A DNA stretch of 64,000 nt from Alphaproteobacteria bacterium (GCA_017534945.1 JAFXVB010000024.1:19546-83545); one strand, 5' to 3'; shown: positions 1-64,000, counted from the stretch's first letter. Notes: a model not told the origin generated them from the sequence alone. Numbers and translations are program-made.

Positions 1-2628
1 TGTAATAATTGATGTTGCGATTGTAAGTGGATGTGTCAAAGAATTCAAAATTGCCGCCAATAACATAAATGTCAAAACAGACGCCAAAATAAATGCCATA
101 CCAATTTCACTGGTTGTATCACTTTGAATTTCCGACATACCACCAAATTTTGCGCTGTATCCCGCCGCCCATTCCATTTGCGCCATTTCAGCCTCTATCT
201 TTTTTTGAACCGGGCCAATTGTTGATTTACCAATATTGATATCAATTTCGGTGACACGCGATTTATCCAAACGACTGATATTTGGTGTTGACGGCACATT
301 TTGTATTTCACCTAATTCTGCCAATGCAACCATACCACGCGGAGAATTTACAAACACACTGTTGAACATAAAGTTTGTTTTGAATGGGCGCGCAAATTCC
401 AAAACGATTGGATATTCTTTTCCATTTTCTTTGTATTTATAAGAATCATTTCCATATAACGCAGTACGCAACACCGAACCAGCATAAGAATTTTTAATTC
501 CCCACGCACTCATTTGTTCTTGGTTTGGCACAAAACGAATTTCATTGTTTGGTTTTTGTTGTGCCAATACCGCACTTTGCACTTCGGGAATATTATTTAT
601 TCGTGCGACCAATTCGTTTGCATATTTTTCACGCATTACATCATCATCGCCATAAACATTCAAAACCATGTCTGATGAAATACCACCACTGATCGCTTCG
701 CCGGCACGAATTTGAATTTCTGCATCTGGGATATTTGATAAATTTTTCAACATTTTTTGTGCTAATTTTTTATCACTTATTCCGCGTTTACTTCTATCAA
801 CCAAATTTGTTGTGATTGTGATATTTTGCAAACCACGTTCACCAATTTTTACTATGGTTGATTCAACTTCGCGATATTGGTGTAAAACATCATCTATGCT
901 TTTTGCGATTTCAGTTGATTTTTCGTATGTTGCCCCCATTGGCGCACGCACAGTCAATGTAATTTGATTCGCATCGGTTGATGGTTGGAATTCATTACCA
1001 ACAAAACTCATCAATTGCGCCGCACCAAATAATACAGCAACAGCAATCAAAACAACACGACCGGCATGCGCAAATTGATAGTCATACCAACGACGCAAAC
1101 GAGTGTGTTTTTCTTCTGTTTTTGTTTGTTTATCATCTATTACCTCACGACGATTGGTTAAACGCAAAAACTGTGCAATCATCATCGGTGTCAAAGTGAA
1201 TGAAAACAACAAAGACAATAAAGTTAAATATACAACAGTCATACCAAATTGAATCATGAACTGCCCCACAATACCACCCATAAATGCCAACGGCAAAAAC
1301 ACCACAACATTGGTTCCAACGCCCGCCAACACAGAAACCGCAACACGTTTTGTTCCGTCAATTGCTGCATTTTCAGGATTTTTACCATTGCGCATTTCTT
1401 GCAATGCGGATTCAATCAAAATAATTGCATTTGACACCAAAGTCCCCAACGCCGATGAATACGCCAATAAAGTCATCGCATTTATGGTAAAACCACTGAA
1501 ACTTACAAAGAACATACCGGCCACCATTGATGTAGGAATCACAACACCCGCAATAACAGTCGAACGCCAATTTTGAGTGAACAATAACAAAATTATAACT
1601 GTGAAAATAATACCCAAAACAATTCCATTGATTGTATCAAATGTATCGCTTTCAACCTTGGTAGAAGAATCGCTTACGATTTCCATTTGTGCATTTGGAT
1701 ACTTTGTTTGCATTTCAGCAATCAAATCTGGCATTGCTTTACGTAATGCATTTGATATTTTAATTGCATTACCGTCCGCCGCCTTTATCACAGATGCGAT
1801 AATAACATCATTTCCATTATATTTTGCACCTTTGTCTATATCACGCGCAGAATCAGTGACGGTTGCAACATCGGTCAATTTGAAATTTTGTCCTTCACTT
1901 GTCACAATTTGCAGATTTTCAATTTCATCAACACTTGCAAATTCGCCAACGAAACGAACATTTGATGAACCGGTACCACTTTCAATTTTTCCCCCAGGCA
2001 CATTTAAATTTTTATTCGCCAATGCCGATACAATATCAACAATCGTGACACCGCGCGCCGCCATTTCATCAGGCGACATTTCAATACGAATTGCACGTTT
2101 TAATCCACCAAATACATTTACATTTGCAACACCTTTTATACCGGTGATTTTGTTGGACAATGTATCGGTTGTATATTCATATAATTCACGTGAATCAGCA
2201 CCATAAATCGCGACATCAATCACAGATTGTTGTAATGGATTCAATTTTTCAACAACCGGTTGTTTCATATCTTCTGGAAATTCTGCAGATAACGCGTCCA
2301 ATTTTGATTTTACTTCTGCTGATTTATCATTTACATTTACACCCAAATTAAATTCAGCCATCACATAACCGCCATTTTCATAACTTTGAGATGTAATTTT
2401 TTTAAGCCCGGAAACTTCGGACATGGCATCTTCGGCCTTTTTCAAAATTTGCGATTCTATCTCTTGGGGGGCGGCACCCGGATATATGAAAGATGCGGTC
2501 ACATACGGAAAATCCAAAGACGGGGTACGTTCTATATTCATACCATTAAAAGAATAAAAACCCAATACGACCCAAAATAAAACAAACATCAATGTTGTAA
2601 TTGGACGACGAACAAAAAATCTTAACAT
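1..2628 (-). CDS. Efflux RND transporter permease subunit (AcrB/AcrD/AcrF-like), 3' end (C-terminus) truncated by window start
   Basis: The minus-strand frame is open from an ATG at 2626-2628 (MLRFFVRRPITTLMFVLFWVV...) through position 1 and is about 875 aa. Its 12-TM/large-periplasmic-loop architecture and composition are RND-like. The listed plus-strand ORFs 1256-2206 are antisense artefacts. It is the last gene of a MarR-TolC-adaptor-RND operon. Confidence 0.8.
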   Translation of the reverse strand, partial: MLRFFVRRPITTLMFVLFWVVLGFYSFNGMNIERTPSLDFPYVTASFIYPGAAPQEIESQILKKAEDAMSEVSGLKKITSQSYENGGYVMAEFNLGVNVNDKSAEVKSKLDALSAEFPEDMKQPVVEKLNPLQQSVIDVAIYGADSRELYEYTTDTLSNKITGIKGVANVNVFGGLKRAIRIEMSPDEMAARGVTIVDIVSALANKNLNVPGGKIESGTGSSNVRFVGEFASVDEIENLQIVTSEGQNFKLTDVATVTDSARDIDKGAKYNGNDVIIASVIKAADGNAIKISNALRKAMPDLIAEMQTKYPNAQMEIVSDSSTKVESDTFDTINGIVLGIIFTVIILLLFTQNWRSTVIAGVVIPTSMVAGMFFVSFSGFTINAMTLLAYSSALGTLVSNAIILIESALQEMRNGKNPENAAIDGTKRVAVSVLAGVGTNVVVFLPLAFMGGIVGQFMIQFGMTVVYLTLLSLLFSFTLTPMMIAQFLRLTNRREVIDDKQTKTEEKHTRLRRWYDYQFAHAGRVVLIAVAVLFGAAQLMSFVGNEFQPSTDANQITLTVRAPMGATYEKSTEIAKSIDDVLHQYREVESTIVKIGERGLQNITITTNLVDRSKRGISDKKLAQKMLKNLSNIPDAEIQIRAGEAISGGISSDMVLNVYGDDDVMREKYANELVARINNIPEVQSAVLAQQKPNNEIRFVPNQEQMSAWGIKNSYAGSVLRTALYGNDSYKYKENGKEYPIVLEFARPFKTNFMFNSVFVNSPRGMVALAELGEIQNVPSTPNISRLDKSRVTEIDINIGKSTIGPVQKKIEAEMAQMEWAAGYSAKFGGMSEIQSDTTSEIGMAFILASVLTFMLLAAILNSLTHPLTIATSIIT

Positions 2629-2633
2629 TTTAA

Positions 2634-3260
2634 TTACTCCCCTTGCTTTTCAATACGAACCCTTTCCCCTGATGATACTTTTGATAAAATCACAATATCA
2701 CCATCATGCAAACCTTGGGTAATAAGTGCAACATCGGCATCGCTGTGTGCAACAATAACCTTGCGCAATGTAGCCACACCATTTTCATACACAAAAACAT
2801 TGTCATCAACAACCGCATAAACCGGCACAAAATAACCATTGCGAGTGTATTCAACATATTGCAAACCGTTTTCTACATTTGATGTTTTAATTACATACAT
2901 ACCTGTATCCAAATTTATATTTTGCGACACAGATGTAATTTTACCGTTTCCAACCTTTTGTCCGGCACGAAACAACCCAACACGATTGCCGGTCACATAC
3001 GCTTTATTTTTTTCAACTGTTATTGGTTCATGCAAAACCCCAGAAGAATTTTGTGCCGTCATTGTTAAAACAGGCGTACCATTAATTGATATATCGCGCG
3101 AAATATTAAACACATCTTGGTTATGTTGTAATATCAACGCAACAATACGAAAACAAACCCAAAAAACAATTGCACACACAGATAAAATGTAAATCCATTT
3201 TTTTAACTGTTGTGGTTTTTTTACTTTAAAAAATTTTATTATACGTTCCATTTTATTCAT
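2634..3260 (-). CDS. Efflux periplasmic adaptor (membrane fusion protein), unusually short (208 aa)
   Basis: It has an N-terminal TM anchor followed by beta-barrel and membrane-proximal-like segments (…VILSKVSSGERVRIEK). It sits between the TolC and RND genes with 8-nt and 6-nt junctions. No alpha-helical hairpin is evident. Confidence 0.55.
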   Translation of the reverse strand: MNKMERIIKFFKVKKPQQLKKWIYILSVCAIVFWVCFRIVALILQHNQDVFNISRDISINGTPVLTMTAQNSSGVLHEPITVEKNKAYVTGNRVGLFRAGQKVGNGKITSVSQNINLDTGMYVIKTSNVENGLQYVEYTRNGYFVPVYAVVDDNVFVYENGVATLRKVIVAHSDADVALITQGLHDGDIVILSKVSSGERVRIEKQGE

Positions 3261-4587
3261 CCAATTTTTTAATTGATTCCATTGACATTAAAATTTTGTA
3301 TTTTGCATTTAACAATGCCATATCTAACTGATACAATCCGGACGCAACTTCGGCCAATTCAACCGCAGATGTTTGACCGGCACCAAATCTATCCTGGGAA
3401 AATTTGTATGCTTTTGCCGCCAAATCGCGTGCATTTTGCATGTTTTCCAAATTATCACGCAAATGATTATATTGACGGATTGCTGTGTTATATTGTTCCG
3501 TTGTCAATTTTTTTGTTTTATCCAAATCTTGACGCGCGGCTTCGGCGTTCATTACGTCAACCGTTGCATTTGCACGATTTAATCCACCGGTAAATACAGG
3601 AACCGATAAAGCCAATCCCCAATATGCCCCCTGGGATCCAGATTTTTCAAACATATGCCCAACATCGTTTCCCATTGTCATAAAATTATACGCACCAACC
3701 GCCGCCAATGTTGGATAGCCATTTGCGCGTTGTGATGAAGCCTTGGCTTCGTACATATTTACCTGTTCTTGTAAAACTTCCCATTGTGGGGTTGATGTTA
3801 ATTTCTTATCTGCGATATTTTCAAATTCACTTGGAAAATTATCAGTCAAATTTAATTCTTCATCTATATCGATTCCCGCAAAAATTTTTAACATACGGTG
3901 CGCCGTATCGCGATTAAATTCTGCATCTGATAAATTGATTTCTTTGCTTGCAATATCTGTTTCGATTTTAACCAAATTACCACGATTGGCACGACCCGTT
4001 GCCGTTAATTTAGATTTAGAAACCTTTGCATTATTCAAATCTTGTTGTGCCAATTTCACAATTTCATCAGTCATTTTCGCGGTCCAATATAAATCTGCCG
4101 CACTGTATGCAACCTCGCGTCGGGTGATTTCTTTACTGGTCTTTGACATTTTAATCGCACTGCGCGTGCTGTCCACAGCATTACCGATTTTTCCAAATGT
4201 GTAAATCGGTTGAGTAATTGACACACCCGCCATTAGTAAATTATCAGGAATTTGTAAATTTGTTAAATCGTTGCCTGTGTTTTGAGCCGCTTGGGCCAAC
4301 AACCCACCAAGTTCAGGCGGTAATTTTATACCTTGGTCACTGGTTGGATTGGTGACATCAACTAAATTCATATACGAAGCGTTTGCCGTCACATTTACCC
4401 AACGATTTGCATTGACCGCATCCAATGAAGCTTCGGCCTTTTTCACATTAGCCTCGGCCTTTTTAATATCATTTGATTCGGCAATAATTTTATTCACCGC
4501 ATCATTTAATGACAAATCCATAGCAACCGCATTATTTGCAATCAAACCACCACACAATACCGCACAAATAAATTTTAATTTACGCAT
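3253..4587 (-). CDS. TolC-family outer membrane efflux protein
   Basis: 444 aa with a signal peptide (MRKLKFICAVLCGGLIANNAVA), coiled-coil-rich, and a characteristic outer-membrane-factor composition. It lies in an operon with the adaptor and RND genes. Confidence 0.7.
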   Translation of the reverse strand: MRKLKFICAVLCGGLIANNAVAMDLSLNDAVNKIIAESNDIKKAEANVKKAEASLDAVNANRWVNVTANASYMNLVDVTNPTSDQGIKLPPELGGLLAQAAQNTGNDLTNLQIPDNLLMAGVSITQPIYTFGKIGNAVDSTRSAIKMSKTSKEITRREVAYSAADLYWTAKMTDEIVKLAQQDLNNAKVSKSKLTATGRANRGNLVKIETDIASKEINLSDAEFNRDTAHRMLKIFAGIDIDEELNLTDNFPSEFENIADKKLTSTPQWEVLQEQVNMYEAKASSQRANGYPTLAAVGAYNFMTMGNDVGHMFEKSGSQGAYWGLALSVPVFTGGLNRANATVDVMNAEAARQDLDKTKKLTTEQYNTAIRQYNHLRDNLENMQNARDLAAKAYKFSQDRFGAGQTSAVELAEVASGLYQLDMALLNAKYKILMSMESIKKLDE

Positions 4588-5029
4588 TTTGTTCCTCCAC
4601 CCGCTTTAAAATTCCATTGATATATTCAAAGCATTCCGCCAATTTGTTTTCTTCGGCCCCAGATAAATTACGGCAAAATTGTTCAATTGTATCCATGACC
4701 GCATCTTTGAATTTATTTGCAACCTTTTGCCCTTTGGACGTGACAGCATACCAAGTATTACGACGATCGTTTTCATCAACGGTGCGTACGACCAAACCTT
4801 CGGCCTCTAACTTTCTAAACATAATACACAGGTTTGGTGTTGGCATACATTGACGACGCGCAATTTCTTTTAATTTAGAACGACCCGACACATACAAATC
4901 AACCAATACCATCAATTGTTGGCGATTATAACCAACCTTTTGCGAAGGAAATTGTTGAATACGGGTCAACAAACGTTCCAAAACAACGCCATGTTCTTCT
5001 ATTAATTCTATGAATCTTTTTCTGGCCAC
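4580..5029 (-). CDS. MarR family transcriptional regulator
   Basis: 149 aa with a winged-HTH MarR pattern (…LMVLVDLYVSGRSKLKEIARRQCMPTPNLCIMFRKLEAEGLVVRTVDENDRRNTWYAVTSKG). It heads the efflux operon. Confidence 0.8.
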   Translation of the reverse strand: MARKRFIELIEEHGVVLERLLTRIQQFPSQKVGYNRQQLMVLVDLYVSGRSKLKEIARRQCMPTPNLCIMFRKLEAEGLVVRTVDENDRRNTWYAVTSKGQKVANKFKDAVMDTIEQFCRNLSGAEENKLAECFEYINGILKRVEEQNA

Positions 5030-5248
5030 AGAAAACCCCTTTGTTTAACATAAAAATCATTAAAAACTTTAACGATTATATATATTTAATTTTATTTTTC
5101 AAGTGTTATTATGCAAATTTTTTTATTTTATTACTTGCTTATAAAAAATAATATGGCACGCGATAAAACAGAATCGGTTTTTATTAAAAACATACTTGAT
5201 TGTTGCCTATATTTTTGTATGATATAACCAAATAAAAACAGGTTTGAT

Positions 5249-5995
5249 ATGAATCTTAGAACTTTTTTTGCAAATATGGTATGTGCAACAATCCCCGGAA
5301 AAAAACGGCGCGATATTGTGCGTATAAAAATTAAATATCGCGAATATCTGCGCGATTGTAAAAAATTTGCGTTGTCACATGTTGATGGGAAAAAGCATCG
5401 TGTTCGTATTGATGTCGGCACGCGGTCGCATAATTTGATTTTGTTGGTTGGTAATATTGCTGCTTTTAAATTTCCTTTGCATGAAAATGGATATGAAAAG
5501 ACAACCCGCGAAAAACGCATTGTTGATACTTTTTCAAAAATCAGCCCTATAAAAATTCCAAAGTTAGATGTTTTGCAATGGGGTGATATAACTGTGCGCA
5601 AATATGAATTTGCAGATGGTGTATTGTTAAAAAAAATAAAGCCACAAATTGTAATGCAATACCGCAATAAAATTTCAACACAATTGGCTGAATTTATTTT
5701 TGCAATCGGGAATGCAGACCCGGTTGAATTACGCGATTTAAAATTAGACCCATACGACAAACCTGGATATATGCATGGTTGGTTTCATAATGATATTGCC
5801 GAAAATTTTACTGTGAATCCAAAAACTTTGGACATAAAATATTTTATCGATTGGGAAGATACGATTTTTTATGATTTCACACTTGGGTTTATGCATACAC
5901 GCAACAGTTGGGAAAAATCTGGGTTCATCGGTTTGACAGATGATGTGATTGATAAATATACCGCATTATATAAAAAATCCCGCAAACACGATTGA
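5249..5995 (+). CDS. Kinase-like phosphotransferase (choline/ethanolamine kinase / APH fold)
   Basis: It has a catalytic-loop-like HNDIAENF (HxDxxxxN) followed by IDWED (Brenner/IDxE metal-binding motif). The overlapping minus ORF 5131-5760 is a low-complexity antisense artefact. Confidence 0.4.
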   Translation: MNLRTFFANMVCATIPGKKRRDIVRIKIKYREYLRDCKKFALSHVDGKKHRVRIDVGTRSHNLILLVGNIAAFKFPLHENGYEKTTREKRIVDTFSKISPIKIPKLDVLQWGDITVRKYEFADGVLLKKIKPQIVMQYRNKISTQLAEFIFAIGNADPVELRDLKLDPYDKPGYMHGWFHNDIAENFTVNPKTLDIKYFIDWEDTIFYDFTLGFMHTRNSWEKSGFIGLTDDVIDKYTALYKKSRKHD

Positions 5996-6041
5996 CATTT
6001 GTCCAATCATCGGGTATCTTTTTATTCGCATTGATAGTTTT

Positions 6042-6117
6042 GCTCCCATCGTCTAGCGGTCCAGGACATCGGATTCTCATTCCGGCAACATGGGTTCGAT
6101 TCCCATTGGGAGTGCCA
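6042..6117 (+). tRNA. tRNA-Glu (anticodon CUC), CCA encoded
   Basis: A 76-nt cloverleaf. The acceptor stem is GCTCCCA/TGGGAGT, and the anticodon stem TCGGA/TCCGG carries the loop TTCTCAT (U-CUC-A). The T-arm is ATGGG-TTCGATT-CCCAT and there is a 3' GCCA. It is close to the E. coli tRNA-Glu scaffold. Confidence 0.8.
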
Positions 6118-6123
6118 GTAATT

Positions 6124-6150
6124 AAAAACGCCCCTTTTGGGGTGTTTTTA
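6124..6150 (+). terminator. Intrinsic terminator after tRNA-Glu
   Basis: aaacgcccc-tttt-ggggtgttttt: a GC stem followed by a T-run. Confidence 0.6.
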
Positions 6151-6216
6151 ATTAGTGACAGTTTCAATCACAACCGAATGCCCACAGGCGAAACGGTATA
6201 ATTTTCATGAAACACA

Positions 6217-6245
6217 TTGCTTTTTGGGCTGATTTATGATATAAT
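6217..6245 (+). promoter_or_regulatory. Sigma70-like promoter (TTGCTT-17-TGaTATAAT, extended -10)
   Basis: The -35 is at 6217-6222 and a perfect TATAAT at 6240-6245, preceded by TG. It lies about 50 nt upstream of the MuF-like gene RBS. Confidence 0.45.
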
Positions 6246-6260
6246 ACGGTCAAGTTCACA

Positions 6261-6287
6261 GACGGCATTCGTGCCGTCTTTTTTTAT
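6261..6287 (+). terminator. Terminator/attenuator-like hairpin between promoter and MuF-like gene
   Basis: gacggca-ttc-gtgccgtc followed by tttttttat. It is located between the predicted transcription start site and the RBS AAGGAG at 6297. Confidence 0.4.
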
Positions 6288-6310
6288 ACAAACAATAAAA
6301 GGAGCGATAA

Positions 6311-6916
6311 ATGGAACCAACTTATATATCGGCATTTCCAGGAATTGGTACAACAAGAATGTTCGTTGGAAATGACGGAAATATTTATGAAGCCAGCGGA
6401 GGTAGCAGAGCATGGCGTAATAACAACCCTGGAAATTTAGAATATGGAAAATTTACTCGTGATAATGGCGCAATTGGTACAGACGGCAGATTTGCCATAT
6501 TTCCAGATATAACAACAGGTTTTAATGCTATGACCGAATTATTATCAACAAATTCGTATCAAACCTTAACTGTTGAAGGGGCAATAAACAGATATGCACC
6601 ATCAACCGAAAATAATGTTGAAAATTATTTAAAATCAATAGAACGACAAACAGGTTTTACGCGTTCAACACCAATGAACCAACTTTCAAAAGACAATTTA
6701 CTAAAACTAGCACAAGCAATGGCTAAACATGAAGGAAATATGATCGGGAAAAAACGTTTTGTTTCTAAACATGAAAAATATGTTTGGGTGACGGTTGGTG
6801 ATGATAAAGTTAGACCAGAACACGAAATACTGGACGGCGAAATTAGAACATGGTATGATACACCACATCCAGGGGAAGAATACGGATGTCGATGCCATGC
6901 AGAAAGTGTTGATTAA
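6311..6916 (+). CDS. Phage head-morphogenesis (SPP1 gp7 / Mu F)-like domain protein with uncharacterised N-terminal domain
   Basis: The C-terminus WVTVGDDKVRPEHEILDGEIRTWYDTPHPGEEYGCRCHAE matches the Phage_Mu_F signature (DxRVRxxH…LDG…P…NCRC). There is a strong RBS, aaaggag-N5-ATG. The N-terminal about 110 aa (…RAWRNNNPGNLEYG…FAIFPD…) is unassigned. Confidence 0.6.
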   Translation: MEPTYISAFPGIGTTRMFVGNDGNIYEASGGSRAWRNNNPGNLEYGKFTRDNGAIGTDGRFAIFPDITTGFNAMTELLSTNSYQTLTVEGAINRYAPSTENNVENYLKSIERQTGFTRSTPMNQLSKDNLLKLAQAMAKHEGNMIGKKRFVSKHEKYVWVTVGDDKVRPEHEILDGEIRTWYDTPHPGEEYGCRCHAESVD

Positions 6917-7394
6917 ATTTTTTATTTTATTGTTATGTATGGCCTGTTCAAGCCGGGTTGAATATACTGAAGATTTTTTTGATGGATTACCTCAGCCAGA
7001 TAAAACCGAAATTTTTGATTTGCCCGATGATTACGGAATAAAAAAGATAGATACTTTTTTCATAGATATAAATAACAACGGTAAAAATGACACTATCAAA
7101 CGTGGTCGATTTGTAACAGGCACAGCGCATTCATACACTTTTTACGATATATATTTGGACAATGGCGAATTGCTTACGCATTTAACAACCCACGAAGGTG
7201 CCGATTGCGTTTTACGCACTTATAAATTTCAAATACAACCGTTTGTAATAACAAGTGCATCAAGACCAATCGGCAAAGATTATATGGAACCAACAAAAGC
7301 AAAAATAGAAACATTTGAAATTAAAAATAATAAAATAGAATCTGTATTTAGCGAAGAATACAATCCAATTTGTGATGTTAGATATCTATTATAA
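6897..7394 (+). CDS. Small secreted/lipoprotein (possible cognate partner of the MuF-like protein)
   Basis: It starts at M35 of the listed ORF (MQKVLIKFFILLLCMACSS…), a signal peptide with a Cys lipobox-like end. It overlaps the upstream gene by 20 nt. No recognisable family. Confidence 0.45.
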   Translation: MQKVLIKFFILLLCMACSSRVEYTEDFFDGLPQPDKTEIFDLPDDYGIKKIDTFFIDINNNGKNDTIKRGRFVTGTAHSYTFYDIYLDNGELLTHLTTHEGADCVLRTYKFQIQPFVITSASRPIGKDYMEPTKAKIETFEIKNNKIESVFSEEYNPICDVRYLL

Positions 7395-7440
7395 CTGTTT
7401 CTAAACACGTTTCATTTCATCGAAATCATGAACAGATTTT

Positions 7441-8487
7441 TTATTTTGTGACTGTGTCGGCTATTTTTTGTGCTGCACGATTTTCAACCAGTGATTTCTT
7501 TGCCATTTTTTCGAGTCTGGTTGGATTATCAAATAAATCCGTCAATGTGGACGCCAACCAACGCGGTGTGAATTTTGATTGCTCAATCGAAAAACCACCA
7601 CCCAATTTTGCAAATGCATCTGCATTGGCGGCTTGGTCTGGATTGATATTTAATGGCACCAAAATCGCCGCACGACCAATTGTTTCAAGTTCTATGACGG
7701 TACTGGCCCCACTGCGCCCAATGACCAAATCAGCATCTTTGATTGCAGACGCCATATCGCGAATAAAAGACAATACATTTGCATGGATTTTATGTTCTGC
7801 ATAAAACCTTTGCAATTTTTCAACATTTTCTGGGCGTGTTTGGTGTGTCACAAAAATCTTTTTATTTTTCATAGCCGCAATCGCCAAAGGCACAACTTCA
7901 TCTAAAATTTGTGCGCCCAATGATCCACCGGTCACCAACAAATGAGATTTGTTTGGAATTTTTGAACCTGCCACCATCAAAAAATCCGCACGCACAGGTA
8001 ATCCTGTATAAACAATTTTTGTGTTCGTTTTCGCCGGCATACCGTTGACCGTTGGAAAACTGGTCATCAAAGTTTTTACCCAACGCATAGAAAATCTGTT
8101 TGCGCGACCAATCGCCGCATTTTGTTCATGCAAATATGTTGGTATGCGCCACACATGCGCGGCAAACACAACCGGCACAGATGCATATCCACCAAATGCA
8201 ACAACGCGTGCCGGGCGTGAAATTATAAACCGTAAAATCAATGCTGTGGCAGATACCGCAATTTTGAACAATGCGTATATTTGTTTTACACGACTTTTTG
8301 CACCAACGCCCGATGCCCAAATATGAACAATACGCGAACCCGCGGGTGCAGAATCACGCACCATTTTATCAGTTCGCCCATCACAAGAAATTGTAATTTT
8401 ATGACCACGCGATGCTAATTCTGTTGCCGCCGCCATTGCTGGGAACACATGTCCACCGGTTCCACCTGTTGCAATCCATATTTTCAT
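7441..8487 (-). CDS. murG: Undecaprenyldiphospho-muramoylpentapeptide beta-N-acetylglucosaminyltransferase
   Basis: MKIWIATGGTGGHVFPAMAAA… is the GT28 N-terminal signature. 348 aa, with an RBS aaggaaa. Confidence 0.9.
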   Translation of the reverse strand: MKIWIATGGTGGHVFPAMAAATELASRGHKITISCDGRTDKMVRDSAPAGSRIVHIWASGVGAKSRVKQIYALFKIAVSATALILRFIISRPARVVAFGGYASVPVVFAAHVWRIPTYLHEQNAAIGRANRFSMRWVKTLMTSFPTVNGMPAKTNTKIVYTGLPVRADFLMVAGSKIPNKSHLLVTGGSLGAQILDEVVPLAIAAMKNKKIFVTHQTRPENVEKLQRFYAEHKIHANVLSFIRDMASAIKDADLVIGRSGASTVIELETIGRAAILVPLNINPDQAANADAFAKLGGGFSIEQSKFTPRWLASTLTDLFDNPTRLEKMAKKSLVENRAAQKIADTVTK

Positions 8488-8561
8488 TTTGTTTTCCTTT
8501 GTTTTATGATATAATTATAGCATTAGGTATATAAACTTGCAAATAATAAGGAGAATAAAAA

Positions 8562-9089
8562 ATGAACACTATTGAAAGGAGAAACAAGATAAAGTTATTG
8601 TTGCCACGCGCAGTTAGTTATGGTGTTTATCCTGAAAAAACCATAGAAAATTGCAACGAGATTATTAAATTGATTTCCAATGAACCAAATAAAAAATTGC
8701 AACATACATATTTCAAAGCGTTGGCTGATGCATTATTTATGAAAAGTCCCAGTTTCTTTTTGGGAACAAGGGTGGAACATCATGAAAAAATGTTAAAACA
8801 GCAAACACCAGAAATTCGTTCTATGTTGCGTAAATTAAAAAGATTACATTTTGATATAGATTACAAGCCTGGGTGTATGTTAAAAATCAATGCGTTAATA
8901 CGGGCATATGGTGGCACAATTATGACCAAAGAGCAAATGCGTGAACAAAAAAAGGAAAAGTTTGCAAGGGCCGCAGAAAAAGTTTTGAACAATGAAAAAA
9001 TGCCGCGTAAACAGAAAAAAGAATTAAAAAAAGGTATTAAAAAACTGGGGCCTGCTCTTATTATGGGAAAGTTTGTAAACGGCAAATAA
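8562..9089 (+). CDS. Hypothetical protein, lysine-rich C-terminus, inserted in dcw cluster
   Basis: 175 aa with no recognisable family. The C-terminal 50 aa are very basic (…KQKKELKKGIKKLGPALIMGKFVNGK). It runs opposite to the flanking murG/ftsW. Confidence 0.4.
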   Translation: MNTIERRNKIKLLLPRAVSYGVYPEKTIENCNEIIKLISNEPNKKLQHTYFKALADALFMKSPSFFLGTRVEHHEKMLKQQTPEIRSMLRKLKRLHFDIDYKPGCMLKINALIRAYGGTIMTKEQMREQKKEKFARAAEKVLNNEKMPRKQKKELKKGIKKLGPALIMGKFVNGK

Positions 9090-9091
9090 GA

Positions 9092-9120
9092 AAAAACGAC
9101 CATTATGGTCGTTTTTTTTA
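9092..9120. terminator. Bidirectional intrinsic terminator (ORF 8562-9089 / ftsW)
   Basis: aaaacgaccat-t-atggtcgttttttttatt. Confidence 0.6.
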
Positions 9121-9135
9121 TTTCTTTTTTTTATG

Positions 9136-10299
9136 TTATTTCCACTTATCTTCGCGGATTAAAGCCAATGTCAATCCAAAGAGCAAACAAAAGCCCAAGA
9201 AAGAACTGCCCCCAAATGAAATAAACGGTAATGTCATGCCTTTTGGTGGCATTATATGTAATGTTGTTGCCAAATTTAAACAAATCTGCATCGCAAACAA
9301 TGCCGTCGTTCCAGTTATAACATACAAAACAAATTTATCGCGTGCGTTGGATGCCGCTTTCATTAAACGCTTTATAACCAATACGAATAAAAACAATAAT
9401 GCACAACCCGCCAAAGCACCAAAATCTTCAACCAACGCAGCATACACAAAATCGTTTTCAGCCATTGGTAAATTTTCCGCCGCAAATGCTTCGTCACCCA
9501 TACCAAACAATCCACCTTGGCGGATTGCATTAACGGCATAACCAACCTGACTTAATGGATCCAACGGTTTCAAAAAGTCCATAATACGTTCATGAACGTG
9601 ATGAAATAAAAAGAACGCGCCGATACCACCACACGCAAATATTCCAAATAATATCGCCATTATTTTTTTTGGTAAACCCGCCACAAAAAGCATTATTCCC
9701 AACACCAAGAAATACAAAATAGATGTCCCAACATCGGGTTGACGAAACATTATTCCCAAACACATGCAAAACACAAATATATATGGCCACCAAGATATCC
9801 AATTTAATTGCCATGCTTCGCGATTCAAGAAAATATTATCGCCGTATTTTTCCTTCATCTTGGTTAAAAACCATGCTGTTAAAATAATAAATCCGGGCTT
9901 CATAATATCCGATGGCATCAAACGCAATCCGTCCAACACCACCCAACGCGCAGAACCATTAACAACATGCGGATGAACAAATGTCAATAATAACAATGGC
10001 AAACATACTAAAACATTTAACCATGCCAATCGCAATACCCATTTTTGATTAAACATACTGGTTATAAACAAAGTTCCAATTCCAACGATATAAAAAGGAA
10101 ACATTTTCACAAAAAAATAATACCAAGGAAGCGAACCATGAACACGAATAGAATTCGCACTGCCGGTTGATATTGCCGCAATCATACCAACAAAAATCAT
10201 AATACCAATATACAACAACAACCAACGGTCAATACCGAAATACCAATCGGTTAATTGACTGTCATCTGTGCGACGCGCGACTTCTTGAATAACCGCCAT
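9136..10299 (-). CDS. ftsW: Peptidoglycan glycosyltransferase FtsW (SEDS family)
   Basis: 387 aa, polytopic, with FtsW/RodA family motifs. It sits in dcw context next to mraY and murG. Confidence 0.85.
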   Translation of the reverse strand: MAVIQEVARRTDDSQLTDWYFGIDRWLLLYIGIMIFVGMIAAISTGSANSIRVHGSLPWYYFFVKMFPFYIVGIGTLFITSMFNQKWVLRLAWLNVLVCLPLLLLTFVHPHVVNGSARWVVLDGLRLMPSDIMKPGFIILTAWFLTKMKEKYGDNIFLNREAWQLNWISWWPYIFVFCMCLGIMFRQPDVGTSILYFLVLGIMLFVAGLPKKIMAILFGIFACGGIGAFFLFHHVHERIMDFLKPLDPLSQVGYAVNAIRQGGLFGMGDEAFAAENLPMAENDFVYAALVEDFGALAGCALLFLFVLVIKRLMKAASNARDKFVLYVITGTTALFAMQICLNLATTLHIMPPKGMTLPFISFGGSSFLGFCLLFGLTLALIREDKWK

Positions 10300-10322
10300 A
10301 TTCTCCCTCTATCCGTTTTTAC

Positions 10323-11456
10323 CTATGCAAATTTTAACAAAATCAATGCAACCCCAGAAAACAAAATAGACATGATGAAAAATCTATCAACAATTTTTGT
10401 TTCTGCCCAACCCAATTCTTCAAAGTGATGATGCAATGGTGCGCGCAAAAATATGCGTTTTCCGGTGCCTGTGATTTTGCGTGTGATTTTAAAACACATT
10501 GTTTGCAAAAACGAAGACAATAAAATCAAAACCATCATGCCGGCGGCAATACCCATAATAATTTCTGATTTTAATAACATCGCCACAGTTCCCATAAATC
10601 CGCCCAATGCCAATGACCCGACATCGCCCATAAAGATTGATGCAGGTTTCGCGTTATACCACAAAAATCCAAGCGTGGCACCCGCCATTGCGCCCAATGG
10701 TGCATACAGACTGCTGGTTTCTGGTAAAAACACCACACTGTCCATAAAACCAATTCTGGTTGCGCCATATAATGCAACCACCAAAACAATCAAGACCGGC
10801 AAATATAATTTTGATAACATGCCATCTAAACCGTCTGTGATATTTGTTGCATTTGCACTGCCACAAATAACGAAATAGCCGAATATATAATATAAAAAAC
10901 CAAGTGTTATTGACATGCCAAATACATCACCCAAAACCCAAGAATTTAATGGTAAAAACACAGACGACCCAATAATTATCGATAAATCTGGCACATATGG
11001 TGGCATTGTTTTATTTATCAAATATACCAATACAATGACGAATAAAGCCTCCATCCCCAGACGAAATGCCGGCGATAATCCATTTGATGCTTTTTTAGAT
11101 TGTGATGTCACCTTTTTATAATCATCAACAAAACCCAACGCACCAAACATAACCAAAGATAATAACGCAATCCAACCCGCGCTGTTTGATAATGGCATGA
11201 ACAATACAGATGCCAATATCACAGCAATCAAAATCAAAATACCACCCATTGTTGGTGTTCCTGCCTTGGCACGATGTGATTCTGGGACATTTTCACTTAT
11301 TGGCTGACCTTTTTTTTGCCATGCATGCATCCAGCGCACAAATCCACGACCAAAGACCAGCATTATTAAAAATGCAACACCAAACGCCGCCGCAAATTGC
11401 GCCCAACCACTGGCAAATGCATAAAAACCATGAGAAATAAAGTAATCTGCCAACAT
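10323..11456 (-). CDS. mraY: Phospho-N-acetylmuramoyl-pentapeptide transferase
   Basis: MLADYFISHGFYAFASGW… The start was moved to the ATG at 11456, which has an AAGGAG RBS. The listed TTG start at 11480 includes the RBS. Confidence 0.9.
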   Translation of the reverse strand: MLADYFISHGFYAFASGWAQFAAAFGVAFLIMLVFGRGFVRWMHAWQKKGQPISENVPESHRAKAGTPTMGGILILIAVILASVLFMPLSNSAGWIALLSLVMFGALGFVDDYKKVTSQSKKASNGLSPAFRLGMEALFVIVLVYLINKTMPPYVPDLSIIIGSSVFLPLNSWVLGDVFGMSITLGFLYYIFGYFVICGSANATNITDGLDGMLSKLYLPVLIVLVVALYGATRIGFMDSVVFLPETSSLYAPLGAMAGATLGFLWYNAKPASIFMGDVGSLALGGFMGTVAMLLKSEIIMGIAAGMMVLILLSSFLQTMCFKITRKITGTGKRIFLRAPLHHHFEELGWAETKIVDRFFIMSILFSGVALILLKFA

Positions 11457-11532
11457 AGAATTTTCTCCTTTGATACACAATCATTTTATCATAAATTCTA
11501 TGCTTTACCAATATATTTACAGAAAAAATTTA

Positions 11533-13608
11533 TTAGAACACTCCGCCAACTTGGGGCACAGATTGTTTAACCGTTTCGCCGGTCGCATTTATGATAACAG
11601 GCGCAACAATCATCGGTTCGTTTGGCCCCTGGGTTGCTTTGAAAGCCTCGGTTATTATCACACCGTTTGGATCGCGTGTGGCGGCAACGCCATTACTGCG
11701 ATTTACACGCACAAAATGCAATCCATCAGGCACAGAAAATGGTTGGTTTTTCTGGTCGCGCAATGCAACCGTCATAAAATCTGAAAACACATGCGCCGCA
11801 GTATATGACCCGGTTCCCTTACCCAATGGACGCGGCGTATCATATCCCAAATACACACCGGCAATTAAATTTTTAGTAAATCCAATAAACCATGCGTCCT
11901 TTACATCGTTTGTTGTTCCGGTTTTACCAGCGATTGTATGACCCGGCACCATTGCTTGGCGACCGGTTCCGCGTTCAACCGCACCCTGTAATATAGAAAT
12001 CAATTGGTATAAACTTTGTGGGTCTGATAAAGCCGGTCCCAAATCATCATCATCCGGTGGCAACGCAGAATCCGTCCATTGCTCAACCGTCGGTTCATTA
12101 CCGCCGATTGTATGACCATATCTGTCTTGGACATAATCAACAAGGCGAGGTTTCACAACATGCCCACCATTTACAAATGCAGAATATCCCGATACCAAAT
12201 TTTGCAATGTTGTTTCACCCGAACCCAACGCCATAGATAAATTCACATCTTTTAATGATTCAGGATACACGCCAAACCGTTTTGCCACATCAATCGCATC
12301 CTTGACCCCGATTTGTTCAACAAGACGCACAGTCGGTACATTGCGCGATGTTTCCAACGCCAAACGCAACGGAACATCCCCAAGGAATTTTTTATCACTG
12401 TTTTCCGGTTTCCATTCTGTATCAGCATCTTTCCACCCAACAATTGGTGCATCAAGTAAAATAGCCTCTGGCGACATGCCTTTTTCCAACGCAGACAGAT
12501 AAACAAATGGTTTTATCGTACTGCCAATTTGGCGCATTGCTTGGGTTGCACGATTAAACGAACTTTGCGCAAAAGAACGACCACCCGACATTGCCAAAAC
12601 GCGCCCTGTATATGGATTCATAACAATAATTGCACCTTGGAGTTTTTCATCCCCATGACGATTTGCATTGTAATTATCCAATGTTTTATTCAATGCATCA
12701 CTTGCCGCGCGTTGTAATTCAGGAACGATTGTTGTTTTGATATATAAACCTTGGTTATATAAATCTTCGCGCCCGATTGTTTCCAGTAATTGACGGCGAA
12801 CCTCTTCTGCAAAGTATTGGAATTTATCTTCCATTTGGGCGGTAAAACCACTGTTGATATTTAATTCTTCGGCGGCGGCGGCGGTTGCCTCTTCCTTGGT
12901 AATAAAACCTTCATCTTGCATGCGGCGCAACACATAATTGCGACGTTCAACAGCCTTGTCCCGATTATTTGGTGCCTTTGGCAATGATGCCAAAAATGCA
13001 CATTGTGCCAAAGTTAAATCTTTGACCGGTTTATTGAAATACATCAATGCAGCCGAACCCACACCATATGCACGCGCACCCAAAAAGATTTGATTCAAAT
13101 ACAATGTCATAATGTGTTGTTTTGAAAATGAACGTTCCAAACGAAGTGCCAATATTGCCTCTTTCACTTTGCGTGAAATTGTGCGATCAGATGTCAAAAA
13201 GAAATTCTTGGCCACCTGTTGCGTTATGGTTGATGCCCCAGAAAACTTTGTATCAAAACCAAAAACGCGCATAAAATTATTCAAAGATGCCCGTATTATA
13301 CCCTGGATATCAATACCAGGATGTGTCCAGAAATTTTGGTCTTCGGCGGCAATAAATGCATTTACCAATTGGGGTGGCATATCCGCAAAATCAATAAACA
13401 CACGACGTTCTTCGGCATATTCAATCAAAAGCGAACCGTCCGCCGCATAAAGTCGTGTTGCCACCGGTGGCGCATATGTCGCCAATTTTTTATAATCTGG
13501 CAAATCATTTCCATATATAAAAACCAACGCCGCCAATGCAGCAATCATACCGGTAAAACACCAAAATATTAGATTCAAAAAGATGCGCAGAATTTTTTTA
13601 AATGTCAT
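11533..13608 (-). CDS. mrcA: Penicillin-binding protein 1A (bifunctional transglycosylase/transpeptidase)
   Basis: It has a GT51 domain (…RLERSFSKQHIMTLYLNQIFLGARAYGVGSAA…) and the transpeptidase motifs STIKPF (SxxK), SRN and KTGTT. Confidence 0.9.
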   Translation of the reverse strand: MTFKKILRIFLNLIFWCFTGMIAALAALVFIYGNDLPDYKKLATYAPPVATRLYAADGSLLIEYAEERRVFIDFADMPPQLVNAFIAAEDQNFWTHPGIDIQGIIRASLNNFMRVFGFDTKFSGASTITQQVAKNFFLTSDRTISRKVKEAILALRLERSFSKQHIMTLYLNQIFLGARAYGVGSAALMYFNKPVKDLTLAQCAFLASLPKAPNNRDKAVERRNYVLRRMQDEGFITKEEATAAAAEELNINSGFTAQMEDKFQYFAEEVRRQLLETIGREDLYNQGLYIKTTIVPELQRAASDALNKTLDNYNANRHGDEKLQGAIIVMNPYTGRVLAMSGGRSFAQSSFNRATQAMRQIGSTIKPFVYLSALEKGMSPEAILLDAPIVGWKDADTEWKPENSDKKFLGDVPLRLALETSRNVPTVRLVEQIGVKDAIDVAKRFGVYPESLKDVNLSMALGSGETTLQNLVSGYSAFVNGGHVVKPRLVDYVQDRYGHTIGGNEPTVEQWTDSALPPDDDDLGPALSDPQSLYQLISILQGAVERGTGRQAMVPGHTIAGKTGTTNDVKDAWFIGFTKNLIAGVYLGYDTPRPLGKGTGSYTAAHVFSDFMTVALRDQKNQPFSVPDGLHFVRVNRSNGVAATRDPNGVIITEAFKATQGPNEPMIVAPVIINATGETVKQSVPQVGGVF

Positions 13609-13671
13609 AGATTAATTATACGATACGATTTTACAATTTGCAATTTTTTAATTCCGCCTTACGTCGAAATT

Positions 13672-13795
13672 CCAAAGTACAGAATTCAAAGTTCAATTAA
13701 TGTGTGCGACCAATCAGGTCCCACGAAATTAAAAATTTCGTGGGCAATGTCGCACGGCATTTATTGTACTTTGTTATTTGCACTTTGAACTTTGA
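13672..13795. repeat. MITE-like imperfect inverted-repeat element built from TTCAAAG/TGCAAAG heptamer units, with central hairpin
   Basis: The left arm caaagtacagaattcaaagttcaattaatgtgtgcgac and the right arm gtcgcacggcatttattgtactttgttatttgcactttgaactttg are reverse complements. The central hairpin is cccacgaaatt-aaaa-aatttcgtggg. Related copies lie at 46447-46540, 28215-28256, 51341-51378 and 34186-34199. Confidence 0.65.
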
Positions 13796-13820
13796 AAAAA
13801 CCGCCAAGGCGGTTTTTTCA
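13796..13820. terminator. Intrinsic terminator (mrcA / suhB-like boundary)
   Basis: aaaaccgccaaggcggttttttc. Confidence 0.6.
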
Positions 13821-14522
13821 TAATTCTATGTGACCGTTGGTTGCGACCAATTCTGCGCCAGATGATATTTTTCCCCCGGCCTCACGCAATATTAATTCAC
13901 CGGCGGCAATTTCGGCATAATCCAATGGGGTTGACACAAATGCATCTAATTTTCCGCATGCGACACCCACCAAATCCAACGCCGGACATCCAGACACACG
14001 AACATCACCAATTTTTTTAGAATTATCATTTGTGTTGTATGCAACCATCAAATCGTCAGTGTCCACAATCGATGAAGTGCGAATTTTTGTAGAATGAAAC
14101 GCAGAAAACATATACGCACCCGAATCGCGTTCGGCATAATACAATCTTTCCAATATTGGGGCATAAACAAGTGCAATTTTGGTTTCACCGTTTGACCGCA
14201 ATGCCAAAGATATCGCAAAATTTGGGTTTGCACGCACGAAATTTGCGGCCCCAGATATTGCCAAAACAAATTCGTCGCGACCATCACCATCGCGCGTCAT
14301 ATTTGGTGTCAACAATCCCGCAGATGGGCGAACCAATAACAAATCGTTTAAAATACTTTCTTCGATGCGGGCGGATGCCTTGGCCACAAAATCACGCGCC
14401 CCACGCAATGATTGTTGCAAGTTTTCAACTTCGCCAAAATCACGACGCAACCCAGACGCAGTTTTGTCCAATGCGACAAACATTTTGTTTAATTCTGTGG
14501 AGCCTTTGATAAGCAAATCCAT
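13818..14522 (-). CDS. Inositol monophosphatase (SuhB/IMPase) family protein, divergent
   Basis: The C-terminus LDYAEIAAGELILREAGG matches the IMPase WDxAAGxLIxxEAGG motif. The N-terminal metal-binding motifs are degenerate. Confidence 0.55.
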   Translation of the reverse strand: MDLLIKGSTELNKMFVALDKTASGLRRDFGEVENLQQSLRGARDFVAKASARIEESILNDLLLVRPSAGLLTPNMTRDGDGRDEFVLAISGAANFVRANPNFAISLALRSNGETKIALVYAPILERLYYAERDSGAYMFSAFHSTKIRTSSIVDTDDLMVAYNTNDNSKKIGDVRVSGCPALDLVGVACGKLDAFVSTPLDYAEIAAGELILREAGGKISSGAELVATNGHIEL

Positions 14523-14554
14523 TTTTTGTCCCCCCGGTAAAAAAACGATTAAAC

Positions 14555-14767
14555 TTAAAATTTAAATCCGGCAAATTTGCTTTTGAAATCAGCGGCGCGT
14601 TGACCCTTGGTCTCTTGATTATTGCGTTGACCTGTCCAAGCCGGATGATTCAAATTATCAGTAGATAAAACCAAGTCTTTTTTGACAGATGAAAACATTT
14701 TCACAGTTTTGCCATCGGTCATAGTGACATTAATTTCATGGTATTCAGGATGAATTCCTTGTTTCAT
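14555..14767 (-). CDS. rpmE: 50S ribosomal protein L31
   Basis: MKQGIHPEYHEINVTMTDGKTV… is the canonical L31 N-terminus. 70 aa. Confidence 0.9.
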   Translation of the reverse strand: MKQGIHPEYHEINVTMTDGKTVKMFSSVKKDLVLSTDNLNHPAWTGQRNNQETKGQRAADFKSKFAGFKF

Positions 14768-14865
14768 TGTATAATCCTTTGTTTTATATATAAAGCCCCA
14801 AAATTATACATTGTATTTTTCGAATTGCAAGTTTTATTTAGGGACAAGATTGACGTTATGCTATC

Positions 14866-15035
14866 GTCATCCCGCCTTTTCTTATGGTCGTCATCCCGCC
14901 GAAGGGCGGGATCCAGTTGGCACAATGGTGCCAAATTGTGTAATAAAGCCAAATGACGCAAGTTGACCCGTCGGGTCAACTGGATACCGGCCTGCGCCGG
15001 TATGACGAGTTTGAGGGATGCGGTATGACGAGTTG
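14866..15035. repeat. GC-rich composite palindromic element (REP/RPE-like) in rpmE upstream region
   Basis: The direct repeats tcgtcatcccgcc x2 (left) and ggtatgacgag x2 (right) are in inverted orientation. The nested hairpins are cccgcc-gaag-ggcggg, ttggcac-aatg-gtgccaa, gttgacccg-t-cgggtcaac and ataccggc-ctgc-gccggtat. It contrasts with the AT-rich surroundings. Confidence 0.55.
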
Positions 15036-15083
15036 AGTGGCCAGTATAACAGGTCGACTAGTGGTGCCGTTGTGAATAAAAGA

Positions 15084-15117
15084 AAGGGAGGCTTTTCGAA
15101 GACCTCCCTTTTTTTTA
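15084..15117. terminator. Intrinsic terminator downstream of giant ORF
   Basis: aagggaggc-ttttcgaa-gacctcccttttttttt. Confidence 0.6.
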
Positions 15118-15132
15118 ACGGTTAGTGAATTT

Positions 15133-18100
15133 TTATTCTTCGCTGATGTCGACACTGATGATGTCACCATAGTCACCAACAGGTTCACCGCCGACATAAC
15201 AATGGATTTTCGAACCGATGTTTTCCATCCATTCTTTGATAGCCTCATTTTCAGCGTTTTCGTATTTTGCCTTTTGTGCGGTTGATACGATGTCATGCGC
15301 CAACAATGAAGTCAAACCACCGCCAACAACAGCCGCCCCGGCATCCAACGCAAGACGTTTGCCCGCCCCAGATTCTTTGTTATCTGTCGCCACATTTTCA
15401 CAAGTTGTTTCCAATTCAGACAATGTATTCGACAAATTTGCCAATTCTGTGCTGTCCCATTCATATGTATCGGGGTCACGCAATTCGCTAACCGCCGCAA
15501 CATACGCCTGACCTTTTTCTGTTTCAATAACATTCAATCGCAATGCGCTTATTGCCGCAGGCAACCCAGCAACTTCACTGCGGAAATTATTGTATTCTGG
15601 ACCATTATAGGCATAACCGCCGCCCTTTGTAGTTGTTACACTGATTGTATCCGGCAACCCGTTACAATATCCGTCTACGACAGATTGTGCAGGATTATAT
15701 ATAAATGATGGTGTTGTATAACCGCCAAAATTCGAACAATTTTTCTTGGTATACACACCGTTTCCATAATTATAGTATGTATCAACCGTCGATTTTGTAT
15801 AGGTTTTACCATCACTTCCTGTATATGTTGTTGTTCCGGATTTTGTTCTGCCCGCCTTCCAGAATTTATCCAAATGTGATTTTGCAGCATTCAAATAATT
15901 TTGGATTGTTGCCAATTCTGCAACAGAACCTGTGGCATTATATGTTCTTTCACTGATACTTTTCCACAGATTAGATGCCGCAGTCGCATTGTTCACGCAA
16001 CCTGGATAATCTGTTGGGTCGGTTGACGCATCACTGAAATCACACAATGTGCTTACTTTTGTGATAAGTTGCGATACACCGTTTGCTTCATCAACTTGCA
16101 GACCATATTTTGCATCGACGGCGGCAACCGCATCACGTCCTTCGCGTGTCACAGCACCTTTTATTGTATTTAATGTGACACTTGTTGGGATTGTCATTGA
16201 TGCCTTGTTACTGTCAACGGATGATAATTTTGCTTTTGCAGTCCGCGCATAACGTAATGCTTCATCCATTTTTGTTTGGCTTTTGCTGCGAACCGCGGCA
16301 TCAAAGGCTTCACGCGCTTTTTTGGCCTGGTCTGTACATTCTTCGGCAGAATTCGCCTTGGCCATATTCTTGTTCAACAATCCGCCCAATCCAGAACTGG
16401 ACGCGTTGCTTTGCAATGAATCCATGCCCCATGCAGACAACCCAGCACCAAATACACCAGACCCCAAAGTCACCCACAAATCGGTATTTTTATCTTTTTG
16501 TGAACCTTCGCCGGCTTCCTTACGCGCTCTTTCACCAACTTTATCGGTCACAGTTTTGATTGTGTTGTCACTTATCCATGAACCGCATGTGAACGGGTCA
16601 CCGGTTGAAAAGTATGCATTTGTTTCGCCGCCCAAAGCATTTTGAATATCTTTGTCTTCGGACATAACTGTGATTTTCACGCGGCAAAATGAATTATACA
16701 AATCATTACTTTGAACAGACCCGTTTTCGCCCAAACCTTTGGCACCGTAATCACTTTTCATTTTGCTTTTCAATTTTGCCCAAACAAATGTTGCGTTTGG
16801 ATTTGCGCCAGAATTTTGTGCCAAGCAAATGTTTTGTTCTTTGGTCAATTTGGCCTTGTACTGGGCCTGGGCCTCCATTTCGACATCAACCAAAACATCT
16901 TTGAACACAGTATTAATTGCCGAATTTTCTTGGGCAATTGATTTTGAAATCATGTGTGGTGTTGAACAACCGGACACACCGCCTTCTTCGTAATCACAAA
17001 TGTTTGTTCCGGAATTTCCACATTCGCAAATGTGTTTACCGTCTTGGTTAACCTCTTGAACATCTTGCATATATTGATCATTTGCAGATGTGCGCCATGC
17101 AGAACCGACATTTGTTTCATTTCCCCAACCGGTACGGACATCGGCTTCGCCGTCGGCAATACCCATTTTGGCAATCGCCAAACTTTCCGCACAAACATCA
17201 CTGTTTTTAACCGTTAATGCGCATAACCCTTGGACAATTGTGTAATCCAACACACCGCCAACTTTGTTCATAGATTTATTAAAGCCATCACTGGTGGTGT
17301 TGTATGTCGCCAAACTTATATCATTACGGTTACGATAGCAATTTTGATAATTTGAACCGCACATAGATTTTACACAATTTGATACAACATTACCGCACTG
17401 TTTTTTCAATTGAGCAATCGCCGCATCATTATATGCCGTTGATAAATCTGCGTTCAAAGCCGCGACAACCGGCACTTTGTCATCACCAGTATTTGTGTAT
17501 TCTGGGAACAACGCATCAAATGCACCGTCATCACTGTATGTATAATTGTACACATTGCCTTCGGCACTTAAAGTTGCCGCCATATATTTACAATTTGCAT
17601 CGGTATTGACCGCCGCAGTACATCCACGAACAATATCTTTGTATGTATTACCTTTATTAATAGAACCGGTCATGTCTTTGCCGCCAAACACGCGGGAATA
17701 ACATGCCGCCCCCGAACCACCGCCGCATGAACGAATTGCACATGTTTTAAATGTTTCGATGCATTTATCTTTGGCAGTTTTATCGAATTTTTCAACCATA
17801 TCGGTGACCTTGACCCCGATGATGTCTTTTTTATTACGGGTTGAATATGCTTCGTCAAAGATTTCTTCGCGGGTATCAGGATCGGTCAAATCTTTCTTGC
17901 TTGGGGTTTTCGCCTTGAAAGTCATATAGCAATATTGATTTGAACCAATTGTATCTTGGCATGCCGCACGATAGAATTTACGAACAGAACTGGCCGTTTG
18001 GGTTTCTGTCACATTTGCTTCATCAATTGTGGACGATTTTGATTGGTCTGCAACAAAATCAGCCGTTCCCAAAACGCCAAATGTCACACCTTCGACACAA

Positions 18101-18957
18101 CGATATGGGTTTTTCGCGCATGCATTGACAAAGCAACTGTCGATTACTTTATAACAAGTATTGACCGCATTTGCCGCCGCCAATGTTGCACCGTCGGTCA
18201 TCCATTTATATGTATCACCATCGGTTGGTTTTAATTTGTTATTTGCAGGCTTTGTCATAACCTTTTCGCCAAACAATTGTTGAAAACCTTCTTTTTGGCA
18301 ACGCGACAAAGTTGAATCACACATAACCGCCTGTTTTTTGAATTCATCTTCACTGGTGCATAATTCGAAATCTTCGCCACAGACATTATCTTTGGTTAAA
18401 CAATTTTTATATTTTTTAACACAATCCGCGGTGGATAATTTATTACGTGTCGCCGCACCAATAATGTCAATCCCCATAACCGAACCATCGGTTGGATATG
18501 TATAACGCGCAATTTCTGTTTGATTGGTGCCATCAACATAGGAAGATACAGAGGATAAAGCGGAGATATTAGATACACCAAACAAACTGTTTATCGCGGT
18601 TGATGAACATTGATACAAAGTACTGAAACATTCACCCATGTGACCATGGAACAAAACATTTGTTGTGCATTCTTCAAAATCAGAACCACACGCATTGTCA
18701 GCCTTCATACAACTGCGATATTCTTCGATGCATTCAGCATCACTGAGCAGTGGGTTCGCCGTTGTGGACGATGATGATGTGCCGGATGTATTCGCAACAG
18801 TATTATTCGACTTTACCACATTTGACAATGATGCCAATCGACGCGATGCCGCCGTACCAATATTTGGTGTTGTCATTGCAACACGCGCCGCAGAATATGC
18901 CGCACCACACACGCACATTACCGCCAGAAAACTAACCGATTTTTTGAAAAAATGCAT
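15133..18957 (-). CDS. Giant secreted cysteine-rich modular protein (1274 aa), no recognisable family
   Basis: The start was chosen at MHFFKKSVSFLAVMCVCGAAYSAA (RBS aggaga-N6-ATG; signal peptide). There are at least two clear roughly 55-aa six-Cys module repeats: ECIEEYRSCMKADNACGSDFEECT…CFSTLYQC…LFG and DCVKKYKNCLTKDNVCGEDFELCT…CDSTLSRC…LFG. Further Cys-pair motifs follow. The composition is S/T/N/G/K-rich and there is no C-terminal beta-barrel. Confidence 0.7.
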   Translation of the reverse strand: MHFFKKSVSFLAVMCVCGAAYSAARVAMTTPNIGTAASRRLASLSNVVKSNNTVANTSGTSSSSTTANPLLSDAECIEEYRSCMKADNACGSDFEECTTNVLFHGHMGECFSTLYQCSSTAINSLFGVSNISALSSVSSYVDGTNQTEIARYTYPTDGSVMGIDIIGAATRNKLSTADCVKKYKNCLTKDNVCGEDFELCTSEDEFKKQAVMCDSTLSRCQKEGFQQLFGEKVMTKPANNKLKPTDGDTYKWMTDGATLAAANAVNTCYKVIDSCFVNACAKNPYRCVEGVTFGVLGTADFVADQSKSSTIDEANVTETQTASSVRKFYRAACQDTIGSNQYCYMTFKAKTPSKKDLTDPDTREEIFDEAYSTRNKKDIIGVKVTDMVEKFDKTAKDKCIETFKTCAIRSCGGGSGAACYSRVFGGKDMTGSINKGNTYKDIVRGCTAAVNTDANCKYMAATLSAEGNVYNYTYSDDGAFDALFPEYTNTGDDKVPVVAALNADLSTAYNDAAIAQLKKQCGNVVSNCVKSMCGSNYQNCYRNRNDISLATYNTTSDGFNKSMNKVGGVLDYTIVQGLCALTVKNSDVCAESLAIAKMGIADGEADVRTGWGNETNVGSAWRTSANDQYMQDVQEVNQDGKHICECGNSGTNICDYEEGGVSGCSTPHMISKSIAQENSAINTVFKDVLVDVEMEAQAQYKAKLTKEQNICLAQNSGANPNATFVWAKLKSKMKSDYGAKGLGENGSVQSNDLYNSFCRVKITVMSEDKDIQNALGGETNAYFSTGDPFTCGSWISDNTIKTVTDKVGERARKEAGEGSQKDKNTDLWVTLGSGVFGAGLSAWGMDSLQSNASSSGLGGLLNKNMAKANSAEECTDQAKKAREAFDAAVRSKSQTKMDEALRYARTAKAKLSSVDSNKASMTIPTSVTLNTIKGAVTREGRDAVAAVDAKYGLQVDEANGVSQLITKVSTLCDFSDASTDPTDYPGCVNNATAASNLWKSISERTYNATGSVAELATIQNYLNAAKSHLDKFWKAGRTKSGTTTYTGSDGKTYTKSTVDTYYNYGNGVYTKKNCSNFGGYTTPSFIYNPAQSVVDGYCNGLPDTISVTTTKGGGYAYNGPEYNNFRSEVAGLPAAISALRLNVIETEKGQAYVAAVSELRDPDTYEWDSTELANLSNTLSELETTCENVATDNKESGAGKRLALDAGAAVVGGGLTSLLAHDIVSTAQKAKYENAENEAIKEWMENIGSKIHCYVGGEPVGDYGDIISVDISEE

Positions 18958-19058
18958 CTCCATTCTCCTATATTTACGATTTATTTTATCATATTTATGA
19001 AGAAAAGGAAAGAGATTTTTCAAAGTTCAAATATGGAAATAATATTTCTGTATCGTCA

Positions 19059-20042
19059 TTAATTGTCAAGTATGGCTTTCAATTCCAACATATCATCGGG
19101 CAATGGGGCTTTAAAAGTCATCTGTTTACCTGTTATTGGGTGTTTTAACGACAAATATGACGCGTGCAACATTTGACCGTTGTGCGTTTTCAAAAATTCA
19201 AGCAGTTCTGGATTTTTAACACTGCCAAACCGATTGGTGCCACGTCCGTATGTCGGGTCGCATAAAACTGGAAATCCATGCGCAGATAAATGAACACGAA
19301 TTTGATGCGTTCGACCCGTCAATAAATTACAACGAAATTGGGAAATCCCAAAACGCGACCAAACATCGATGACGGTCACCTCTGTGGTGGCGGGTTTGCC
19401 CCCGGACTTTACCATTGTCATTTTTTGTCGATTACGCGATGAACGCGCAATATTGCCGGTAATTGTTGCACTTTCCCAATTCGGCACCCCCCAAACAAAC
19501 GCATCGTATTTACGGGTTAAATCATGATTCGAAAAGGTTTTTACCAATTCGCGATATGCCGCATCACTTTTGGCAAAAATCATAACGCCGGATGTATCTT
19601 TGTCCAAACGATGAACAACCCCGGGACGCACATCGCCACCAATCGCAGACAACGATGTATAACACAATAAATTTTGAACAAGTGTCCCTGTTTTATTTCC
19701 AGCCGATGGATACATCACAACACCGCGTGGTTTGTTTATCACAATAATATCTTCGTCTTGGTATAAAATATCTAAATCAAAATCGCATGATACATTATCC
19801 GCCGCCGCCGCGTTTTTTGGGGAATCAGGTACCAACACAATATACATTTCGCCACCACGCACTTTATCGGCAAATTTAACCGGCGCACCGCCACGCGACA
19901 CAGTGAATTTTTGGATTTCACTGCGCGAAAATTCAGGCATCTTTGTGGCTAAAAATTTATCAAGTCGCATTCCTGCATCTGCATCAACAACAATAAATTC
20001 GCGTTGCATAAATATTCCTATTTCTTTCCAAAATCCGCCCAA
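19059..20042 (-). CDS. rluD: 23S rRNA pseudouridine synthase, RluA/RluD family (S4 domain + catalytic domain)
   Basis: It has the HRLDKDTSGVMIFAK catalytic motif and an N-terminal S4-like region. The likely true start is MQREFIVV at 20008. Confidence 0.85.
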   Translation of the reverse strand: MGGFWKEIGIFMQREFIVVDADAGMRLDKFLATKMPEFSRSEIQKFTVSRGGAPVKFADKVRGGEMYIVLVPDSPKNAAAADNVSCDFDLDILYQDEDIIVINKPRGVVMYPSAGNKTGTLVQNLLCYTSLSAIGGDVRPGVVHRLDKDTSGVMIFAKSDAAYRELVKTFSNHDLTRKYDAFVWGVPNWESATITGNIARSSRNRQKMTMVKSGGKPATTEVTVIDVWSRFGISQFRCNLLTGRTHQIRVHLSAHGFPVLCDPTYGRGTNRFGSVKNPELLEFLKTHNGQMLHASYLSLKHPITGKQMTFKAPLPDDMLELKAILDN

Positions 20043-20506
20043 TCGGGGCCACGTTTACATTTCGATATATCAATTTCAAATTCATAATCGCCGGTCGCAG
20101 GACATGTAAGCAGACCGGTTGTTTCGGCTTGCTCTGCATCTTGGGGAGCATTGCGATATGCAAACTTTATTTCCTTTGGCGCCGCAATACAAACAAGACG
20201 CAAATGTCCAACCATTTCACCCATCGGTGATATCCAAACACGAACACTGTCGGCTTCGCCATAGCAAGGAAATGCGTCCAGGTAATATAAAATTAAACCA
20301 TTTTTCAATAATGTGCGGTCTGTGCCACGAAAATGTCCGGTGTATTGCGATAATGGTAATCCTGTCACGCCATGCCAATCAACAGTCGTGGAAAACAAAC
20401 TGACCCGCGGCCCAGGTAATGGTGCCGGTGGTGTCGGTGTGGTGGTTGTATCTGCGAACGCAGAACAACAAAACAATACAGATAATAACGCGATTAATTT
20501 TCTCAT
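20018..20506 (-). CDS. Secreted hypothetical protein (signal peptide, Thr/Pro-rich linker, Cys-containing domain)
   Basis: MRKLIALLSVLFCCSAFA|DTTTTPTPPAPLPGP… It is the last gene of the pilin-like array, before rluD. Confidence 0.5.
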   Translation of the reverse strand: MRKLIALLSVLFCCSAFADTTTTPTPPAPLPGPRVSLFSTTVDWHGVTGLPLSQYTGHFRGTDRTLLKNGLILYYLDAFPCYGEADSVRVWISPMGEMVGHLRLVCIAAPKEIKFAYRNAPQDAEQAETTGLLTCPATGDYEFEIDISKCKRGPDWADFGKK

Positions 20507-21036
20507 TTTGCGAAATCCCCCAATTTAACCACAATCTTTTTAACGCCAGCCGATGGGGCACGTAAAGTATAAACAAACCCGGCACGCGCACCCGCATCCA
20601 ATAATGTGACCGGTGGCGCAAACTGTTCCGGTGCATTTATTTGTTTGCCATCGCCATCGTATGTCATGATAAACAGGTTCGGCGCACCGTAAATTTCAGG
20701 ACTGCGATTTTCAATTATACCCGATACGATAAAGTGATTTACACCATTTCCGTCCGGCGCCAATGTCGTTTTAACAATCGATGCAGTAAGTGGCGCGTTC
20801 GTCACAGAATTTTTACGATAATGTGTTATTGCAACAACAGAAAAAATTATCGCAGACAGCAAAGCACACAACGCCGCTAAAAATACAAAAAATTTATTTT
20901 TACGATTTGGTGTTTTTACCATAAATGTATGACCGCAAATCGCGCACTTTACGGGCATCGCCGGAATTTTATTCAACGTATATTCTGTTCTACAAAAATC
21001 GCATTTTATTTTCATATCACATCCTTTATAGCACAA
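20503..21036 (-). CDS. Zinc-ribbon (MJ0042-type CxxC…CxxC) + TM + DUF3426-like domain protein
   Basis: The N-terminus MKIKCDFCRTEYTLNKIPAMPVKCAICGHTF carries two CxxC pairs. It is followed by a TM helix (FFVFLAALCALLSAIIFSVVAI) and a roughly 100-aa beta-rich C-domain. This architecture is typical of DUF3426 proteins. Confidence 0.55.
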   Translation of the reverse strand: MCYKGCDMKIKCDFCRTEYTLNKIPAMPVKCAICGHTFMVKTPNRKNKFFVFLAALCALLSAIIFSVVAITHYRKNSVTNAPLTASIVKTTLAPDGNGVNHFIVSGIIENRSPEIYGAPNLFIMTYDGDGKQINAPEQFAPPVTLLDAGARAGFVYTLRAPSAGVKKIVVKLGDFAK

Positions 21037-21037
21037 A

Positions 21038-22354
21038 TTATTGCAATTTCAACAAACGATATTTTGCACGAACATCGTTTGCGATATCGTTTAAAGCATT
21101 TTGAAAATCTGCAACCGTCGCATTTGCATTGGCCGCGATTGCACCAAAGCGCCGTCCGGCAAACGTTGTTGAATCAAATTCTTTTTTCGGCAAGAAACTT
21201 ATCATACGATTAAGGTCGCCTAAATACAGGTCTGAAAACACAGCCGACGAAGTGGACGCGTCCCAATAATATCCCGGATTTGTTGGGTCTGTAATTTTAC
21301 TGGAAACAATTAAACGCGGTGTGATTGACCCGGCATATCCAACCGTCACATGTGTTGCATTAACACTGCCGTATGTCATTTTAACAGAACCGTTCACAGT
21401 TAAAATTACAGGTTTCCTTTCCGGATTATCTATACTTAAATTTGGTAATGTCAGGTTTGTCACCAATAAATCGTTCGTTGTAAACGATGAAAATTTTCCT
21501 GTATCCGTCAAAGATAAACGACCCGTAATTTCAAGATTTCTGGAATCAGATGTAAGCGACCCAGACACAGTTGCACTTTTTGTATAAAATTCACTGTCAA
21601 CTGTTGTGCGATTATTAAAAATTAAATTACGCGTATTCAGTTTTCCTATTGTTAAAAATTCATCAAAAGAACCCGAAACAAACGCCATTTTACGAACATT
21701 TAAAACATCATGCGACCCAAGGTTTAATGATGAACGCATTGTTGCATCATCTGGGTTTTGGGACGGCACGCGCCACAAATATAACGCATTATCACGATTT
21801 ATTGTCGTGGTTGTGACAATTCCATTTTTTGCATCTATACCAATATCAGCAACAGATGCACGCCATGTTCCGTTTGCACCATACGCTTTATTACCATCAA
21901 CAAAACCAACATGACCATTTGCCAAGTTCAATATTTGATGTGTACGAAACGGTGATATTTTTTCAGATTCATAAACCACCACACCTTGCAAAGTTGATTG
22001 TCCATTAAAATCTTTGGATTTCAAAACGCGTAATTGATATTTGGTATCTGGGGCATTTATGATTCCGTCGCCCAACCCATATTTTGCCAATTCACCAATT
22101 TCAACACGCACAATATTGCGACCCAATGGTTTTAATAATGTTTCACGATTATCAATTATATACCTTTCCAAAGCCCCTTGGATTTCGGTCATTTGTTTTG
22201 TGATTTCGATATTTTCACGACGTTCAATTGCACCGCGTTGATATTTGAAAACAAACGGAATAATAAGCATTGCCAAAGATACACTAAGCAGTAATTCAAC
22301 CAACATATTACCACTTTGATTTTTTTTCGATAAAGATTTATTTAATATTTTCAT
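21038..22354 (-). CDS. Large type IV pilin-like protein (prepilin-type N-terminus, ~420-aa C-terminal domain), paralog 3
   Basis: The N-terminus is …KKNQSG|NMLVELLLSVSLAMLIIPFV (G-1, E+5, hydrophobic alpha1). The start ATG overlaps the upstream stop (ATGA) at 22351-22354. The LNLGSHDVLNV motif is shared with paralog 2. Confidence 0.6.
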   Translation of the reverse strand: MKILNKSLSKKNQSGNMLVELLLSVSLAMLIIPFVFKYQRGAIERRENIEITKQMTEIQGALERYIIDNRETLLKPLGRNIVRVEIGELAKYGLGDGIINAPDTKYQLRVLKSKDFNGQSTLQGVVVYESEKISPFRTHQILNLANGHVGFVDGNKAYGANGTWRASVADIGIDAKNGIVTTTTINRDNALYLWRVPSQNPDDATMRSSLNLGSHDVLNVRKMAFVSGSFDEFLTIGKLNTRNLIFNNRTTVDSEFYTKSATVSGSLTSDSRNLEITGRLSLTDTGKFSSFTTNDLLVTNLTLPNLSIDNPERKPVILTVNGSVKMTYGSVNATHVTVGYAGSITPRLIVSSKITDPTNPGYYWDASTSSAVFSDLYLGDLNRMISFLPKKEFDSTTFAGRRFGAIAANANATVADFQNALNDIANDVRAKYRLLKLQ

Positions 22355-23607
22355 TGTTCGTCTATGCTTTTTTTTGTTTGCCAATCAGCCGCCATAATCG
22401 CACTGAATTCTTGTTTATCCGGTGTTGCGGATATTGTTGTCCGTCCCAATTTTAATGATGAAAAATTCGGTAATTGATTTGATGGAAATGACCAATTTCC
22501 AATTTTTAATGGCGCAGTTCGCGACATCAATAATTCACCCGATACGGTCAAACCAAAATCACCATAAAACACCATATCCCCGGCCGTCACATATGGCGTA
22601 TACACAGAATTAGAATTTAAAACTGTAAACGCACTGATTGTTCTATTGCTGGACGATTTTAATTTGAACATATTTCCAATTCTTACGGAATTTTTAACGG
22701 TTGCACGATCTGTGATTACCGTTCCAGAATTACTGAAACTGTTTCCGTTCAGGTTGTTTGCGGTAATATTACGAAAACCGCTGATATCGCCCAGCGCACG
22801 AATTGTATCAATGTGCGCATCGGCACCTTGGACATTTGCCCCAGATGAAAAATAAATTGCATCTGCGTTTACATCATCAGCCACCAGAAATGTTGTATTG
22901 ATATTTTTAACATCCACAGAATTAACATCCAAAGTTCCAACATTTAATAAATCTTTGCCGCCCATATTCAAATTACGCAACATAGCGTTCAAGTTGTTTT
23001 TATTTTCTTGCATGTCATCAACATTGGTATTGTCTTTGGATTTATTAATTATTGTATCTGTGGCGCCACGATGCAGAAAATTCATCCTGTCCATTGTTGC
23101 AAAATTATGCGACACACGATATATCAAATTTCCCGGTTTGAATTCTGGCCCCGATACAGCCCATGTATTTCCATACGCAACACCGTCATCACCAACAATC
23201 GCGGCATTACCGCCGATTTGACGCGCAATTTGATTCGTCCTTAGCAAAGAAGACGATATATCAAACCCCAGATAAACATCGGTAATTGTTGTTCCACGAA
23301 ATTGTCTTTTATCAATAAAACCACTGGATATAATTGGCGAAATTTCTTTTAAGTCGTCCGCCGTCAATTGTATTTCTGTGTCACCATCCCAATTTTCTTG
23401 GTGTGTACGAACAAAGTTTAATACACTGTCTTGTAAATCAACAATTTTTTGTGCCACAGAAATATTTTCAATATCATTGTATGTGCGTGTAATTTGTTTA
23501 TACATAAATGGTGCCGCAACCGCAATAATAGATATTGCCAACACAACCTCTATCAATGATGCGCCACGCGACATGTCGTTAAAAATTTTCGTTTTATATA
23601 CAGTCAC
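22351..23607 (-). CDS. Large type IV pilin-like protein, paralog 2
   Basis: MSRG|ASLIEVVLAISIIAVAAPF is a canonical class-III signal (G-1, E+5). 418 aa, with an N/S/T/G-rich beta-type C-domain containing LNMGGKDLLNV. Confidence 0.65.
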   Translation of the reverse strand: MTVYKTKIFNDMSRGASLIEVVLAISIIAVAAPFMYKQITRTYNDIENISVAQKIVDLQDSVLNFVRTHQENWDGDTEIQLTADDLKEISPIISSGFIDKRQFRGTTITDVYLGFDISSSLLRTNQIARQIGGNAAIVGDDGVAYGNTWAVSGPEFKPGNLIYRVSHNFATMDRMNFLHRGATDTIINKSKDNTNVDDMQENKNNLNAMLRNLNMGGKDLLNVGTLDVNSVDVKNINTTFLVADDVNADAIYFSSGANVQGADAHIDTIRALGDISGFRNITANNLNGNSFSNSGTVITDRATVKNSVRIGNMFKLKSSSNRTISAFTVLNSNSVYTPYVTAGDMVFYGDFGLTVSGELLMSRTAPLKIGNWSFPSNQLPNFSSLKLGRTTISATPDKQEFSAIMAADWQTKKSIDEQ

Positions 23608-24949
23608 TTTTTCCCGCCATTAAACATTGTTTTGCATTTATTCTTTGTTCAAGACGCGCCCAAAACATATACTCGCACAATATATGTTGCGCCAATGATG
23701 AAGAATTATATGTTTCACCCAAACTTGCAATCATATCACGACAATTCATTACTGCATCGTCATCTTTCTTTGGATTTTTTAAAATTGCGAAACTATCGTT
23801 GCTGATGCCTGATACAGACACATCTGGTAATACTGTTGTACTGGCCGGGCGAATATCAATAATCACAGAACCATTATCACCCGCATCCAATGCTTTGGAT
23901 GTTTGGTCGCGCAATGTAATATGCGATGCAATGATTGAACCGGTGGAAATACCACTGGATGTATTATAAGAAACACTGGTACCATCGATATACACATCTT
24001 GACCACTGCTGACATTAAGGTACGAACCAACCTCTAATGTTTCTACACTTAACGCGATATGTTCTGTTTCCAAATTACCACGCACATCCCATGTAACCGG
24101 CCCAGTAAACCCAGTATGTCCCGCCGTCAAATCAAACGAATAAACCGATGCGGAATTCGATTCAAAATTTCCTGTGGAACCGTATTCTGCAACCGTTTTT
24201 CCAAACACATTGTTTGCCTTTAACGAACCACGCGTTAATGCCAATGCCGACCCACCAGATTTAGATTGAAAAATACTTTTGTTCGAATTTAATATTCCTA
24301 TTTTATTTTTAGAACCACGATCTGCTTCATTACCAAATATATCCAAAGTATCAAATGCCGCCGTTTCTGCAACCAAGTTATGTCCAACAACTGTATTCGT
24401 ATTTTCTATTACAAAATTATTCATTTCCAAATCGGTTAAAAATGCAGAATTATTTATATCCGGTTCATTACGACGAACAACATCTTGGTATAATGTATTT
24501 AACGGTACACCAACCATTAAACCGGTTGTGGTGCGTTCCGCATAAAAACCGATTCTGCGAACCATTTCTGCAATTTGAATACCGGTTAAATTACCACCAT
24601 CAATCATCAAAGAACCACCAACACCATTTTCATCTTTATCAACAACCAAGAAAATATTTTGTCCAAATGCCGTTTGTGGAATATATCCCAACGGCAATCC
24701 ATACGGTTCCAAAATATCTGTAAAATCTTTGCCACGAATCGTTGTTTTTCCGTATGGCAATGCATCTACATTTTCACGAATAAATATGCGCGCCGCAGTT
24801 TGTGCAACATCAACCTGGTGCACAGAAGAATACATTTTCGCATCCATGTCATTTGTAACCAAACGATTTGTTAATGTTGGCATAAACACAAACAGCAACG
24901 ATACCGCCAATAATGCCTGTAATAAAAAATTTCCGCGTTGTTGATGCAA
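23594..24949 (-). CDS. Large type IV pilin-like protein, paralog 1 (E5 replaced by Q)
   Basis: MHQQRG|NFLLQALLAVSLLFVF… 451 aa with a G/S/T/N-rich C-domain and a C-terminal Cys cluster (…NCRDM…LCEYMF…CLMAGKSDCI). Confidence 0.55.
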   Translation of the reverse strand: MHQQRGNFLLQALLAVSLLFVFMPTLTNRLVTNDMDAKMYSSVHQVDVAQTAARIFIRENVDALPYGKTTIRGKDFTDILEPYGLPLGYIPQTAFGQNIFLVVDKDENGVGGSLMIDGGNLTGIQIAEMVRRIGFYAERTTTGLMVGVPLNTLYQDVVRRNEPDINNSAFLTDLEMNNFVIENTNTVVGHNLVAETAAFDTLDIFGNEADRGSKNKIGILNSNKSIFQSKSGGSALALTRGSLKANNVFGKTVAEYGSTGNFESNSASVYSFDLTAGHTGFTGPVTWDVRGNLETEHIALSVETLEVGSYLNVSSGQDVYIDGTSVSYNTSSGISTGSIIASHITLRDQTSKALDAGDNGSVIIDIRPASTTVLPDVSVSGISNDSFAILKNPKKDDDAVMNCRDMIASLGETYNSSSLAQHILCEYMFWARLEQRINAKQCLMAGKSDCI

Positions 24950-25118
24950 TACGCGCCCCCCTATGCAAAAATAAATTTCTCTTTATAAGTATTAGGTTAG
25001 CAATTGAAAAAATATATTGCAATCAGTTTTAAGATGATTTATATTATGTTCGTTGTTGGTTGATTTTTAACAATTATTTCAACCATGTATTCCAAATAAA
25101 AATTATAAAAGAAAAGAT

Positions 25119-25460
25119 ATGCAAAATAAAAAAAATCAGTCTTCTGTTGGGTTGATGATTCAACGTTGTCATAAATGGCGTATGCGCCGGAAACAATTAA
25201 TGGACCAAGTGCGTACAACAACCGATGAAATTGAACGCGAACGCTTGCTTCAGGCGGCCGAACATTGCATCCGTATGACAAATGCAGAACAAGAAAAAAT
25301 CGATTCTATGCGCGATAGCAAGGAAAAAGCCGCGGCGGTCGCCGCAGCCGAAGCCGAAGTTGCCGCGGCGGAAAAAAATGCCGATGAAAACGGTGGCGAA
25401 GCACGCAACGAAGACGAAGAAGAGATGAGTTTTCCTGATTTCATCACAAATCTAAATTAA
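25119..25460 (+). CDS. Hypothetical acidic protein
   Basis: 113 aa with a helical Ala/Glu-rich C-terminus and no family assignment. It lies divergent from the pilin-like array. Confidence 0.35.
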   Translation: MQNKKNQSSVGLMIQRCHKWRMRRKQLMDQVRTTTDEIERERLLQAAEHCIRMTNAEQEKIDSMRDSKEKAAAVAAAEAEVAAAEKNADENGGEARNEDEEEMSFPDFITNLN

Positions 25461-25525
25461 AACTATTTTATTTGTTGAAATTTTACTTTTGTTTGGTATT
25501 CTGGCTGCCATAAGGAAAGTATGAA

Positions 25526-27058
25526 ATGGACAACAATTACACAGTTCTTGCACGAAAATATCGCAGTCAAGATTTTGATTCACTGATTGGTCAGGATGTT
25601 TTGGTTAAAACATTAACAACCGCAATCAATACGGGACGTATCGCACACGCATATATTTTTACAGGTATTCGTGGAACCGGAAAAACCAGTACTGCACGTA
25701 TTTTGGCCAAGGCATTAAATTGCCTATCGACCGATGGCCCAACGGCAACGCCATGTGGCGTTTGTGAAAATTGTCGTGCCATTGCGGCGGGTCAACATAT
25801 TGATGTTATGGAAATCGACGCGGCATCACATACCGGTGTCGATAATATTCGTGATATTTTGGATGCGGCACAATATCGTCCAACAAATGGCCGGTACAAA
25901 GTTTACATCATTGACGAAGTTCACATGTTATCAACGGCGGCATTTAATGCTTTGCTTAAAACACTCGAAGAACCACCTGCACATGTCATCTTTATTTTGG
26001 CGACAACCGAGATTCGTAAAGTTCCGGTGACAATATTATCGCGGTGCCAAAGATTTGATTTGGTTCGGGTGCCGGTTGCAACACTTAAAAAACATTTCGA
26101 ATGGATTGCAAATCAAGAAAAGATTGATTTAAGTGATGCGGCCAACGAATTGCTGGCGCGGGCGGCGGACGGTTCTGTGCGCGATGGATTATCTTTATTG
26201 GACCAGGCAATTGCGCAAACCGGGGGACATGTCGATGAACAGGCCGTAATGGACATGTTGAAACGCGCCGATCGCAATATGGTTGTTGATTTTATGGATA
26301 CTATATTGTCGGGCGATACGGCCAAAGCCTTGGAAATGGCGGATACTATTTACACAAATGGCGCAGATTTGGTTATGTTATTAACCGACATGATGGAATG
26401 GACACACTGGGCAACACGCATGCACCCGGCAATCAATGCAGGGGACGGTGCAAATTCACCATATACCGCGGACCAACGCGAAAAAACACGCAATATAAAT
26501 GCACGCGTATCATTAAATACTTTATCCCGAATTTGGCAGGTCATGGTCGCCGCAGTCAGTGAAATGCAGGTTGCCGGCAATCAAAAACAATGCTTTGATA
26601 TGTTGATTGTGCGTATGATGCATATCGCAGAAATGCCTTCGGTTCAAGAAATTTTGAAAAATAATACGGCAACGCAAAGTACGACACCGGCGCCAAAGGC
26701 CGAACCCGCACCGGTGAAAAAAAATATTATTACAACCGCCGAAGAATTAGGACGTGCGATGCAAAACGATCGCGAAATTTTGTTGTACACTTATTTTTCT
26801 GAAAATGTAGAAGTTTGTGAAATTGCGGATGGAAAACTGAATTATTTTGACCGCGGAAACGATAAAGATTTTTCACATAAATTATCCGCTTGGTTGGAAA
26901 AACACACTGGGAAACCATGGATTTTGGTTCATTCGACTGAATCAAAACATATACCAACCGCGGTTGAACATCAACAACAAGAATTGGCCGCCGATCCAAT
27001 GATGGCAAATGCAATGAATTTGTTTGAAGGCGCTGAAATTATTGATGTTTCAAAATAA
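25526..27058 (+). CDS. dnaX: DNA polymerase III subunit gamma/tau
   Basis: It has the AAA+ Walker A GIRGTGKTS and the zinc module CGVCENC, and the canonical N-terminus ARKYRSQDFDSLIGQD. Confidence 0.9.
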   Translation: MDNNYTVLARKYRSQDFDSLIGQDVLVKTLTTAINTGRIAHAYIFTGIRGTGKTSTARILAKALNCLSTDGPTATPCGVCENCRAIAAGQHIDVMEIDAASHTGVDNIRDILDAAQYRPTNGRYKVYIIDEVHMLSTAAFNALLKTLEEPPAHVIFILATTEIRKVPVTILSRCQRFDLVRVPVATLKKHFEWIANQEKIDLSDAANELLARAADGSVRDGLSLLDQAIAQTGGHVDEQAVMDMLKRADRNMVVDFMDTILSGDTAKALEMADTIYTNGADLVMLLTDMMEWTHWATRMHPAINAGDGANSPYTADQREKTRNINARVSLNTLSRIWQVMVAAVSEMQVAGNQKQCFDMLIVRMMHIAEMPSVQEILKNNTATQSTTPAPKAEPAPVKKNIITTAEELGRAMQNDREILLYTYFSENVEVCEIADGKLNYFDRGNDKDFSHKLSAWLEKHTGKPWILVHSTESKHIPTAVEHQQQELAADPMMANAMNLFEGAEIIDVSK

Positions 27059-27084
27059 CAACAACGTTGCAAAGGGGGGAATTT

Positions 27085-27543
27085 ATGCAAAGTGAATATG
27101 GACGTTCTTTGATTGAAATGTTGGGTGTATTGACCATTGGTGCGGTTATGACTGCGGCGGCATATGGAACATATAATATGTTGCGCACGCGTCAGGTTCG
27201 CAATATGGCGGTAAGTGAAATGGAACAAATCGTTCGCAACACAAAAATATTATTGGAAATGCGTGGCGATTACAGTGCTGTATCCATTGATTATTTGATT
27301 AAATCGGGGGCTATTACAAATTCAAATGCGCCAATGGGTGGCGATGATTGGTCAATCACATCATCGGTTGATGGAAAAACATTTTCTATCAATTTAACTA
27401 ATTTAACCCAAGGCGATTGTGCTTTTTTAGCAACCAAAAAATTAGATTGGGCAAAATCAAAAACCATAAATAAAATTGAAAACAGCGGGGCCGAGGCTTG
27501 TATTGCACCGGCACGTAATTATGTTTCAATAAACATTGAATAA
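27085..27543 (+). CDS. Type IV (type IVa-like) major pilin
   Basis: The RBS aagggggg-N6-ATG is followed by MQSEYG|RSLIEMLGVLTIGAVMTAAAYG (short leader, G-1, E+5). 152 aa, with a C-terminal Cys pair (DCAFLA…EACIAP), the D-region disulfide. Confidence 0.7.
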   Translation: MQSEYGRSLIEMLGVLTIGAVMTAAAYGTYNMLRTRQVRNMAVSEMEQIVRNTKILLEMRGDYSAVSIDYLIKSGAITNSNAPMGGDDWSITSSVDGKTFSINLTNLTQGDCAFLATKKLDWAKSKTINKIENSGAEACIAPARNYVSINIE

Positions 27544-27545
27544 AC

Positions 27546-28214
27546 ATGAAATTGAAATTATTTCTTTTATGTATGTGTTTAGTGGGCTGTGTGCAATATA
27601 CCAGTCCAGACCACGCAACATGGGATTATTATTTGAACGGCGCAAGTTTTATGGATATGACAGAAACCGCAAAAATCGCAAAGCGGCCGGTGTATCTGGG
27701 CAGTGGGGGCAAATTATTAACAACCCCGGATAATCAAAAAAAATTAGAATATGGTGATAAAATCGCAAATGACAATGCGGTTGGCGTTGCATATATGTCG
27801 AATATGGAACGCGATTTATATGACGCTTTACGCACATCTGGGGTATCTGTGGAACGCGCCGGCACAGATGTTGTTGTGATTTTGGTACGCGGTGCAATTA
27901 TGAAACCAGATATTGCAGAAATATCCAGCAATGGCGATGATATTTTATCAACTGTTGCCAGAATTTTAAGAAAATATGATTCTACATATTTGGAAATTGC
28001 GGGGTATACCGATTCAATGCGTGATGCGGCGGCGGCAAAACGCATGTCTTTGGATATGGCGCAACGCGTTGGTGTGTTTTTATCACGTAAAGAAATTAAA
28101 CCCGCACGCATGTTTATTGTTGGACGCGGGTCTGCACGACCAATTGCCGCCCAGGACAGTATTGGGCGACTTACCAATCGCAGAATCGAAATTCGTATCG
28201 CACCGGCAAGATAA
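27546..28214 (+). CDS. OmpA/MotB-domain lipoprotein
   Basis: It has the lipobox LLCMCLVGC and a C-terminal OmpA-like peptidoglycan-binding domain (…LEIAGYTDS…NRRIEIRIAP). It starts 2 nt after the pilin stop. Confidence 0.7.
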   Translation: MKLKLFLLCMCLVGCVQYTSPDHATWDYYLNGASFMDMTETAKIAKRPVYLGSGGKLLTTPDNQKKLEYGDKIANDNAVGVAYMSNMERDLYDALRTSGVSVERAGTDVVVILVRGAIMKPDIAEISSNGDDILSTVARILRKYDSTYLEIAGYTDSMRDAAAAKRMSLDMAQRVGVFLSRKEIKPARMFIVGRGSARPIAAQDSIGRLTNRRIEIRIAPAR

Positions 28215-28256
28215 CAGAGTTCAAAGTGCAAAGTGCAAAGTTCAAAGTGCAATTAA
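28215..28256. repeat. Half-copy of the heptamer repeat element (gttcaaagtgcaaagtgcaaagttcaaagtgcaattaa)
   Basis: Six tandem T(T/G)CAAAG units lie immediately after the OmpA-lipoprotein stop. Confidence 0.55.
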
Positions 28257-28339
28257 AGAAAAATATTCCCTTTTATTTTCAAATTTTTGTTGTTATAGTT
28301 CAATTAACCAACGGAACAATTAACAAAAAGGAAGGTATT

Positions 28340-28999
28340 ATGGTAAAAACAAACACACAAAATATAACAATTAAAAATTACAAAAAAACCGGTATTATTG
28401 CGGCAATCGTTTTGGTTGTTGCTTGCCTGGGCATTTGGGCGGTTGCATCAATGCGGCACGAGGTCACAGTGAACGAAGCAATTGCAGAAGTTTCAAACGA
28501 TGCGGCATCGGGTGCTGATATGCGTATGGCGGTTATTCGTATGGACGCCGTTCAAATGGAAGCAAATGCTTTGAAAGATTTGCGCACACAAAAAGAAAAT
28601 TATGAAAAAAAATTGCGTGATGAATTGACAGCAGAACAAAAATCTTTGGAAAAAGAAAAAACAGAGATTGAAAAATCCCAAGATGTTTTGTCCCAAGAAG
28701 CGTTGCAACGTCGTGTCGTTGATTATCAACAACGGGTTGCAAAATTGCAACGGAATTTGACAGAACGCGCACAAAGCGTCGAAGAATCTTATCAACGCGC
28801 GTTGGCGGATATCCAAGATAAACACCTGGATCCGGTTATCGAAGGTATAATTGCGAAAAAGAATTTGTCTTTGGTTATTGATGGTCGTTTTGCTCGTACC
28901 GGAAAAGATGTTGCAAATTTGGATATCACAGACGAAGTAATAAAGGCTTTGAATAAAAAAGTGTCGTCTGTAAAAATGGCAACACCAAAAGGTTTTTAA
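28340..28999 (+). CDS. OmpH/Skp-family periplasmic chaperone-like protein
   Basis: The RBS aaggaagg precedes an ATG at 28340. It has an N-terminal anchor, a long coiled-coil and a C-terminal …DITDEVIKALNKK, typical of OmpH. Confidence 0.55.
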   Translation: MVKTNTQNITIKNYKKTGIIAAIVLVVACLGIWAVASMRHEVTVNEAIAEVSNDAASGADMRMAVIRMDAVQMEANALKDLRTQKENYEKKLRDELTAEQKSLEKEKTEIEKSQDVLSQEALQRRVVDYQQRVAKLQRNLTERAQSVEESYQRALADIQDKHLDPVIEGIIAKKNLSLVIDGRFARTGKDVANLDITDEVIKALNKKVSSVKMATPKGF

Positions 29000-29047
29000 G
29001 GTTTGCCCACAAAATTTGACAATTTTGCTGGACCCGAAAACCATAAG

Positions 29048-29075
29048 AAAAACCGCCATTTTGGCGGTTTTTTTA
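29048..29075. terminator. Bidirectional intrinsic terminator
   Basis: aaaaaccgcc-atttt-ggcggttttttta. Confidence 0.6.
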
Positions 29076-29558
29076 TATTGTATTAATAACGTTTTCTAAT
29101 AACATATAGGCATTTTTTTCTTTTTGATGTTCTGCATCAATTATTGCTTTTTGGCGTTTGGCTTTGTCACATTCTTGTTTTTCTTGCTTTGCTTTATCCA
29201 TTACACGAAAATAACTTGCAAGTTCATTGTGCAAACGCGCGCCTTCGTTGGATGATAACAACATATTGCTACGTTCAAAATCACCGACTTTTAACACATC
29301 CATCAAAAGTCCTCTTCGCGTAGAACGTTCATATTTTACTTCGAAAATTGTGACAAAATGTTTTTCATTAGGATATATTATGTCCAGATATTCGTCTTTT
29401 TGTTTTGCAACAAAAAATTCGTGCCCACATCCCCAGTCTTGTTTCTCAAAAATCACATTCACAGATTTTCCTTGGGATATTTTATAATTAACATTATGTA
29501 CAATATCTTTACATTTGGATATCATATCCATTACTGTTTGATCTGTTTCGGTCGACAT
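29073..29558 (-). CDS. Hypothetical protein (161 aa), lysine/glutamate-rich C-terminus
   Basis: A coding-like ORF with no family assignment. Confidence 0.4.
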   Translation of the reverse strand: MSTETDQTVMDMISKCKDIVHNVNYKISQGKSVNVIFEKQDWGCGHEFFVAKQKDEYLDIIYPNEKHFVTIFEVKYERSTRRGLLMDVLKVGDFERSNMLLSSNEGARLHNELASYFRVMDKAKQEKQECDKAKRQKAIIDAEHQKEKNAYMLLENVINTI

Positions 29559-29771
29559 AAAAACTCCTTGAAGTATTGTTTTATGCTTATTTTATGCTGA
29601 TAAGTACCACAAAAACTCAAAAAAGCAATAAAAAATACCGGCATCCGTCTACGCAACTTTGGTTGCTCCGTCGCGACAGGTTTGCCGGTGTTTTTTTATG
29701 TATATGATATCACTTGATTTTACGCTAATTTGTGCTACTAATCAATTTATGATTAGGAAAAAGGTTTGATA

Positions 29772-30113
29772 ATGAAAAAAAATACCAAAGGCGACAAATT
29801 ATTTTCAACGACAGATAACATCATACTGATAACAACCATAGTTTTATGTTTAGGTTTAGAGGTCGCATCTGTTTTACCCGTTGTCCAAGATAAAATCTAT
29901 GAAACTAAATATAATAAACTGATAGAACAAGGACATACAGAATGGTACGCAACAATTAATGCCAAATCACAAACACAAAGTGCCAGAACCGCATTGTATT
30001 TTGGTGGTTTGGGTGCTGGTTTAATTGGAATTGGTGCTTTACGCATTAAAAAATCTAGAGAATCAGAACGTGCATTCAAAAAAATTATGGACGAATATAA
30101 CCATACAAGATAA
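29772..30113 (+). CDS. Small membrane protein, hypothetical
   Basis: It has one TM helix (IILITTIVLCLGLEVASVL) and a glycine-rich second hydrophobic segment. The ATG at 29772 is preferred over the TTG at 29766. Confidence 0.4.
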   Translation: MKKNTKGDKLFSTTDNIILITTIVLCLGLEVASVLPVVQDKIYETKYNKLIEQGHTEWYATINAKSQTQSARTALYFGGLGAGLIGIGALRIKKSRESERAFKKIMDEYNHTR

Positions 30114-30114
30114 T

Positions 30115-30146
30115 AAAAAAACACCGGCGATTGCCGGTATTTTATT
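30115..30146. terminator. Intrinsic terminator
   Basis: aaaaaacaccggc-gatt-gccggtatttta. Confidence 0.55.
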
Positions 30147-30459
30147 TCTGTCTTTTCTGTTTTTCTATTTCAGAAATAGCATTCCATAAATCATTTAAAC
30201 TTTGCATATTACATTCAAGCGCAATACTGGAAGTTTTAATCAAAAGCCTTGCCGGTTTTCCATAATTTATTCTTAAAGAATAAAAAACTTTCATCGGGTT
30301 TGATGTTGCCCTGATAAAACACAATCCTGAAAAATCCGCGGCAGGAAATGGTGATGAATTAGGATCTCTTATTAAAGCAGTATTCATTGTACCAGCGTGT
30401 ATGTTTTGTATGCTATTTTCAACATGTGGATTATTCATAAAAAGCCTCTTCTTATACAA
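30142..30459 (-). CDS. Hypothetical protein (105 aa)
   Basis: An ORF with weak coding character. Confidence 0.25.
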   Translation of the reverse strand: MYKKRLFMNNPHVENSIQNIHAGTMNTALIRDPNSSPFPAADFSGLCFIRATSNPMKVFYSLRINYGKPARLLIKTSSIALECNMQSLNDLWNAISEIEKQKRQK

Positions 30460-30525
30460 GATATTTATATATCACACAATAAAAATTATCAAGAAAAAAA
30501 CCACCAAATCGGCGGTTTTTATATT

Positions 30526-31923
30526 TTATTCTTCTTCACTTTTTTCTTGTTCAGGGACAATTTCGTCATCTGGATTTGGCGCAGATGACAAATAATGTTC
30601 CAACCAATGATTATCAAAATTCAACTGACGAAAATCACGATTGTTTAACAATTTTTTGTGAAGTGGAATTGTTGTTTTTACACCCTCTATCACGAATTCG
30701 TCCAGCGCACGTGTTGCACGCATTATGCATGTTGCGCGTGATGTATTATGCACAATCAATTTTGCAATCATAGAATCGTATGTTGGTGGAATTGTATATC
30801 CGGTATAAACCGCCGAATCCACACGCACACCCAATCCACCCGATGGCGCATATAATGATATTGTGCCAGGATTTGGTGTAAAGTTTTCGGGGTCTTCGGC
30901 ATTGATACGAAATTCAATTGCGTGGCCATGTGGCACGATATTTGCCTGGGAATACCCCAATCTTTCACCCGCCGCAATACGAATTTGTTCGCGCACCAAA
31001 TCGATTCCATAAACCATTTCAGTGACCGGATGTTCAACCTGGAGCCGGGTATTTGTTTCCAAGAAATAAAATTTGCCGTCTTCATACATAAATTCAAATG
31101 TGCCGGTACTGAAATATCCCATTTTTTTAGCGGCAGTTTTGCAGATTTCAATCATATCATCGCGTTGCTTTTGCGAAAGAATAGCCGCCGGGCATTCTTC
31201 GATAACCTTTTGATTTTTGCGTTGCAGAGAACAATCGCGTTCGCCCAACACAACAACATTACCATGTTTATCGCCCAAAATCTGGAATTCAATATGACGC
31301 GGATGCAACAACAGTTTTTCCATATACAATGTGTCATCACCAAAACTGGATTTGGCCTCGGCACGTGTAGTCGTGAAAGCCTCGGCTAATTCATCGGGGG
31401 TCATCACCGCACGAATACCACGACCGCCACCACCGGATGCCGCCTTTAACATAACAGGATACCCAATTTTTTCCGCGCAAATTTTCGCTTCGTCCAAAGA
31501 TTTCACCGCACCGTCCGAACCCGGAACCACCGGCAAACCACATGATATGGCTGTTTTTTTCGCGTTAACCTTGTCCCCCATACGAACAATCATATCGGGA
31601 CTTGGCCCAATCCAAATCATACCATGGGATTCAACCTTGCGCGCAAAGCCAGCATTTTCCGATAAAAATCCATATCCAGGATGAATCGCATCGGCGTTGG
31701 TCAATAATGCCGCTGTTAAAATTGCAGATTCATTAAGATAAGAATCGCGTGAGGCGGCCGGCCCAATACACACACTTTCGTCAGCCAATTGCGTATGCAT
31801 CGCATTTTTATCGGCGGTTGAATACACCGCGACAGTACGAATACCCATATCGCGACACGCACGAATTATACGCAATGCTATTTCGCCACGATTGGCAATC
31901 AAAACTTTTTTAATTTGAGACAT
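30526..31923 (-). CDS. accC: Acetyl-CoA carboxylase biotin carboxylase subunit
   Basis: MSQIKKVLIANRGEIALRIIRACRDMGI… plus an ATP-grasp domain. The C-terminal acidic tail is PDDEIVPEQEKSEEE. Confidence 0.9.
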   Translation of the reverse strand: MSQIKKVLIANRGEIALRIIRACRDMGIRTVAVYSTADKNAMHTQLADESVCIGPAASRDSYLNESAILTAALLTNADAIHPGYGFLSENAGFARKVESHGMIWIGPSPDMIVRMGDKVNAKKTAISCGLPVVPGSDGAVKSLDEAKICAEKIGYPVMLKAASGGGGRGIRAVMTPDELAEAFTTTRAEAKSSFGDDTLYMEKLLLHPRHIEFQILGDKHGNVVVLGERDCSLQRKNQKVIEECPAAILSQKQRDDMIEICKTAAKKMGYFSTGTFEFMYEDGKFYFLETNTRLQVEHPVTEMVYGIDLVREQIRIAAGERLGYSQANIVPHGHAIEFRINAEDPENFTPNPGTISLYAPSGGLGVRVDSAVYTGYTIPPTYDSMIAKLIVHNTSRATCIMRATRALDEFVIEGVKTTIPLHKKLLNNRDFRQLNFDNHWLEHYLSSAPNPDDEIVPEQEKSEEE

Positions 31924-31928
31924 GTTAA

Positions 31929-32372
31929 TTACTCAATAACAATTAAAGGTTGGTCAAATTCAACCGCCTGGGCATCGGTGACCAAAATTTCTTTGACAAC
32001 ACCATCGGCGGTCGCCTTTATCGGGTTAAAGGTTTTCATCGCTTCAACCAATGCCACTGTATCGCCGGCATGCACCGTATCGCCAACCTTTACAAAAGGT
32101 TTTGCACCCGGTTCAGTTGCCAAATACACCACACCAACCATTGGCGATTTTAATGCGTTCGCATATTCACGCGTCACGCCATTTGTTGCCGTTGTTGAAT
32201 TTTTAATAGTTTTATCCGCAGGAAAAGATGGCATCGCCACCGTTGTTCCCTTTGATAAATGAATATGTTTACGATAAACACCAAATAAAAATTGACGTTC
32301 TAAATCCAGTTCAGTAATTCCCATTTCATCCATGATTTGCGACATAGATTCAACGGTTGCACGAAATGACAT
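31929..32372 (-). CDS. accB: Acetyl-CoA carboxylase biotin carboxyl carrier protein
   Basis: The C-terminal biotinyl domain is …EAMKTFNPIKATADGVVKEILVTDAQAVEFDQPLIVIE. Confidence 0.85.
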   Translation of the reverse strand: MSFRATVESMSQIMDEMGITELDLERQFLFGVYRKHIHLSKGTTVAMPSFPADKTIKNSTTATNGVTREYANALKSPMVGVVYLATEPGAKPFVKVGDTVHAGDTVALVEAMKTFNPIKATADGVVKEILVTDAQAVEFDQPLIVIE

Positions 32373-32438
32373 TTTTAATCCTTTATGTACATTATTTGCG
32401 TATTATCACCTTAGATTTTACCATAAATACACAGAAAG

Positions 32439-32675
32439 TCAAGGCACCGGGTCATACCCATATCCGCCCCCAGGACGACATCGCGAAATGCGTTTTATTC
32501 CCATCCAAACCCCACAAAAAAAGCCGTATTTTTCAATTGATTGACGGGTATATTCACTGCAACTGGGGATAAAACGACACGCCGCACGTCCACCAATAAA
32601 TGGTGATATACACGATTGATAAAACCGCACCAATCCTAATCCAAATTTACAGATTATTGATTTTTCTTTTATCAT
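32439..32675 (-). CDS. yidD: Membrane protein insertion efficiency factor YidD
   Basis: …YQSCISPFIGGRAACRFIPSCSEYTRQSIEKYG…RCRPGGGYGYDPVP. Confidence 0.8.
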   Translation of the reverse strand: MIKEKSIICKFGLGLVRFYQSCISPFIGGRAACRFIPSCSEYTRQSIEKYGFFCGVWMGIKRISRCRPGGGYGYDPVP

Positions 32676-33021
32676 TTTGATTTTTTATGTATTTGAACGC
32701 ATGAACCATTGCACGACGACCAATTTCACGCGTGACATCTTTGTTTAAAATTGGTGCGCGCGCAAAGATAATATAATCCAAATCAGGACACATGTATTCA
32801 TCAGCATAACGAATCCAATCACGCAGTAATCGCTTTGCACGATTTCTTTGCACCGCATAACGAAAATTGCGTTTGGTCACCATTAATCCATAACGTGGGT
32901 CGTTTGGGAACTTTGCAACCTTGGTATGCACAGAAAACCAATCGGTCGCCGCAAATGGAAAAGACCGTTCTGTATGAAAGTCACGATTGTTCTTTATTGT
33001 GTTTCGCATGGGATATATCAT
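32647..33021 (-). CDS. rnpA: Ribonuclease P protein component
   Basis: 124 aa, basic, with an RnpA pattern (…RNRAKRLLRDWIR…). It overlaps yidD. There is no rpmH upstream because the gap is too short. Confidence 0.8.
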   Translation of the reverse strand: MIYPMRNTIKNNRDFHTERSFPFAATDWFSVHTKVAKFPNDPRYGLMVTKRNFRYAVQRNRAKRLLRDWIRYADEYMCPDLDYIIFARAPILNKDVTREIGRRAMVHAFKYIKNQNDKRKINNL

Positions 33022-33082
33022 ATCAAAATATTCAGGAAATCAAATAAAAACATTTTTTATATGCATACACTTGATTTTTTGA

Positions 33083-34177
<1,095 letters not shown>

Positions 34178-34200
34178 TCCATTTGTGCAAAGTTCAAAAA

Positions 34201-34232
34201 AATACCGGTATTTGCCGGTATTTTTTTATGTT
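34201..34232 (+). terminator. Intrinsic terminator after mreB (preceded by one gtgcaaagttcaaa heptamer unit)
   Basis: ataccgg-tatttg-ccggtat followed by ttttttt. Confidence 0.6.
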
Positions 34233-34316
34233 TTTTTGAATAAAAAAATTTGTATAAAAAGGTTGAAAGTTTGCTTTTTATTGTGTATTTTTAACCCATA
34301 AACCAAGGAAGTTATT

Positions 34317-35750
34317 ATGGCATTGAAAGTTTATAATGTTTTATCCAGAACAAAGCAAGATTTTAACCCAATTACACCCGGCGTTGTTAAAATGTACGCA
34401 TGTGGAATTACTGTATCGGGTGATGCACATATTGGGCACGCATATCAATCAGTCGTATTTGATGTTATTACACGATATTTGCGGTATTTGGGTTATGATG
34501 TAAAATATGTTCGCAACTATACCGATGTTGACGATAAAATTATTGCAAATGCGGCACGCGCGCACGAAGACCCAATTAAATTCGCAGAAAAATATATGGC
34601 GCAAACCGATATTGAAATGGACGCACTTGGGAATGAACATCCAACAATTATGGCACGCGCAACGATGTGCATCGATGATATTATAAACTTTGTGCAAAAA
34701 TTGATTGATGCCGGGCATGCATATGTATCGCCATTTGGTGATGTATATTTTAAACTGGACAGTTTCCCAGAATATGGAAAATTATCACACATCCAGGTTG
34801 ATAAAAATGATACCGGGGTTCGCAAAGATACAGAACCCGGCAAACAAAATGATTTGGATTTTGCTTTGTGGAAATCTGCAAAGCCGGGTGAAATTGCGTG
34901 GAAGTCACCATGGGGCATGGGACGCCCGGGTTGGCATATTGAATGCAGTGCGATGAACATGAAATATCTGGGCGAACAAATTGATATTCATGGTGGTGGT
35001 CGCGATTTGGTATTTCCGCATCATGAAAATGAAATTGCGCAAACTGAATCTTTGACCGGTAAACAATTTGCAAAATATTGGATTCATTGTGGATTGGTTA
35101 AAATCAACGGTCAAAAAATGAGTAAATCTTTGGGCAATGGAATTTTATTAAAAGACATTTTAGCACGATATGATGCGGATACAATTCGATTCACATTATT
35201 GCGAAATACTTATTCTGCGGATATTGATATTACAGATACTTTGTTCCCAGAATCGCGCAAACATGTTTATAAGATGTATTCAACCCTTGCCGGTTTGTCT
35301 GGGCGCGATTTTAGTGACGCAGATAATGCAAAGACCGATGCAAAAATTGCCGATATTATTGCTGAATTTGAACGCGCGATGAACGATAACTTTAATACTT
35401 TAGAGGTTATTGCGGCATCATTTGGTTGGTTTAATTTTATCAATGCGGAATCTGCAAAGAAATCTACTGAATACGATTTGCAACGCATTGCGAATAAAAT
35501 CAAAGAATTGTTTGGTGTGTTAAATATATTGCAAAAAAATCCGGTTGAATATGTGAACGATGTGAAAAAATCTGTGTTGCAAAATGCGAATTTAACTATG
35601 GACGACATACAAAAATATATCGATGAACGCGCAATTGCAAAACAAAATAAAGATTGGGCAACGGCGGATAAGGTGCGCAATGAATTATTGGAACATGGCA
35701 TTGTATTAAAAGATACGCCAAATGGCACAGATTGGGATGTAAATTTATAA
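34317..35750 (+). CDS. cysS: Cysteine--tRNA ligase
   Basis: It has the HIGH-like GHAYQS and KMSKSLGN motifs. The N-terminus MALKVYNVLSRTKQDF is canonical. Confidence 0.9.
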   Translation: MALKVYNVLSRTKQDFNPITPGVVKMYACGITVSGDAHIGHAYQSVVFDVITRYLRYLGYDVKYVRNYTDVDDKIIANAARAHEDPIKFAEKYMAQTDIEMDALGNEHPTIMARATMCIDDIINFVQKLIDAGHAYVSPFGDVYFKLDSFPEYGKLSHIQVDKNDTGVRKDTEPGKQNDLDFALWKSAKPGEIAWKSPWGMGRPGWHIECSAMNMKYLGEQIDIHGGGRDLVFPHHENEIAQTESLTGKQFAKYWIHCGLVKINGQKMSKSLGNGILLKDILARYDADTIRFTLLRNTYSADIDITDTLFPESRKHVYKMYSTLAGLSGRDFSDADNAKTDAKIADIIAEFERAMNDNFNTLEVIAASFGWFNFINAESAKKSTEYDLQRIANKIKELFGVLNILQKNPVEYVNDVKKSVLQNANLTMDDIQKYIDERAIAKQNKDWATADKVRNELLEHGIVLKDTPNGTDWDVNL

Positions 35751-35768
35751 AACTTTAAGGAACAAATT

Positions 35769-35966
35769 ATGACAGAAGAAAAACAATTGACCTTTGAAGA
35801 AGCATATAAACAATTGACCGAATTGGTTAAAAAAATGGAATCAGGCGAATTGCCGTTGGCGGATTCGGTCGCGGCATATGAACAAGGCATTAAATTAAAA
35901 GCATATTGTGAACAATTGTTAAAAGAAGCAGAATTAAAAATTGAAACATTAAAGGTTTCTGCGTAA
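35769..35966 (+). CDS. xseB: Exodeoxyribonuclease VII small subunit
   Basis: …FEEAYKQLTELVKKMESGELPLADSVAAYEQGIKL… matches the XseB consensus. Confidence 0.8.
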   Translation: MTEEKQLTFEEAYKQLTELVKKMESGELPLADSVAAYEQGIKLKAYCEQLLKEAELKIETLKVSA

Positions 35967-35977
35967 AGGTTATTATC

Positions 35978-38491
35978 GTGGCGGTAAAAAACAAACTTTC
36001 ACCGGTTATGCAACAATATATGGATATGAAGGCTGAAAATCCAGATGCGTTGCTGTTGTTTCGTTTGGGCGATTTTTACGAGGCTTTTTTTGATGATGCA
36101 AAAACCATTAGTGAATCATTAAGTTTGGTTTTAACAAAACGCGGAACAGATGCGGACGGCGCGAATATTCCTATGTGCGGAATTCCATGGCATGCGGCGG
36201 ACAATTATTTTGGGCGCTTGGTTAAAAATGGTTTCAAAGTCGCTTTGGTTGAACAAATGGAAACACCAGCCCAGGCATCGGCACGCGGTCATAAATTCAT
36301 TGAACGCAAAATCGTTCGTGTGTTAACACCGGGGACACTTACCGATGAAAATTTATTAAATCCCAAAACTGCGAATTTCTTGGTCGCGATTGTTCCAATT
36401 CAAAATAATAAATTTGATATTGCGGGTTGTGATATTTCAACTGGCGAATTCTTTATTGGTCAAACCGCCGACATAATTGATGATTTGGTTCGATTAAATC
36501 CCGCCAAAGTTATTTATCCTGCATCATATGCCGAACATGATACTGTATTCCATTTGCGCACGATTTTCAAAACAACACCGGTATATGAAAAATTGTATAT
36601 CAGGGCGGATATTACACAAATTGTTTCGCGTATATTCGGTGGAACGGTTGACGATACACAATCTCAAAATATGGATAATGCGACATATTTATTGGCGGGT
36701 TATTTATTTAATACTGGGCGTGGGGCAACAACAACATTTCGCGCACCGCGTCAATTTAAAACAGATTCGCAATTGCTTATTGATTCTGCAACTTGGAAAA
36801 GTTTGGAAATTGATGCACCGATAAATAATGGTGGCGCATGTTTGGTTGATGTATTGGATAAAACAAAAACCGCCGCGGGCGCGCGTAAGTTGCGTGCTTA
36901 TTTACGGGCATTATCTGGTGATATAAACGATATTAAATTACGGCAAACACATATTGCACACTTTGTTTCAAATCGTAATACTTTGATAAATATTTCACAT
37001 GAATTATCCAGTATGCCGGATGCCGGGCGCAGTATTGCACGATTATCTGCCGGACGCGGAACACCACGCGATTTGTCGCACATCAAAGATTTTATATTAA
37101 ATTTGCCAAACCTTAAAATGATGGCGATGGCATTGGATGCGGATTTTTCTGGGCGCATGTCCAATATCAACACTCATGATGAATTAGCATTGAAATTAAA
37201 ACGCGCGTTAAATGATGAATTACCAACATTTTTCCGCGATGGCAATGTAATTCGTGATGGGTTTGATGCCGGGTTGGATAAAATGCGCGAATTATCACAT
37301 GGTGCAAGAAATACTATTGCCGGGCTTCAGGCGCAATATATTGAACAAACCGGTATTAATACACTTAAAATCAAATTCAATAATATATTGGGATATTTTA
37401 TAGAGGTTCCATCGGCACGCGCAGATATCATGATGAAACCAGATTCTGGGTTTATACATCGTCAAACTTTGGCCGGGAACATGCGTTTTACAACCGCACA
37501 ATTGATTGATTTAGACAATGATATTCGCAGTGCTGTGGATAAAGCCGCCGCAATCGAAGAAGAAATTATAAATGGGTTTATCAATGACATTCGCAGAATT
37601 GCCGATGACTTGTTATCAACCGCAGATTTGTTGGCGGATATTGATGTTTGGGCGGCACTTGCCATGTGTGCAATTGAATATGATTGGACATGTCCACAAA
37701 TTACACCTGATTTTGAATTTAATGTAATTGATGGTCGACACCCGGTTATAGAGGCAGTGTTGCGTCGCCATGGTAATAACTTTGTTAAAAACGATTGTGA
37801 TTTATCGTCTAAAAAAATTGCATTACTTACCGGGCCAAACATGGCGGGTAAATCGACATACCTGCGTCAAAACGCATTGATTATTGTGTTGGCGCATTTG
37901 GGATCTTTTGTACCGGCTAAATCCGCCACAATCGGTGTATGCGACCAATTATTCAGTCGCGTTGGTGCGTCCGATAATTTAGCAGCGGGACAATCTACAT
38001 TTATGGTAGAAATGAGTGAGACCGCAAATATTTTGCGTCGTGCCACAGGGCGTTCTTTTATTATTTTTGATGAAATTGGACGCGGGACGGCGACATATGA
38101 CGGCATGGCCATTGCCCAGGCTGTATTGGAATTTTTAAATGATTTAACACCACGCACACTGTTTGCGACACATTATCATGAATTGACGGCATTGGCGGGT
38201 GATAATTCGGGGGCGCTGTCCAATGTATCATGTTTAACAATTGATGTGCGTGAATATAACAATGAAATTATATTTATGCATAAAATTATACCGGGTGTCG
38301 CAAATCGTTCGTATGGAATTCATGTTGCCAAAATGGCAGGCATGCCGGAATCTGTGGTTGCGCGGGCGGAATCTGTGTTGGCAGGTTTGGAAAACGAAAA
38401 TGTTATGACGGTTGAAATTAAAAAGGCACCCGCAAAACCCAAATTGCAGGTGAAAGACGACACATCGCAATTATCACTGTTTGGAAAATAA
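35978..38491 (+). CDS. mutS: DNA mismatch repair protein MutS
   Basis: It has the N-terminal TPVMQQYMDMKAENPDALLLFRLGDFYEAFFDDA and the Walker A GPNMAGKST. 837 aa. Confidence 0.9.
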   Translation: MAVKNKLSPVMQQYMDMKAENPDALLLFRLGDFYEAFFDDAKTISESLSLVLTKRGTDADGANIPMCGIPWHAADNYFGRLVKNGFKVALVEQMETPAQASARGHKFIERKIVRVLTPGTLTDENLLNPKTANFLVAIVPIQNNKFDIAGCDISTGEFFIGQTADIIDDLVRLNPAKVIYPASYAEHDTVFHLRTIFKTTPVYEKLYIRADITQIVSRIFGGTVDDTQSQNMDNATYLLAGYLFNTGRGATTTFRAPRQFKTDSQLLIDSATWKSLEIDAPINNGGACLVDVLDKTKTAAGARKLRAYLRALSGDINDIKLRQTHIAHFVSNRNTLINISHELSSMPDAGRSIARLSAGRGTPRDLSHIKDFILNLPNLKMMAMALDADFSGRMSNINTHDELALKLKRALNDELPTFFRDGNVIRDGFDAGLDKMRELSHGARNTIAGLQAQYIEQTGINTLKIKFNNILGYFIEVPSARADIMMKPDSGFIHRQTLAGNMRFTTAQLIDLDNDIRSAVDKAAAIEEEIINGFINDIRRIADDLLSTADLLADIDVWAALAMCAIEYDWTCPQITPDFEFNVIDGRHPVIEAVLRRHGNNFVKNDCDLSSKKIALLTGPNMAGKSTYLRQNALIIVLAHLGSFVPAKSATIGVCDQLFSRVGASDNLAAGQSTFMVEMSETANILRRATGRSFIIFDEIGRGTATYDGMAIAQAVLEFLNDLTPRTLFATHYHELTALAGDNSGALSNVSCLTIDVREYNNEIIFMHKIIPGVANRSYGIHVAKMAGMPESVVARAESVLAGLENENVMTVEIKKAPAKPKLQVKDDTSQLSLFGK

Positions 38492-38493
38492 TT

Positions 38494-39363
38494 ATGTATG
38501 GTTGGATTATTTTAGATAAAGCATCAGGTTTATTCAGCAGAAGTGCCAGCACACGCATCGCACGATTGTTTGGCGAAAAAAAGTCTGGACATATTGGGAC
38601 ATTGGACCCGATGGCAACCGGTGTTTTACCAATCGCAATTGGTGATGCAACCAAAATGATTCCCTTTGTCGAAGGGGCAAATGGTGGTATAAAAGAATAT
38701 TTATTTTCTGTGCAATTTGGTATTGATACAGACACTTTGGACATTACCGGACATGAAATAGCGCGAAACGATATTATTCCAACAGACGCGCAGATTTTTG
38801 ACGCAATAAAACACTTTGTTGGTGATATTCAGCAAGTACCACCGACATACAGTGCAATTCATATTGATGGCAAACGCGCATATAAAATAGCACGCGACGG
38901 AAACCATATCGAATTACCCGCGCGCACAGTACACATATATGATATTCATTATAATGGTTTTAATGGTACATCATGGGCGTTTTCTGTGCGATGTGGGACT
39001 GGGACATATGTTCGAAGTTTGGCGCGTGATATCGCAAATTATTGCGGTGCAATCGCGACCGTTGATATGATTCGCCGGGTGCAAACAAATGGGTTTGATA
39101 TAAAAAATGCCGTATCACTTGATTTTTTGGAAAATCTGTATAATAATGGTGCGGACATTGGGGGATACCTGATGCCGATTGATTCTGGACTGGGGGACAT
39201 TCCGGTTTTGAATCTGGACGATAAAGACACCGAACTATACAGGCATGGTGGATTTATCAAAACAGCAATGCCAAACGGACTATTTCGTGTTTATAATGGC
39301 ACAAAATTTGTTGGAATTGGTGTTGTTCACGACAAACAATTGCGTCCAAAACGCACAATATAA
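38494..39363 (+). CDS. truB: tRNA pseudouridine(55) synthase
   Basis: It has the …GHIGTLDPMATGVLPIAIGDATK catalytic Asp motif. Confidence 0.85.
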   Translation: MYGWIILDKASGLFSRSASTRIARLFGEKKSGHIGTLDPMATGVLPIAIGDATKMIPFVEGANGGIKEYLFSVQFGIDTDTLDITGHEIARNDIIPTDAQIFDAIKHFVGDIQQVPPTYSAIHIDGKRAYKIARDGNHIELPARTVHIYDIHYNGFNGTSWAFSVRCGTGTYVRSLARDIANYCGAIATVDMIRRVQTNGFDIKNAVSLDFLENLYNNGADIGGYLMPIDSGLGDIPVLNLDDKDTELYRHGGFIKTAMPNGLFRVYNGTKFVGIGVVHDKQLRPKRTI

Positions 39364-39375
39364 AAGGAAAATACA

Positions 39376-39648
39376 ATGTCCATTACAAAGGCAAAAAAAA
39401 CTGAATTAATTAAAGAATACAGCGTTTCTGAAAAAGATAACGGGGGCAGTGCCGCTTCTCAGGTTGCGGTTTTGACCGAACGTATTCGTAATTTAACAGA
39501 ACATATGAAGAATAACCACAAAGACGAACACAGTAAACGCGGTTTGTTATTGATGGTAAATCGTCGTAAGAAATTATTGGCCTATATCAAACGCCGTAAT
39601 GCAAAAGATTACGAAGAATTGATTAAAAAATTAGGTTTAAGAAAATAA
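39376..39648 (+). CDS. rpsO: 30S ribosomal protein S15
   Basis: 90 aa, with …HKDEHSKRGLLLMVNRRKKLLAYIKRRNAKDYEELIKKLGLRK. Confidence 0.9.
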   Translation: MSITKAKKTELIKEYSVSEKDNGGSAASQVAVLTERIRNLTEHMKNNHKDEHSKRGLLLMVNRRKKLLAYIKRRNAKDYEELIKKLGLRK

Positions 39649-39667
39649 TAATTTCAAAAAATCTATT

Positions 39668-39695
39668 TGCCGCCAAATTTGGCGGTTTTTTTTTT
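39668..39695 (+). terminator. Intrinsic terminator after rpsO
   Basis: gccgccaaatttggcggtttttttttt. Confidence 0.65.
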
Positions 39696-39746
39696 ACAAA
39701 AAAACACCAACCAAATTGGTTGGTGATTCGTTCTGCAAGATTATCT

Positions 39747-40805
39747 TTATTGGTTCACTGTGGATTCAGCCGGTGTTGGTTCACCTTTTGCCATTTCCAA
39801 TTGGTCCAATGTGTACACTTTACCCTTTTTGGCCTCTTCGGCGGCTTTATCCGCGGCAATTGATTCTTGTAAATCTGTAATCAATGTGTTCAAACGTTCC
39901 ACTGTATCCGTATCGTTCAAAGCAATTGCAATTTGCTGTGCCGCCGCCAAATTTGTCAGTGCCGCTTCCTTATTATCTAACTTCAAATATAATGCCGCAC
40001 TTTTTTCAGTATACAACATTACATCGTGGGATAATCTTTCACCTTCGGCCGCATCGGTCACACCGTTTAATTGTTCTTTGATAACCTGCATCGCAGATGC
40101 GTAATCGGTTATTGCATCGGTGTAATCACCCTTTGCGGTGTATGCTTCGGCGCGTTCGGCATAAACATCTGGCGATACGGTGCCGTCTGGGCGTGCCAAC
40201 GAATTTGTATAATCAGCAATCGCACCATCCCAATTTTTCTGCCACAAATTCAATTGACCGCGTTTTGCATACAAATCACGCATTGCAATTGATGGGTTTG
40301 GATTTGTTGCCGCAACAACCAAAGCATTGTTAATGTCAATCATCGCCGCATCATAATCCTCTAAACGCATTTCTAATAATGCACGATCATAATACGCAGA
40401 AACATTTGTAGAATCATGTTCAATTGCAGAATTAAAGTCAGCCATCGCTTTTTTATAATCACCCAACAACATATACGCTTCGCCACGAGCAATGTATGCC
40501 GTTCCAGATACAACACCAGAATTCACAACCGCGGTTAAATCTGCGATTGCACCTTCGATATCGCCCTGCTCTAACTTTGATTTACCAGCATTGAAATAAT
40601 CATTTGCCTGCATCAAAATTTCTTCGTTCAATGTTGCAGGATTATGAATCATACCATGACTGCGTCCCAAAATATAAAATGTCGCAGCAATGAAAAATAA
40701 AATTATAAACCAATAAACATAAATTGGTGTCGTCCACCCAGAAGTCATAGTTTTCACAGTATTTGACTTTGGTTTGTCGTTTGTTTTTTTGATAACCTTG
40801 CGCAT
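39747..40805 (-). CDS. Membrane-anchored tetratricopeptide-repeat protein
   Basis: It has an N-terminal TM helix followed by multiple TPR-like A/Y/D repeats (…GDYKKAMADFNSAIEHD…). Confidence 0.6.
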   Translation of the reverse strand: MRKVIKKTNDKPKSNTVKTMTSGWTTPIYVYWFIILFFIAATFYILGRSHGMIHNPATLNEEILMQANDYFNAGKSKLEQGDIEGAIADLTAVVNSGVVSGTAYIARGEAYMLLGDYKKAMADFNSAIEHDSTNVSAYYDRALLEMRLEDYDAAMIDINNALVVAATNPNPSIAMRDLYAKRGQLNLWQKNWDGAIADYTNSLARPDGTVSPDVYAERAEAYTAKGDYTDAITDYASAMQVIKEQLNGVTDAAEGERLSHDVMLYTEKSAALYLKLDNKEAALTNLAAAQQIAIALNDTDTVERLNTLITDLQESIAADKAAEEAKKGKVYTLDQLEMAKGEPTPAESTVNQ

Positions 40806-40841
40806 AAAAAGTCCCCCTTTTTTCTCTTTCCACTTTAAATA

Positions 40842-41537
40842 TTAAAGAGTTTTAAGGAGCAGGTCAACATCTTTCTGTGATACTTTTATTATTTTCCCCA
40901 ACGGCAATTTTCCCAATTGTAAATTGCCAAAAGATTCACGATGTAATTTTTGAACCGGTGCGCCACATGCACGCAAAACAATTCGCACTTCGTTCTTTTT
41001 CCCTTCGGTTATTGTTATGCGAAGTTTACCCGGTGCAATTTCATCAATGACCATTGGGCGATAATGAATACCGTCCACAGTCGCCCCACGACGCGCAATA
41101 TCCAGGTTTGGATTTTTACCACCAACACGCGCAATATATGTACGCGGAATTTGATTTGTCGGTAATGTTAAACGCCGCACAACATCACCATCATTTGTCA
41201 TCAATAATAACCCCGTTGTTTTATAATCCAAACGCCCAACATATCGCAAATGTTTATATTCTGGGGGTAATATGTCATAAATAGTTTTACGCGAAAGTGG
41301 GTCGCGTACAGTTGTCATTACATTTAATGGTTTATTGAAAATATATAATTCTATGTTTTTTTGTTGTTCTATTTTTTTGCCGTTTATTTTAACAACATCA
41401 TTTTCATCAATATTTGTCGCCGGTGTTTTTATTACTTCATCATTCACAGATACCGCACCAGATTCAATCAATTTTTCCGCATCCCTGCGTGATGCGATAC
41501 CGGCATGTGCAATAAATTTTGCAATTCTTTGTTTCAT
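40842..41537 (-). CDS. rRNA pseudouridine synthase, RsuA/RluB family
   Basis: It has an S4 domain and the GRLDYKTTGLLLMTNDG motif. Confidence 0.8.
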   Translation of the reverse strand: MKQRIAKFIAHAGIASRRDAEKLIESGAVSVNDEVIKTPATNIDENDVVKINGKKIEQQKNIELYIFNKPLNVMTTVRDPLSRKTIYDILPPEYKHLRYVGRLDYKTTGLLLMTNDGDVVRRLTLPTNQIPRTYIARVGGKNPNLDIARRGATVDGIHYRPMVIDEIAPGKLRITITEGKKNEVRIVLRACGAPVQKLHRESFGNLQLGKLPLGKIIKVSQKDVDLLLKTL

Positions 41538-42190
41538 AACATCACCCGCGATATGGCGATTGGTGCCGCCAATTCTGCGCGCAGAATTGTTTTGCCCAAC
41601 GACATGCCACGCGCACCATTTTTATCCAATATTTCAAATTCTGGGTTTGAAAATCCACCCTCGGGTCCAACCAAAATATTTTTTACATTTTTATATTCGT
41701 GTGGCATATCGACACCGTATGCAGCACGTTCATCTGCGAACACTAAATCTGCGAAAGGCAAATCATTAAACTTTATTGGTGATGTGATATCCGGCACAGA
41801 ATTACGATTTGATTGTTCGGCGGCCTCTATCACTATTTTTTTCATACGCCCCCAGTTTATGTGATTAGCAACCGTTCGTTCTGTTATCACAGGAACAAAT
41901 TTCGCAACACCCATTTGTGTCGCCATATTTAACATGTCGTCCAATCGTTTTATCGGTGCAAAATACAAAACAATATCACCAGTTGGGTCGGTATGCGATG
42001 TTTTATCACCAATTGTCATCGTTTTACCATCATCGTTTAATACCGCCGTATATTCATTGCCATCACCAAAAACCAAACAATCTTTGCGCCGCATAACATG
42101 CGATAAATAGTGTGCCACAGATTTATCAACCGGTATTATATTACCAGATTCTATATTGGCGCCGATAAAAATTCTTGGTATATTTTTCAT
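41534..42190 (-). CDS. rsmE: 16S rRNA (uracil1498-N3)-methyltransferase
   Basis: The C-terminus is …ILVGPEGGFSNPEFEILDKNGARGMSLGKTILRAELAAPIAISRVML. Confidence 0.8.
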   Translation of the reverse strand: MKNIPRIFIGANIESGNIIPVDKSVAHYLSHVMRRKDCLVFGDGNEYTAVLNDDGKTMTIGDKTSHTDPTGDIVLYFAPIKRLDDMLNMATQMGVAKFVPVITERTVANHINWGRMKKIVIEAAEQSNRNSVPDITSPIKFNDLPFADLVFADERAAYGVDMPHEYKNVKNILVGPEGGFSNPEFEILDKNGARGMSLGKTILRAELAAPIAISRVML

Positions 42191-42247
42191 AAATATTTTT
42201 ATTTCGTGATTTATCTCTGGACAGTTTTATGGTATAATAATAACACC

Positions 42248-44530
42248 ATGGCTGAGAAATTCAAGATTTTATCTGCAGGTGGGTCGTCCAAGGGGCTGAA
42301 TATTTTCAAATCCAGCGCCTATAAAGAACACGAAGTCGCCCCAATGTCGCAAATGTTTTGGGTGTTCCGTTGGAACGCCATTGTATGGCTGTCTTGCGCG
42401 GTGGCATTTACTTTTGCATTTGTGTTGGAACATATATTCCGTTATGGTTGGTCGCCGGCAACCGCACATTGGTCGGCTATATTTTTACGCGATGCGATAA
42501 CTTCGGTTGGTATGTCGGTTGTGGCGGCGGTTCCTGGTTGGATTGCGCGTTGTGTTATGCGACCTGATTTTTATTGTATTATGCCGCTGTTGCCGTTTAT
42601 TGCGTTTTACTTTATGGTGGACGACACATTGACCAAAGAATTCAATCCGCATGGTAAAGATATTTATGACGAAAAATCTTCGCGTAAGGCAACCGCCGCC
42701 GACATTAAAAAAATGGGGTTGTTTAACAATAAAGAAGGTTTGTTTAATGGTTTTATGATGGTGTTGGGTTATTTCAAAGATAAAGGAAAAACAAAACCAT
42801 TGATGATGGATGAAACTTTATCGGCATTGTGCGTGGCGCCTCCGGGAACCGGTAAAACGGCTGGCGTTGTGATACCGACAATTGTGGAATGCGATAATGT
42901 TTCGATGATTATTAATGACCCAAAGCCTGAATTGGATTATAAAACATCTGCGTATCGCGCGACGATTGGCCCGGTGTTTATTATGAATTGGGCGGGTCAA
43001 GACGACCCAGAACGCGGAATTTATTATCCATCATGGAATCCATTATCCCCAGAACATGTTCCATTTGAAATTGAACAACGCGATTTGTATGTTGATACAA
43101 TTTGCAAAGTCTTGGTCCCCGATGCCCAGGGCAGTGCCGACCCACACTGGTCAATATCGGGTCGTGCGGGGCTATCTGGGTTCGTTCATTATATTGTGTC
43201 CAAGATAGAACGTGCCAAGGCCGATGATTATTTCTATGCGCGGTTGGAATCCGGGGAATTTAATGAAGAAGATGCAAATGTTTTATTGGAATATTATTTG
43301 CAAATGTCCAGTAATCCAAACGCATATGCGGCGATGGGATTGTTGCAACGCGGCGAATTAAATAAAATGAATTATGTCCATGTTGGTTCGTGGCGACATA
43401 TCCCAGATGCATGGGTCGGCAAGGAAGCATCGCTGTCTATGATTTTGGATTGGTTAAACGCATCACAATTGGCAAATGCCGCCGAAATGGAAGAACGTCG
43501 TAAACAAGGCGACCAAATGGTGGCTTTGGCAGACCCAATGAAAGATGTATTAGAAGACGCAGTGAACGAAGCGGTCGAATACGCATATTCGCATCGTGCA
43601 GTTTTGGAATTGACCCAGTTGGCAAATACCCCTGATAAAGAACGCGGGTCTATCATTTCAACAATTATGGCGGGATTGGGTATATTCCGTAATGCCGCGG
43701 TTCGCAATAGAACAAGTCATTCCGATTTCCATTTTGAAGATTTACGCGGTATGGTTGACCCACGCGATGGCAAAATGAAACCTATATCGGTTTATTTATC
43801 TATCAATATGGTTGATGCCCAGGCATTGAATCCTATTACCGGTATTTTCATTGAATTAATGTCTAATTATTTGTTGGTGAATACCCCAGACGCAATAAGC
43901 ACAAATGGTAAAAAGTTAGGGCCATGTCCAGTATTATTCGTGTTGGACGAAATGCCAAAAATGCAAAAGTTAGATGCAGTTATCCAAGGACCAGATTTAG
44001 GACGCGGACAAAAGATTTCATACCTGATTATCGGCCAGGACATTCACCAGATTCAGGAAAAATATGGTGCGGATGCGGCGGCAACAATTATTTCAACAAC
44101 GGCGGCAAAAATTGTTATGCGTCAAAATGATTTAGAGACCGCCAAGAAATTTTCTGATATGATTGGTAATGAAATAAAGAAGGAAGTAAAGAAAAAGAAA
44201 GACAAAAACGGCAAAGAAACCGGAGAAACCGAAGAAACAACCAAAGACCCAAAATTATTGATTTCACCAATGGATATTATGACATTGGGCGAAGGCAAAC
44301 AATTGATTATTTATCAAGGATTTTATCACAGACCGATTGAGGCAACCCAAGAAAGATATTTTGTAAATAAGTCTGATATTGAAAAACAAATAAACGCCAA
44401 AGTTCAAATGGGCAAATCTGCGCCTATGCCGGAATTTTTAGTACCGAATCATTGTCGTGCAATGGGGTATACCGGTCAAATCCGCTTTATGGACCCAACC
44501 ACAAAAACAATAAAAGTTTTGTCTGAATAA
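42248..44530 (+). CDS. Type IV secretion coupling protein (VirD4/TraG/TraD superfamily), orphan
   Basis: It has N-terminal TM helices and the Walker A region …ALCVAPPGTGKTAGVVIPTIVECDNVSMIINDPKPELDYKTSAYRATIGPVFIMNW (TraG/VirD4-like). The Walker B is VLFVLDEMPKMQK. The C-terminal tail is K/E-rich. The start is set at 42248 to avoid the overlap with rsmE. Confidence 0.7.
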   Translation: MAEKFKILSAGGSSKGLNIFKSSAYKEHEVAPMSQMFWVFRWNAIVWLSCAVAFTFAFVLEHIFRYGWSPATAHWSAIFLRDAITSVGMSVVAAVPGWIARCVMRPDFYCIMPLLPFIAFYFMVDDTLTKEFNPHGKDIYDEKSSRKATAADIKKMGLFNNKEGLFNGFMMVLGYFKDKGKTKPLMMDETLSALCVAPPGTGKTAGVVIPTIVECDNVSMIINDPKPELDYKTSAYRATIGPVFIMNWAGQDDPERGIYYPSWNPLSPEHVPFEIEQRDLYVDTICKVLVPDAQGSADPHWSISGRAGLSGFVHYIVSKIERAKADDYFYARLESGEFNEEDANVLLEYYLQMSSNPNAYAAMGLLQRGELNKMNYVHVGSWRHIPDAWVGKEASLSMILDWLNASQLANAAEMEERRKQGDQMVALADPMKDVLEDAVNEAVEYAYSHRAVLELTQLANTPDKERGSIISTIMAGLGIFRNAAVRNRTSHSDFHFEDLRGMVDPRDGKMKPISVYLSINMVDAQALNPITGIFIELMSNYLLVNTPDAISTNGKKLGPCPVLFVLDEMPKMQKLDAVIQGPDLGRGQKISYLIIGQDIHQIQEKYGADAAATIISTTAAKIVMRQNDLETAKKFSDMIGNEIKKEVKKKKDKNGKETGETEETTKDPKLLISPMDIMTLGEGKQLIIYQGFYHRPIEATQERYFVNKSDIEKQINAKVQMGKSAPMPEFLVPNHCRAMGYTGQIRFMDPTTKTIKVLSE

Positions 44531-44534
44531 TTTT

Positions 44535-45797
44535 ATGAAAAAATCTGTTTCGTTTTTATTTGGTGTGTTTTTATTATCAGGTTGCGCAAGTGTGGCGACA
44601 TCAAATTTAATGCAAGTTCGACAATCTTTTGCGCATGATGATTTCATAAAATCCGCCGATAAATTCGCAAATAGCGCAGATATTCAATCCCAAGATTCTT
44701 TGGAGTTATTGATTAGTGGTCTGTCGCAATTCCAAGCAAAAGATTACATACAAAGCGATAACACATTTGAAGAGTTTAACAAACGAAATTACGATACAGA
44801 TGGCGGCAGTATTATTCGCGAAACAAAAAGTTTAATCGGTGGTCAATTGGTAAATGAATATAAACCATATATGATGGATTCTTTGTTTGTGTCTTACTAT
44901 CAAATTTGGGATGCGTTGGGACGGAATAAGCCAGATGATGTTCGTGTTATTATCAATCAATCTTATGCACGACAACAAAATATGTCGCGCGCATATGCCG
45001 ATATGGTTGAAAAAACAAATGAAAAAATGTCAAACGAAAGTGCCAGTGAATTAATGACTGAATTGCAAAAGCGAAATGCACAATGGGCAGCATATACCGA
45101 TATTATGAATCCAGCTTTGATGTATTTGTCGGGCATTTGGTTTTTGAACAATGGCGATTTTAATGATGCAGAAACTTACCTGAAACGCGCAACAGGTATG
45201 GTGCCAAATAATTCTTGGATAAAAACAGATTTAAAATTAGCGGAAAACAATCAAAAACCAACAAATACGACATGGGTATTTATTGAATCTGGGTTTGCAC
45301 CAATATTGCGCGAAGAATCAATTTCTTTACCTGTGCCACTGGGGAACAGTATTGGATGGGTATCAATCGCAATTGCAGAACCAGAATTTAATAATAATCA
45401 TTTATCAATATATGGCGCACAAAGTTTGGCCGATGTAAATGCAATGTTTATGACGGAATTTAATCAATACAGAACAAACGATGCATTGCGGGCCTTTGTT
45501 TCGGCATCGGCACGTGCTGTGGCCCAGGCAACCGCATATAATTCTGGCAGTAAATATTCTGGACTTTTGGGGTTGGGGGCAACTTTATTTTCACTTTCCA
45601 CCACAAATGCAGAGGTTCGTTCATGGGTGACATTGCCCGAAAGCATAAGTGTTATGCGTTTGAATACAGCAAACTTGATTGATTCAAATTTAAGTGCTAC
45701 ACTTGGCACAGATGTAAAATTACCGAAATCTGGAAATTATTTAATCTATGTACGATTGACAGAAAGTGCGCCAATTGTACATATGTTCAAAATATAA
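44535..45797 (+). CDS. Large lipoprotein (420 aa), hypothetical
   Basis: MKKSVSFLFGVFLLSGCASV has a lipobox. It is mixed alpha/beta with no confident family. Confidence 0.5.
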   Translation: MKKSVSFLFGVFLLSGCASVATSNLMQVRQSFAHDDFIKSADKFANSADIQSQDSLELLISGLSQFQAKDYIQSDNTFEEFNKRNYDTDGGSIIRETKSLIGGQLVNEYKPYMMDSLFVSYYQIWDALGRNKPDDVRVIINQSYARQQNMSRAYADMVEKTNEKMSNESASELMTELQKRNAQWAAYTDIMNPALMYLSGIWFLNNGDFNDAETYLKRATGMVPNNSWIKTDLKLAENNQKPTNTTWVFIESGFAPILREESISLPVPLGNSIGWVSIAIAEPEFNNNHLSIYGAQSLADVNAMFMTEFNQYRTNDALRAFVSASARAVAQATAYNSGSKYSGLLGLGATLFSLSTTNAEVRSWVTLPESISVMRLNTANLIDSNLSATLGTDVKLPKSGNYLIYVRLTESAPIVHMFKI

Positions 45798-45810
45798 AAA
45801 AGGAGAAAAT

Positions 45811-46416
45811 ATGAAAAAATTATTACCAATTGCTTTATGCGCGGTATTGGCGGGCTGTGGCGGAACACGCGTCGTCGATTTAGAAAATGAACGCGATGTC
45901 GCAACCATGCAAGATGTTATGGAATTAGAATATCGTGATTGGACAAAAACCGCCGAAAACATGACGGATTCTATGTTAAAAAGCAACGCGTTAACACGCG
46001 TAAAAAATCCTGTGATTGCGGTCGCGAATATTAAAAACGATACAATGCAACGATTTGATACAGATATTTTAATAAAAAAGATTCGCACAACTGTTTTAAA
46101 GTCTGGGCGCGCACAAATTGCAACAAACTTTACCGGCGAAGATACGACAAGCAATACTGTGCGTTCAACCCGCGGAAACGATGAATATGACCAATCAACC
46201 TTTGCAAGCAAAGGCACGTTGGTTGCACCAAACCTTTCGTTGTCGGGCAAAATGTTGCAACGCAATTTGAAAATTGAATCTGGGTGGTTTTCATCGGTTG
46301 ATACACGCGTAGAATATTATCTGCAATTGACATTGACTGATTTGAAAACTGGGTTGTCTGTATGGGAAGACGAACAACCGATTGTCAAAGAAGGCGACCA
46401 TGCACCAACATGGTAA
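45811..46416 (+). CDS. Lipoprotein, LpoB-like (tentative)
   Basis: The RBS aaggag precedes MKKLLPIALCAVLAGCGG. The C-terminal …VEYYLQLTLTDLKTGLSVWEDEQ pattern is reminiscent of LpoB-type lipoproteins. The similarity is weak. Confidence 0.45.
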   Translation: MKKLLPIALCAVLAGCGGTRVVDLENERDVATMQDVMELEYRDWTKTAENMTDSMLKSNALTRVKNPVIAVANIKNDTMQRFDTDILIKKIRTTVLKSGRAQIATNFTGEDTTSNTVRSTRGNDEYDQSTFASKGTLVAPNLSLSGKMLQRNLKIESGWFSSVDTRVEYYLQLTLTDLKTGLSVWEDEQPIVKEGDHAPTW

Positions 46417-46443
46417 AAAAAACGGCGAAAGCCGTTTTTTTAT
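46414..46443 (+). terminator. Intrinsic terminator
   Basis: aaaaaaaacggc-gaaa-gccgttttttttat. Confidence 0.6.
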
Positions 46444-46446
46444 AGG

Positions 46447-46540
46447 GTTCAAAGTTCAAAGTGCAAAGTTCAGTTAATGCTGTGTGGCAAAGCCACACAC
46501 AATAATTGAACTCTGTACTCTGTAAACCAAACTCTGTAAA
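46447..46540. repeat. Second full copy of heptamer-based inverted-repeat (MITE-like) element
   Basis: The left arm gttcaaagttcaaagtgcaaagttcagttaatgctgtgtggc and the right arm gccacacacaataattgaactctgtactctgtaaaccaaactctgta are imperfect reverse complements. It is flanked by terminators on both sides. Confidence 0.6.
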
Positions 46541-46596
46541 AAGGTCGGCGATTGCCGACCTTTGTTTGTGACGGATAGATTTTGATTGATTTGTTA

Positions 46597-47934
46597 TCAA
46601 TCAAAAGGATTTTCCGCTTTTTCGTATTCAATTACAATTGGTAAGTGTTCCCAATGCAATGCTGTCGCAATTCCACGCCGCAAATAACGCGTGTATGATT
46701 CAGGTATATCCGATGCACCACCAACATTTATGCGCACACGCATTGGGTGGGTTCCAACCTGGCGCGCAAATTTAATTTTCATTGCGCGTTTCAATCGCGA
46801 CATTGGTGGTTGGCGTTGTTCAACCAATTTTTCAACAATTCTATTTAACAAACTGGTCGGGACGGTTGCGGTTGAAATATCCCACAATCCATAAATCCGT
46901 TTGAACATATTTTGAATGCCGGTACCCTTTTCCGCAGATATTGCCAAAATCATTGGCTTTATAATTTGATGAAAAGAATTTGTAAATTGATGTTTTAACT
47001 TTAACAATTTTTCATCACGAATTTCAGGTTCAACCAAATCCCATTTATTCAATGCAACACATAAAATCTTGCCCGCATCATATACACGCGCCGCAATCCC
47101 TAATGCCTGATTTTCTATATTCTTGGTTGCGTCAACAACCAAGATTACCACATCAGCCTTTTCAATCGAATCCAATGCCTTTAACGCAGACAATGTTTCA
47201 ACATCGTCGGTCACGCCCGCTTTGCGTCGCAAACCCGCCGTATCCATAATCACAATATCACGACCGTAAAAATGTGTTGGAATTTTGACAGTATCACGCG
47301 TAATTCCCGGTGCATCCATAACAATTTGACGGTTCACCCCCAAAACACGATTCACAAATGTAGATTTGCCAACATTGGGTTGTCCCAATACCGCAATTTT
47401 CAAACGCGTATCAGTGGTGTCTTCATTGGTTTCTACGGTTATATTTTTATCGTTGGCAACCCTATCGATAAATTCATATATTTCATCAAATCCGCGTTTG
47501 TGTTCCGCAGATATCATAACCGGCGCACCACACCCCAATTTGAAAAATTCGTGTGTATCGCCAATACGTTTTACAGATTCTGTTTTATTAGCCAATAACA
47601 ATACGGGTGCTTTACTTTTTCGATGAATCAATTTTGCCCATTCAATATCCATTGCCGTCAATCCAGCACGACCATCCACAACAAATAATATCGCATCCGC
47701 AGATTCAATCGCGGATATCGCCATATTCGTTGAATCCAGCGCAATTCCATTTTTTGCGTTTTCCAAACCGGCTGTATCATAAACATTAACCGCGCGGTCG
47801 CGCATGGTGCCAACCATTACATCACGTGTGACCCCGGGGCGATCGTGCACCAACGCATCACGCGTGCCAGTCAGCGCATTAAACAAAGTCGATTTCCCTG
47901 TATTGGGACGGCCAGCAATTATTAGTTTCATCAT
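46597..47934 (-). CDS. der: Ribosome-biogenesis GTPase Der (EngA)
   Basis: It has tandem GTPase domains (GRPNTGKSTLFNAL; GQPNVGKSTFVNRVLG) plus a KH-like C-terminus. Confidence 0.9.
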   Translation of the reverse strand: MMKLIIAGRPNTGKSTLFNALTGTRDALVHDRPGVTRDVMVGTMRDRAVNVYDTAGLENAKNGIALDSTNMAISAIESADAILFVVDGRAGLTAMDIEWAKLIHRKSKAPVLLLANKTESVKRIGDTHEFFKLGCGAPVMISAEHKRGFDEIYEFIDRVANDKNITVETNEDTTDTRLKIAVLGQPNVGKSTFVNRVLGVNRQIVMDAPGITRDTVKIPTHFYGRDIVIMDTAGLRRKAGVTDDVETLSALKALDSIEKADVVILVVDATKNIENQALGIAARVYDAGKILCVALNKWDLVEPEIRDEKLLKLKHQFTNSFHQIIKPMILAISAEKGTGIQNMFKRIYGLWDISTATVPTSLLNRIVEKLVEQRQPPMSRLKRAMKIKFARQVGTHPMRVRINVGGASDIPESYTRYLRRGIATALHWEHLPIVIEYEKAENPFD

Positions 47935-48004
47935 TTATTTTTCTCGTTGATTTTTTATAATTATAAAGCAAAAATATAAATAATCAAACAACAGAGGCAA
48001 AAAA

Positions 48005-48601
48005 ATGCATTACAAAACCAGAAAGATACTTACCAATATTCGCGACGCGATTATAAACCCAAAAAGTTTTTTCAAAAAAATCGTTGCCGATGGCAATATG
48101 GAAGAATCTATGTTGCGTGCATTTATCTATGGTTTGATTGGTGGCGTATTGGTGTTATTTTTCCGCCTGGTTGGTGGGGCAACGATTACAATCGGTTCTG
48201 TATTTGGTGCATTGGTTATTGTTCCTGTTTTGGCGGTTGCATTGTTGTTTATCATGGGCGGATTATTAATGTTGATAAGTGAAATTACCGGTGGCGAACG
48301 CGATTGGGAAATTGCAATAAAGGGATTGGCATCTGTATTTTTCATGTATCCTGTTATTTTGGTATTAAATGCGTTGGCGTTTAATTGCACTTCACTTTGG
48401 ATTATCAGTATTTTTGTTGATGTGTGGATGTTGTATATTTTGTATTGCTTGGGCGTGTATTGCATGCGTGGCAATCGGTTAAATGTTTTGATTGTTGTTG
48501 GCATATTGGCTGTATTTATGCTGACTGTGTATGTCAGTGATTACAGAATTGGCTGGTTTATGTTGAAAAATGCCGGCGCGACATTGGCTTGTTTGCTGTA
48601 A
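48005..48601 (+). CDS. Yip1-domain-like integral membrane protein
   Basis: 198 aa with 5 predicted TM helices and an N-terminal cytosolic segment. Confidence 0.45.
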   Translation: MHYKTRKILTNIRDAIINPKSFFKKIVADGNMEESMLRAFIYGLIGGVLVLFFRLVGGATITIGSVFGALVIVPVLAVALLFIMGGLLMLISEITGGERDWEIAIKGLASVFFMYPVILVLNALAFNCTSLWIISIFVDVWMLYILYCLGVYCMRGNRLNVLIVVGILAVFMLTVYVSDYRIGWFMLKNAGATLACLL

Positions 48602-48628
48602 TTCACAAAATTTTATTTGCAATCGTAT

Positions 48629-48656
48629 GTTTCGGGATTATAATAGTTCAAGGTTT
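48629..48656 (+). promoter_or_regulatory. Sigma70-like promoter for pnp (TTGCAA-16-TATAAT)
   Basis: It is near-consensus, about 120 nt upstream of the pnp start. pnp is not linked to rpsO here. Confidence 0.4.
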
Positions 48657-48779
48657 GCGGGGGGCAATTATTCATTTTTACGCTTTTTATTTTGGATAAT
48701 TAAACGCCCAAGAGTGTAAAAACGAATGATTTTCTCCGCAAAAGTTGAAAAATAATAACTTTAAAATATGGAGAAAACT

Positions 48780-50960
48780 ATGTTATTTGGTTTTAAAAGT
48801 AAAAAAAATGATGCGGCGACGCATCCTTTGAACAACCCTGTTGCGGTTGAAATTAAATATGGCGATGAAACATTGCGCTTGGAAACAGGTCGTATGGCAA
48901 AACAGGCAAACGGTGCCGTTTTGGCGACAATGGGTGGAACCATGGTTTTAGCCACCGTTTGTGCTGAAAAATCTGCGGTCGAAGGTCAAGATTTCTTTCC
49001 GTTAACCGTTGATTACCAAGAAAAATTTGCGTCCGCCGGTCGTATTCCTGGCACACGTGACAGACGCGAAGGCAAACCATCAACCGCGGAAACATTGACC
49101 GCGCGTTTGATTGACCGTCCTATTCGTCCTTTGTTCCCAGAAACATTTAAAAACAAAGTGCAAATTATTGCCCAGGTGTTTTCATATGACCACAAAAATC
49201 AACCTGATATTTTGGCAATGATTGCGTCAAGCGCGGCATTGGCTTTGTCCGGCGTTCCATTTGCCGGCCCAATTGGCGCGGCACGCGTTGGTTATGTTGA
49301 TGGCGAATATGTTTTAAACCCATCCAGACGCGATGTTGATAAAAAATCTGAAATGGATTTGGTTGTTGCCGCAACATGCGATGGTGTGTTGATGGTGGAA
49401 TCTGAAATCGGTGAATTGGACGAAGAAACCACCTTGGGCGCGGTTAAATTCGGTTTTGATGCACAACAAACTGTGATTAAAGCAATCAATGAATTGGTGA
49501 AACAGGCCGGTAAAGAACGTTGGGAAACACCTGAAAACACCGAAGAATACAAGGTTATGGAAAAAGATTTTGCTTCATTTAATGAACAAATCGAAAACGC
49601 TTTGTTGATAAAAGAAAAGTTGCACAGATTGGAAACTTTGGCGGATATTCATGCCCAGGCAAAGGCAAGAATCCCTGAATTATTCCCAGAAACAATTACC
49701 GCAACATCCACTTTGGAATCTTGGGCGGATGAAATTGTTGAAAATTTGACTGCACACATCATGCGCAGCAATATCTTGGCCGGCAAACCACGTATTGATG
49801 GTCGTGATACAAAAACTGTGCGTCCAATTGAAATTGAATTGGGTGTATTACCACGCGCACATGGGTCTGCATTGTTTACACGCGGTGAAACCCAGGCTTT
49901 GGTGTCATTGACATTGGGTGGTGGCAAAGATGCGTTGCCAATCGAAAGTTTGGATGGCGATGATGAACGCGATTTCATTTTGAACTATAATTTCCCGGGT
50001 TATTCTGTGGGCGAAGCCAAGGGTTTAAAGTCCCCAGGTCGTCGCGAATTAGGACATGGAAATTTGGCATGGCGCGCATTGCACCCAATGATGCCAAGTC
50101 GTGAAAAGTTCGATTATGTTGTTCGTGTTTGCAGTGATATTTTGGAATCAAACGGTTCTTCATCAATGGCAACAACATGCGGTGCAACATTGGCAATGAT
50201 GGACGGTGGTGTGCCAATTACACGCCCTGTTGCCGGTATTGCCATGGGGTTAATCAAAGAAGGTGATGATTACGCCATTTTAACCGATATTTTGGGCGAC
50301 GAAGACCATTTGGGCGATATGGACTTTAAAGTGACCGGAACCAAAGATGGTATTACTGCGTTGCAAATGGATATCAAAATCACTTCTATTACTTTCGAAA
50401 TTATGAAGCATGCTTTGGAACAAGCAAAGGCCGGTCGTATGCATATTTTGGGTAAAATCGAAAATGCAATCGCGGCACCACGCGAAAATGTTTCAAAATA
50501 TGCACCACAAATCTATACAATCAATATCAATCCTGAAAAGATTCGCGAAGTCATCGGCAAAGGTGGCGTTGTCATCCAGGCTTTGGTTCGCGAAACAAAT
50601 ACTACGATTGATTTGGAAGATGACGGAACGGTCAAAATCTTGGCAACAACACGCGAAGATGCAGATGCCGCCATTGCACGTATCAAAGAAATTTGTGCAG
50701 AACCCGAAGTTGGTGAAATTTACAAAGGTGTCGTCACTGGAATCAAAGATTTTGGTATCTTTGTAAAAATTATGAACAACTTTGAATCTATGGTTCATAT
50801 TTCCGAAATTACCGGTAAGCATTTGAAAAAAATCGAAGATGCCGGTATCCACGAAGGCGATACAGTGTATGTCAAATATACCGGTATAGATTCACGTGGA
50901 AAAACCCGTTTCAGTATGATTGGTATCAATCAAGAAACAGGTAAAGAAATTGAAAAATAA
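48780..50960 (+). CDS. pnp: Polyribonucleotide nucleotidyltransferase (PNPase)
   Basis: The RBS GGAG-N7-ATG precedes two RNase PH domains, a KH domain and an S1 domain (…GKGGVVIQALVRETN…; …EVGEIYKGVVTGIKDFG…). There is an extra roughly 20-aa N-terminal extension. Confidence 0.9.
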   Translation: MLFGFKSKKNDAATHPLNNPVAVEIKYGDETLRLETGRMAKQANGAVLATMGGTMVLATVCAEKSAVEGQDFFPLTVDYQEKFASAGRIPGTRDRREGKPSTAETLTARLIDRPIRPLFPETFKNKVQIIAQVFSYDHKNQPDILAMIASSAALALSGVPFAGPIGAARVGYVDGEYVLNPSRRDVDKKSEMDLVVAATCDGVLMVESEIGELDEETTLGAVKFGFDAQQTVIKAINELVKQAGKERWETPENTEEYKVMEKDFASFNEQIENALLIKEKLHRLETLADIHAQAKARIPELFPETITATSTLESWADEIVENLTAHIMRSNILAGKPRIDGRDTKTVRPIEIELGVLPRAHGSALFTRGETQALVSLTLGGGKDALPIESLDGDDERDFILNYNFPGYSVGEAKGLKSPGRRELGHGNLAWRALHPMMPSREKFDYVVRVCSDILESNGSSSMATTCGATLAMMDGGVPITRPVAGIAMGLIKEGDDYAILTDILGDEDHLGDMDFKVTGTKDGITALQMDIKITSITFEIMKHALEQAKAGRMHILGKIENAIAAPRENVSKYAPQIYTININPEKIREVIGKGGVVIQALVRETNTTIDLEDDGTVKILATTREDADAAIARIKEICAEPEVGEIYKGVVTGIKDFGIFVKIMNNFESMVHISEITGKHLKKIEDAGIHEGDTVYVKYTGIDSRGKTRFSMIGINQETGKEIEK

Positions 50961-51011
50961 TAAACATACGGCCCCCGTTTTGGGGGCTTGGTTTTGTCAA
51001 AAGGAATTATA

Positions 51012-51311
51012 ATGAACATTGATGAAATGATGGCCCAGGCCAAAGATTTGCAAGCACGCGTGGCGGCGGCCCAGGATGATTTGGCAAAAATTACCGTCAA
51101 AGGTTTGGCGGCAAACGGTGCGTGCATTGTCGAAATGACAGGTAAATATGATATTGTGAAAGTCATTATTACCGATGACGCAATGAAAAACACCGCCACA
51201 GACCTATCAAAAATCGTCGCACAAGCGTTTTGTGATGCAAAAGATAAAGCAGATGCCCTTATTGATAAAGCGATGTCAGCGGCGACCGCAGGCGTTAATT
51301 TACCGTTCTAA
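51012..51311 (+). CDS. ybaB: Nucleoid-associated protein YbaB/EbfC
   Basis: …DLQARVAAAQDDLAKITVKGLAANGACIVEMTGKYDIVKVIITDD…GVNLPF matches the YbaB family, including the terminal LPF. Confidence 0.8.
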   Translation: MNIDEMMAQAKDLQARVAAAQDDLAKITVKGLAANGACIVEMTGKYDIVKVIITDDAMKNTATDLSKIVAQAFCDAKDKADALIDKAMSAATAGVNLPF

Positions 51312-51340
51312 CAAAATATCGGCAAACGCCGATATTTTGT

Positions 51341-51378
51341 TAAAGTTCAAAGTTCAAAGTACAAAGTTCAGTTAATGA
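51341..51378. repeat. Half-copy of heptamer repeat element between two terminators
   Basis: ttaaagttcaaagttcaaagtacaaagttcagttaatg. It is flanked by the terminators 51315-51340 (atatcggcaaacgccgatat) and 51379-51413 (aaccgcctagatttaggcggtgtttttttt). Confidence 0.55.
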
Positions 51379-51412
51379 TAAAAAACCGCCTAGATTTAGG
51401 CGGTGTTTTTTT

Positions 51413-51958
51413 TTATTTTGCTTTCACTGGGGCGACAATAATTGATTTTGTTCGTTCATCTGGTTTAGATTTCGATTCCAGTGTGCCACGTTCACCGATT
51501 ATTTCCATAATGTGTGCAAATAATTCTGGAACCGCGTCCCTACCCTGACCCAAGACACGTTTGTTTCCCTTGGTCATGACGGAAATTTTAACTTTGTCGC
51601 CATCATCCAAAAATTCAAAAACCTTTTTCATTTTGATTTTCAAATCGTTTTCTTCGATAAATGGCTTTACCCATACATCACGCATACCAACATTTTTTTG
51701 ATTCTTTTTCGCTTCGGCGGCACGTTTTTTTTGATCATATTTGAATTTGCCATAATCCATAATTTTCGTAATTGGCACATCACCCGAAGAATTAATCTCA
51801 ACCAAATCCATTCCGGCATTTAATGCCAATTCCAGCGCAGCCGCTGTGGACATAACACCCATATTTTGACCATCATGGTTAATTACCTGAACAGATTTTG
51901 CAAAAATCCGGTTGTTCATGCGTGGACCGTTATCACGCTTGTTATCACGGTTATTCAT
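51413..51958 (-). CDS. infC: Translation initiation factor IF-3
   Basis: …LELALNAGMDLVEINSSGDVPITKIMDYGKFKYDQKKRAAEAKKNQK… matches the IF3 family. Confidence 0.85.
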   Translation of the reverse strand: MNNRDNKRDNGPRMNNRIFAKSVQVINHDGQNMGVMSTAAALELALNAGMDLVEINSSGDVPITKIMDYGKFKYDQKKRAAEAKKNQKNVGMRDVWVKPFIEENDLKIKMKKVFEFLDDGDKVKISVMTKGNKRVLGQGRDAVPELFAHIMEIIGERGTLESKSKPDERTKSIIVAPVKAK

Positions 51959-52013
51959 ATTTGGTTTAATTGTAGGCTCCTTTGTAATTACCTGGGGTAA
52001 TTATTGAATATAT

Positions 52014-52781
52014 TTATTGGTTTTTCAACAATTTTTGCAATTCTTGTAATGCCGACCAAACTTCGCGTTTCGCAGACGGTTTTAACAGCAAATAATTTGG
52101 ATGATAAATCGGCATAACCGGCGTACCATTGGCGTTTTGTACAACTTTGCCATGACTTGATGATATTTTTATATCCGCCACTTCGATTGCCGGGGTCGCC
52201 CCAAGTGTCAATATCATCGTTGGGTGTAAAAATTCCATTAACCGTCGCACAAACGGACGCGACAAAGACAATTCTTCGTTCGTCGGTGTACGACCACCTG
52301 GGGTGCGCCAAAATATAATTGGCACAATTGATACTATGTCGCGATTCATACCAATTGCCGCCAACATTTTATCCAATAAATCGCCCGCATTGCCCGATAA
52401 AATTTTACCGGTTGCATCATCGTCCGCGCCAGGAACATCGGTCACAATGACCAATCCGTTTGGATTTTTTGCGATGTTTGGCAAAACCACATTTGTTCCC
52501 ACAGTACGCAAAGGATGATTAAATTCTGCAATCATACGAATCAAGTTTTCTATATCGATTGGACGCGATGCCATAGATTCCGCCATATCAACAGACATTG
52601 TTGTGGTTGGCGCAATTGGTGGTACAACGGTCACATTTGCACGAACATCATTTATATTTTGTTCTTTGGGTGATGTTTGTTGCATATTTGCCGCCCATTT
52701 TGCACGTACAACCATTGGAACATCTGTGATTTCCCACTGAACACCGGCCAAACTTAGGTCTTTTATACTATAATCGTTCAT
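52014..52781 (-). CDS. Uracil-DNA glycosylase, family 4 type with N-terminal extension
   Basis: …TDVPGADDDATGKILSGNAGDLLDKML…IYHPNYLLLKP… matches the family-4 UDG motifs (GE/DxPG…G…AG; HPS-like). Confidence 0.65.
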   Translation of the reverse strand: MNDYSIKDLSLAGVQWEITDVPMVVRAKWAANMQQTSPKEQNINDVRANVTVVPPIAPTTTMSVDMAESMASRPIDIENLIRMIAEFNHPLRTVGTNVVLPNIAKNPNGLVIVTDVPGADDDATGKILSGNAGDLLDKMLAAIGMNRDIVSIVPIIFWRTPGGRTPTNEELSLSRPFVRRLMEFLHPTMILTLGATPAIEVADIKISSSHGKVVQNANGTPVMPIYHPNYLLLKPSAKREVWSALQELQKLLKNQ

Positions 52782-52862
52782 TTTTTTATGTTTCCCCTTG
52801 CTTTTGGACTTATTTTAGTATAAAATATACCACGAGTAACAAAAACTCAAGGGAGTATTTTC

Positions 52863-53279
52863 ATGAAAGTAAAAAACTTTGCATTGTTGGCAGGTGTTGC
52901 AGGCATGTTGGCCGCTTGTGGCGGTTCCAGTGTCGTTGAACCAGCTGACTTGAATAATCAACGCGTATTCTTCGCATTTAATTCTTCTGAAATTTCCAAA
53001 GAAGCAAACGACAATTTGTTGGCTCAATCTTTGTATATGAAAAATCATGAAGATGTAAAAGTCCAAATTGCTGGTAATTGCGACGAACGCGGTTCCACAG
53101 AATACAACTTGGCATTGGGTGCACGTCGTGCAAACGCCGCAAAAGCAGTGTTGGTAAATGACGGTATCGATGCAAAACGTATTTCTACTATTTCATACGG
53201 TAAAGAACGTCCTTTGGTCAAAGGAACCGGCGAAAACGTTTGGAAATGGAATCGTAACGCAACAACAACTGTTAAATAA
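52863..53279 (+). CDS. pal: Peptidoglycan-associated lipoprotein Pal
   Basis: The lipobox is LAACGG. The OmpA-like domain is …VQIAGNCDERGSTEYNLALGARRANAAKAVLV…ISYGKERP. Confidence 0.85.
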   Translation: MKVKNFALLAGVAGMLAACGGSSVVEPADLNNQRVFFAFNSSEISKEANDNLLAQSLYMKNHEDVKVQIAGNCDERGSTEYNLALGARRANAAKAVLVNDGIDAKRISTISYGKERPLVKGTGENVWKWNRNATTTVK

Positions 53280-53302
53280 TAGTTGGTTGAAAAATTCTAT
53301 AA

Positions 53303-53333
53303 AAAACACCGGCGTTTGCCGGTGTTTTTTATA
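53303..53333 (+). terminator. Intrinsic terminator after pal (CACCGGC-N4-GCCGGTG family)
   Basis: aaaaaacaccggc-gttt-gccggtgtttttta. A second hairpin at 53363-53391 (agccggt-gttt-gccggctttttt) terminates the convergent parB. Confidence 0.65.
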
Positions 53334-53389
53334 GAGTTCAAATAATGATACATTATACATATAAAAAAGCCGGTGTTTGCCGGCTTTTT

Positions 53390-54271
53390 TTAACATTTTT
53401 TTAATTTTTCAATCAATTCGTTCATTTCCAAACGATTGTTGAATTTCAGTGTAATTTGCCCTGCTCCGCCGCGGCGTTCGGTTATTTTTGCCGGCACTTT
53501 TAATGATTTTTGAATATCGTTTTCCATTTTTTTAATGTCGGCGACGGCAATTGTTTTGCTTGTAAATTGCCGAGATTTGCCGGCCCTTTTCGAGTTTTTT
53601 ACCAATGTGCCGGCATCCGCCACAGATAATTTATTTTCAACGATTTCACGCGCCAGTTTTATTGGGTTATCCGCCACCGCAATTGTACGCGCATGGGACG
53701 CGGAAATTTCGCCATCGGCCACCATTTTACGCACAGATTCTGGTAAATCCAATATACGCATTGAATTGCGAATATAACTTGTTGATTTTCCAATTAAACG
53801 CGATACATCCGCCATATCATAATTACATTTTTCAATTAAATTTTTATACGCAGCGCCCTCTTCCACCGGATCCAGATTTTCACGTTGAACGTTTTCAATC
53901 AATGCAATTTCCATTGCGTTATGGTCATCTAATTTCTTTACAACCGCCGGAATTTCAGTAAGTCCAGCCATTTTAGACGCACGAAAACGCCGTTCGCCGG
54001 CAACAATTTCATAATTATAAGGTTGATTTTGAACCGCACGCAATAAAATCGGTTGCAACACGCCCTTTTCTTTGATTGATGCCGCCAAATCATTTAATTC
54101 AGCATCACGAAAAGTCTTGCGCGGTTGGTCGGGATTTGCACCAATTTGTGCAAGCGGTATTTGTTTAATAACAACACGTTCACCACCGGTTAAAATGGAA
54201 ATATCAGGCAATTCACCCATCCCAGCCTGAATATCCGCCAAACCACGTCCCAATCCAAATTTAGATGCCAT
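53390..54271 (-). CDS. parB: Chromosome partitioning protein ParB
   Basis: …LGRGLADIQAG…, GERRFRASKMAGLTEIPAVV and an HTH region. Confidence 0.9.
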   Translation of the reverse strand: MASKFGLGRGLADIQAGMGELPDISILTGGERVVIKQIPLAQIGANPDQPRKTFRDAELNDLAASIKEKGVLQPILLRAVQNQPYNYEIVAGERRFRASKMAGLTEIPAVVKKLDDHNAMEIALIENVQRENLDPVEEGAAYKNLIEKCNYDMADVSRLIGKSTSYIRNSMRILDLPESVRKMVADGEISASHARTIAVADNPIKLAREIVENKLSVADAGTLVKNSKRAGKSRQFTSKTIAVADIKKMENDIQKSLKVPAKITERRGGAGQITLKFNNRLEMNELIEKLKKC

Positions 54272-55046
54272 TTTTATCCTCCAAATCTAATTTATTTACA
54301 ATTTCGGTTGCGACACGCAAATAACTTTGCGCCCCGGTTGAATTAAAATCATAAAATAATGCCGGTTTTCCATGACTTGGTGCCTCTGCCACACGAACAT
54401 TGCGCGGAATAACAGTTTTAAACACCATATCGCCAAATGTTTTTCGCACATCATTTTCAGCATCACGTGTCATGGAATAACGTTTATCATACATCGTCAA
54501 TAACACACCCAATATATGCAATTTCGGATTCCATTTTTCCCGTACCACATTGATAGTATTTACCAATTGGCGAATTCCTTCCAATGCAAAAAATTCACAT
54601 TGCAGCGGGATTATCACACTGTCGGCGGCATTTAATGCATTTAATGTTAAATGACCCAAAGCCGGTGGACAATCCAATAAAATAAAATCATAATAATCCA
54701 ATATCGGTTTCAAAGCATCACGCAAACGATATTCACGATTTTCAACATCCAAAAGGTCAACTTCTGCGCCTGCTAATTCAAGTCCAGACGGCAAAAGATG
54801 AAGATTTGGAACCGCCGTTGTTAAAATATTATTCGATATGCTATCCGTTCCCATAATAACGCCGTAAACACTTTGTTTATGTTGAGCCCGCACAAAACCC
54901 AAGCCAGTTCCGGCATTACCTTGTTGATCTAAATCAATCAACAAAACGCGTTTTTTTATCGCCGCCAAAGACGCACCGATATTAATTGCCGTTGTGGTTT
55001 TACCCACCCCGCCCTTTTGATTTGCAAATGCGATTATTTTCGTCAT
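54261..55046 (-). CDS. parA: Chromosome partitioning ATPase ParA/Soj
   Basis: MTKIIAFANQKGGVGKTTTAINIGASLA… is the deviant Walker A. Confidence 0.9.
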   Translation of the reverse strand: MTKIIAFANQKGGVGKTTTAINIGASLAAIKKRVLLIDLDQQGNAGTGLGFVRAQHKQSVYGVIMGTDSISNNILTTAVPNLHLLPSGLELAGAEVDLLDVENREYRLRDALKPILDYYDFILLDCPPALGHLTLNALNAADSVIIPLQCEFFALEGIRQLVNTINVVREKWNPKLHILGVLLTMYDKRYSMTRDAENDVRKTFGDMVFKTVIPRNVRVAEAPSHGKPALFYDFNSTGAQSYLRVATEIVNKLDLEDKNGI

Positions 55047-55373
55047 GTAAATTCACTTCCTTTTTTCAATTCAAATAATAGGCAATTTTTTTCGATTCGG
55101 TCAAGCAATATAAAAAACATATATAAAAATACAGTATTTTCAAATAAATATTTCTTATTTCACATGAAACAACACTATTTATTCACATTGTTATTTTTTA
55201 CCGGCATTTTTATAAAAAACACCGGTAAATGCCGGTGATTTTTTTAACAATAATATTTATAAATTATTTTAACAGTAAAAAACATATAAAAACACCGGCA
55301 AAAGCCGGCAATTTTTGTTTCAAATTTTGTGTTTTACGTATTTTCAATTGGTTGTGCATTATTTCACATGAAA

Positions 55374-55931
55374 TTATTTTGCCTTTTTAACAATCATAAT
55401 AAAACCGTCCCCAGTTGTTGATGGAAACAATTCAAAATCAAAGTGATATTGTTGTTTTGCGGCATCAACTTCGAACATAACATCCCGGCCTTTTAATAAA
55501 AAAAGTTCATATTCCGTTGAACCAACATAGTTCAAAATCTTTGTTAACGACGCAAATGCACGCGCAGTAAATATGTATTTGTTATTACGCGGTAATTGTG
55601 CAATATAATTTTCAACACGACCATGATATATGCACAAATTATCCAAATTTAATTCTTGTTTCACCGCAGTTAAAAATTTTACTTTTTTGGCAATCGATTC
55701 TATACAGGTCACATTCCAACCGAGTATCGCCAAAACGACCCCAGGAAAACCGGCACCACTGCCCAAATCGATTATATCAACATCCGCAGGCAAATATTTT
55801 GCCAATTGTGCCGAATCAGCAATATGACGGTTATCAATATCGTTCAAAGTGCTGGACGCGACTAAATTCATGCGCTTTGACCATTCGCACAACAAATTTT
55901 TATATTTTTCAAATTTATATTTGTTTTCCAT
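55374..55931 (-). CDS. rsmG: 16S rRNA (guanine527-N7)-methyltransferase
   Basis: …DIIDLGSGAGFPGVVLAILGWNVTCIES… SAM-binding motif. 185 aa. Confidence 0.85.
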   Translation of the reverse strand: MENKYKFEKYKNLLCEWSKRMNLVASSTLNDIDNRHIADSAQLAKYLPADVDIIDLGSGAGFPGVVLAILGWNVTCIESIAKKVKFLTAVKQELNLDNLCIYHGRVENYIAQLPRNNKYIFTARAFASLTKILNYVGSTEYELFLLKGRDVMFEVDAAKQQYHFDFELFPSTTGDGFIMIVKKAK

Positions 55932-55957
55932 AAAAAATATTTTAACATATAAAAGTC

Positions 55958-57577
55958 ATGAAACCAATAAAAACATTATTTTTTGTGTCAGGGGGATTGA
56001 TTGCCGTATTGGCAGCAATTCACTTTATGCACACACCGAACACCACGATTACACCACGTGGAAAAATTCCAACAACCAGTTATGGCGCATTTTTGGCGGC
56101 TCAGCATGCGTTGTATACCAATAATTTCGATAAAACAGCGGAATTTTTGGAATATGTCGATGATGGCGCACGCGAATATAAATCTGTTGAAGAAATGCGT
56201 GTTTTAACCGACTTTTTGAACGGAAAAATTCCAGACGATATAAAAAATTTAGAAAAGCAAAAAACGATTATTTCCCGGATTATTGCGGATTCTTATTTGG
56301 TGCAAAACGACCGGTGGGCCGATGTGTATTCAAAACATAAAAACGACCGTATTCGTTTAATGGCGCCGTTTCGTGTTTGGTCTGGGGTGGCATTAAATCG
56401 CATTACAGAAACATTAAAATTTATTGATAAAACCGACACAAACCCATCGTGGCAGGCTTTTCTGCGTGGTCAAGTATATGCAGAACGGGGCAATATAAAA
56501 AAGGCGGTTGCGGCATTTGCAGATGTAAAACCCGAATTCATGAATATGAACGATTACCTGTATTTAATGTCCTTTTATAAACATAATAATTTAACCGCCG
56601 AAGCAAATATGTTGCGTACAAAATTCACAACAAAACCTGGCAGCATGTTTATGATTAACTTCACAGATACACCGGATTGGTCTGTGTATTCGGGATACAA
56701 GAATCAATTGGCGTTCAATTTGGTACAAACTGTGGCACATACGCAATCAATGAATCATTCCGATTTGTCTTTGTTGTTATTGCATTTTGCACAAAATGTT
56801 GCTGTCAAAAACCAAGTTCAAGAAGATGCGGTAAATTATCATGCGGGCTTGTACATGTTAAGTAATATGGGAAACTATAAAAAATATTTTTCTAAGATAA
56901 ATGAACAAAGTCCTTATTATCCGTTTGTGAATCTGCGATTGGCTGAAACAAATCGTAATATGAACGCGGTACGCAGGGCAATTGATGCACAACCTTTGTT
57001 TATGCCGGCGGTGAATCAATTGGTTGGATGGCAAACACAAGATAATGATAAAAAGGGCGCATTGCGAACAATTGATAAATCTTTGCAAAACACTGATATT
57101 TCGACCGGTGCAAAGGCTTATTTACACAAAATGCGCGCCGAAGTAAACTTTATCTTTGGCGATATAGATGGTGCCCAGAAAGATATTGATTCTGCGACAA
57201 TATTATTGCAAAAACCCGACCCAGATGTTTTCAGTATCCAGGCGCGTATTTGGGCGGCACGTGGTGAAAACCTGGATAAGGCATATGCATATAGTTTAAG
57301 TTTGGTTCGTTTCGCACCGGCGGATTCTTGCACTTGGGATACATTGGGATATGTCATGCGGGCACGCGAAGGATTGGATGCCGCATTGGATGTCATGCGC
57401 AGGGTAGGCGAGGTTGCAAATTCTTGCTCTGCTTTGTTTGAGCATTTAGGCGATATGTATATAGAGGCCAACGATGAAAAATTGGCACGAGATGCGTATT
57501 TGCGCGCAATTGAATTGTCCGATGATGGATTGTCTGTAAAACAAGTATTAGAAAAGAAGTTGAAAAGGATACAATAA
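55958..57577 (+). CDS. TPR-repeat protein with N-terminal membrane anchor
   Basis: 539 aa with the N-terminal TM helix LFFVSGGLIAVLAAIHF. The remainder is helical-repeat rich. Confidence 0.5.
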   Translation: MKPIKTLFFVSGGLIAVLAAIHFMHTPNTTITPRGKIPTTSYGAFLAAQHALYTNNFDKTAEFLEYVDDGAREYKSVEEMRVLTDFLNGKIPDDIKNLEKQKTIISRIIADSYLVQNDRWADVYSKHKNDRIRLMAPFRVWSGVALNRITETLKFIDKTDTNPSWQAFLRGQVYAERGNIKKAVAAFADVKPEFMNMNDYLYLMSFYKHNNLTAEANMLRTKFTTKPGSMFMINFTDTPDWSVYSGYKNQLAFNLVQTVAHTQSMNHSDLSLLLLHFAQNVAVKNQVQEDAVNYHAGLYMLSNMGNYKKYFSKINEQSPYYPFVNLRLAETNRNMNAVRRAIDAQPLFMPAVNQLVGWQTQDNDKKGALRTIDKSLQNTDISTGAKAYLHKMRAEVNFIFGDIDGAQKDIDSATILLQKPDPDVFSIQARIWAARGENLDKAYAYSLSLVRFAPADSCTWDTLGYVMRAREGLDAALDVMRRVGEVANSCSALFEHLGDMYIEANDEKLARDAYLRAIELSDDGLSVKQVLEKKLKRIQ

Positions 57578-57584
57578 GGATACA

Positions 57585-58676
57585 ATGATGTCATATGAAA
57601 CCGTTGGGATTATCGGAGCGGGAGCATGGGGGACAGCATTGGCTATAAATATCGCACGTGGCGGAAAACCAGTCGTTTTATGGTCTTTTGATGGAGAATA
57701 TAAGCATTTCGATGGTGTTGATACACCAAAAAATTTAACCGTCGTTACAGAGCCGGGAAAACTGGTTAATGCGGATGTTTGGTTAGATGTGACGCCGGCG
57801 GCTTTTTTTGGCGAAACATTACAAAAATTTACACAATATTATCATAATCAACCGATTATTATTTGCACCAAAGGCGCAGATGCAAAAACACACCACTTTA
57901 TGTCCGAAATTTTGCAACAAAAACTGCCTGAATGCATTGATTTCGGGGTTTTATCGGGTCCGCAATTCGCAGCCGAGGTTGCATGTGGCATACCAACCGG
58001 TTCAACATTGGCCGGAACACCAAACACTTTGTGCGCGGGCAGGGCGGTTTTAAATCTTGCGTATTTGGACGAAACAGAAGATATTATCGGCACCCAGATA
58101 TCCGGGGTTGGAAAAAATGTTGTTGCTTTGATTTCTGGGTTTATTAGCGTAAAAGTCCCCGGCGAAAATGAACGCGCTTTGATTTTTACGCGGTGTTGCA
58201 ATGAAATTATCAAAATTGGTCTGGCGATGGGTGCAAAATTAGAAACTTTTGTTGGTCTTTGCGGATTGGGTGATTTATTCTTGTCGGCAACATCCACAAC
58301 CAGTCGTAATTATGCCGGCGGTGTTGCGATTGCCAATAATCAACCGCTAAGCGGGACTGTCGAAGGTATTTTTGCTTTTGATACAGTATTAACACGCGCC
58401 ACAGAATTAGGCATAGAAACACCTGTATTAAAATATATTAATGCGCAAATACAAATAGACAAGATATTAGGCAAACAAAATGATGTCCAACATGCGAAAA
58501 CACAGAAAAATGTGCCGTTTGTACCAAAATTGTTCGCAAAACCAACACAACACAAATCACGCCCAGAACAAATGTTATTACGGGCACAACATGATGGCAA
58601 TATTTCTAAATTTGAACAACATATATCGGGAATACGATCTTTTGTTTTTCAACGCAAAAAACCATATGGTAAATAG
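57585..58676 (+). CDS. gpsA: Glycerol-3-phosphate dehydrogenase [NAD(P)+]
   Basis: VGIIGAGAWGTALAINIA is the Rossmann motif. It has a C-terminal extension of about 30 aa. Confidence 0.85.
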   Translation: MMSYETVGIIGAGAWGTALAINIARGGKPVVLWSFDGEYKHFDGVDTPKNLTVVTEPGKLVNADVWLDVTPAAFFGETLQKFTQYYHNQPIIICTKGADAKTHHFMSEILQQKLPECIDFGVLSGPQFAAEVACGIPTGSTLAGTPNTLCAGRAVLNLAYLDETEDIIGTQISGVGKNVVALISGFISVKVPGENERALIFTRCCNEIIKIGLAMGAKLETFVGLCGLGDLFLSATSTTSRNYAGGVAIANNQPLSGTVEGIFAFDTVLTRATELGIETPVLKYINAQIQIDKILGKQNDVQHAKTQKNVPFVPKLFAKPTQHKSRPEQMLLRAQHDGNISKFEQHISGIRSFVFQRKKPYGK

Positions 58677-58684
58677 TTGATTGC

Positions 58685-59602
58685 TTAAAACAGAAAATAC
58701 ACATACGCACAATAACTAATTAAAAACAACCCACCCATCCAACGCGGGATTTTGCCGTATATTCCGCATATAAGCAAACATAATGTGGCGGTTGCCATAA
58801 TCCAAAAACTGTGCCACAGGTTTGGAATTGCTGTATTCCGCGCAACCCCCATGGCCCCAACAATAAGAAATATGTTGGCGATATTACTGCCTACTATATT
58901 ACCAAATGCGATTGAACTTTGTTTATGAATTGCCGCAACGGTGGATACGGTGAGTTCTGGTAATGATGTTCCAAACGCAATCAATGTTAATCCCACCACA
59001 GATTTAGATATTCCAAACGCATCTGCAATTTTAGATGCTGTATCAATCAATAAATCCGCACCGTATATAATTAAAATAATTCCAAATATAGATAATAAAA
59101 CCAAAGACCATGTGGGTTTATTCAATTTAATATGATTATTTTTTGATGATTCTAAATCTTGTTCTTTGTTATAACAAATTATAAAATACCCGCTTATCAT
59201 CAATAACATGAATATCCCAATTATTGAATCCAGATAACCAGATTTCATAATTATTCCCAACATTATCACAGATAATAATATAAATAATCCGTCCCGCCGG
59301 AAATTTTCTTTGTTTATATGGATTGGATGTATTAATGCCGCCAACCCCAGAATAAATAAAATATTTGAAATATTACTGCCAATCACATTACCAAATGCAA
59401 TACCCGGGGCAGGGTGCGATGACAAAATTGCGTTCAATGATGCCGCCAATTCTGGCATTGATGTTCCAACACCCATTAAAACAATGCCAATTATCAATGG
59501 CGACAAATGTAATTTATGCGCCAATGCAATACCACTTTGGACCAATAATTCCCCACCACAGAGCAGCAATACAAGTCCCAAGATAAACAAAAAATAACTC
59601 AT
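58685..59602 (-). CDS. Ca2+/Na+ antiporter (CaCA family, YrbG-like)
   Basis: It carries two alpha-repeats, GNVIGSNISNILFILG and GNIVGSNIANIFLIVG. Confidence 0.75.
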   Translation of the reverse strand: MSYFLFILGLVLLLCGGELLVQSGIALAHKLHLSPLIIGIVLMGVGTSMPELAASLNAILSSHPAPGIAFGNVIGSNISNILFILGLAALIHPIHINKENFRRDGLFILLSVIMLGIIMKSGYLDSIIGIFMLLMISGYFIICYNKEQDLESSKNNHIKLNKPTWSLVLLSIFGIILIIYGADLLIDTASKIADAFGISKSVVGLTLIAFGTSLPELTVSTVAAIHKQSSIAFGNIVGSNIANIFLIVGAMGVARNTAIPNLWHSFWIMATATLCLLICGIYGKIPRWMGGLFLISYCAYVYFLF

Positions 59603-59639
59603 ACTTTGAATTCGCTTTATTTAATTAATAACGATTTTA

Positions 59640-60857
59640 TTATTCATAACGCAAACTGTCAATTGGGTTTAATTTCGCAGCCTTTATCGCCGGAAATACA
59701 CCAGATGCCAAACCAACAACAATTGCAACCGACACCGATACGACAACCGGCCAAATACTTAAAGGTACATTATATCCCAACGCAAAACGACCAATTCCTT
59801 GGGCTAAACCTTCGCCAAGAATCAATCCAGTCATGGAACCAATAAAAGAAATCAAAACAGATTCCGATAAAAATTGAATAATAATATTTATTTCGCGCGC
59901 ACCAATTGCTTTGCGCACACCGATTTCACGCGTTCTTTCGGCAACAGATACCAACATCATGTTCATAATACCAATTGAACCAACCAACAATGATACCGCC
60001 GCAATCGCAACCAATAATAATTTGATATAACCTGTGACAGTATTCATTGTTTCCATAACTTGCTTCATATCTGTTATTTGAAAATCGTCTTCATCGTTGT
60101 CTTTCAACCGATGACGCGAACGGAGCAGGGCGGTCATTTGTTCAGTCGCGATATTATTATCGGCATCTTGGTATAATTTTAATATTATTGATTGAACTGC
60201 GTTTGGAAAGCGACTGCCGGATAATCGTTTTTTTAATGTTGTGATTGGAATCATTACCATATCATCGGCACTGCCCATTGCAGAATCCCCCTTGGCACGC
60301 GTGACACCGATTACAACGAACGGAGTGTTTTGAATCCGGATAATTTGACCGATTGGATTATTTGGCATCCCAAGTTCGTTTGCTGTATCCGGTCCAATTA
60401 CCGCGTATGTTGATGCATTTTTTACCGCATCCATATCAAAGAACGAACCATATTCAACATCTACATTTTGCACAGTTTGATAATCTGGATACACACCAAG
60501 CATTGATGTTGACCAGTTTTTATTTCCAAACACAACCTGGGCCGCACCATTTTGCATCGGGCTTACCGCCGCGACATCAGGTAATTTCGCCAGATATTCT
60601 GCATCATCAATTGTTAATGTTTGGCGATTTCCCATACGCACACCACCGATACGCGCCGCACCCGCACGAATAACAATCGTATTTGTCCCCAATGACGAAA
60701 ATTGATCTGTGATTTCTTGTTGCACAGTTTCACCGACCGCAACCATTATCACAACCGCCATAACACCAATAATAATACCCAATACGGTCAAAAATGAACG
60801 CAATTTATTGCCACTGATTGACAACCAAGATTCCTTCATAATATCGTTAAAGGTCAT
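59640..60857 (-). CDS. ABC transporter permease, MacB/FtsX family
   Basis: There is an N-terminal TM helix, a large periplasmic domain and a C-terminal FtsX-like 3-TM bundle (…LLVGSIGIMNMMLVSVAERTREIGVRKAIGA…). Confidence 0.8.
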   Translation of the reverse strand: MTFNDIMKESWLSISGNKLRSFLTVLGIIIGVMAVVIMVAVGETVQQEITDQFSSLGTNTIVIRAGAARIGGVRMGNRQTLTIDDAEYLAKLPDVAAVSPMQNGAAQVVFGNKNWSTSMLGVYPDYQTVQNVDVEYGSFFDMDAVKNASTYAVIGPDTANELGMPNNPIGQIIRIQNTPFVVIGVTRAKGDSAMGSADDMVMIPITTLKKRLSGSRFPNAVQSIILKLYQDADNNIATEQMTALLRSRHRLKDNDEDDFQITDMKQVMETMNTVTGYIKLLLVAIAAVSLLVGSIGIMNMMLVSVAERTREIGVRKAIGAREINIIIQFLSESVLISFIGSMTGLILGEGLAQGIGRFALGYNVPLSIWPVVVSVSVAIVVGLASGVFPAIKAAKLNPIDSLRYE

Positions 60858-61594
60858 TTTTTATCCCTTTTTGGCATTAAATCGGCTTCGCTGCGTGGTA
60901 TTTTGCCGTCGTATGTTATGCGGCCGTCGTAAATATGAATCAATCGATTAGAATATTTTGCAATGTCAAATTCGTGCGTAATCATAACAATTGTTATACC
61001 CATGTCTTTGTTTAATTTTTTGAAAAACTGCAAAATTTCATTACCCATTTTTGAATCCAATGCGCCGGTCGGTTCGTCCGCCAAAATGATTTTTGGGTCA
61101 CCCGCCAATGCACGCGCAATTGCAACGCGCTGTTTCATACCACCAGATAATTGCGTAGGCAGGTAAGTTTCAAAATTTTCAAGTCCAACCAATTTTAACA
61201 TTTCGCGCGATTTTTTTATGCGTTCGTCCATGGGTAATCCACGATACATCAATGGCAACATAACATTGTCTAAAATATTTCTTTTTGGTAATAAATTAAA
61301 ATTTTGAAAAACAAAGCCAATATATTCATTACGAATTGTCGCCAATTCATCGGGTGTCATCGTTGAAATATCACGACCGTATAATTCGTATACCCCCGTT
61401 GTCGCATTGTCCAGCGCACCAATTATATTCATACAAGTTGATTTTCCAGACCCCGATGGCCCCATGATTGATACAAATTCACCGGGTGCAACATTAAATG
61501 TTATATCAAACAAAACCTGCTGAGTTCCGCCGATTTCCAACGGAAAACTTTTACAGACTTTTTGCATAGAAATTACATTTTGTTGCGATGGCAT
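60854..61594 (-). CDS. ABC transporter ATP-binding protein (MacB-type ATPase)
   Basis: The Walker A is GPSGSGKST, the signature is LSGGMKQRVAIARAL and the Walker B is ILADEPTGALD. The start is chosen at MPSQQNVISMQKV, after the adaptor stop. Confidence 0.8.
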   Translation of the reverse strand: MPSQQNVISMQKVCKSFPLEIGGTQQVLFDITFNVAPGEFVSIMGPSGSGKSTCMNIIGALDNATTGVYELYGRDISTMTPDELATIRNEYIGFVFQNFNLLPKRNILDNVMLPLMYRGLPMDERIKKSREMLKLVGLENFETYLPTQLSGGMKQRVAIARALAGDPKIILADEPTGALDSKMGNEILQFFKKLNKDMGITIVMITHEFDIAKYSNRLIHIYDGRITYDGKIPRSEADLMPKRDKK

Positions 61595-61607
61595 TTTTTT
61601 ACCGTTA

Positions 61608-62792
61608 TTACATTGGGCCGCCCATTGGACCACCACGACGATTTGTGGATTTTTTAATCGAAGATGCCTGGCCCATACGACCAACGATTATTTTATCACC
61701 ATGTTGTATCTTGTTTGAAATTATTTCTGTTTCTGTTGCAGTGACCAAACCTTTTTCAAATGGAATTATAATGACCTTTTTATCGCGCAAAATTGCCAAA
61801 TGATTTGCGGTTGGAATATCTTTGGCGGCAACATCTATGTTTTCAAAAGAACGCAATAAAAACGCAGAATTTTGTGCATACCAAACATCTTCGGCACGAT
61901 TTACGATAATTGTCACAAATGCAGTCATACCCGGCATCAATCGTAAATCTGCATTATCTACATCAATTACAACGGTATAGACAACCACATTAGATGTTGT
62001 TGTCGGCGAAAGACGGATTTGACGCACAACACCATTAAATACATCCCCAGAATACGCATCAACAGTAAATGTCACCGATTGACCTTGTTGAATCATACCG
62101 ATATCAGCCTCGCTAACTGCGGTTTCAATTTGCATTTTTGTTAAATCTTCGGCGATTTCAAACAAATCTGGGGTTTGGAAAGATGCCGCAACAGTTTGAC
62201 CTTTATCAACCTTACGCGATATGACCGTCCCGTCGACTGGTGATGAAATTGTTGCATAACCTAAATTTGTCACCGCTTTATCATATTGAGATTTTGCACG
62301 AACAACAGATGATTCTGCCTGTTCATATTGAGCCAATGATTTTTCCATTTCTGCGCGTGCAATAAAACCATCTTCGTATAAAGTTTTATCACGCATATAA
62401 TCGCTTTTTGCTAAATTACGTTGCGACACCGCAGAATCCAGCGCAGCCTTGGCCTCGGTCACAGACGCTTGCAAAACAGAAGGTTCTATTTTTAATAGAG
62501 TTTGACCTTGTTTGACCTGTGAATTAAAATCAACAAATATATCTTCGATTGTACCAGACACTTGGGAACCAACACTGACCGTATTTAACGGTCTTATTTC
62601 TCCGGTGGCACTGACCACTTGTTCTAAATCGCCGCGTTTGATATCAACCGTCACAAAATTTCCCTTGGTATTTGCCTTTTTTGTTGATCCACCAAAAAAC
62701 ACAAATCCACATATCGCAATAATGATAATCACCAAAGACCACCATTTATGGCGAAACGGCCACCCGAGTATATTTTTTATTTTATTTAACAT
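61608..62792 (-). CDS. Efflux periplasmic adaptor (MacA/HlyD family membrane fusion protein)
   Basis: It has an N-terminal TM helix plus lipoyl, beta-barrel and coiled-coil segments. It lies in an operon with the MacB-type genes. Confidence 0.8.
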   Translation of the reverse strand: MLNKIKNILGWPFRHKWWSLVIIIIAICGFVFFGGSTKKANTKGNFVTVDIKRGDLEQVVSATGEIRPLNTVSVGSQVSGTIEDIFVDFNSQVKQGQTLLKIEPSVLQASVTEAKAALDSAVSQRNLAKSDYMRDKTLYEDGFIARAEMEKSLAQYEQAESSVVRAKSQYDKAVTNLGYATISSPVDGTVISRKVDKGQTVAASFQTPDLFEIAEDLTKMQIETAVSEADIGMIQQGQSVTFTVDAYSGDVFNGVVRQIRLSPTTTSNVVVYTVVIDVDNADLRLMPGMTAFVTIIVNRAEDVWYAQNSAFLLRSFENIDVAAKDIPTANHLAILRDKKVIIIPFEKGLVTATETEIISNKIQHGDKIIVGRMGQASSIKKSTNRRGGPMGGPM

Positions 62793-64000
62793 TTATCTCT
62801 CCGTCCAATCCGCTTTCTATATCGCCAATCGCCAAAGCGACCGCCGCACGTTTAATATACAAATCGTATTTTGCCGCATTGTTTTGATTGCGTGCATCAA
62901 TTAAATCACTTTGCGCCTGTTGCCAATCAAGCATTGTACTGCGACCAACTTTATACATGCCGGATGTCACGCGTTCGTTTTCCGTTGCGGATTTCAGCAA
63001 AGTATCCGTTTGTTCCAAAACTGTTTTTGCAGTTTTATAATTTTGATATGCCGTAAATACATCCATCATCGCATTGTTTTTTACCGCACGTTCTGTTTCG
63101 GTCGCACTGTCATAATTCGCCGCCGCCGCACGCACATTATACATATTTGCAAACCCCGCAAATATCGGCATAGATACAGACACACCAATACGACCACCGG
63201 CACGTTCATGCATATGTTCAAACAAACCACCCATAGATTTGGCATCCATATTAACATTGGCCGTCACAGATACCGACGGTAAATTTTTCAAAAACGCCGT
63301 ATTACGACGATGCCATGCCGCATCTTTGTTTGCGGTTGCTTTTAATAAATCAGGCCGTTTTTTGCGTGCAACATCCAATAACTTTTCAATATCTTCGCTT
63401 TCAGCATCACTGCCAAATGTAGATGGCATATCGGCTATTGTGATTTCTTGGTTTGCCGGAAATGATAATTTCGTAAGCAGTGTTCCCTTTGTGATTTCAC
63501 GATTATTTTTTGCGCGTTCCAATTTTAATTGCGCCGATGCCAGTGTTGTTTCCGCCTTGTACACATCAGCCTTGGCCACAGCACCCGCTTTGAATTTTTT
63601 ATCCGCGGTATCTTTGGCGGTTTGTGCAACCTTTAACGCAGATTCCGCCGCCGTCACATCGGCATTTGCATTTAACAATTCATAATATGCACCAATCACA
63701 GAATAAATATAATTTTGAATTGTTTCATCATAATCAAACCCCGCCGCACGATATGTCGCCAACTGTGTTGCAAAATCACTGGACCGGCGACCAAAATCAA
63801 AAATCAAATAAGATGCAGACAACGAACCACTGTAATCCCAATCATCATGAACACGATGAGCGCGTGCGGAACCCCCAGAAAAATCAACCTTTGGCAAATA
63901 TGAAGAATACGCAGAATTTTTTGTAAAATGCGCAGAACGATATGACGCGTATGCCGCCGCCGTTTGTGGATTACGACACAGACCAAAATTTACAACCTGG
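62782..64000 (-). CDS. Outer membrane efflux protein (TolC/OprM family), 5' end beyond window
   Basis: The frame stays open through 64000 upstream of the listed TTG. It has TolC-like repeats of coiled coil and beta-strands. Confidence 0.7.
   Translation of the reverse strand, partial: QVVNFGLCRNPQTAAAYASYRSAHFTKNSAYSSYLPKVDFSGGSARAHRVHDDWDYSGSLSASYLIFDFGRRSSDFATQLATYRAAGFDYDETIQNYIYSVIGAYYELLNANADVTAAESALKVAQTAKDTADKKFKAGAVAKADVYKAETTLASAQLKLERAKNNREITKGTLLTKLSFPANQEITIADMPSTFGSDAESEDIEKLLDVARKKRPDLLKATANKDAAWHRRNTAFLKNLPSVSVTANVNMDAKSMGGLFEHMHERAGGRIGVSVSMPIFAGFANMYNVRAAAANYDSATETERAVKNNAMMDVFTAYQNYKTAKTVLEQTDTLLKSATENERVTSGMYKVGRSTMLDWQQAQSDLIDARNQNNAAKYDLYIKRAAVALAIGDIESGLDGEINVK

Follow-up and report, generated by a model that had tools for sequence, protein, structure and literature searches.

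In the reduced-genome alphaproteobacterium Rickettsia, the vir genes are scattered and vertically inherited (PMC2653234). The genes of this rvh type IV secretion system lie in separate chromosomal islets among housekeeping genes, with the virB3-virB4 pair forming an islet of its own and VirD4 strongly conserved; virD4 is grouped with virB8-B11, and virB6 paralogues come after virB3-B4 (PMC2653234). Canonical virB2-B11/D4 clusters from Erythrobacter, Sphingosinicella, Microvirga, and Thalassospira plasmids were used here for comparison; in the first three, virD4 is the last gene of the virB2-B11 operon, beside MobA/MobL relaxases. Of two further coupling proteins, Cagβ of Helicobacter pylori (Cag5, 8DOL) belongs to a pathogenicity island that translocates effectors, and TrwB of R388 (1E9R) to the conjugation system of a plasmid.

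The gene examined here is located in a 64,000-nucleotide window (GCA_017534945.1 JAFXVB010000024.1:19546-83545) belonging to the Candidatus Enterousia lineage (order Rs-D84), gut alphaproteobacteria with genomes smaller than 1 Mb. Reduced genomes and a proposed partner-dependent lifestyle have been described for this lineage (PMC12306168). Its vir genes resemble those of the rvh system in all the respects listed above except their groupings: Enterousia virD4 stands alone or with two lipoprotein genes, virB4 is followed by a gene for an unrelated secreted HExxH protein, and VirB6 and VirB8-B11 have so far not been found in the sampled loci, which cover ~20% of the gene repertoire. The closest annotated relatives of the Enterousia protein are the plasmid VirD4 proteins (Erythrobacter aureus NZ_CP031358, Sphingosinicella, and Microvirga), with which it shares 31-34% identity over ~600 residues, as well as domain order and motifs. 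In contrast to these, the Enterousia gene is chromosomal and unlinked to virB, and its product contains 57-65 additional residues inserted within the all-alpha domain, as well as a more extensive membrane domain at the N terminus. Cagβ and TrwB are the best structural matches, with nucleotide-binding and all-alpha domains in common, but only 12-16% sequence identity in structural alignment. Taken together, the analysis suggests that the 760-aa protein is probably the coupling protein, i.e., substrate receptor and ATPase, of a scattered, vertically inherited chromosomal type IV secretion system.

Organization and conservation of the virD4 locus

The virD4-like gene (42248..44530, plus strand) was assigned to the type IV coupling proteins of the VirD4/TraG family by Pfam, fold, and alignment. 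Its enclosing ORF spans 42110-44530, within which the conserved ATG at 42248 yields a 760-aa product; the starts of orthologues agree, with MA.KF.ILS aligned at the same point. An alternative start giving 774 aa is sometimes chosen by gene callers. Two lipoprotein genes follow on the plus strand: a lineage-specific 420-aa lipoprotein gene (44535..45797; lipobox LLSGC) after a 4-nt gap, and a 201-aa LpoB-family lipoprotein gene (45811..46416; lipobox VLAGC) after a gap of 13 nt, preceded by a GGAG ribosome-binding site. The divergent neighbor, rsmE (41534..42190, minus strand), provides context and is considered to lie outside the machine; the order TPR-rluB-rsmE facing virD4 is kept in every locus that retains this flank. 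Both the coordinates and the Pfam assignments thus agree with the initial annotation, which had placed a VirD4/TraG-type protein between rsmE and two lipoprotein genes, the second of them LpoB-like. Its statement that no virB, trb, or dot gene, relaxase, or integrase occurs nearby was also borne out: none of the 47 scanned window ORFs of at least 150 aa had a Pfam match to VirB, Trb, Dot, relaxase, or integrase families, and HMMs built from six reference clusters found no VirB protein, VirB4 included, in the window.

The 57-nt intergenic region shared by rsmE and the virD4-like gene contains an extended -10 promoter, TGGTATAAT (42230..42238, plus strand), which was read directly in the sequence and is conserved in relatives. 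All 87 related loci contain the pattern TGnTA[TAC]AAT, and in 86 of these it ends 7-10 nt ahead of the start codon. Since the element ends 9 nt before the ATG here, the virD4-like mRNA is probably leaderless or nearly so, with a transcription start deduced from these positions.

The back-to-back arrangement with rsmE occupies the same chromosomal position in each of the 87 alignable related loci. The virD4-like protein is 66-85% identical between species and has >1,500 homologues, the best 120 of which are 67-99% identical; in four further lineages, homologues at 36-48% identity stand alone among housekeeping genes. The dN/dS ratio of the virD4-like gene (0.05-0.09) equals that of mutS (0.05-0.09) and is close to that of pnp (0.04-0.10). 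On these sequence comparisons, virD4 is a single, syntenic, vertically inherited core gene, on which purifying selection acts as strongly as on housekeeping genes.

Domain anatomy and affinities of the coupling protein

Three Pfam families match the protein: PF02534 (T4SS-DNA_transf; 7.6e-54, 183.7 bits against a cutoff of 20.1), PF12696 (TraG-D_C; 1e-22, 80.7 bits), and PF10412 (TrwB_AAD_bind; 2e-19, 70.5 bits). The N-terminal membrane domain (residues ~42-128; 42371..42631, plus strand) comprises three hydrophobic helices with Kyte-Doolittle peaks at ~42-64, 77-95, and 106-128, and the AlphaFold model has helices at residues 34-66, 70-85, 89-104, and 114-132; a transmembrane anchor is accordingly predicted. 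Walker A, APPGTGKT (residues 197-204; 42836..42859, plus strand), has G200, G202, K203, and T204 invariant with respect to the plasmid VirD4 proteins, as are D567 and E568 of Walker B, VLFVLDEMP (residues 562-570; 43931..43957, plus strand); GTGKT (200-204) and DE (567-568) are also invariant in 44 orthologues. The all-alpha domain carries the clade-specific insertion of ~57-65 residues, delimited by alignment (residues ~325-389; 43220..43414, plus strand). It is missing from the Erythrobacter, Sphingosinicella, Microvirga, and Thalassospira VirD4 proteins, is found in the sister lineage P0363, and is conserved whether or not a species has the lipoprotein pair. The protein thus has the full anatomy of a coupling protein: a membrane anchor, a RecA-like nucleotide-binding domain with Walker A and B motifs, and an all-alpha domain.

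A K/E-rich segment (residues 644-667), initially described as an atypical C-terminal tail, proved to be an internal loop (residues 644-669; 44177..44254, plus strand). It aligns with a variable loop of the plasmid VirD4 proteins and has low pLDDT in the AlphaFold model; conserved RPI (695-697) and P728 come after it, and the ~90 residues beyond it align with plasmid VirD4 proteins to the end.

A PDB profile search with the protein matched Cagβ and TrwB. Foldseek searches of the AlphaFold model returned Cagβ (8DOL; 3e-16) and TrwB (2e-11), with HerA, VirB4, and DotL at 1e-6 or weaker, and a neighbor-joining tree placed the protein within the VirD4/TraG radiation and at a great distance from TrwB and TraD. 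Whether it would group with coupling proteins or with FtsK/HerA-like ATPases had been raised in the initial annotation; by both tree and fold search, its affinity is to VirD4 proteins rather than to FtsK or HerA. Identity to the VirD4 proteins of alphaproteobacterial plasmid virB clusters is 30-34%, with many shared invariant columns, and identity to Ti VirD4 is 22%. NCBIfam VirD4/TraG equivalog models gave 67-102 bits, far below their cutoffs of 586-728, indicating a divergent subfamily that is not an equivalog of Agrobacterium VirD4 or IncP TraG.

Partner genes elsewhere on the chromosomes of relatives

The label "orphan" given to the virD4-like gene holds locally, but probably not chromosome-wide: relatives carry virB3-virB4 elsewhere on the same chromosome, and the gene would look orphaned because such partners lie apart from it. 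In one locus (L071), a VirB4 homologue (E 4e-123) is encoded 5.6 kb from virD4, with VirB3 just before it, and in GCA_017475605.1 virD4 and virB4 are on one contig, ~30 kb apart. The VirB4 family has >1,400 members at 77-96% identity. virB4 is followed by orf208, encoding the secreted HExxH protein, which has no profile similarity to VirB5 or VirB8; the virB3-virB4-orf208 trio occurs in 68 of 69 loci and is as conserved as virD4. virB3-virB4 adjoins rpmJ and ychF, and virD4 adjoins rsmE, a dispersed arrangement of vir genes with housekeeping genes as neighbors. Genes for pilins or pili are met repeatedly in the vicinity of both virD4 and virB4.

VirB2, B5, B6, B8, B9, B10, and true B11 were not detected with the six-cluster HMMs in ~170 loci (~2.7 Mb of lineage DNA), a sample of ~140-180 gene families, or ~20% of an estimated 850-gene genome. 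A MobA fragment used as a relaxase query matched nothing in the lineage loci, within the same ~20% of the gene repertoire.

The lipoprotein pair

The 420-aa lipoprotein, in which the lipobox cysteine C17 is nearly invariant, belongs to a family of 463 members, all in the Enterousia lineage. Its AlphaFold model (pLDDT 82.5) combines an N-terminal TPR-like all-alpha domain with a C-terminal alpha/beta domain of unknown fold. Foldseek against the PDB gave generic TPR matches only (E ~1e-2), PDB profiles gave no match, and Pfam and NCBIfam gave nothing beyond weak TPR matches; across these searches, no likeness to VirB7, DotC, or DotD, with which a comparison of the lipoproteins had been suggested initially, was seen in the sequence or fold of this protein. 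The LpoB-family lipoprotein matches PF13036 (1e-31) and TIGR02722 (125.1 bits against a cutoff of 110.55). The dN/dS ratio is 0.13-0.24 for the 420-aa lipoprotein and 0.07-0.10 for the LpoB-family lipoprotein.

Of 81 genome loci, 38 have the pair immediately after virD4, as do loci L090 and L091, and ~2.7 Mb of lineage sequence never showed it at any other site. Roughly half of the species lack it, its distribution across the VirD4 tree is patchy, and one locus (L054) has a lone divergent LpoB-like gene downstream of virD4. The pair is an ancestral operon with virD4 that has been lost repeatedly. VirD4 is equally conserved without it and contains no lipoprotein-linked region. Recruitment of the coupling-protein-like ATPase into a different envelope system together with the lipoproteins, one of three options offered initially, finds no support, although the pair occurs solely behind virD4: about half of the species lack the pair, and all coupling-protein features are kept. 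For the two lipoproteins, an accessory function in the envelope is most likely. Action at the secretion machine is a realistic prospect, though a less than even one, and an unrelated, merely co-transcribed role in the cell envelope is somewhat the more probable.

Alternative readings of the locus

It is quite conceivable, if short of an even chance, that the lipoproteins are ordinary cell-envelope proteins with no secretion role, e.g., regulators of peptidoglycan synthesis like LpoA and LpoB. A TPR lipoprotein combined with one of the LpoB family is reminiscent of LpoA and LpoB, VirD4 can do without the pair, and the third gene passes the LpoB HMM cutoffs, including that of NCBIfam, and encodes a lipoprotein similar in size to E. 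coli LpoB, the activator of PBP1B. However, its product is only 18% identical to E. coli LpoB (pairwise E 0.011), has ~20 residues between Cys16 and the domain where E. coli LpoB has a long, Pro-rich linker of ~50, and, unlike it, is always encoded downstream of virD4. The window does encode a class A penicillin-binding protein (11533-13608), but this contains Transgly (61-231) and Transpeptidase domains only, with no UB2H docking domain at E values up to 1e-3. Furthermore, the pair has stayed with virD4 throughout the 2.7 Mb despite frequent rearrangements around virD4.

A minimal re-engineered machine, in which the canonical VirB6-B11 channel was lost and VirD4, VirB3, and VirB4 work with lineage-specific envelope proteins, is unlikely. 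The latter would be the TPR-type and LpoB-like lipoproteins together with orf208, the secreted HExxH protein; an R64-like type IVb pilus encoded nearby may take part as well. Consistent with such a machine, VirB3, VirB4, and VirD4 are the only VirB/D parts detectable in the 2.7 Mb of lineage DNA; the products of the virD4 and virB4 operons both include conserved lipoproteins or secreted proteins that belong to no known family; the lipoprotein pair is confined to the virD4 operon, with the lone LpoB-like gene of L054 again following virD4; and pilus genes recur near both operons. Against it, the sampled share of the gene repertoire is ~20%, VirD4 conservation is unaffected in the roughly half of species that lack the pair, the pilus genes are separated from virB4 by housekeeping genes, and orf208 lacks similarity to VirB5/VirB8. 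In addition, we know of no double-membraned bacterium that runs type IV secretion without VirB9/B10-like parts.

Coupling proteins are related to FtsK, and the solitary homologues in the four further lineages would fit an ATPase acting outside secretion, e.g., in FtsK-like DNA pumping at division or in DNA uptake. This is very improbable, however, given that fold and profiles favor VirD4/TrwB over HerA, that the all-alpha domain typical of coupling proteins is present, and that the same genomes conserve VirB3 and VirB4 alongside it. Finally, a decaying remnant of an integrative or conjugative element, another initial option, for which the lack of nearby VirB genes and a Phage_Mu_F fragment adjoining tRNA-Glu 36 kb away could be cited, is rejected as hardly credible: reading frame and motifs are intact, dN/dS is housekeeping-like, the position next to rsmE is fixed in flank-retaining loci, the scanned window ORFs include no integrase or relaxase, and there is no att/tRNA border, GC or other composition shift, patchy distribution, or decay.

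Proposed role

The remaining initial option, a scattered component of a reduced type IV secretion system, is the best supported, by the virB3-virB4 operon that relatives carry elsewhere on the chromosome and the vertical inheritance of virD4 as a core gene. In such a system, a predicted VirD4 hexamer, anchored in the inner membrane, would dock onto a VirB4-energized channel, whose remaining genes would be scattered elsewhere, as in the Rickettsia rvh "archipelago." Substrates would be chosen via the all-alpha domain with its clade-specific insertion and fed out of the cell. Judged solely by the absence of a relaxase from the sampled sequence, the substrates of the Enterousia system would most likely be macromolecules, such as proteins, that pass between the cell and a partner.

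A divergent chromosomal VirD4 subfamily

The virD4 gene (ORF 42110–44530, forward strand) starts at a conserved ATG at 42248, which its orthologues share (MA.KF.ILS), and encodes a 760-aa protein with intact Walker A (APPGTGKT, residues 197–204) and Walker B (VLFVLDEMP, residues 562–570) motifs and three hydrophobic segments within residues 42–128. It is matched by the Pfam models T4SS-DNA_transf (7.6e-54), TraG-D_C, and TrwB_AAD_bind, and its nearest annotated relatives (31–34% identity) are VirD4 proteins encoded at the end of canonical virB2-B11/D4 clusters on plasmids of Erythrobacter, Sphingosinicella, Microvirga, and Thalassospira. The initial annotation had proposed placing the NTPase domain in a tree and weighing a coupling protein against HerA-like ATPases. 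Both comparisons favored a coupling protein: neighbor joining puts the Enterousia clade within the VirD4/TraG radiation, distant from TrwB and TraD, and the AlphaFold model (pLDDT 75) matches Cagβ (3e-16) and TrwB (2e-11), with HerA, VirB4, and DotL much weaker. A profile was required for detection in the PDB, where it matched Cagβ at 3.5e-12 and also TrwB; single-sequence phmmer gave no match.

The protein scores below the NCBIfam equivalog cutoffs and shares 22% identity with Ti VirD4, which marks it as part of a divergent subfamily. Its all-alpha domain, the part of coupling proteins that serves substrate recognition, carries a clade-specific insertion of 57–65 residues. The supposedly atypical K/E-rich C-terminal tail proved to be a loop (residues 644–667) that is also variable in plasmid VirD4 proteins, and the ~90 residues beyond it align with those proteins to the end. 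The other features first described for the region (the 760-aa ORF, its TraG/VirD4-like Walker core, the hydrophobic helices, the lipoprotein genes, and the LpoB likeness of the second) were borne out.

virD4 as a core gene of Candidatus Enterousia

Among the more than 1,500 homologues of the coupling protein, the best 120 are 67–99% identical to it and come from uncultured gut and rumen Alphaproteobacteria. A VirD4 99% identical to that of the window is encoded on scaffold_15 of ERZ28653713 (453.7 kb), which probably belongs to the same species. A scan of species-representative genomes yielded 80 loci, many of them labelled Candidatus Enterousia. This member of the order Rs-D84 is common in gut and rumen. 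Its genomes, mostly <1 Mb, encode neither a TCA cycle nor respiratory chains nor standard transporters, and few transporters of any kind are recognizable; the lifestyle proposed for it is one of dependence on a partner (PMC12306168).

All loci retaining the left flank have the gene order TPR protein, rluB, rsmE, and divergent virD4. Between species, virD4 is 66–85% identical, equal to mutS, der, and rsmE; its dN/dS against four relatives (0.05–0.09) matches that of mutS, der, and pnp, and its GC content does not differ from that of its surroundings. Synteny, identity, dN/dS, and GC content therefore refute the proposal that the gene is the remnant of an integrative element. An FtsK-like reading is likewise rejected on the fixed synteny, the low dN/dS, and a fold nearer to Cagβ/TrwB than to HerA.

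Comparison of the loci, not a consensus scan, revealed a conserved extended −10 box (TGGTATAAT, 42230–42238, forward strand) within the 57-nt rsmE–virD4 spacer; consensus promoter and terminator scans gave counts no higher than in shuffled sequence. The box is found in 87 of 87 loci, and in 86 of them 7–10 nt separate its end from the ATG. In the window, the 9 nt preceding the ATG contain no visible Shine-Dalgarno sequence, suggesting that the virD4 mRNA is probably leaderless. The same divergent spacer (42191–42247) contains a conserved GTGATTTAT ~14 nt upstream of the extended −10 box, which on the opposite strand reads ATAAAT and could be the −10 box of rsmE. Overlapping back-to-back promoters may explain why rsmE and virD4 are never found apart.

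More distant VirD4 relatives (36–48% identity) from four other lineages are likewise encoded alone amid housekeeping genes. In a sister lineage (L174 8841–14776; VirD4 48% identical), an overlapping gene for a 387-aa membrane protein lies 5′ of virD4, and two cytoplasmic-looking ORFs (212 and 144 aa) lie 3′, followed by three paralogous small pilin genes with the N-terminus GRSMVEMLGVL, as in a window pilin. In two more distant lineages (L182 8772–10001; L183 and L184 8958–9995; VirD4 36–39% identical), a pentapeptide-repeat protein of 345–409 aa is encoded immediately 5′ of the stand-alone virD4, and this pair sits amid housekeeping genes.

A lipoprotein gene pair downstream of virD4

Two forward-strand lipoprotein genes follow virD4. 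The first (44535–45797; 420 aa, lipobox LLSGC) begins 4 nt past the virD4 stop, and the second (45811–46416; 201 aa, lipobox VLAGC, with a GGAG ribosome-binding site) 13 nt past the first. The 420-aa lipoprotein has no Pfam match and is confined to the lineage (463 relatives). In its structural model (pLDDT 82.5), the N-terminal half is TPR-like and the C-terminal domain is alpha/beta, the latter without a match in a PDB search. The 201-aa protein exceeds the cutoffs of LpoB models; it had no match in a single-sequence phmmer search of the PDB, shares 18% identity with E. coli LpoB, and has no counterpart of the long linker of the latter. The class A penicillin-binding protein of the window (11533–13608, reverse strand) has its transglycosylase domain from residue 61 and no detected UB2H domain; thus, the LpoB-family lipoprotein has no canonical docking site in that enzyme.

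The pair directly follows virD4 in 38 of 81 genome loci, as well as in L090 and L091, and was never found away from virD4 in the loci searched. Its patchy distribution on the VirD4 tree points to an ancestral operon from which the pair was repeatedly lost. Against four relatives, dN/dS is 0.07–0.10 for the LpoB-like gene and 0.13–0.24 for the 420-aa lipoprotein gene. VirD4 is equally conserved in species without the pair, and no VirD4 region tracks it; the scattered differences between species with and without it are probably phylogenetic. Given these observations and the other lipoprotein data, a role of the pair in secretion is possible. One species inside the pair-bearing clade (L054 12288–12965) is missing the 420-aa lipoprotein gene and has a sole, divergent LpoB-like lipoprotein (29% identical) directly 3′ of virD4.

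VirB3, VirB4, and the search for other channel components

The initial annotation described virD4 as an orphan. Locally this holds: virB/trb/dot, relaxase, and integrase domains are absent from the 47 window ORFs (≥150 aa) that were scanned. Genome-wide it probably does not, since relatives carry virB3-virB4 on the same chromosomes. With plasmid VirB proteins as tblastn queries, the related locus L071 yielded a homologue of VirB4 (E 4e-123, 31% identity) that is preceded by VirB3 and lies 5.6 kb from virD4, and in GCA_017475605.1 virD4 and virB3-virB4 share one contig, ~30 kb apart. More than 1,400 proteins, 77–96% identical, make up this VirB4 family. Co-conservation of these genes in relatives supports the first of the proposed explanations, namely, that virD4 encodes a scattered component of a reduced type IV secretion system.

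In 68 of 69 virB4 loci, the virB4 stop codon overlaps the start of the next gene, orf208 (L087 12414–13040; L071 4408–5025), which encodes a secreted protein of ~208 aa in which an H118-E-x-x-H122 motif and four cysteines are invariant. Pfam and the PDB returned no match for this protein, no relatives of it are known, and profile comparisons with VirB5 and VirB8 show no similarity; it may be a periplasmic metallopeptidase replacing VirB1.

Searches by tblastn and with HMMs from the Erythrobacter, Thalassospira, Sphingosinicella, Microvirga, R388, and Ti clusters recovered VirB3, VirB4, and VirD4 only, and VirB1, B2, B5, B6, B8, B9, and B10 were not found across ~170 loci (2.7 Mb), which sample ~140–180 gene families, about a fifth of an estimated 850-gene genome. 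Apparent VirB11 matches were rejected as 545-aa T2SSE ATPases of a type IVb pilus cluster.

Type IVb pilus genes and other neighbors

Type IV pilus genes occur in the window (21038–24949, reverse strand; 27067–27543, forward strand) and in related loci (L068 16660–21368; L087 19390–22421), and resemble those of the R64 thin (type IVb) pilus. Three large window proteins (418–451 aa) have prepilin-like N-termini (RG|ASLIEVVLA, SG|NMLVELLL, and RG|NFLLQALL), one with a weak Shufflon_N (PilV) match, and a 158-aa pilin (YG|RSLIEMLGVL) weakly matches PilS. In relatives, a PilO-like gene, the T2SSE ATPase gene, and a platform protein gene form a cluster, often 7–9 kb from virB4. The published description of Rs-D84 gives type IV pili for another lineage only (PMC12306168).

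Elsewhere in the window, a tRNA-Glu(CTC) gene (6042–6117) precedes a 201-aa ORF carrying a Phage_Mu_F domain (6311–6916; 1.4e-9) and several ORFs without Pfam matches, a stretch that may be a small prophage remnant at the tRNA. A 1,296-aa ORF (15133–19023, reverse strand), replaced at the same position in L090 by a shorter counterpart of 1,011 aa, adjoins a pseudouridine synthase gene and two small ORFs (20018–21036), at least one of them secreted; neither large ORF has a Pfam match.

Proposed mechanism and significance

virD4 encodes an apparently functional coupling-protein homologue, predicted to be anchored in the membrane, that is conserved together with VirB3 and VirB4. A VirD4 hexamer would recruit substrates via its modified all-alpha domain and hand them to a VirB4-powered channel, the other parts of which would be encoded elsewhere in the genome, scattered like the dispersed vir genes of the Rickettsia rvh archipelago (PMC2653234). 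No relaxase turned up in the sampled sequence, which weakly favors proteins or other non-conjugative substrates. A less well supported alternative is recruitment of the ATPase, together with the lipoproteins, into a different envelope system. An improbable but more radical reading is a strongly reduced machine built of VirD4, VirB3, VirB4, and envelope components peculiar to the lineage (the TPR and LpoB-fold lipoproteins and orf208, the secreted HExxH protein). It would have no canonical VirB6-B11 and would work with the R64-like type IVb pilus in contact-dependent exchange with a partner cell needed by these tiny-genome bacteria. Such a machine would perhaps extend beyond Enterousia to a broader alphaproteobacterial clade in which chromosomal virD4 stands alone.

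The gene belongs to a divergent subfamily of chromosomal VirD4, and type IV secretion has not been described before in its lineage; the literature searched yielded no paper linking Rs-D84 to such systems. After Rickettsiales, this is a second alphaproteobacterial lineage with a scattered, vertically inherited vir system. The two secretion ATPases, the two lipoproteins found only in this lineage, and the type IVb pilus provide a handle on the interaction machinery of an uncultured group. Coupling protein and VirB4 are conserved as tightly as ribosome-related genes and, because such conservation persists despite so much gene loss, are likely central to the cell's way of life.
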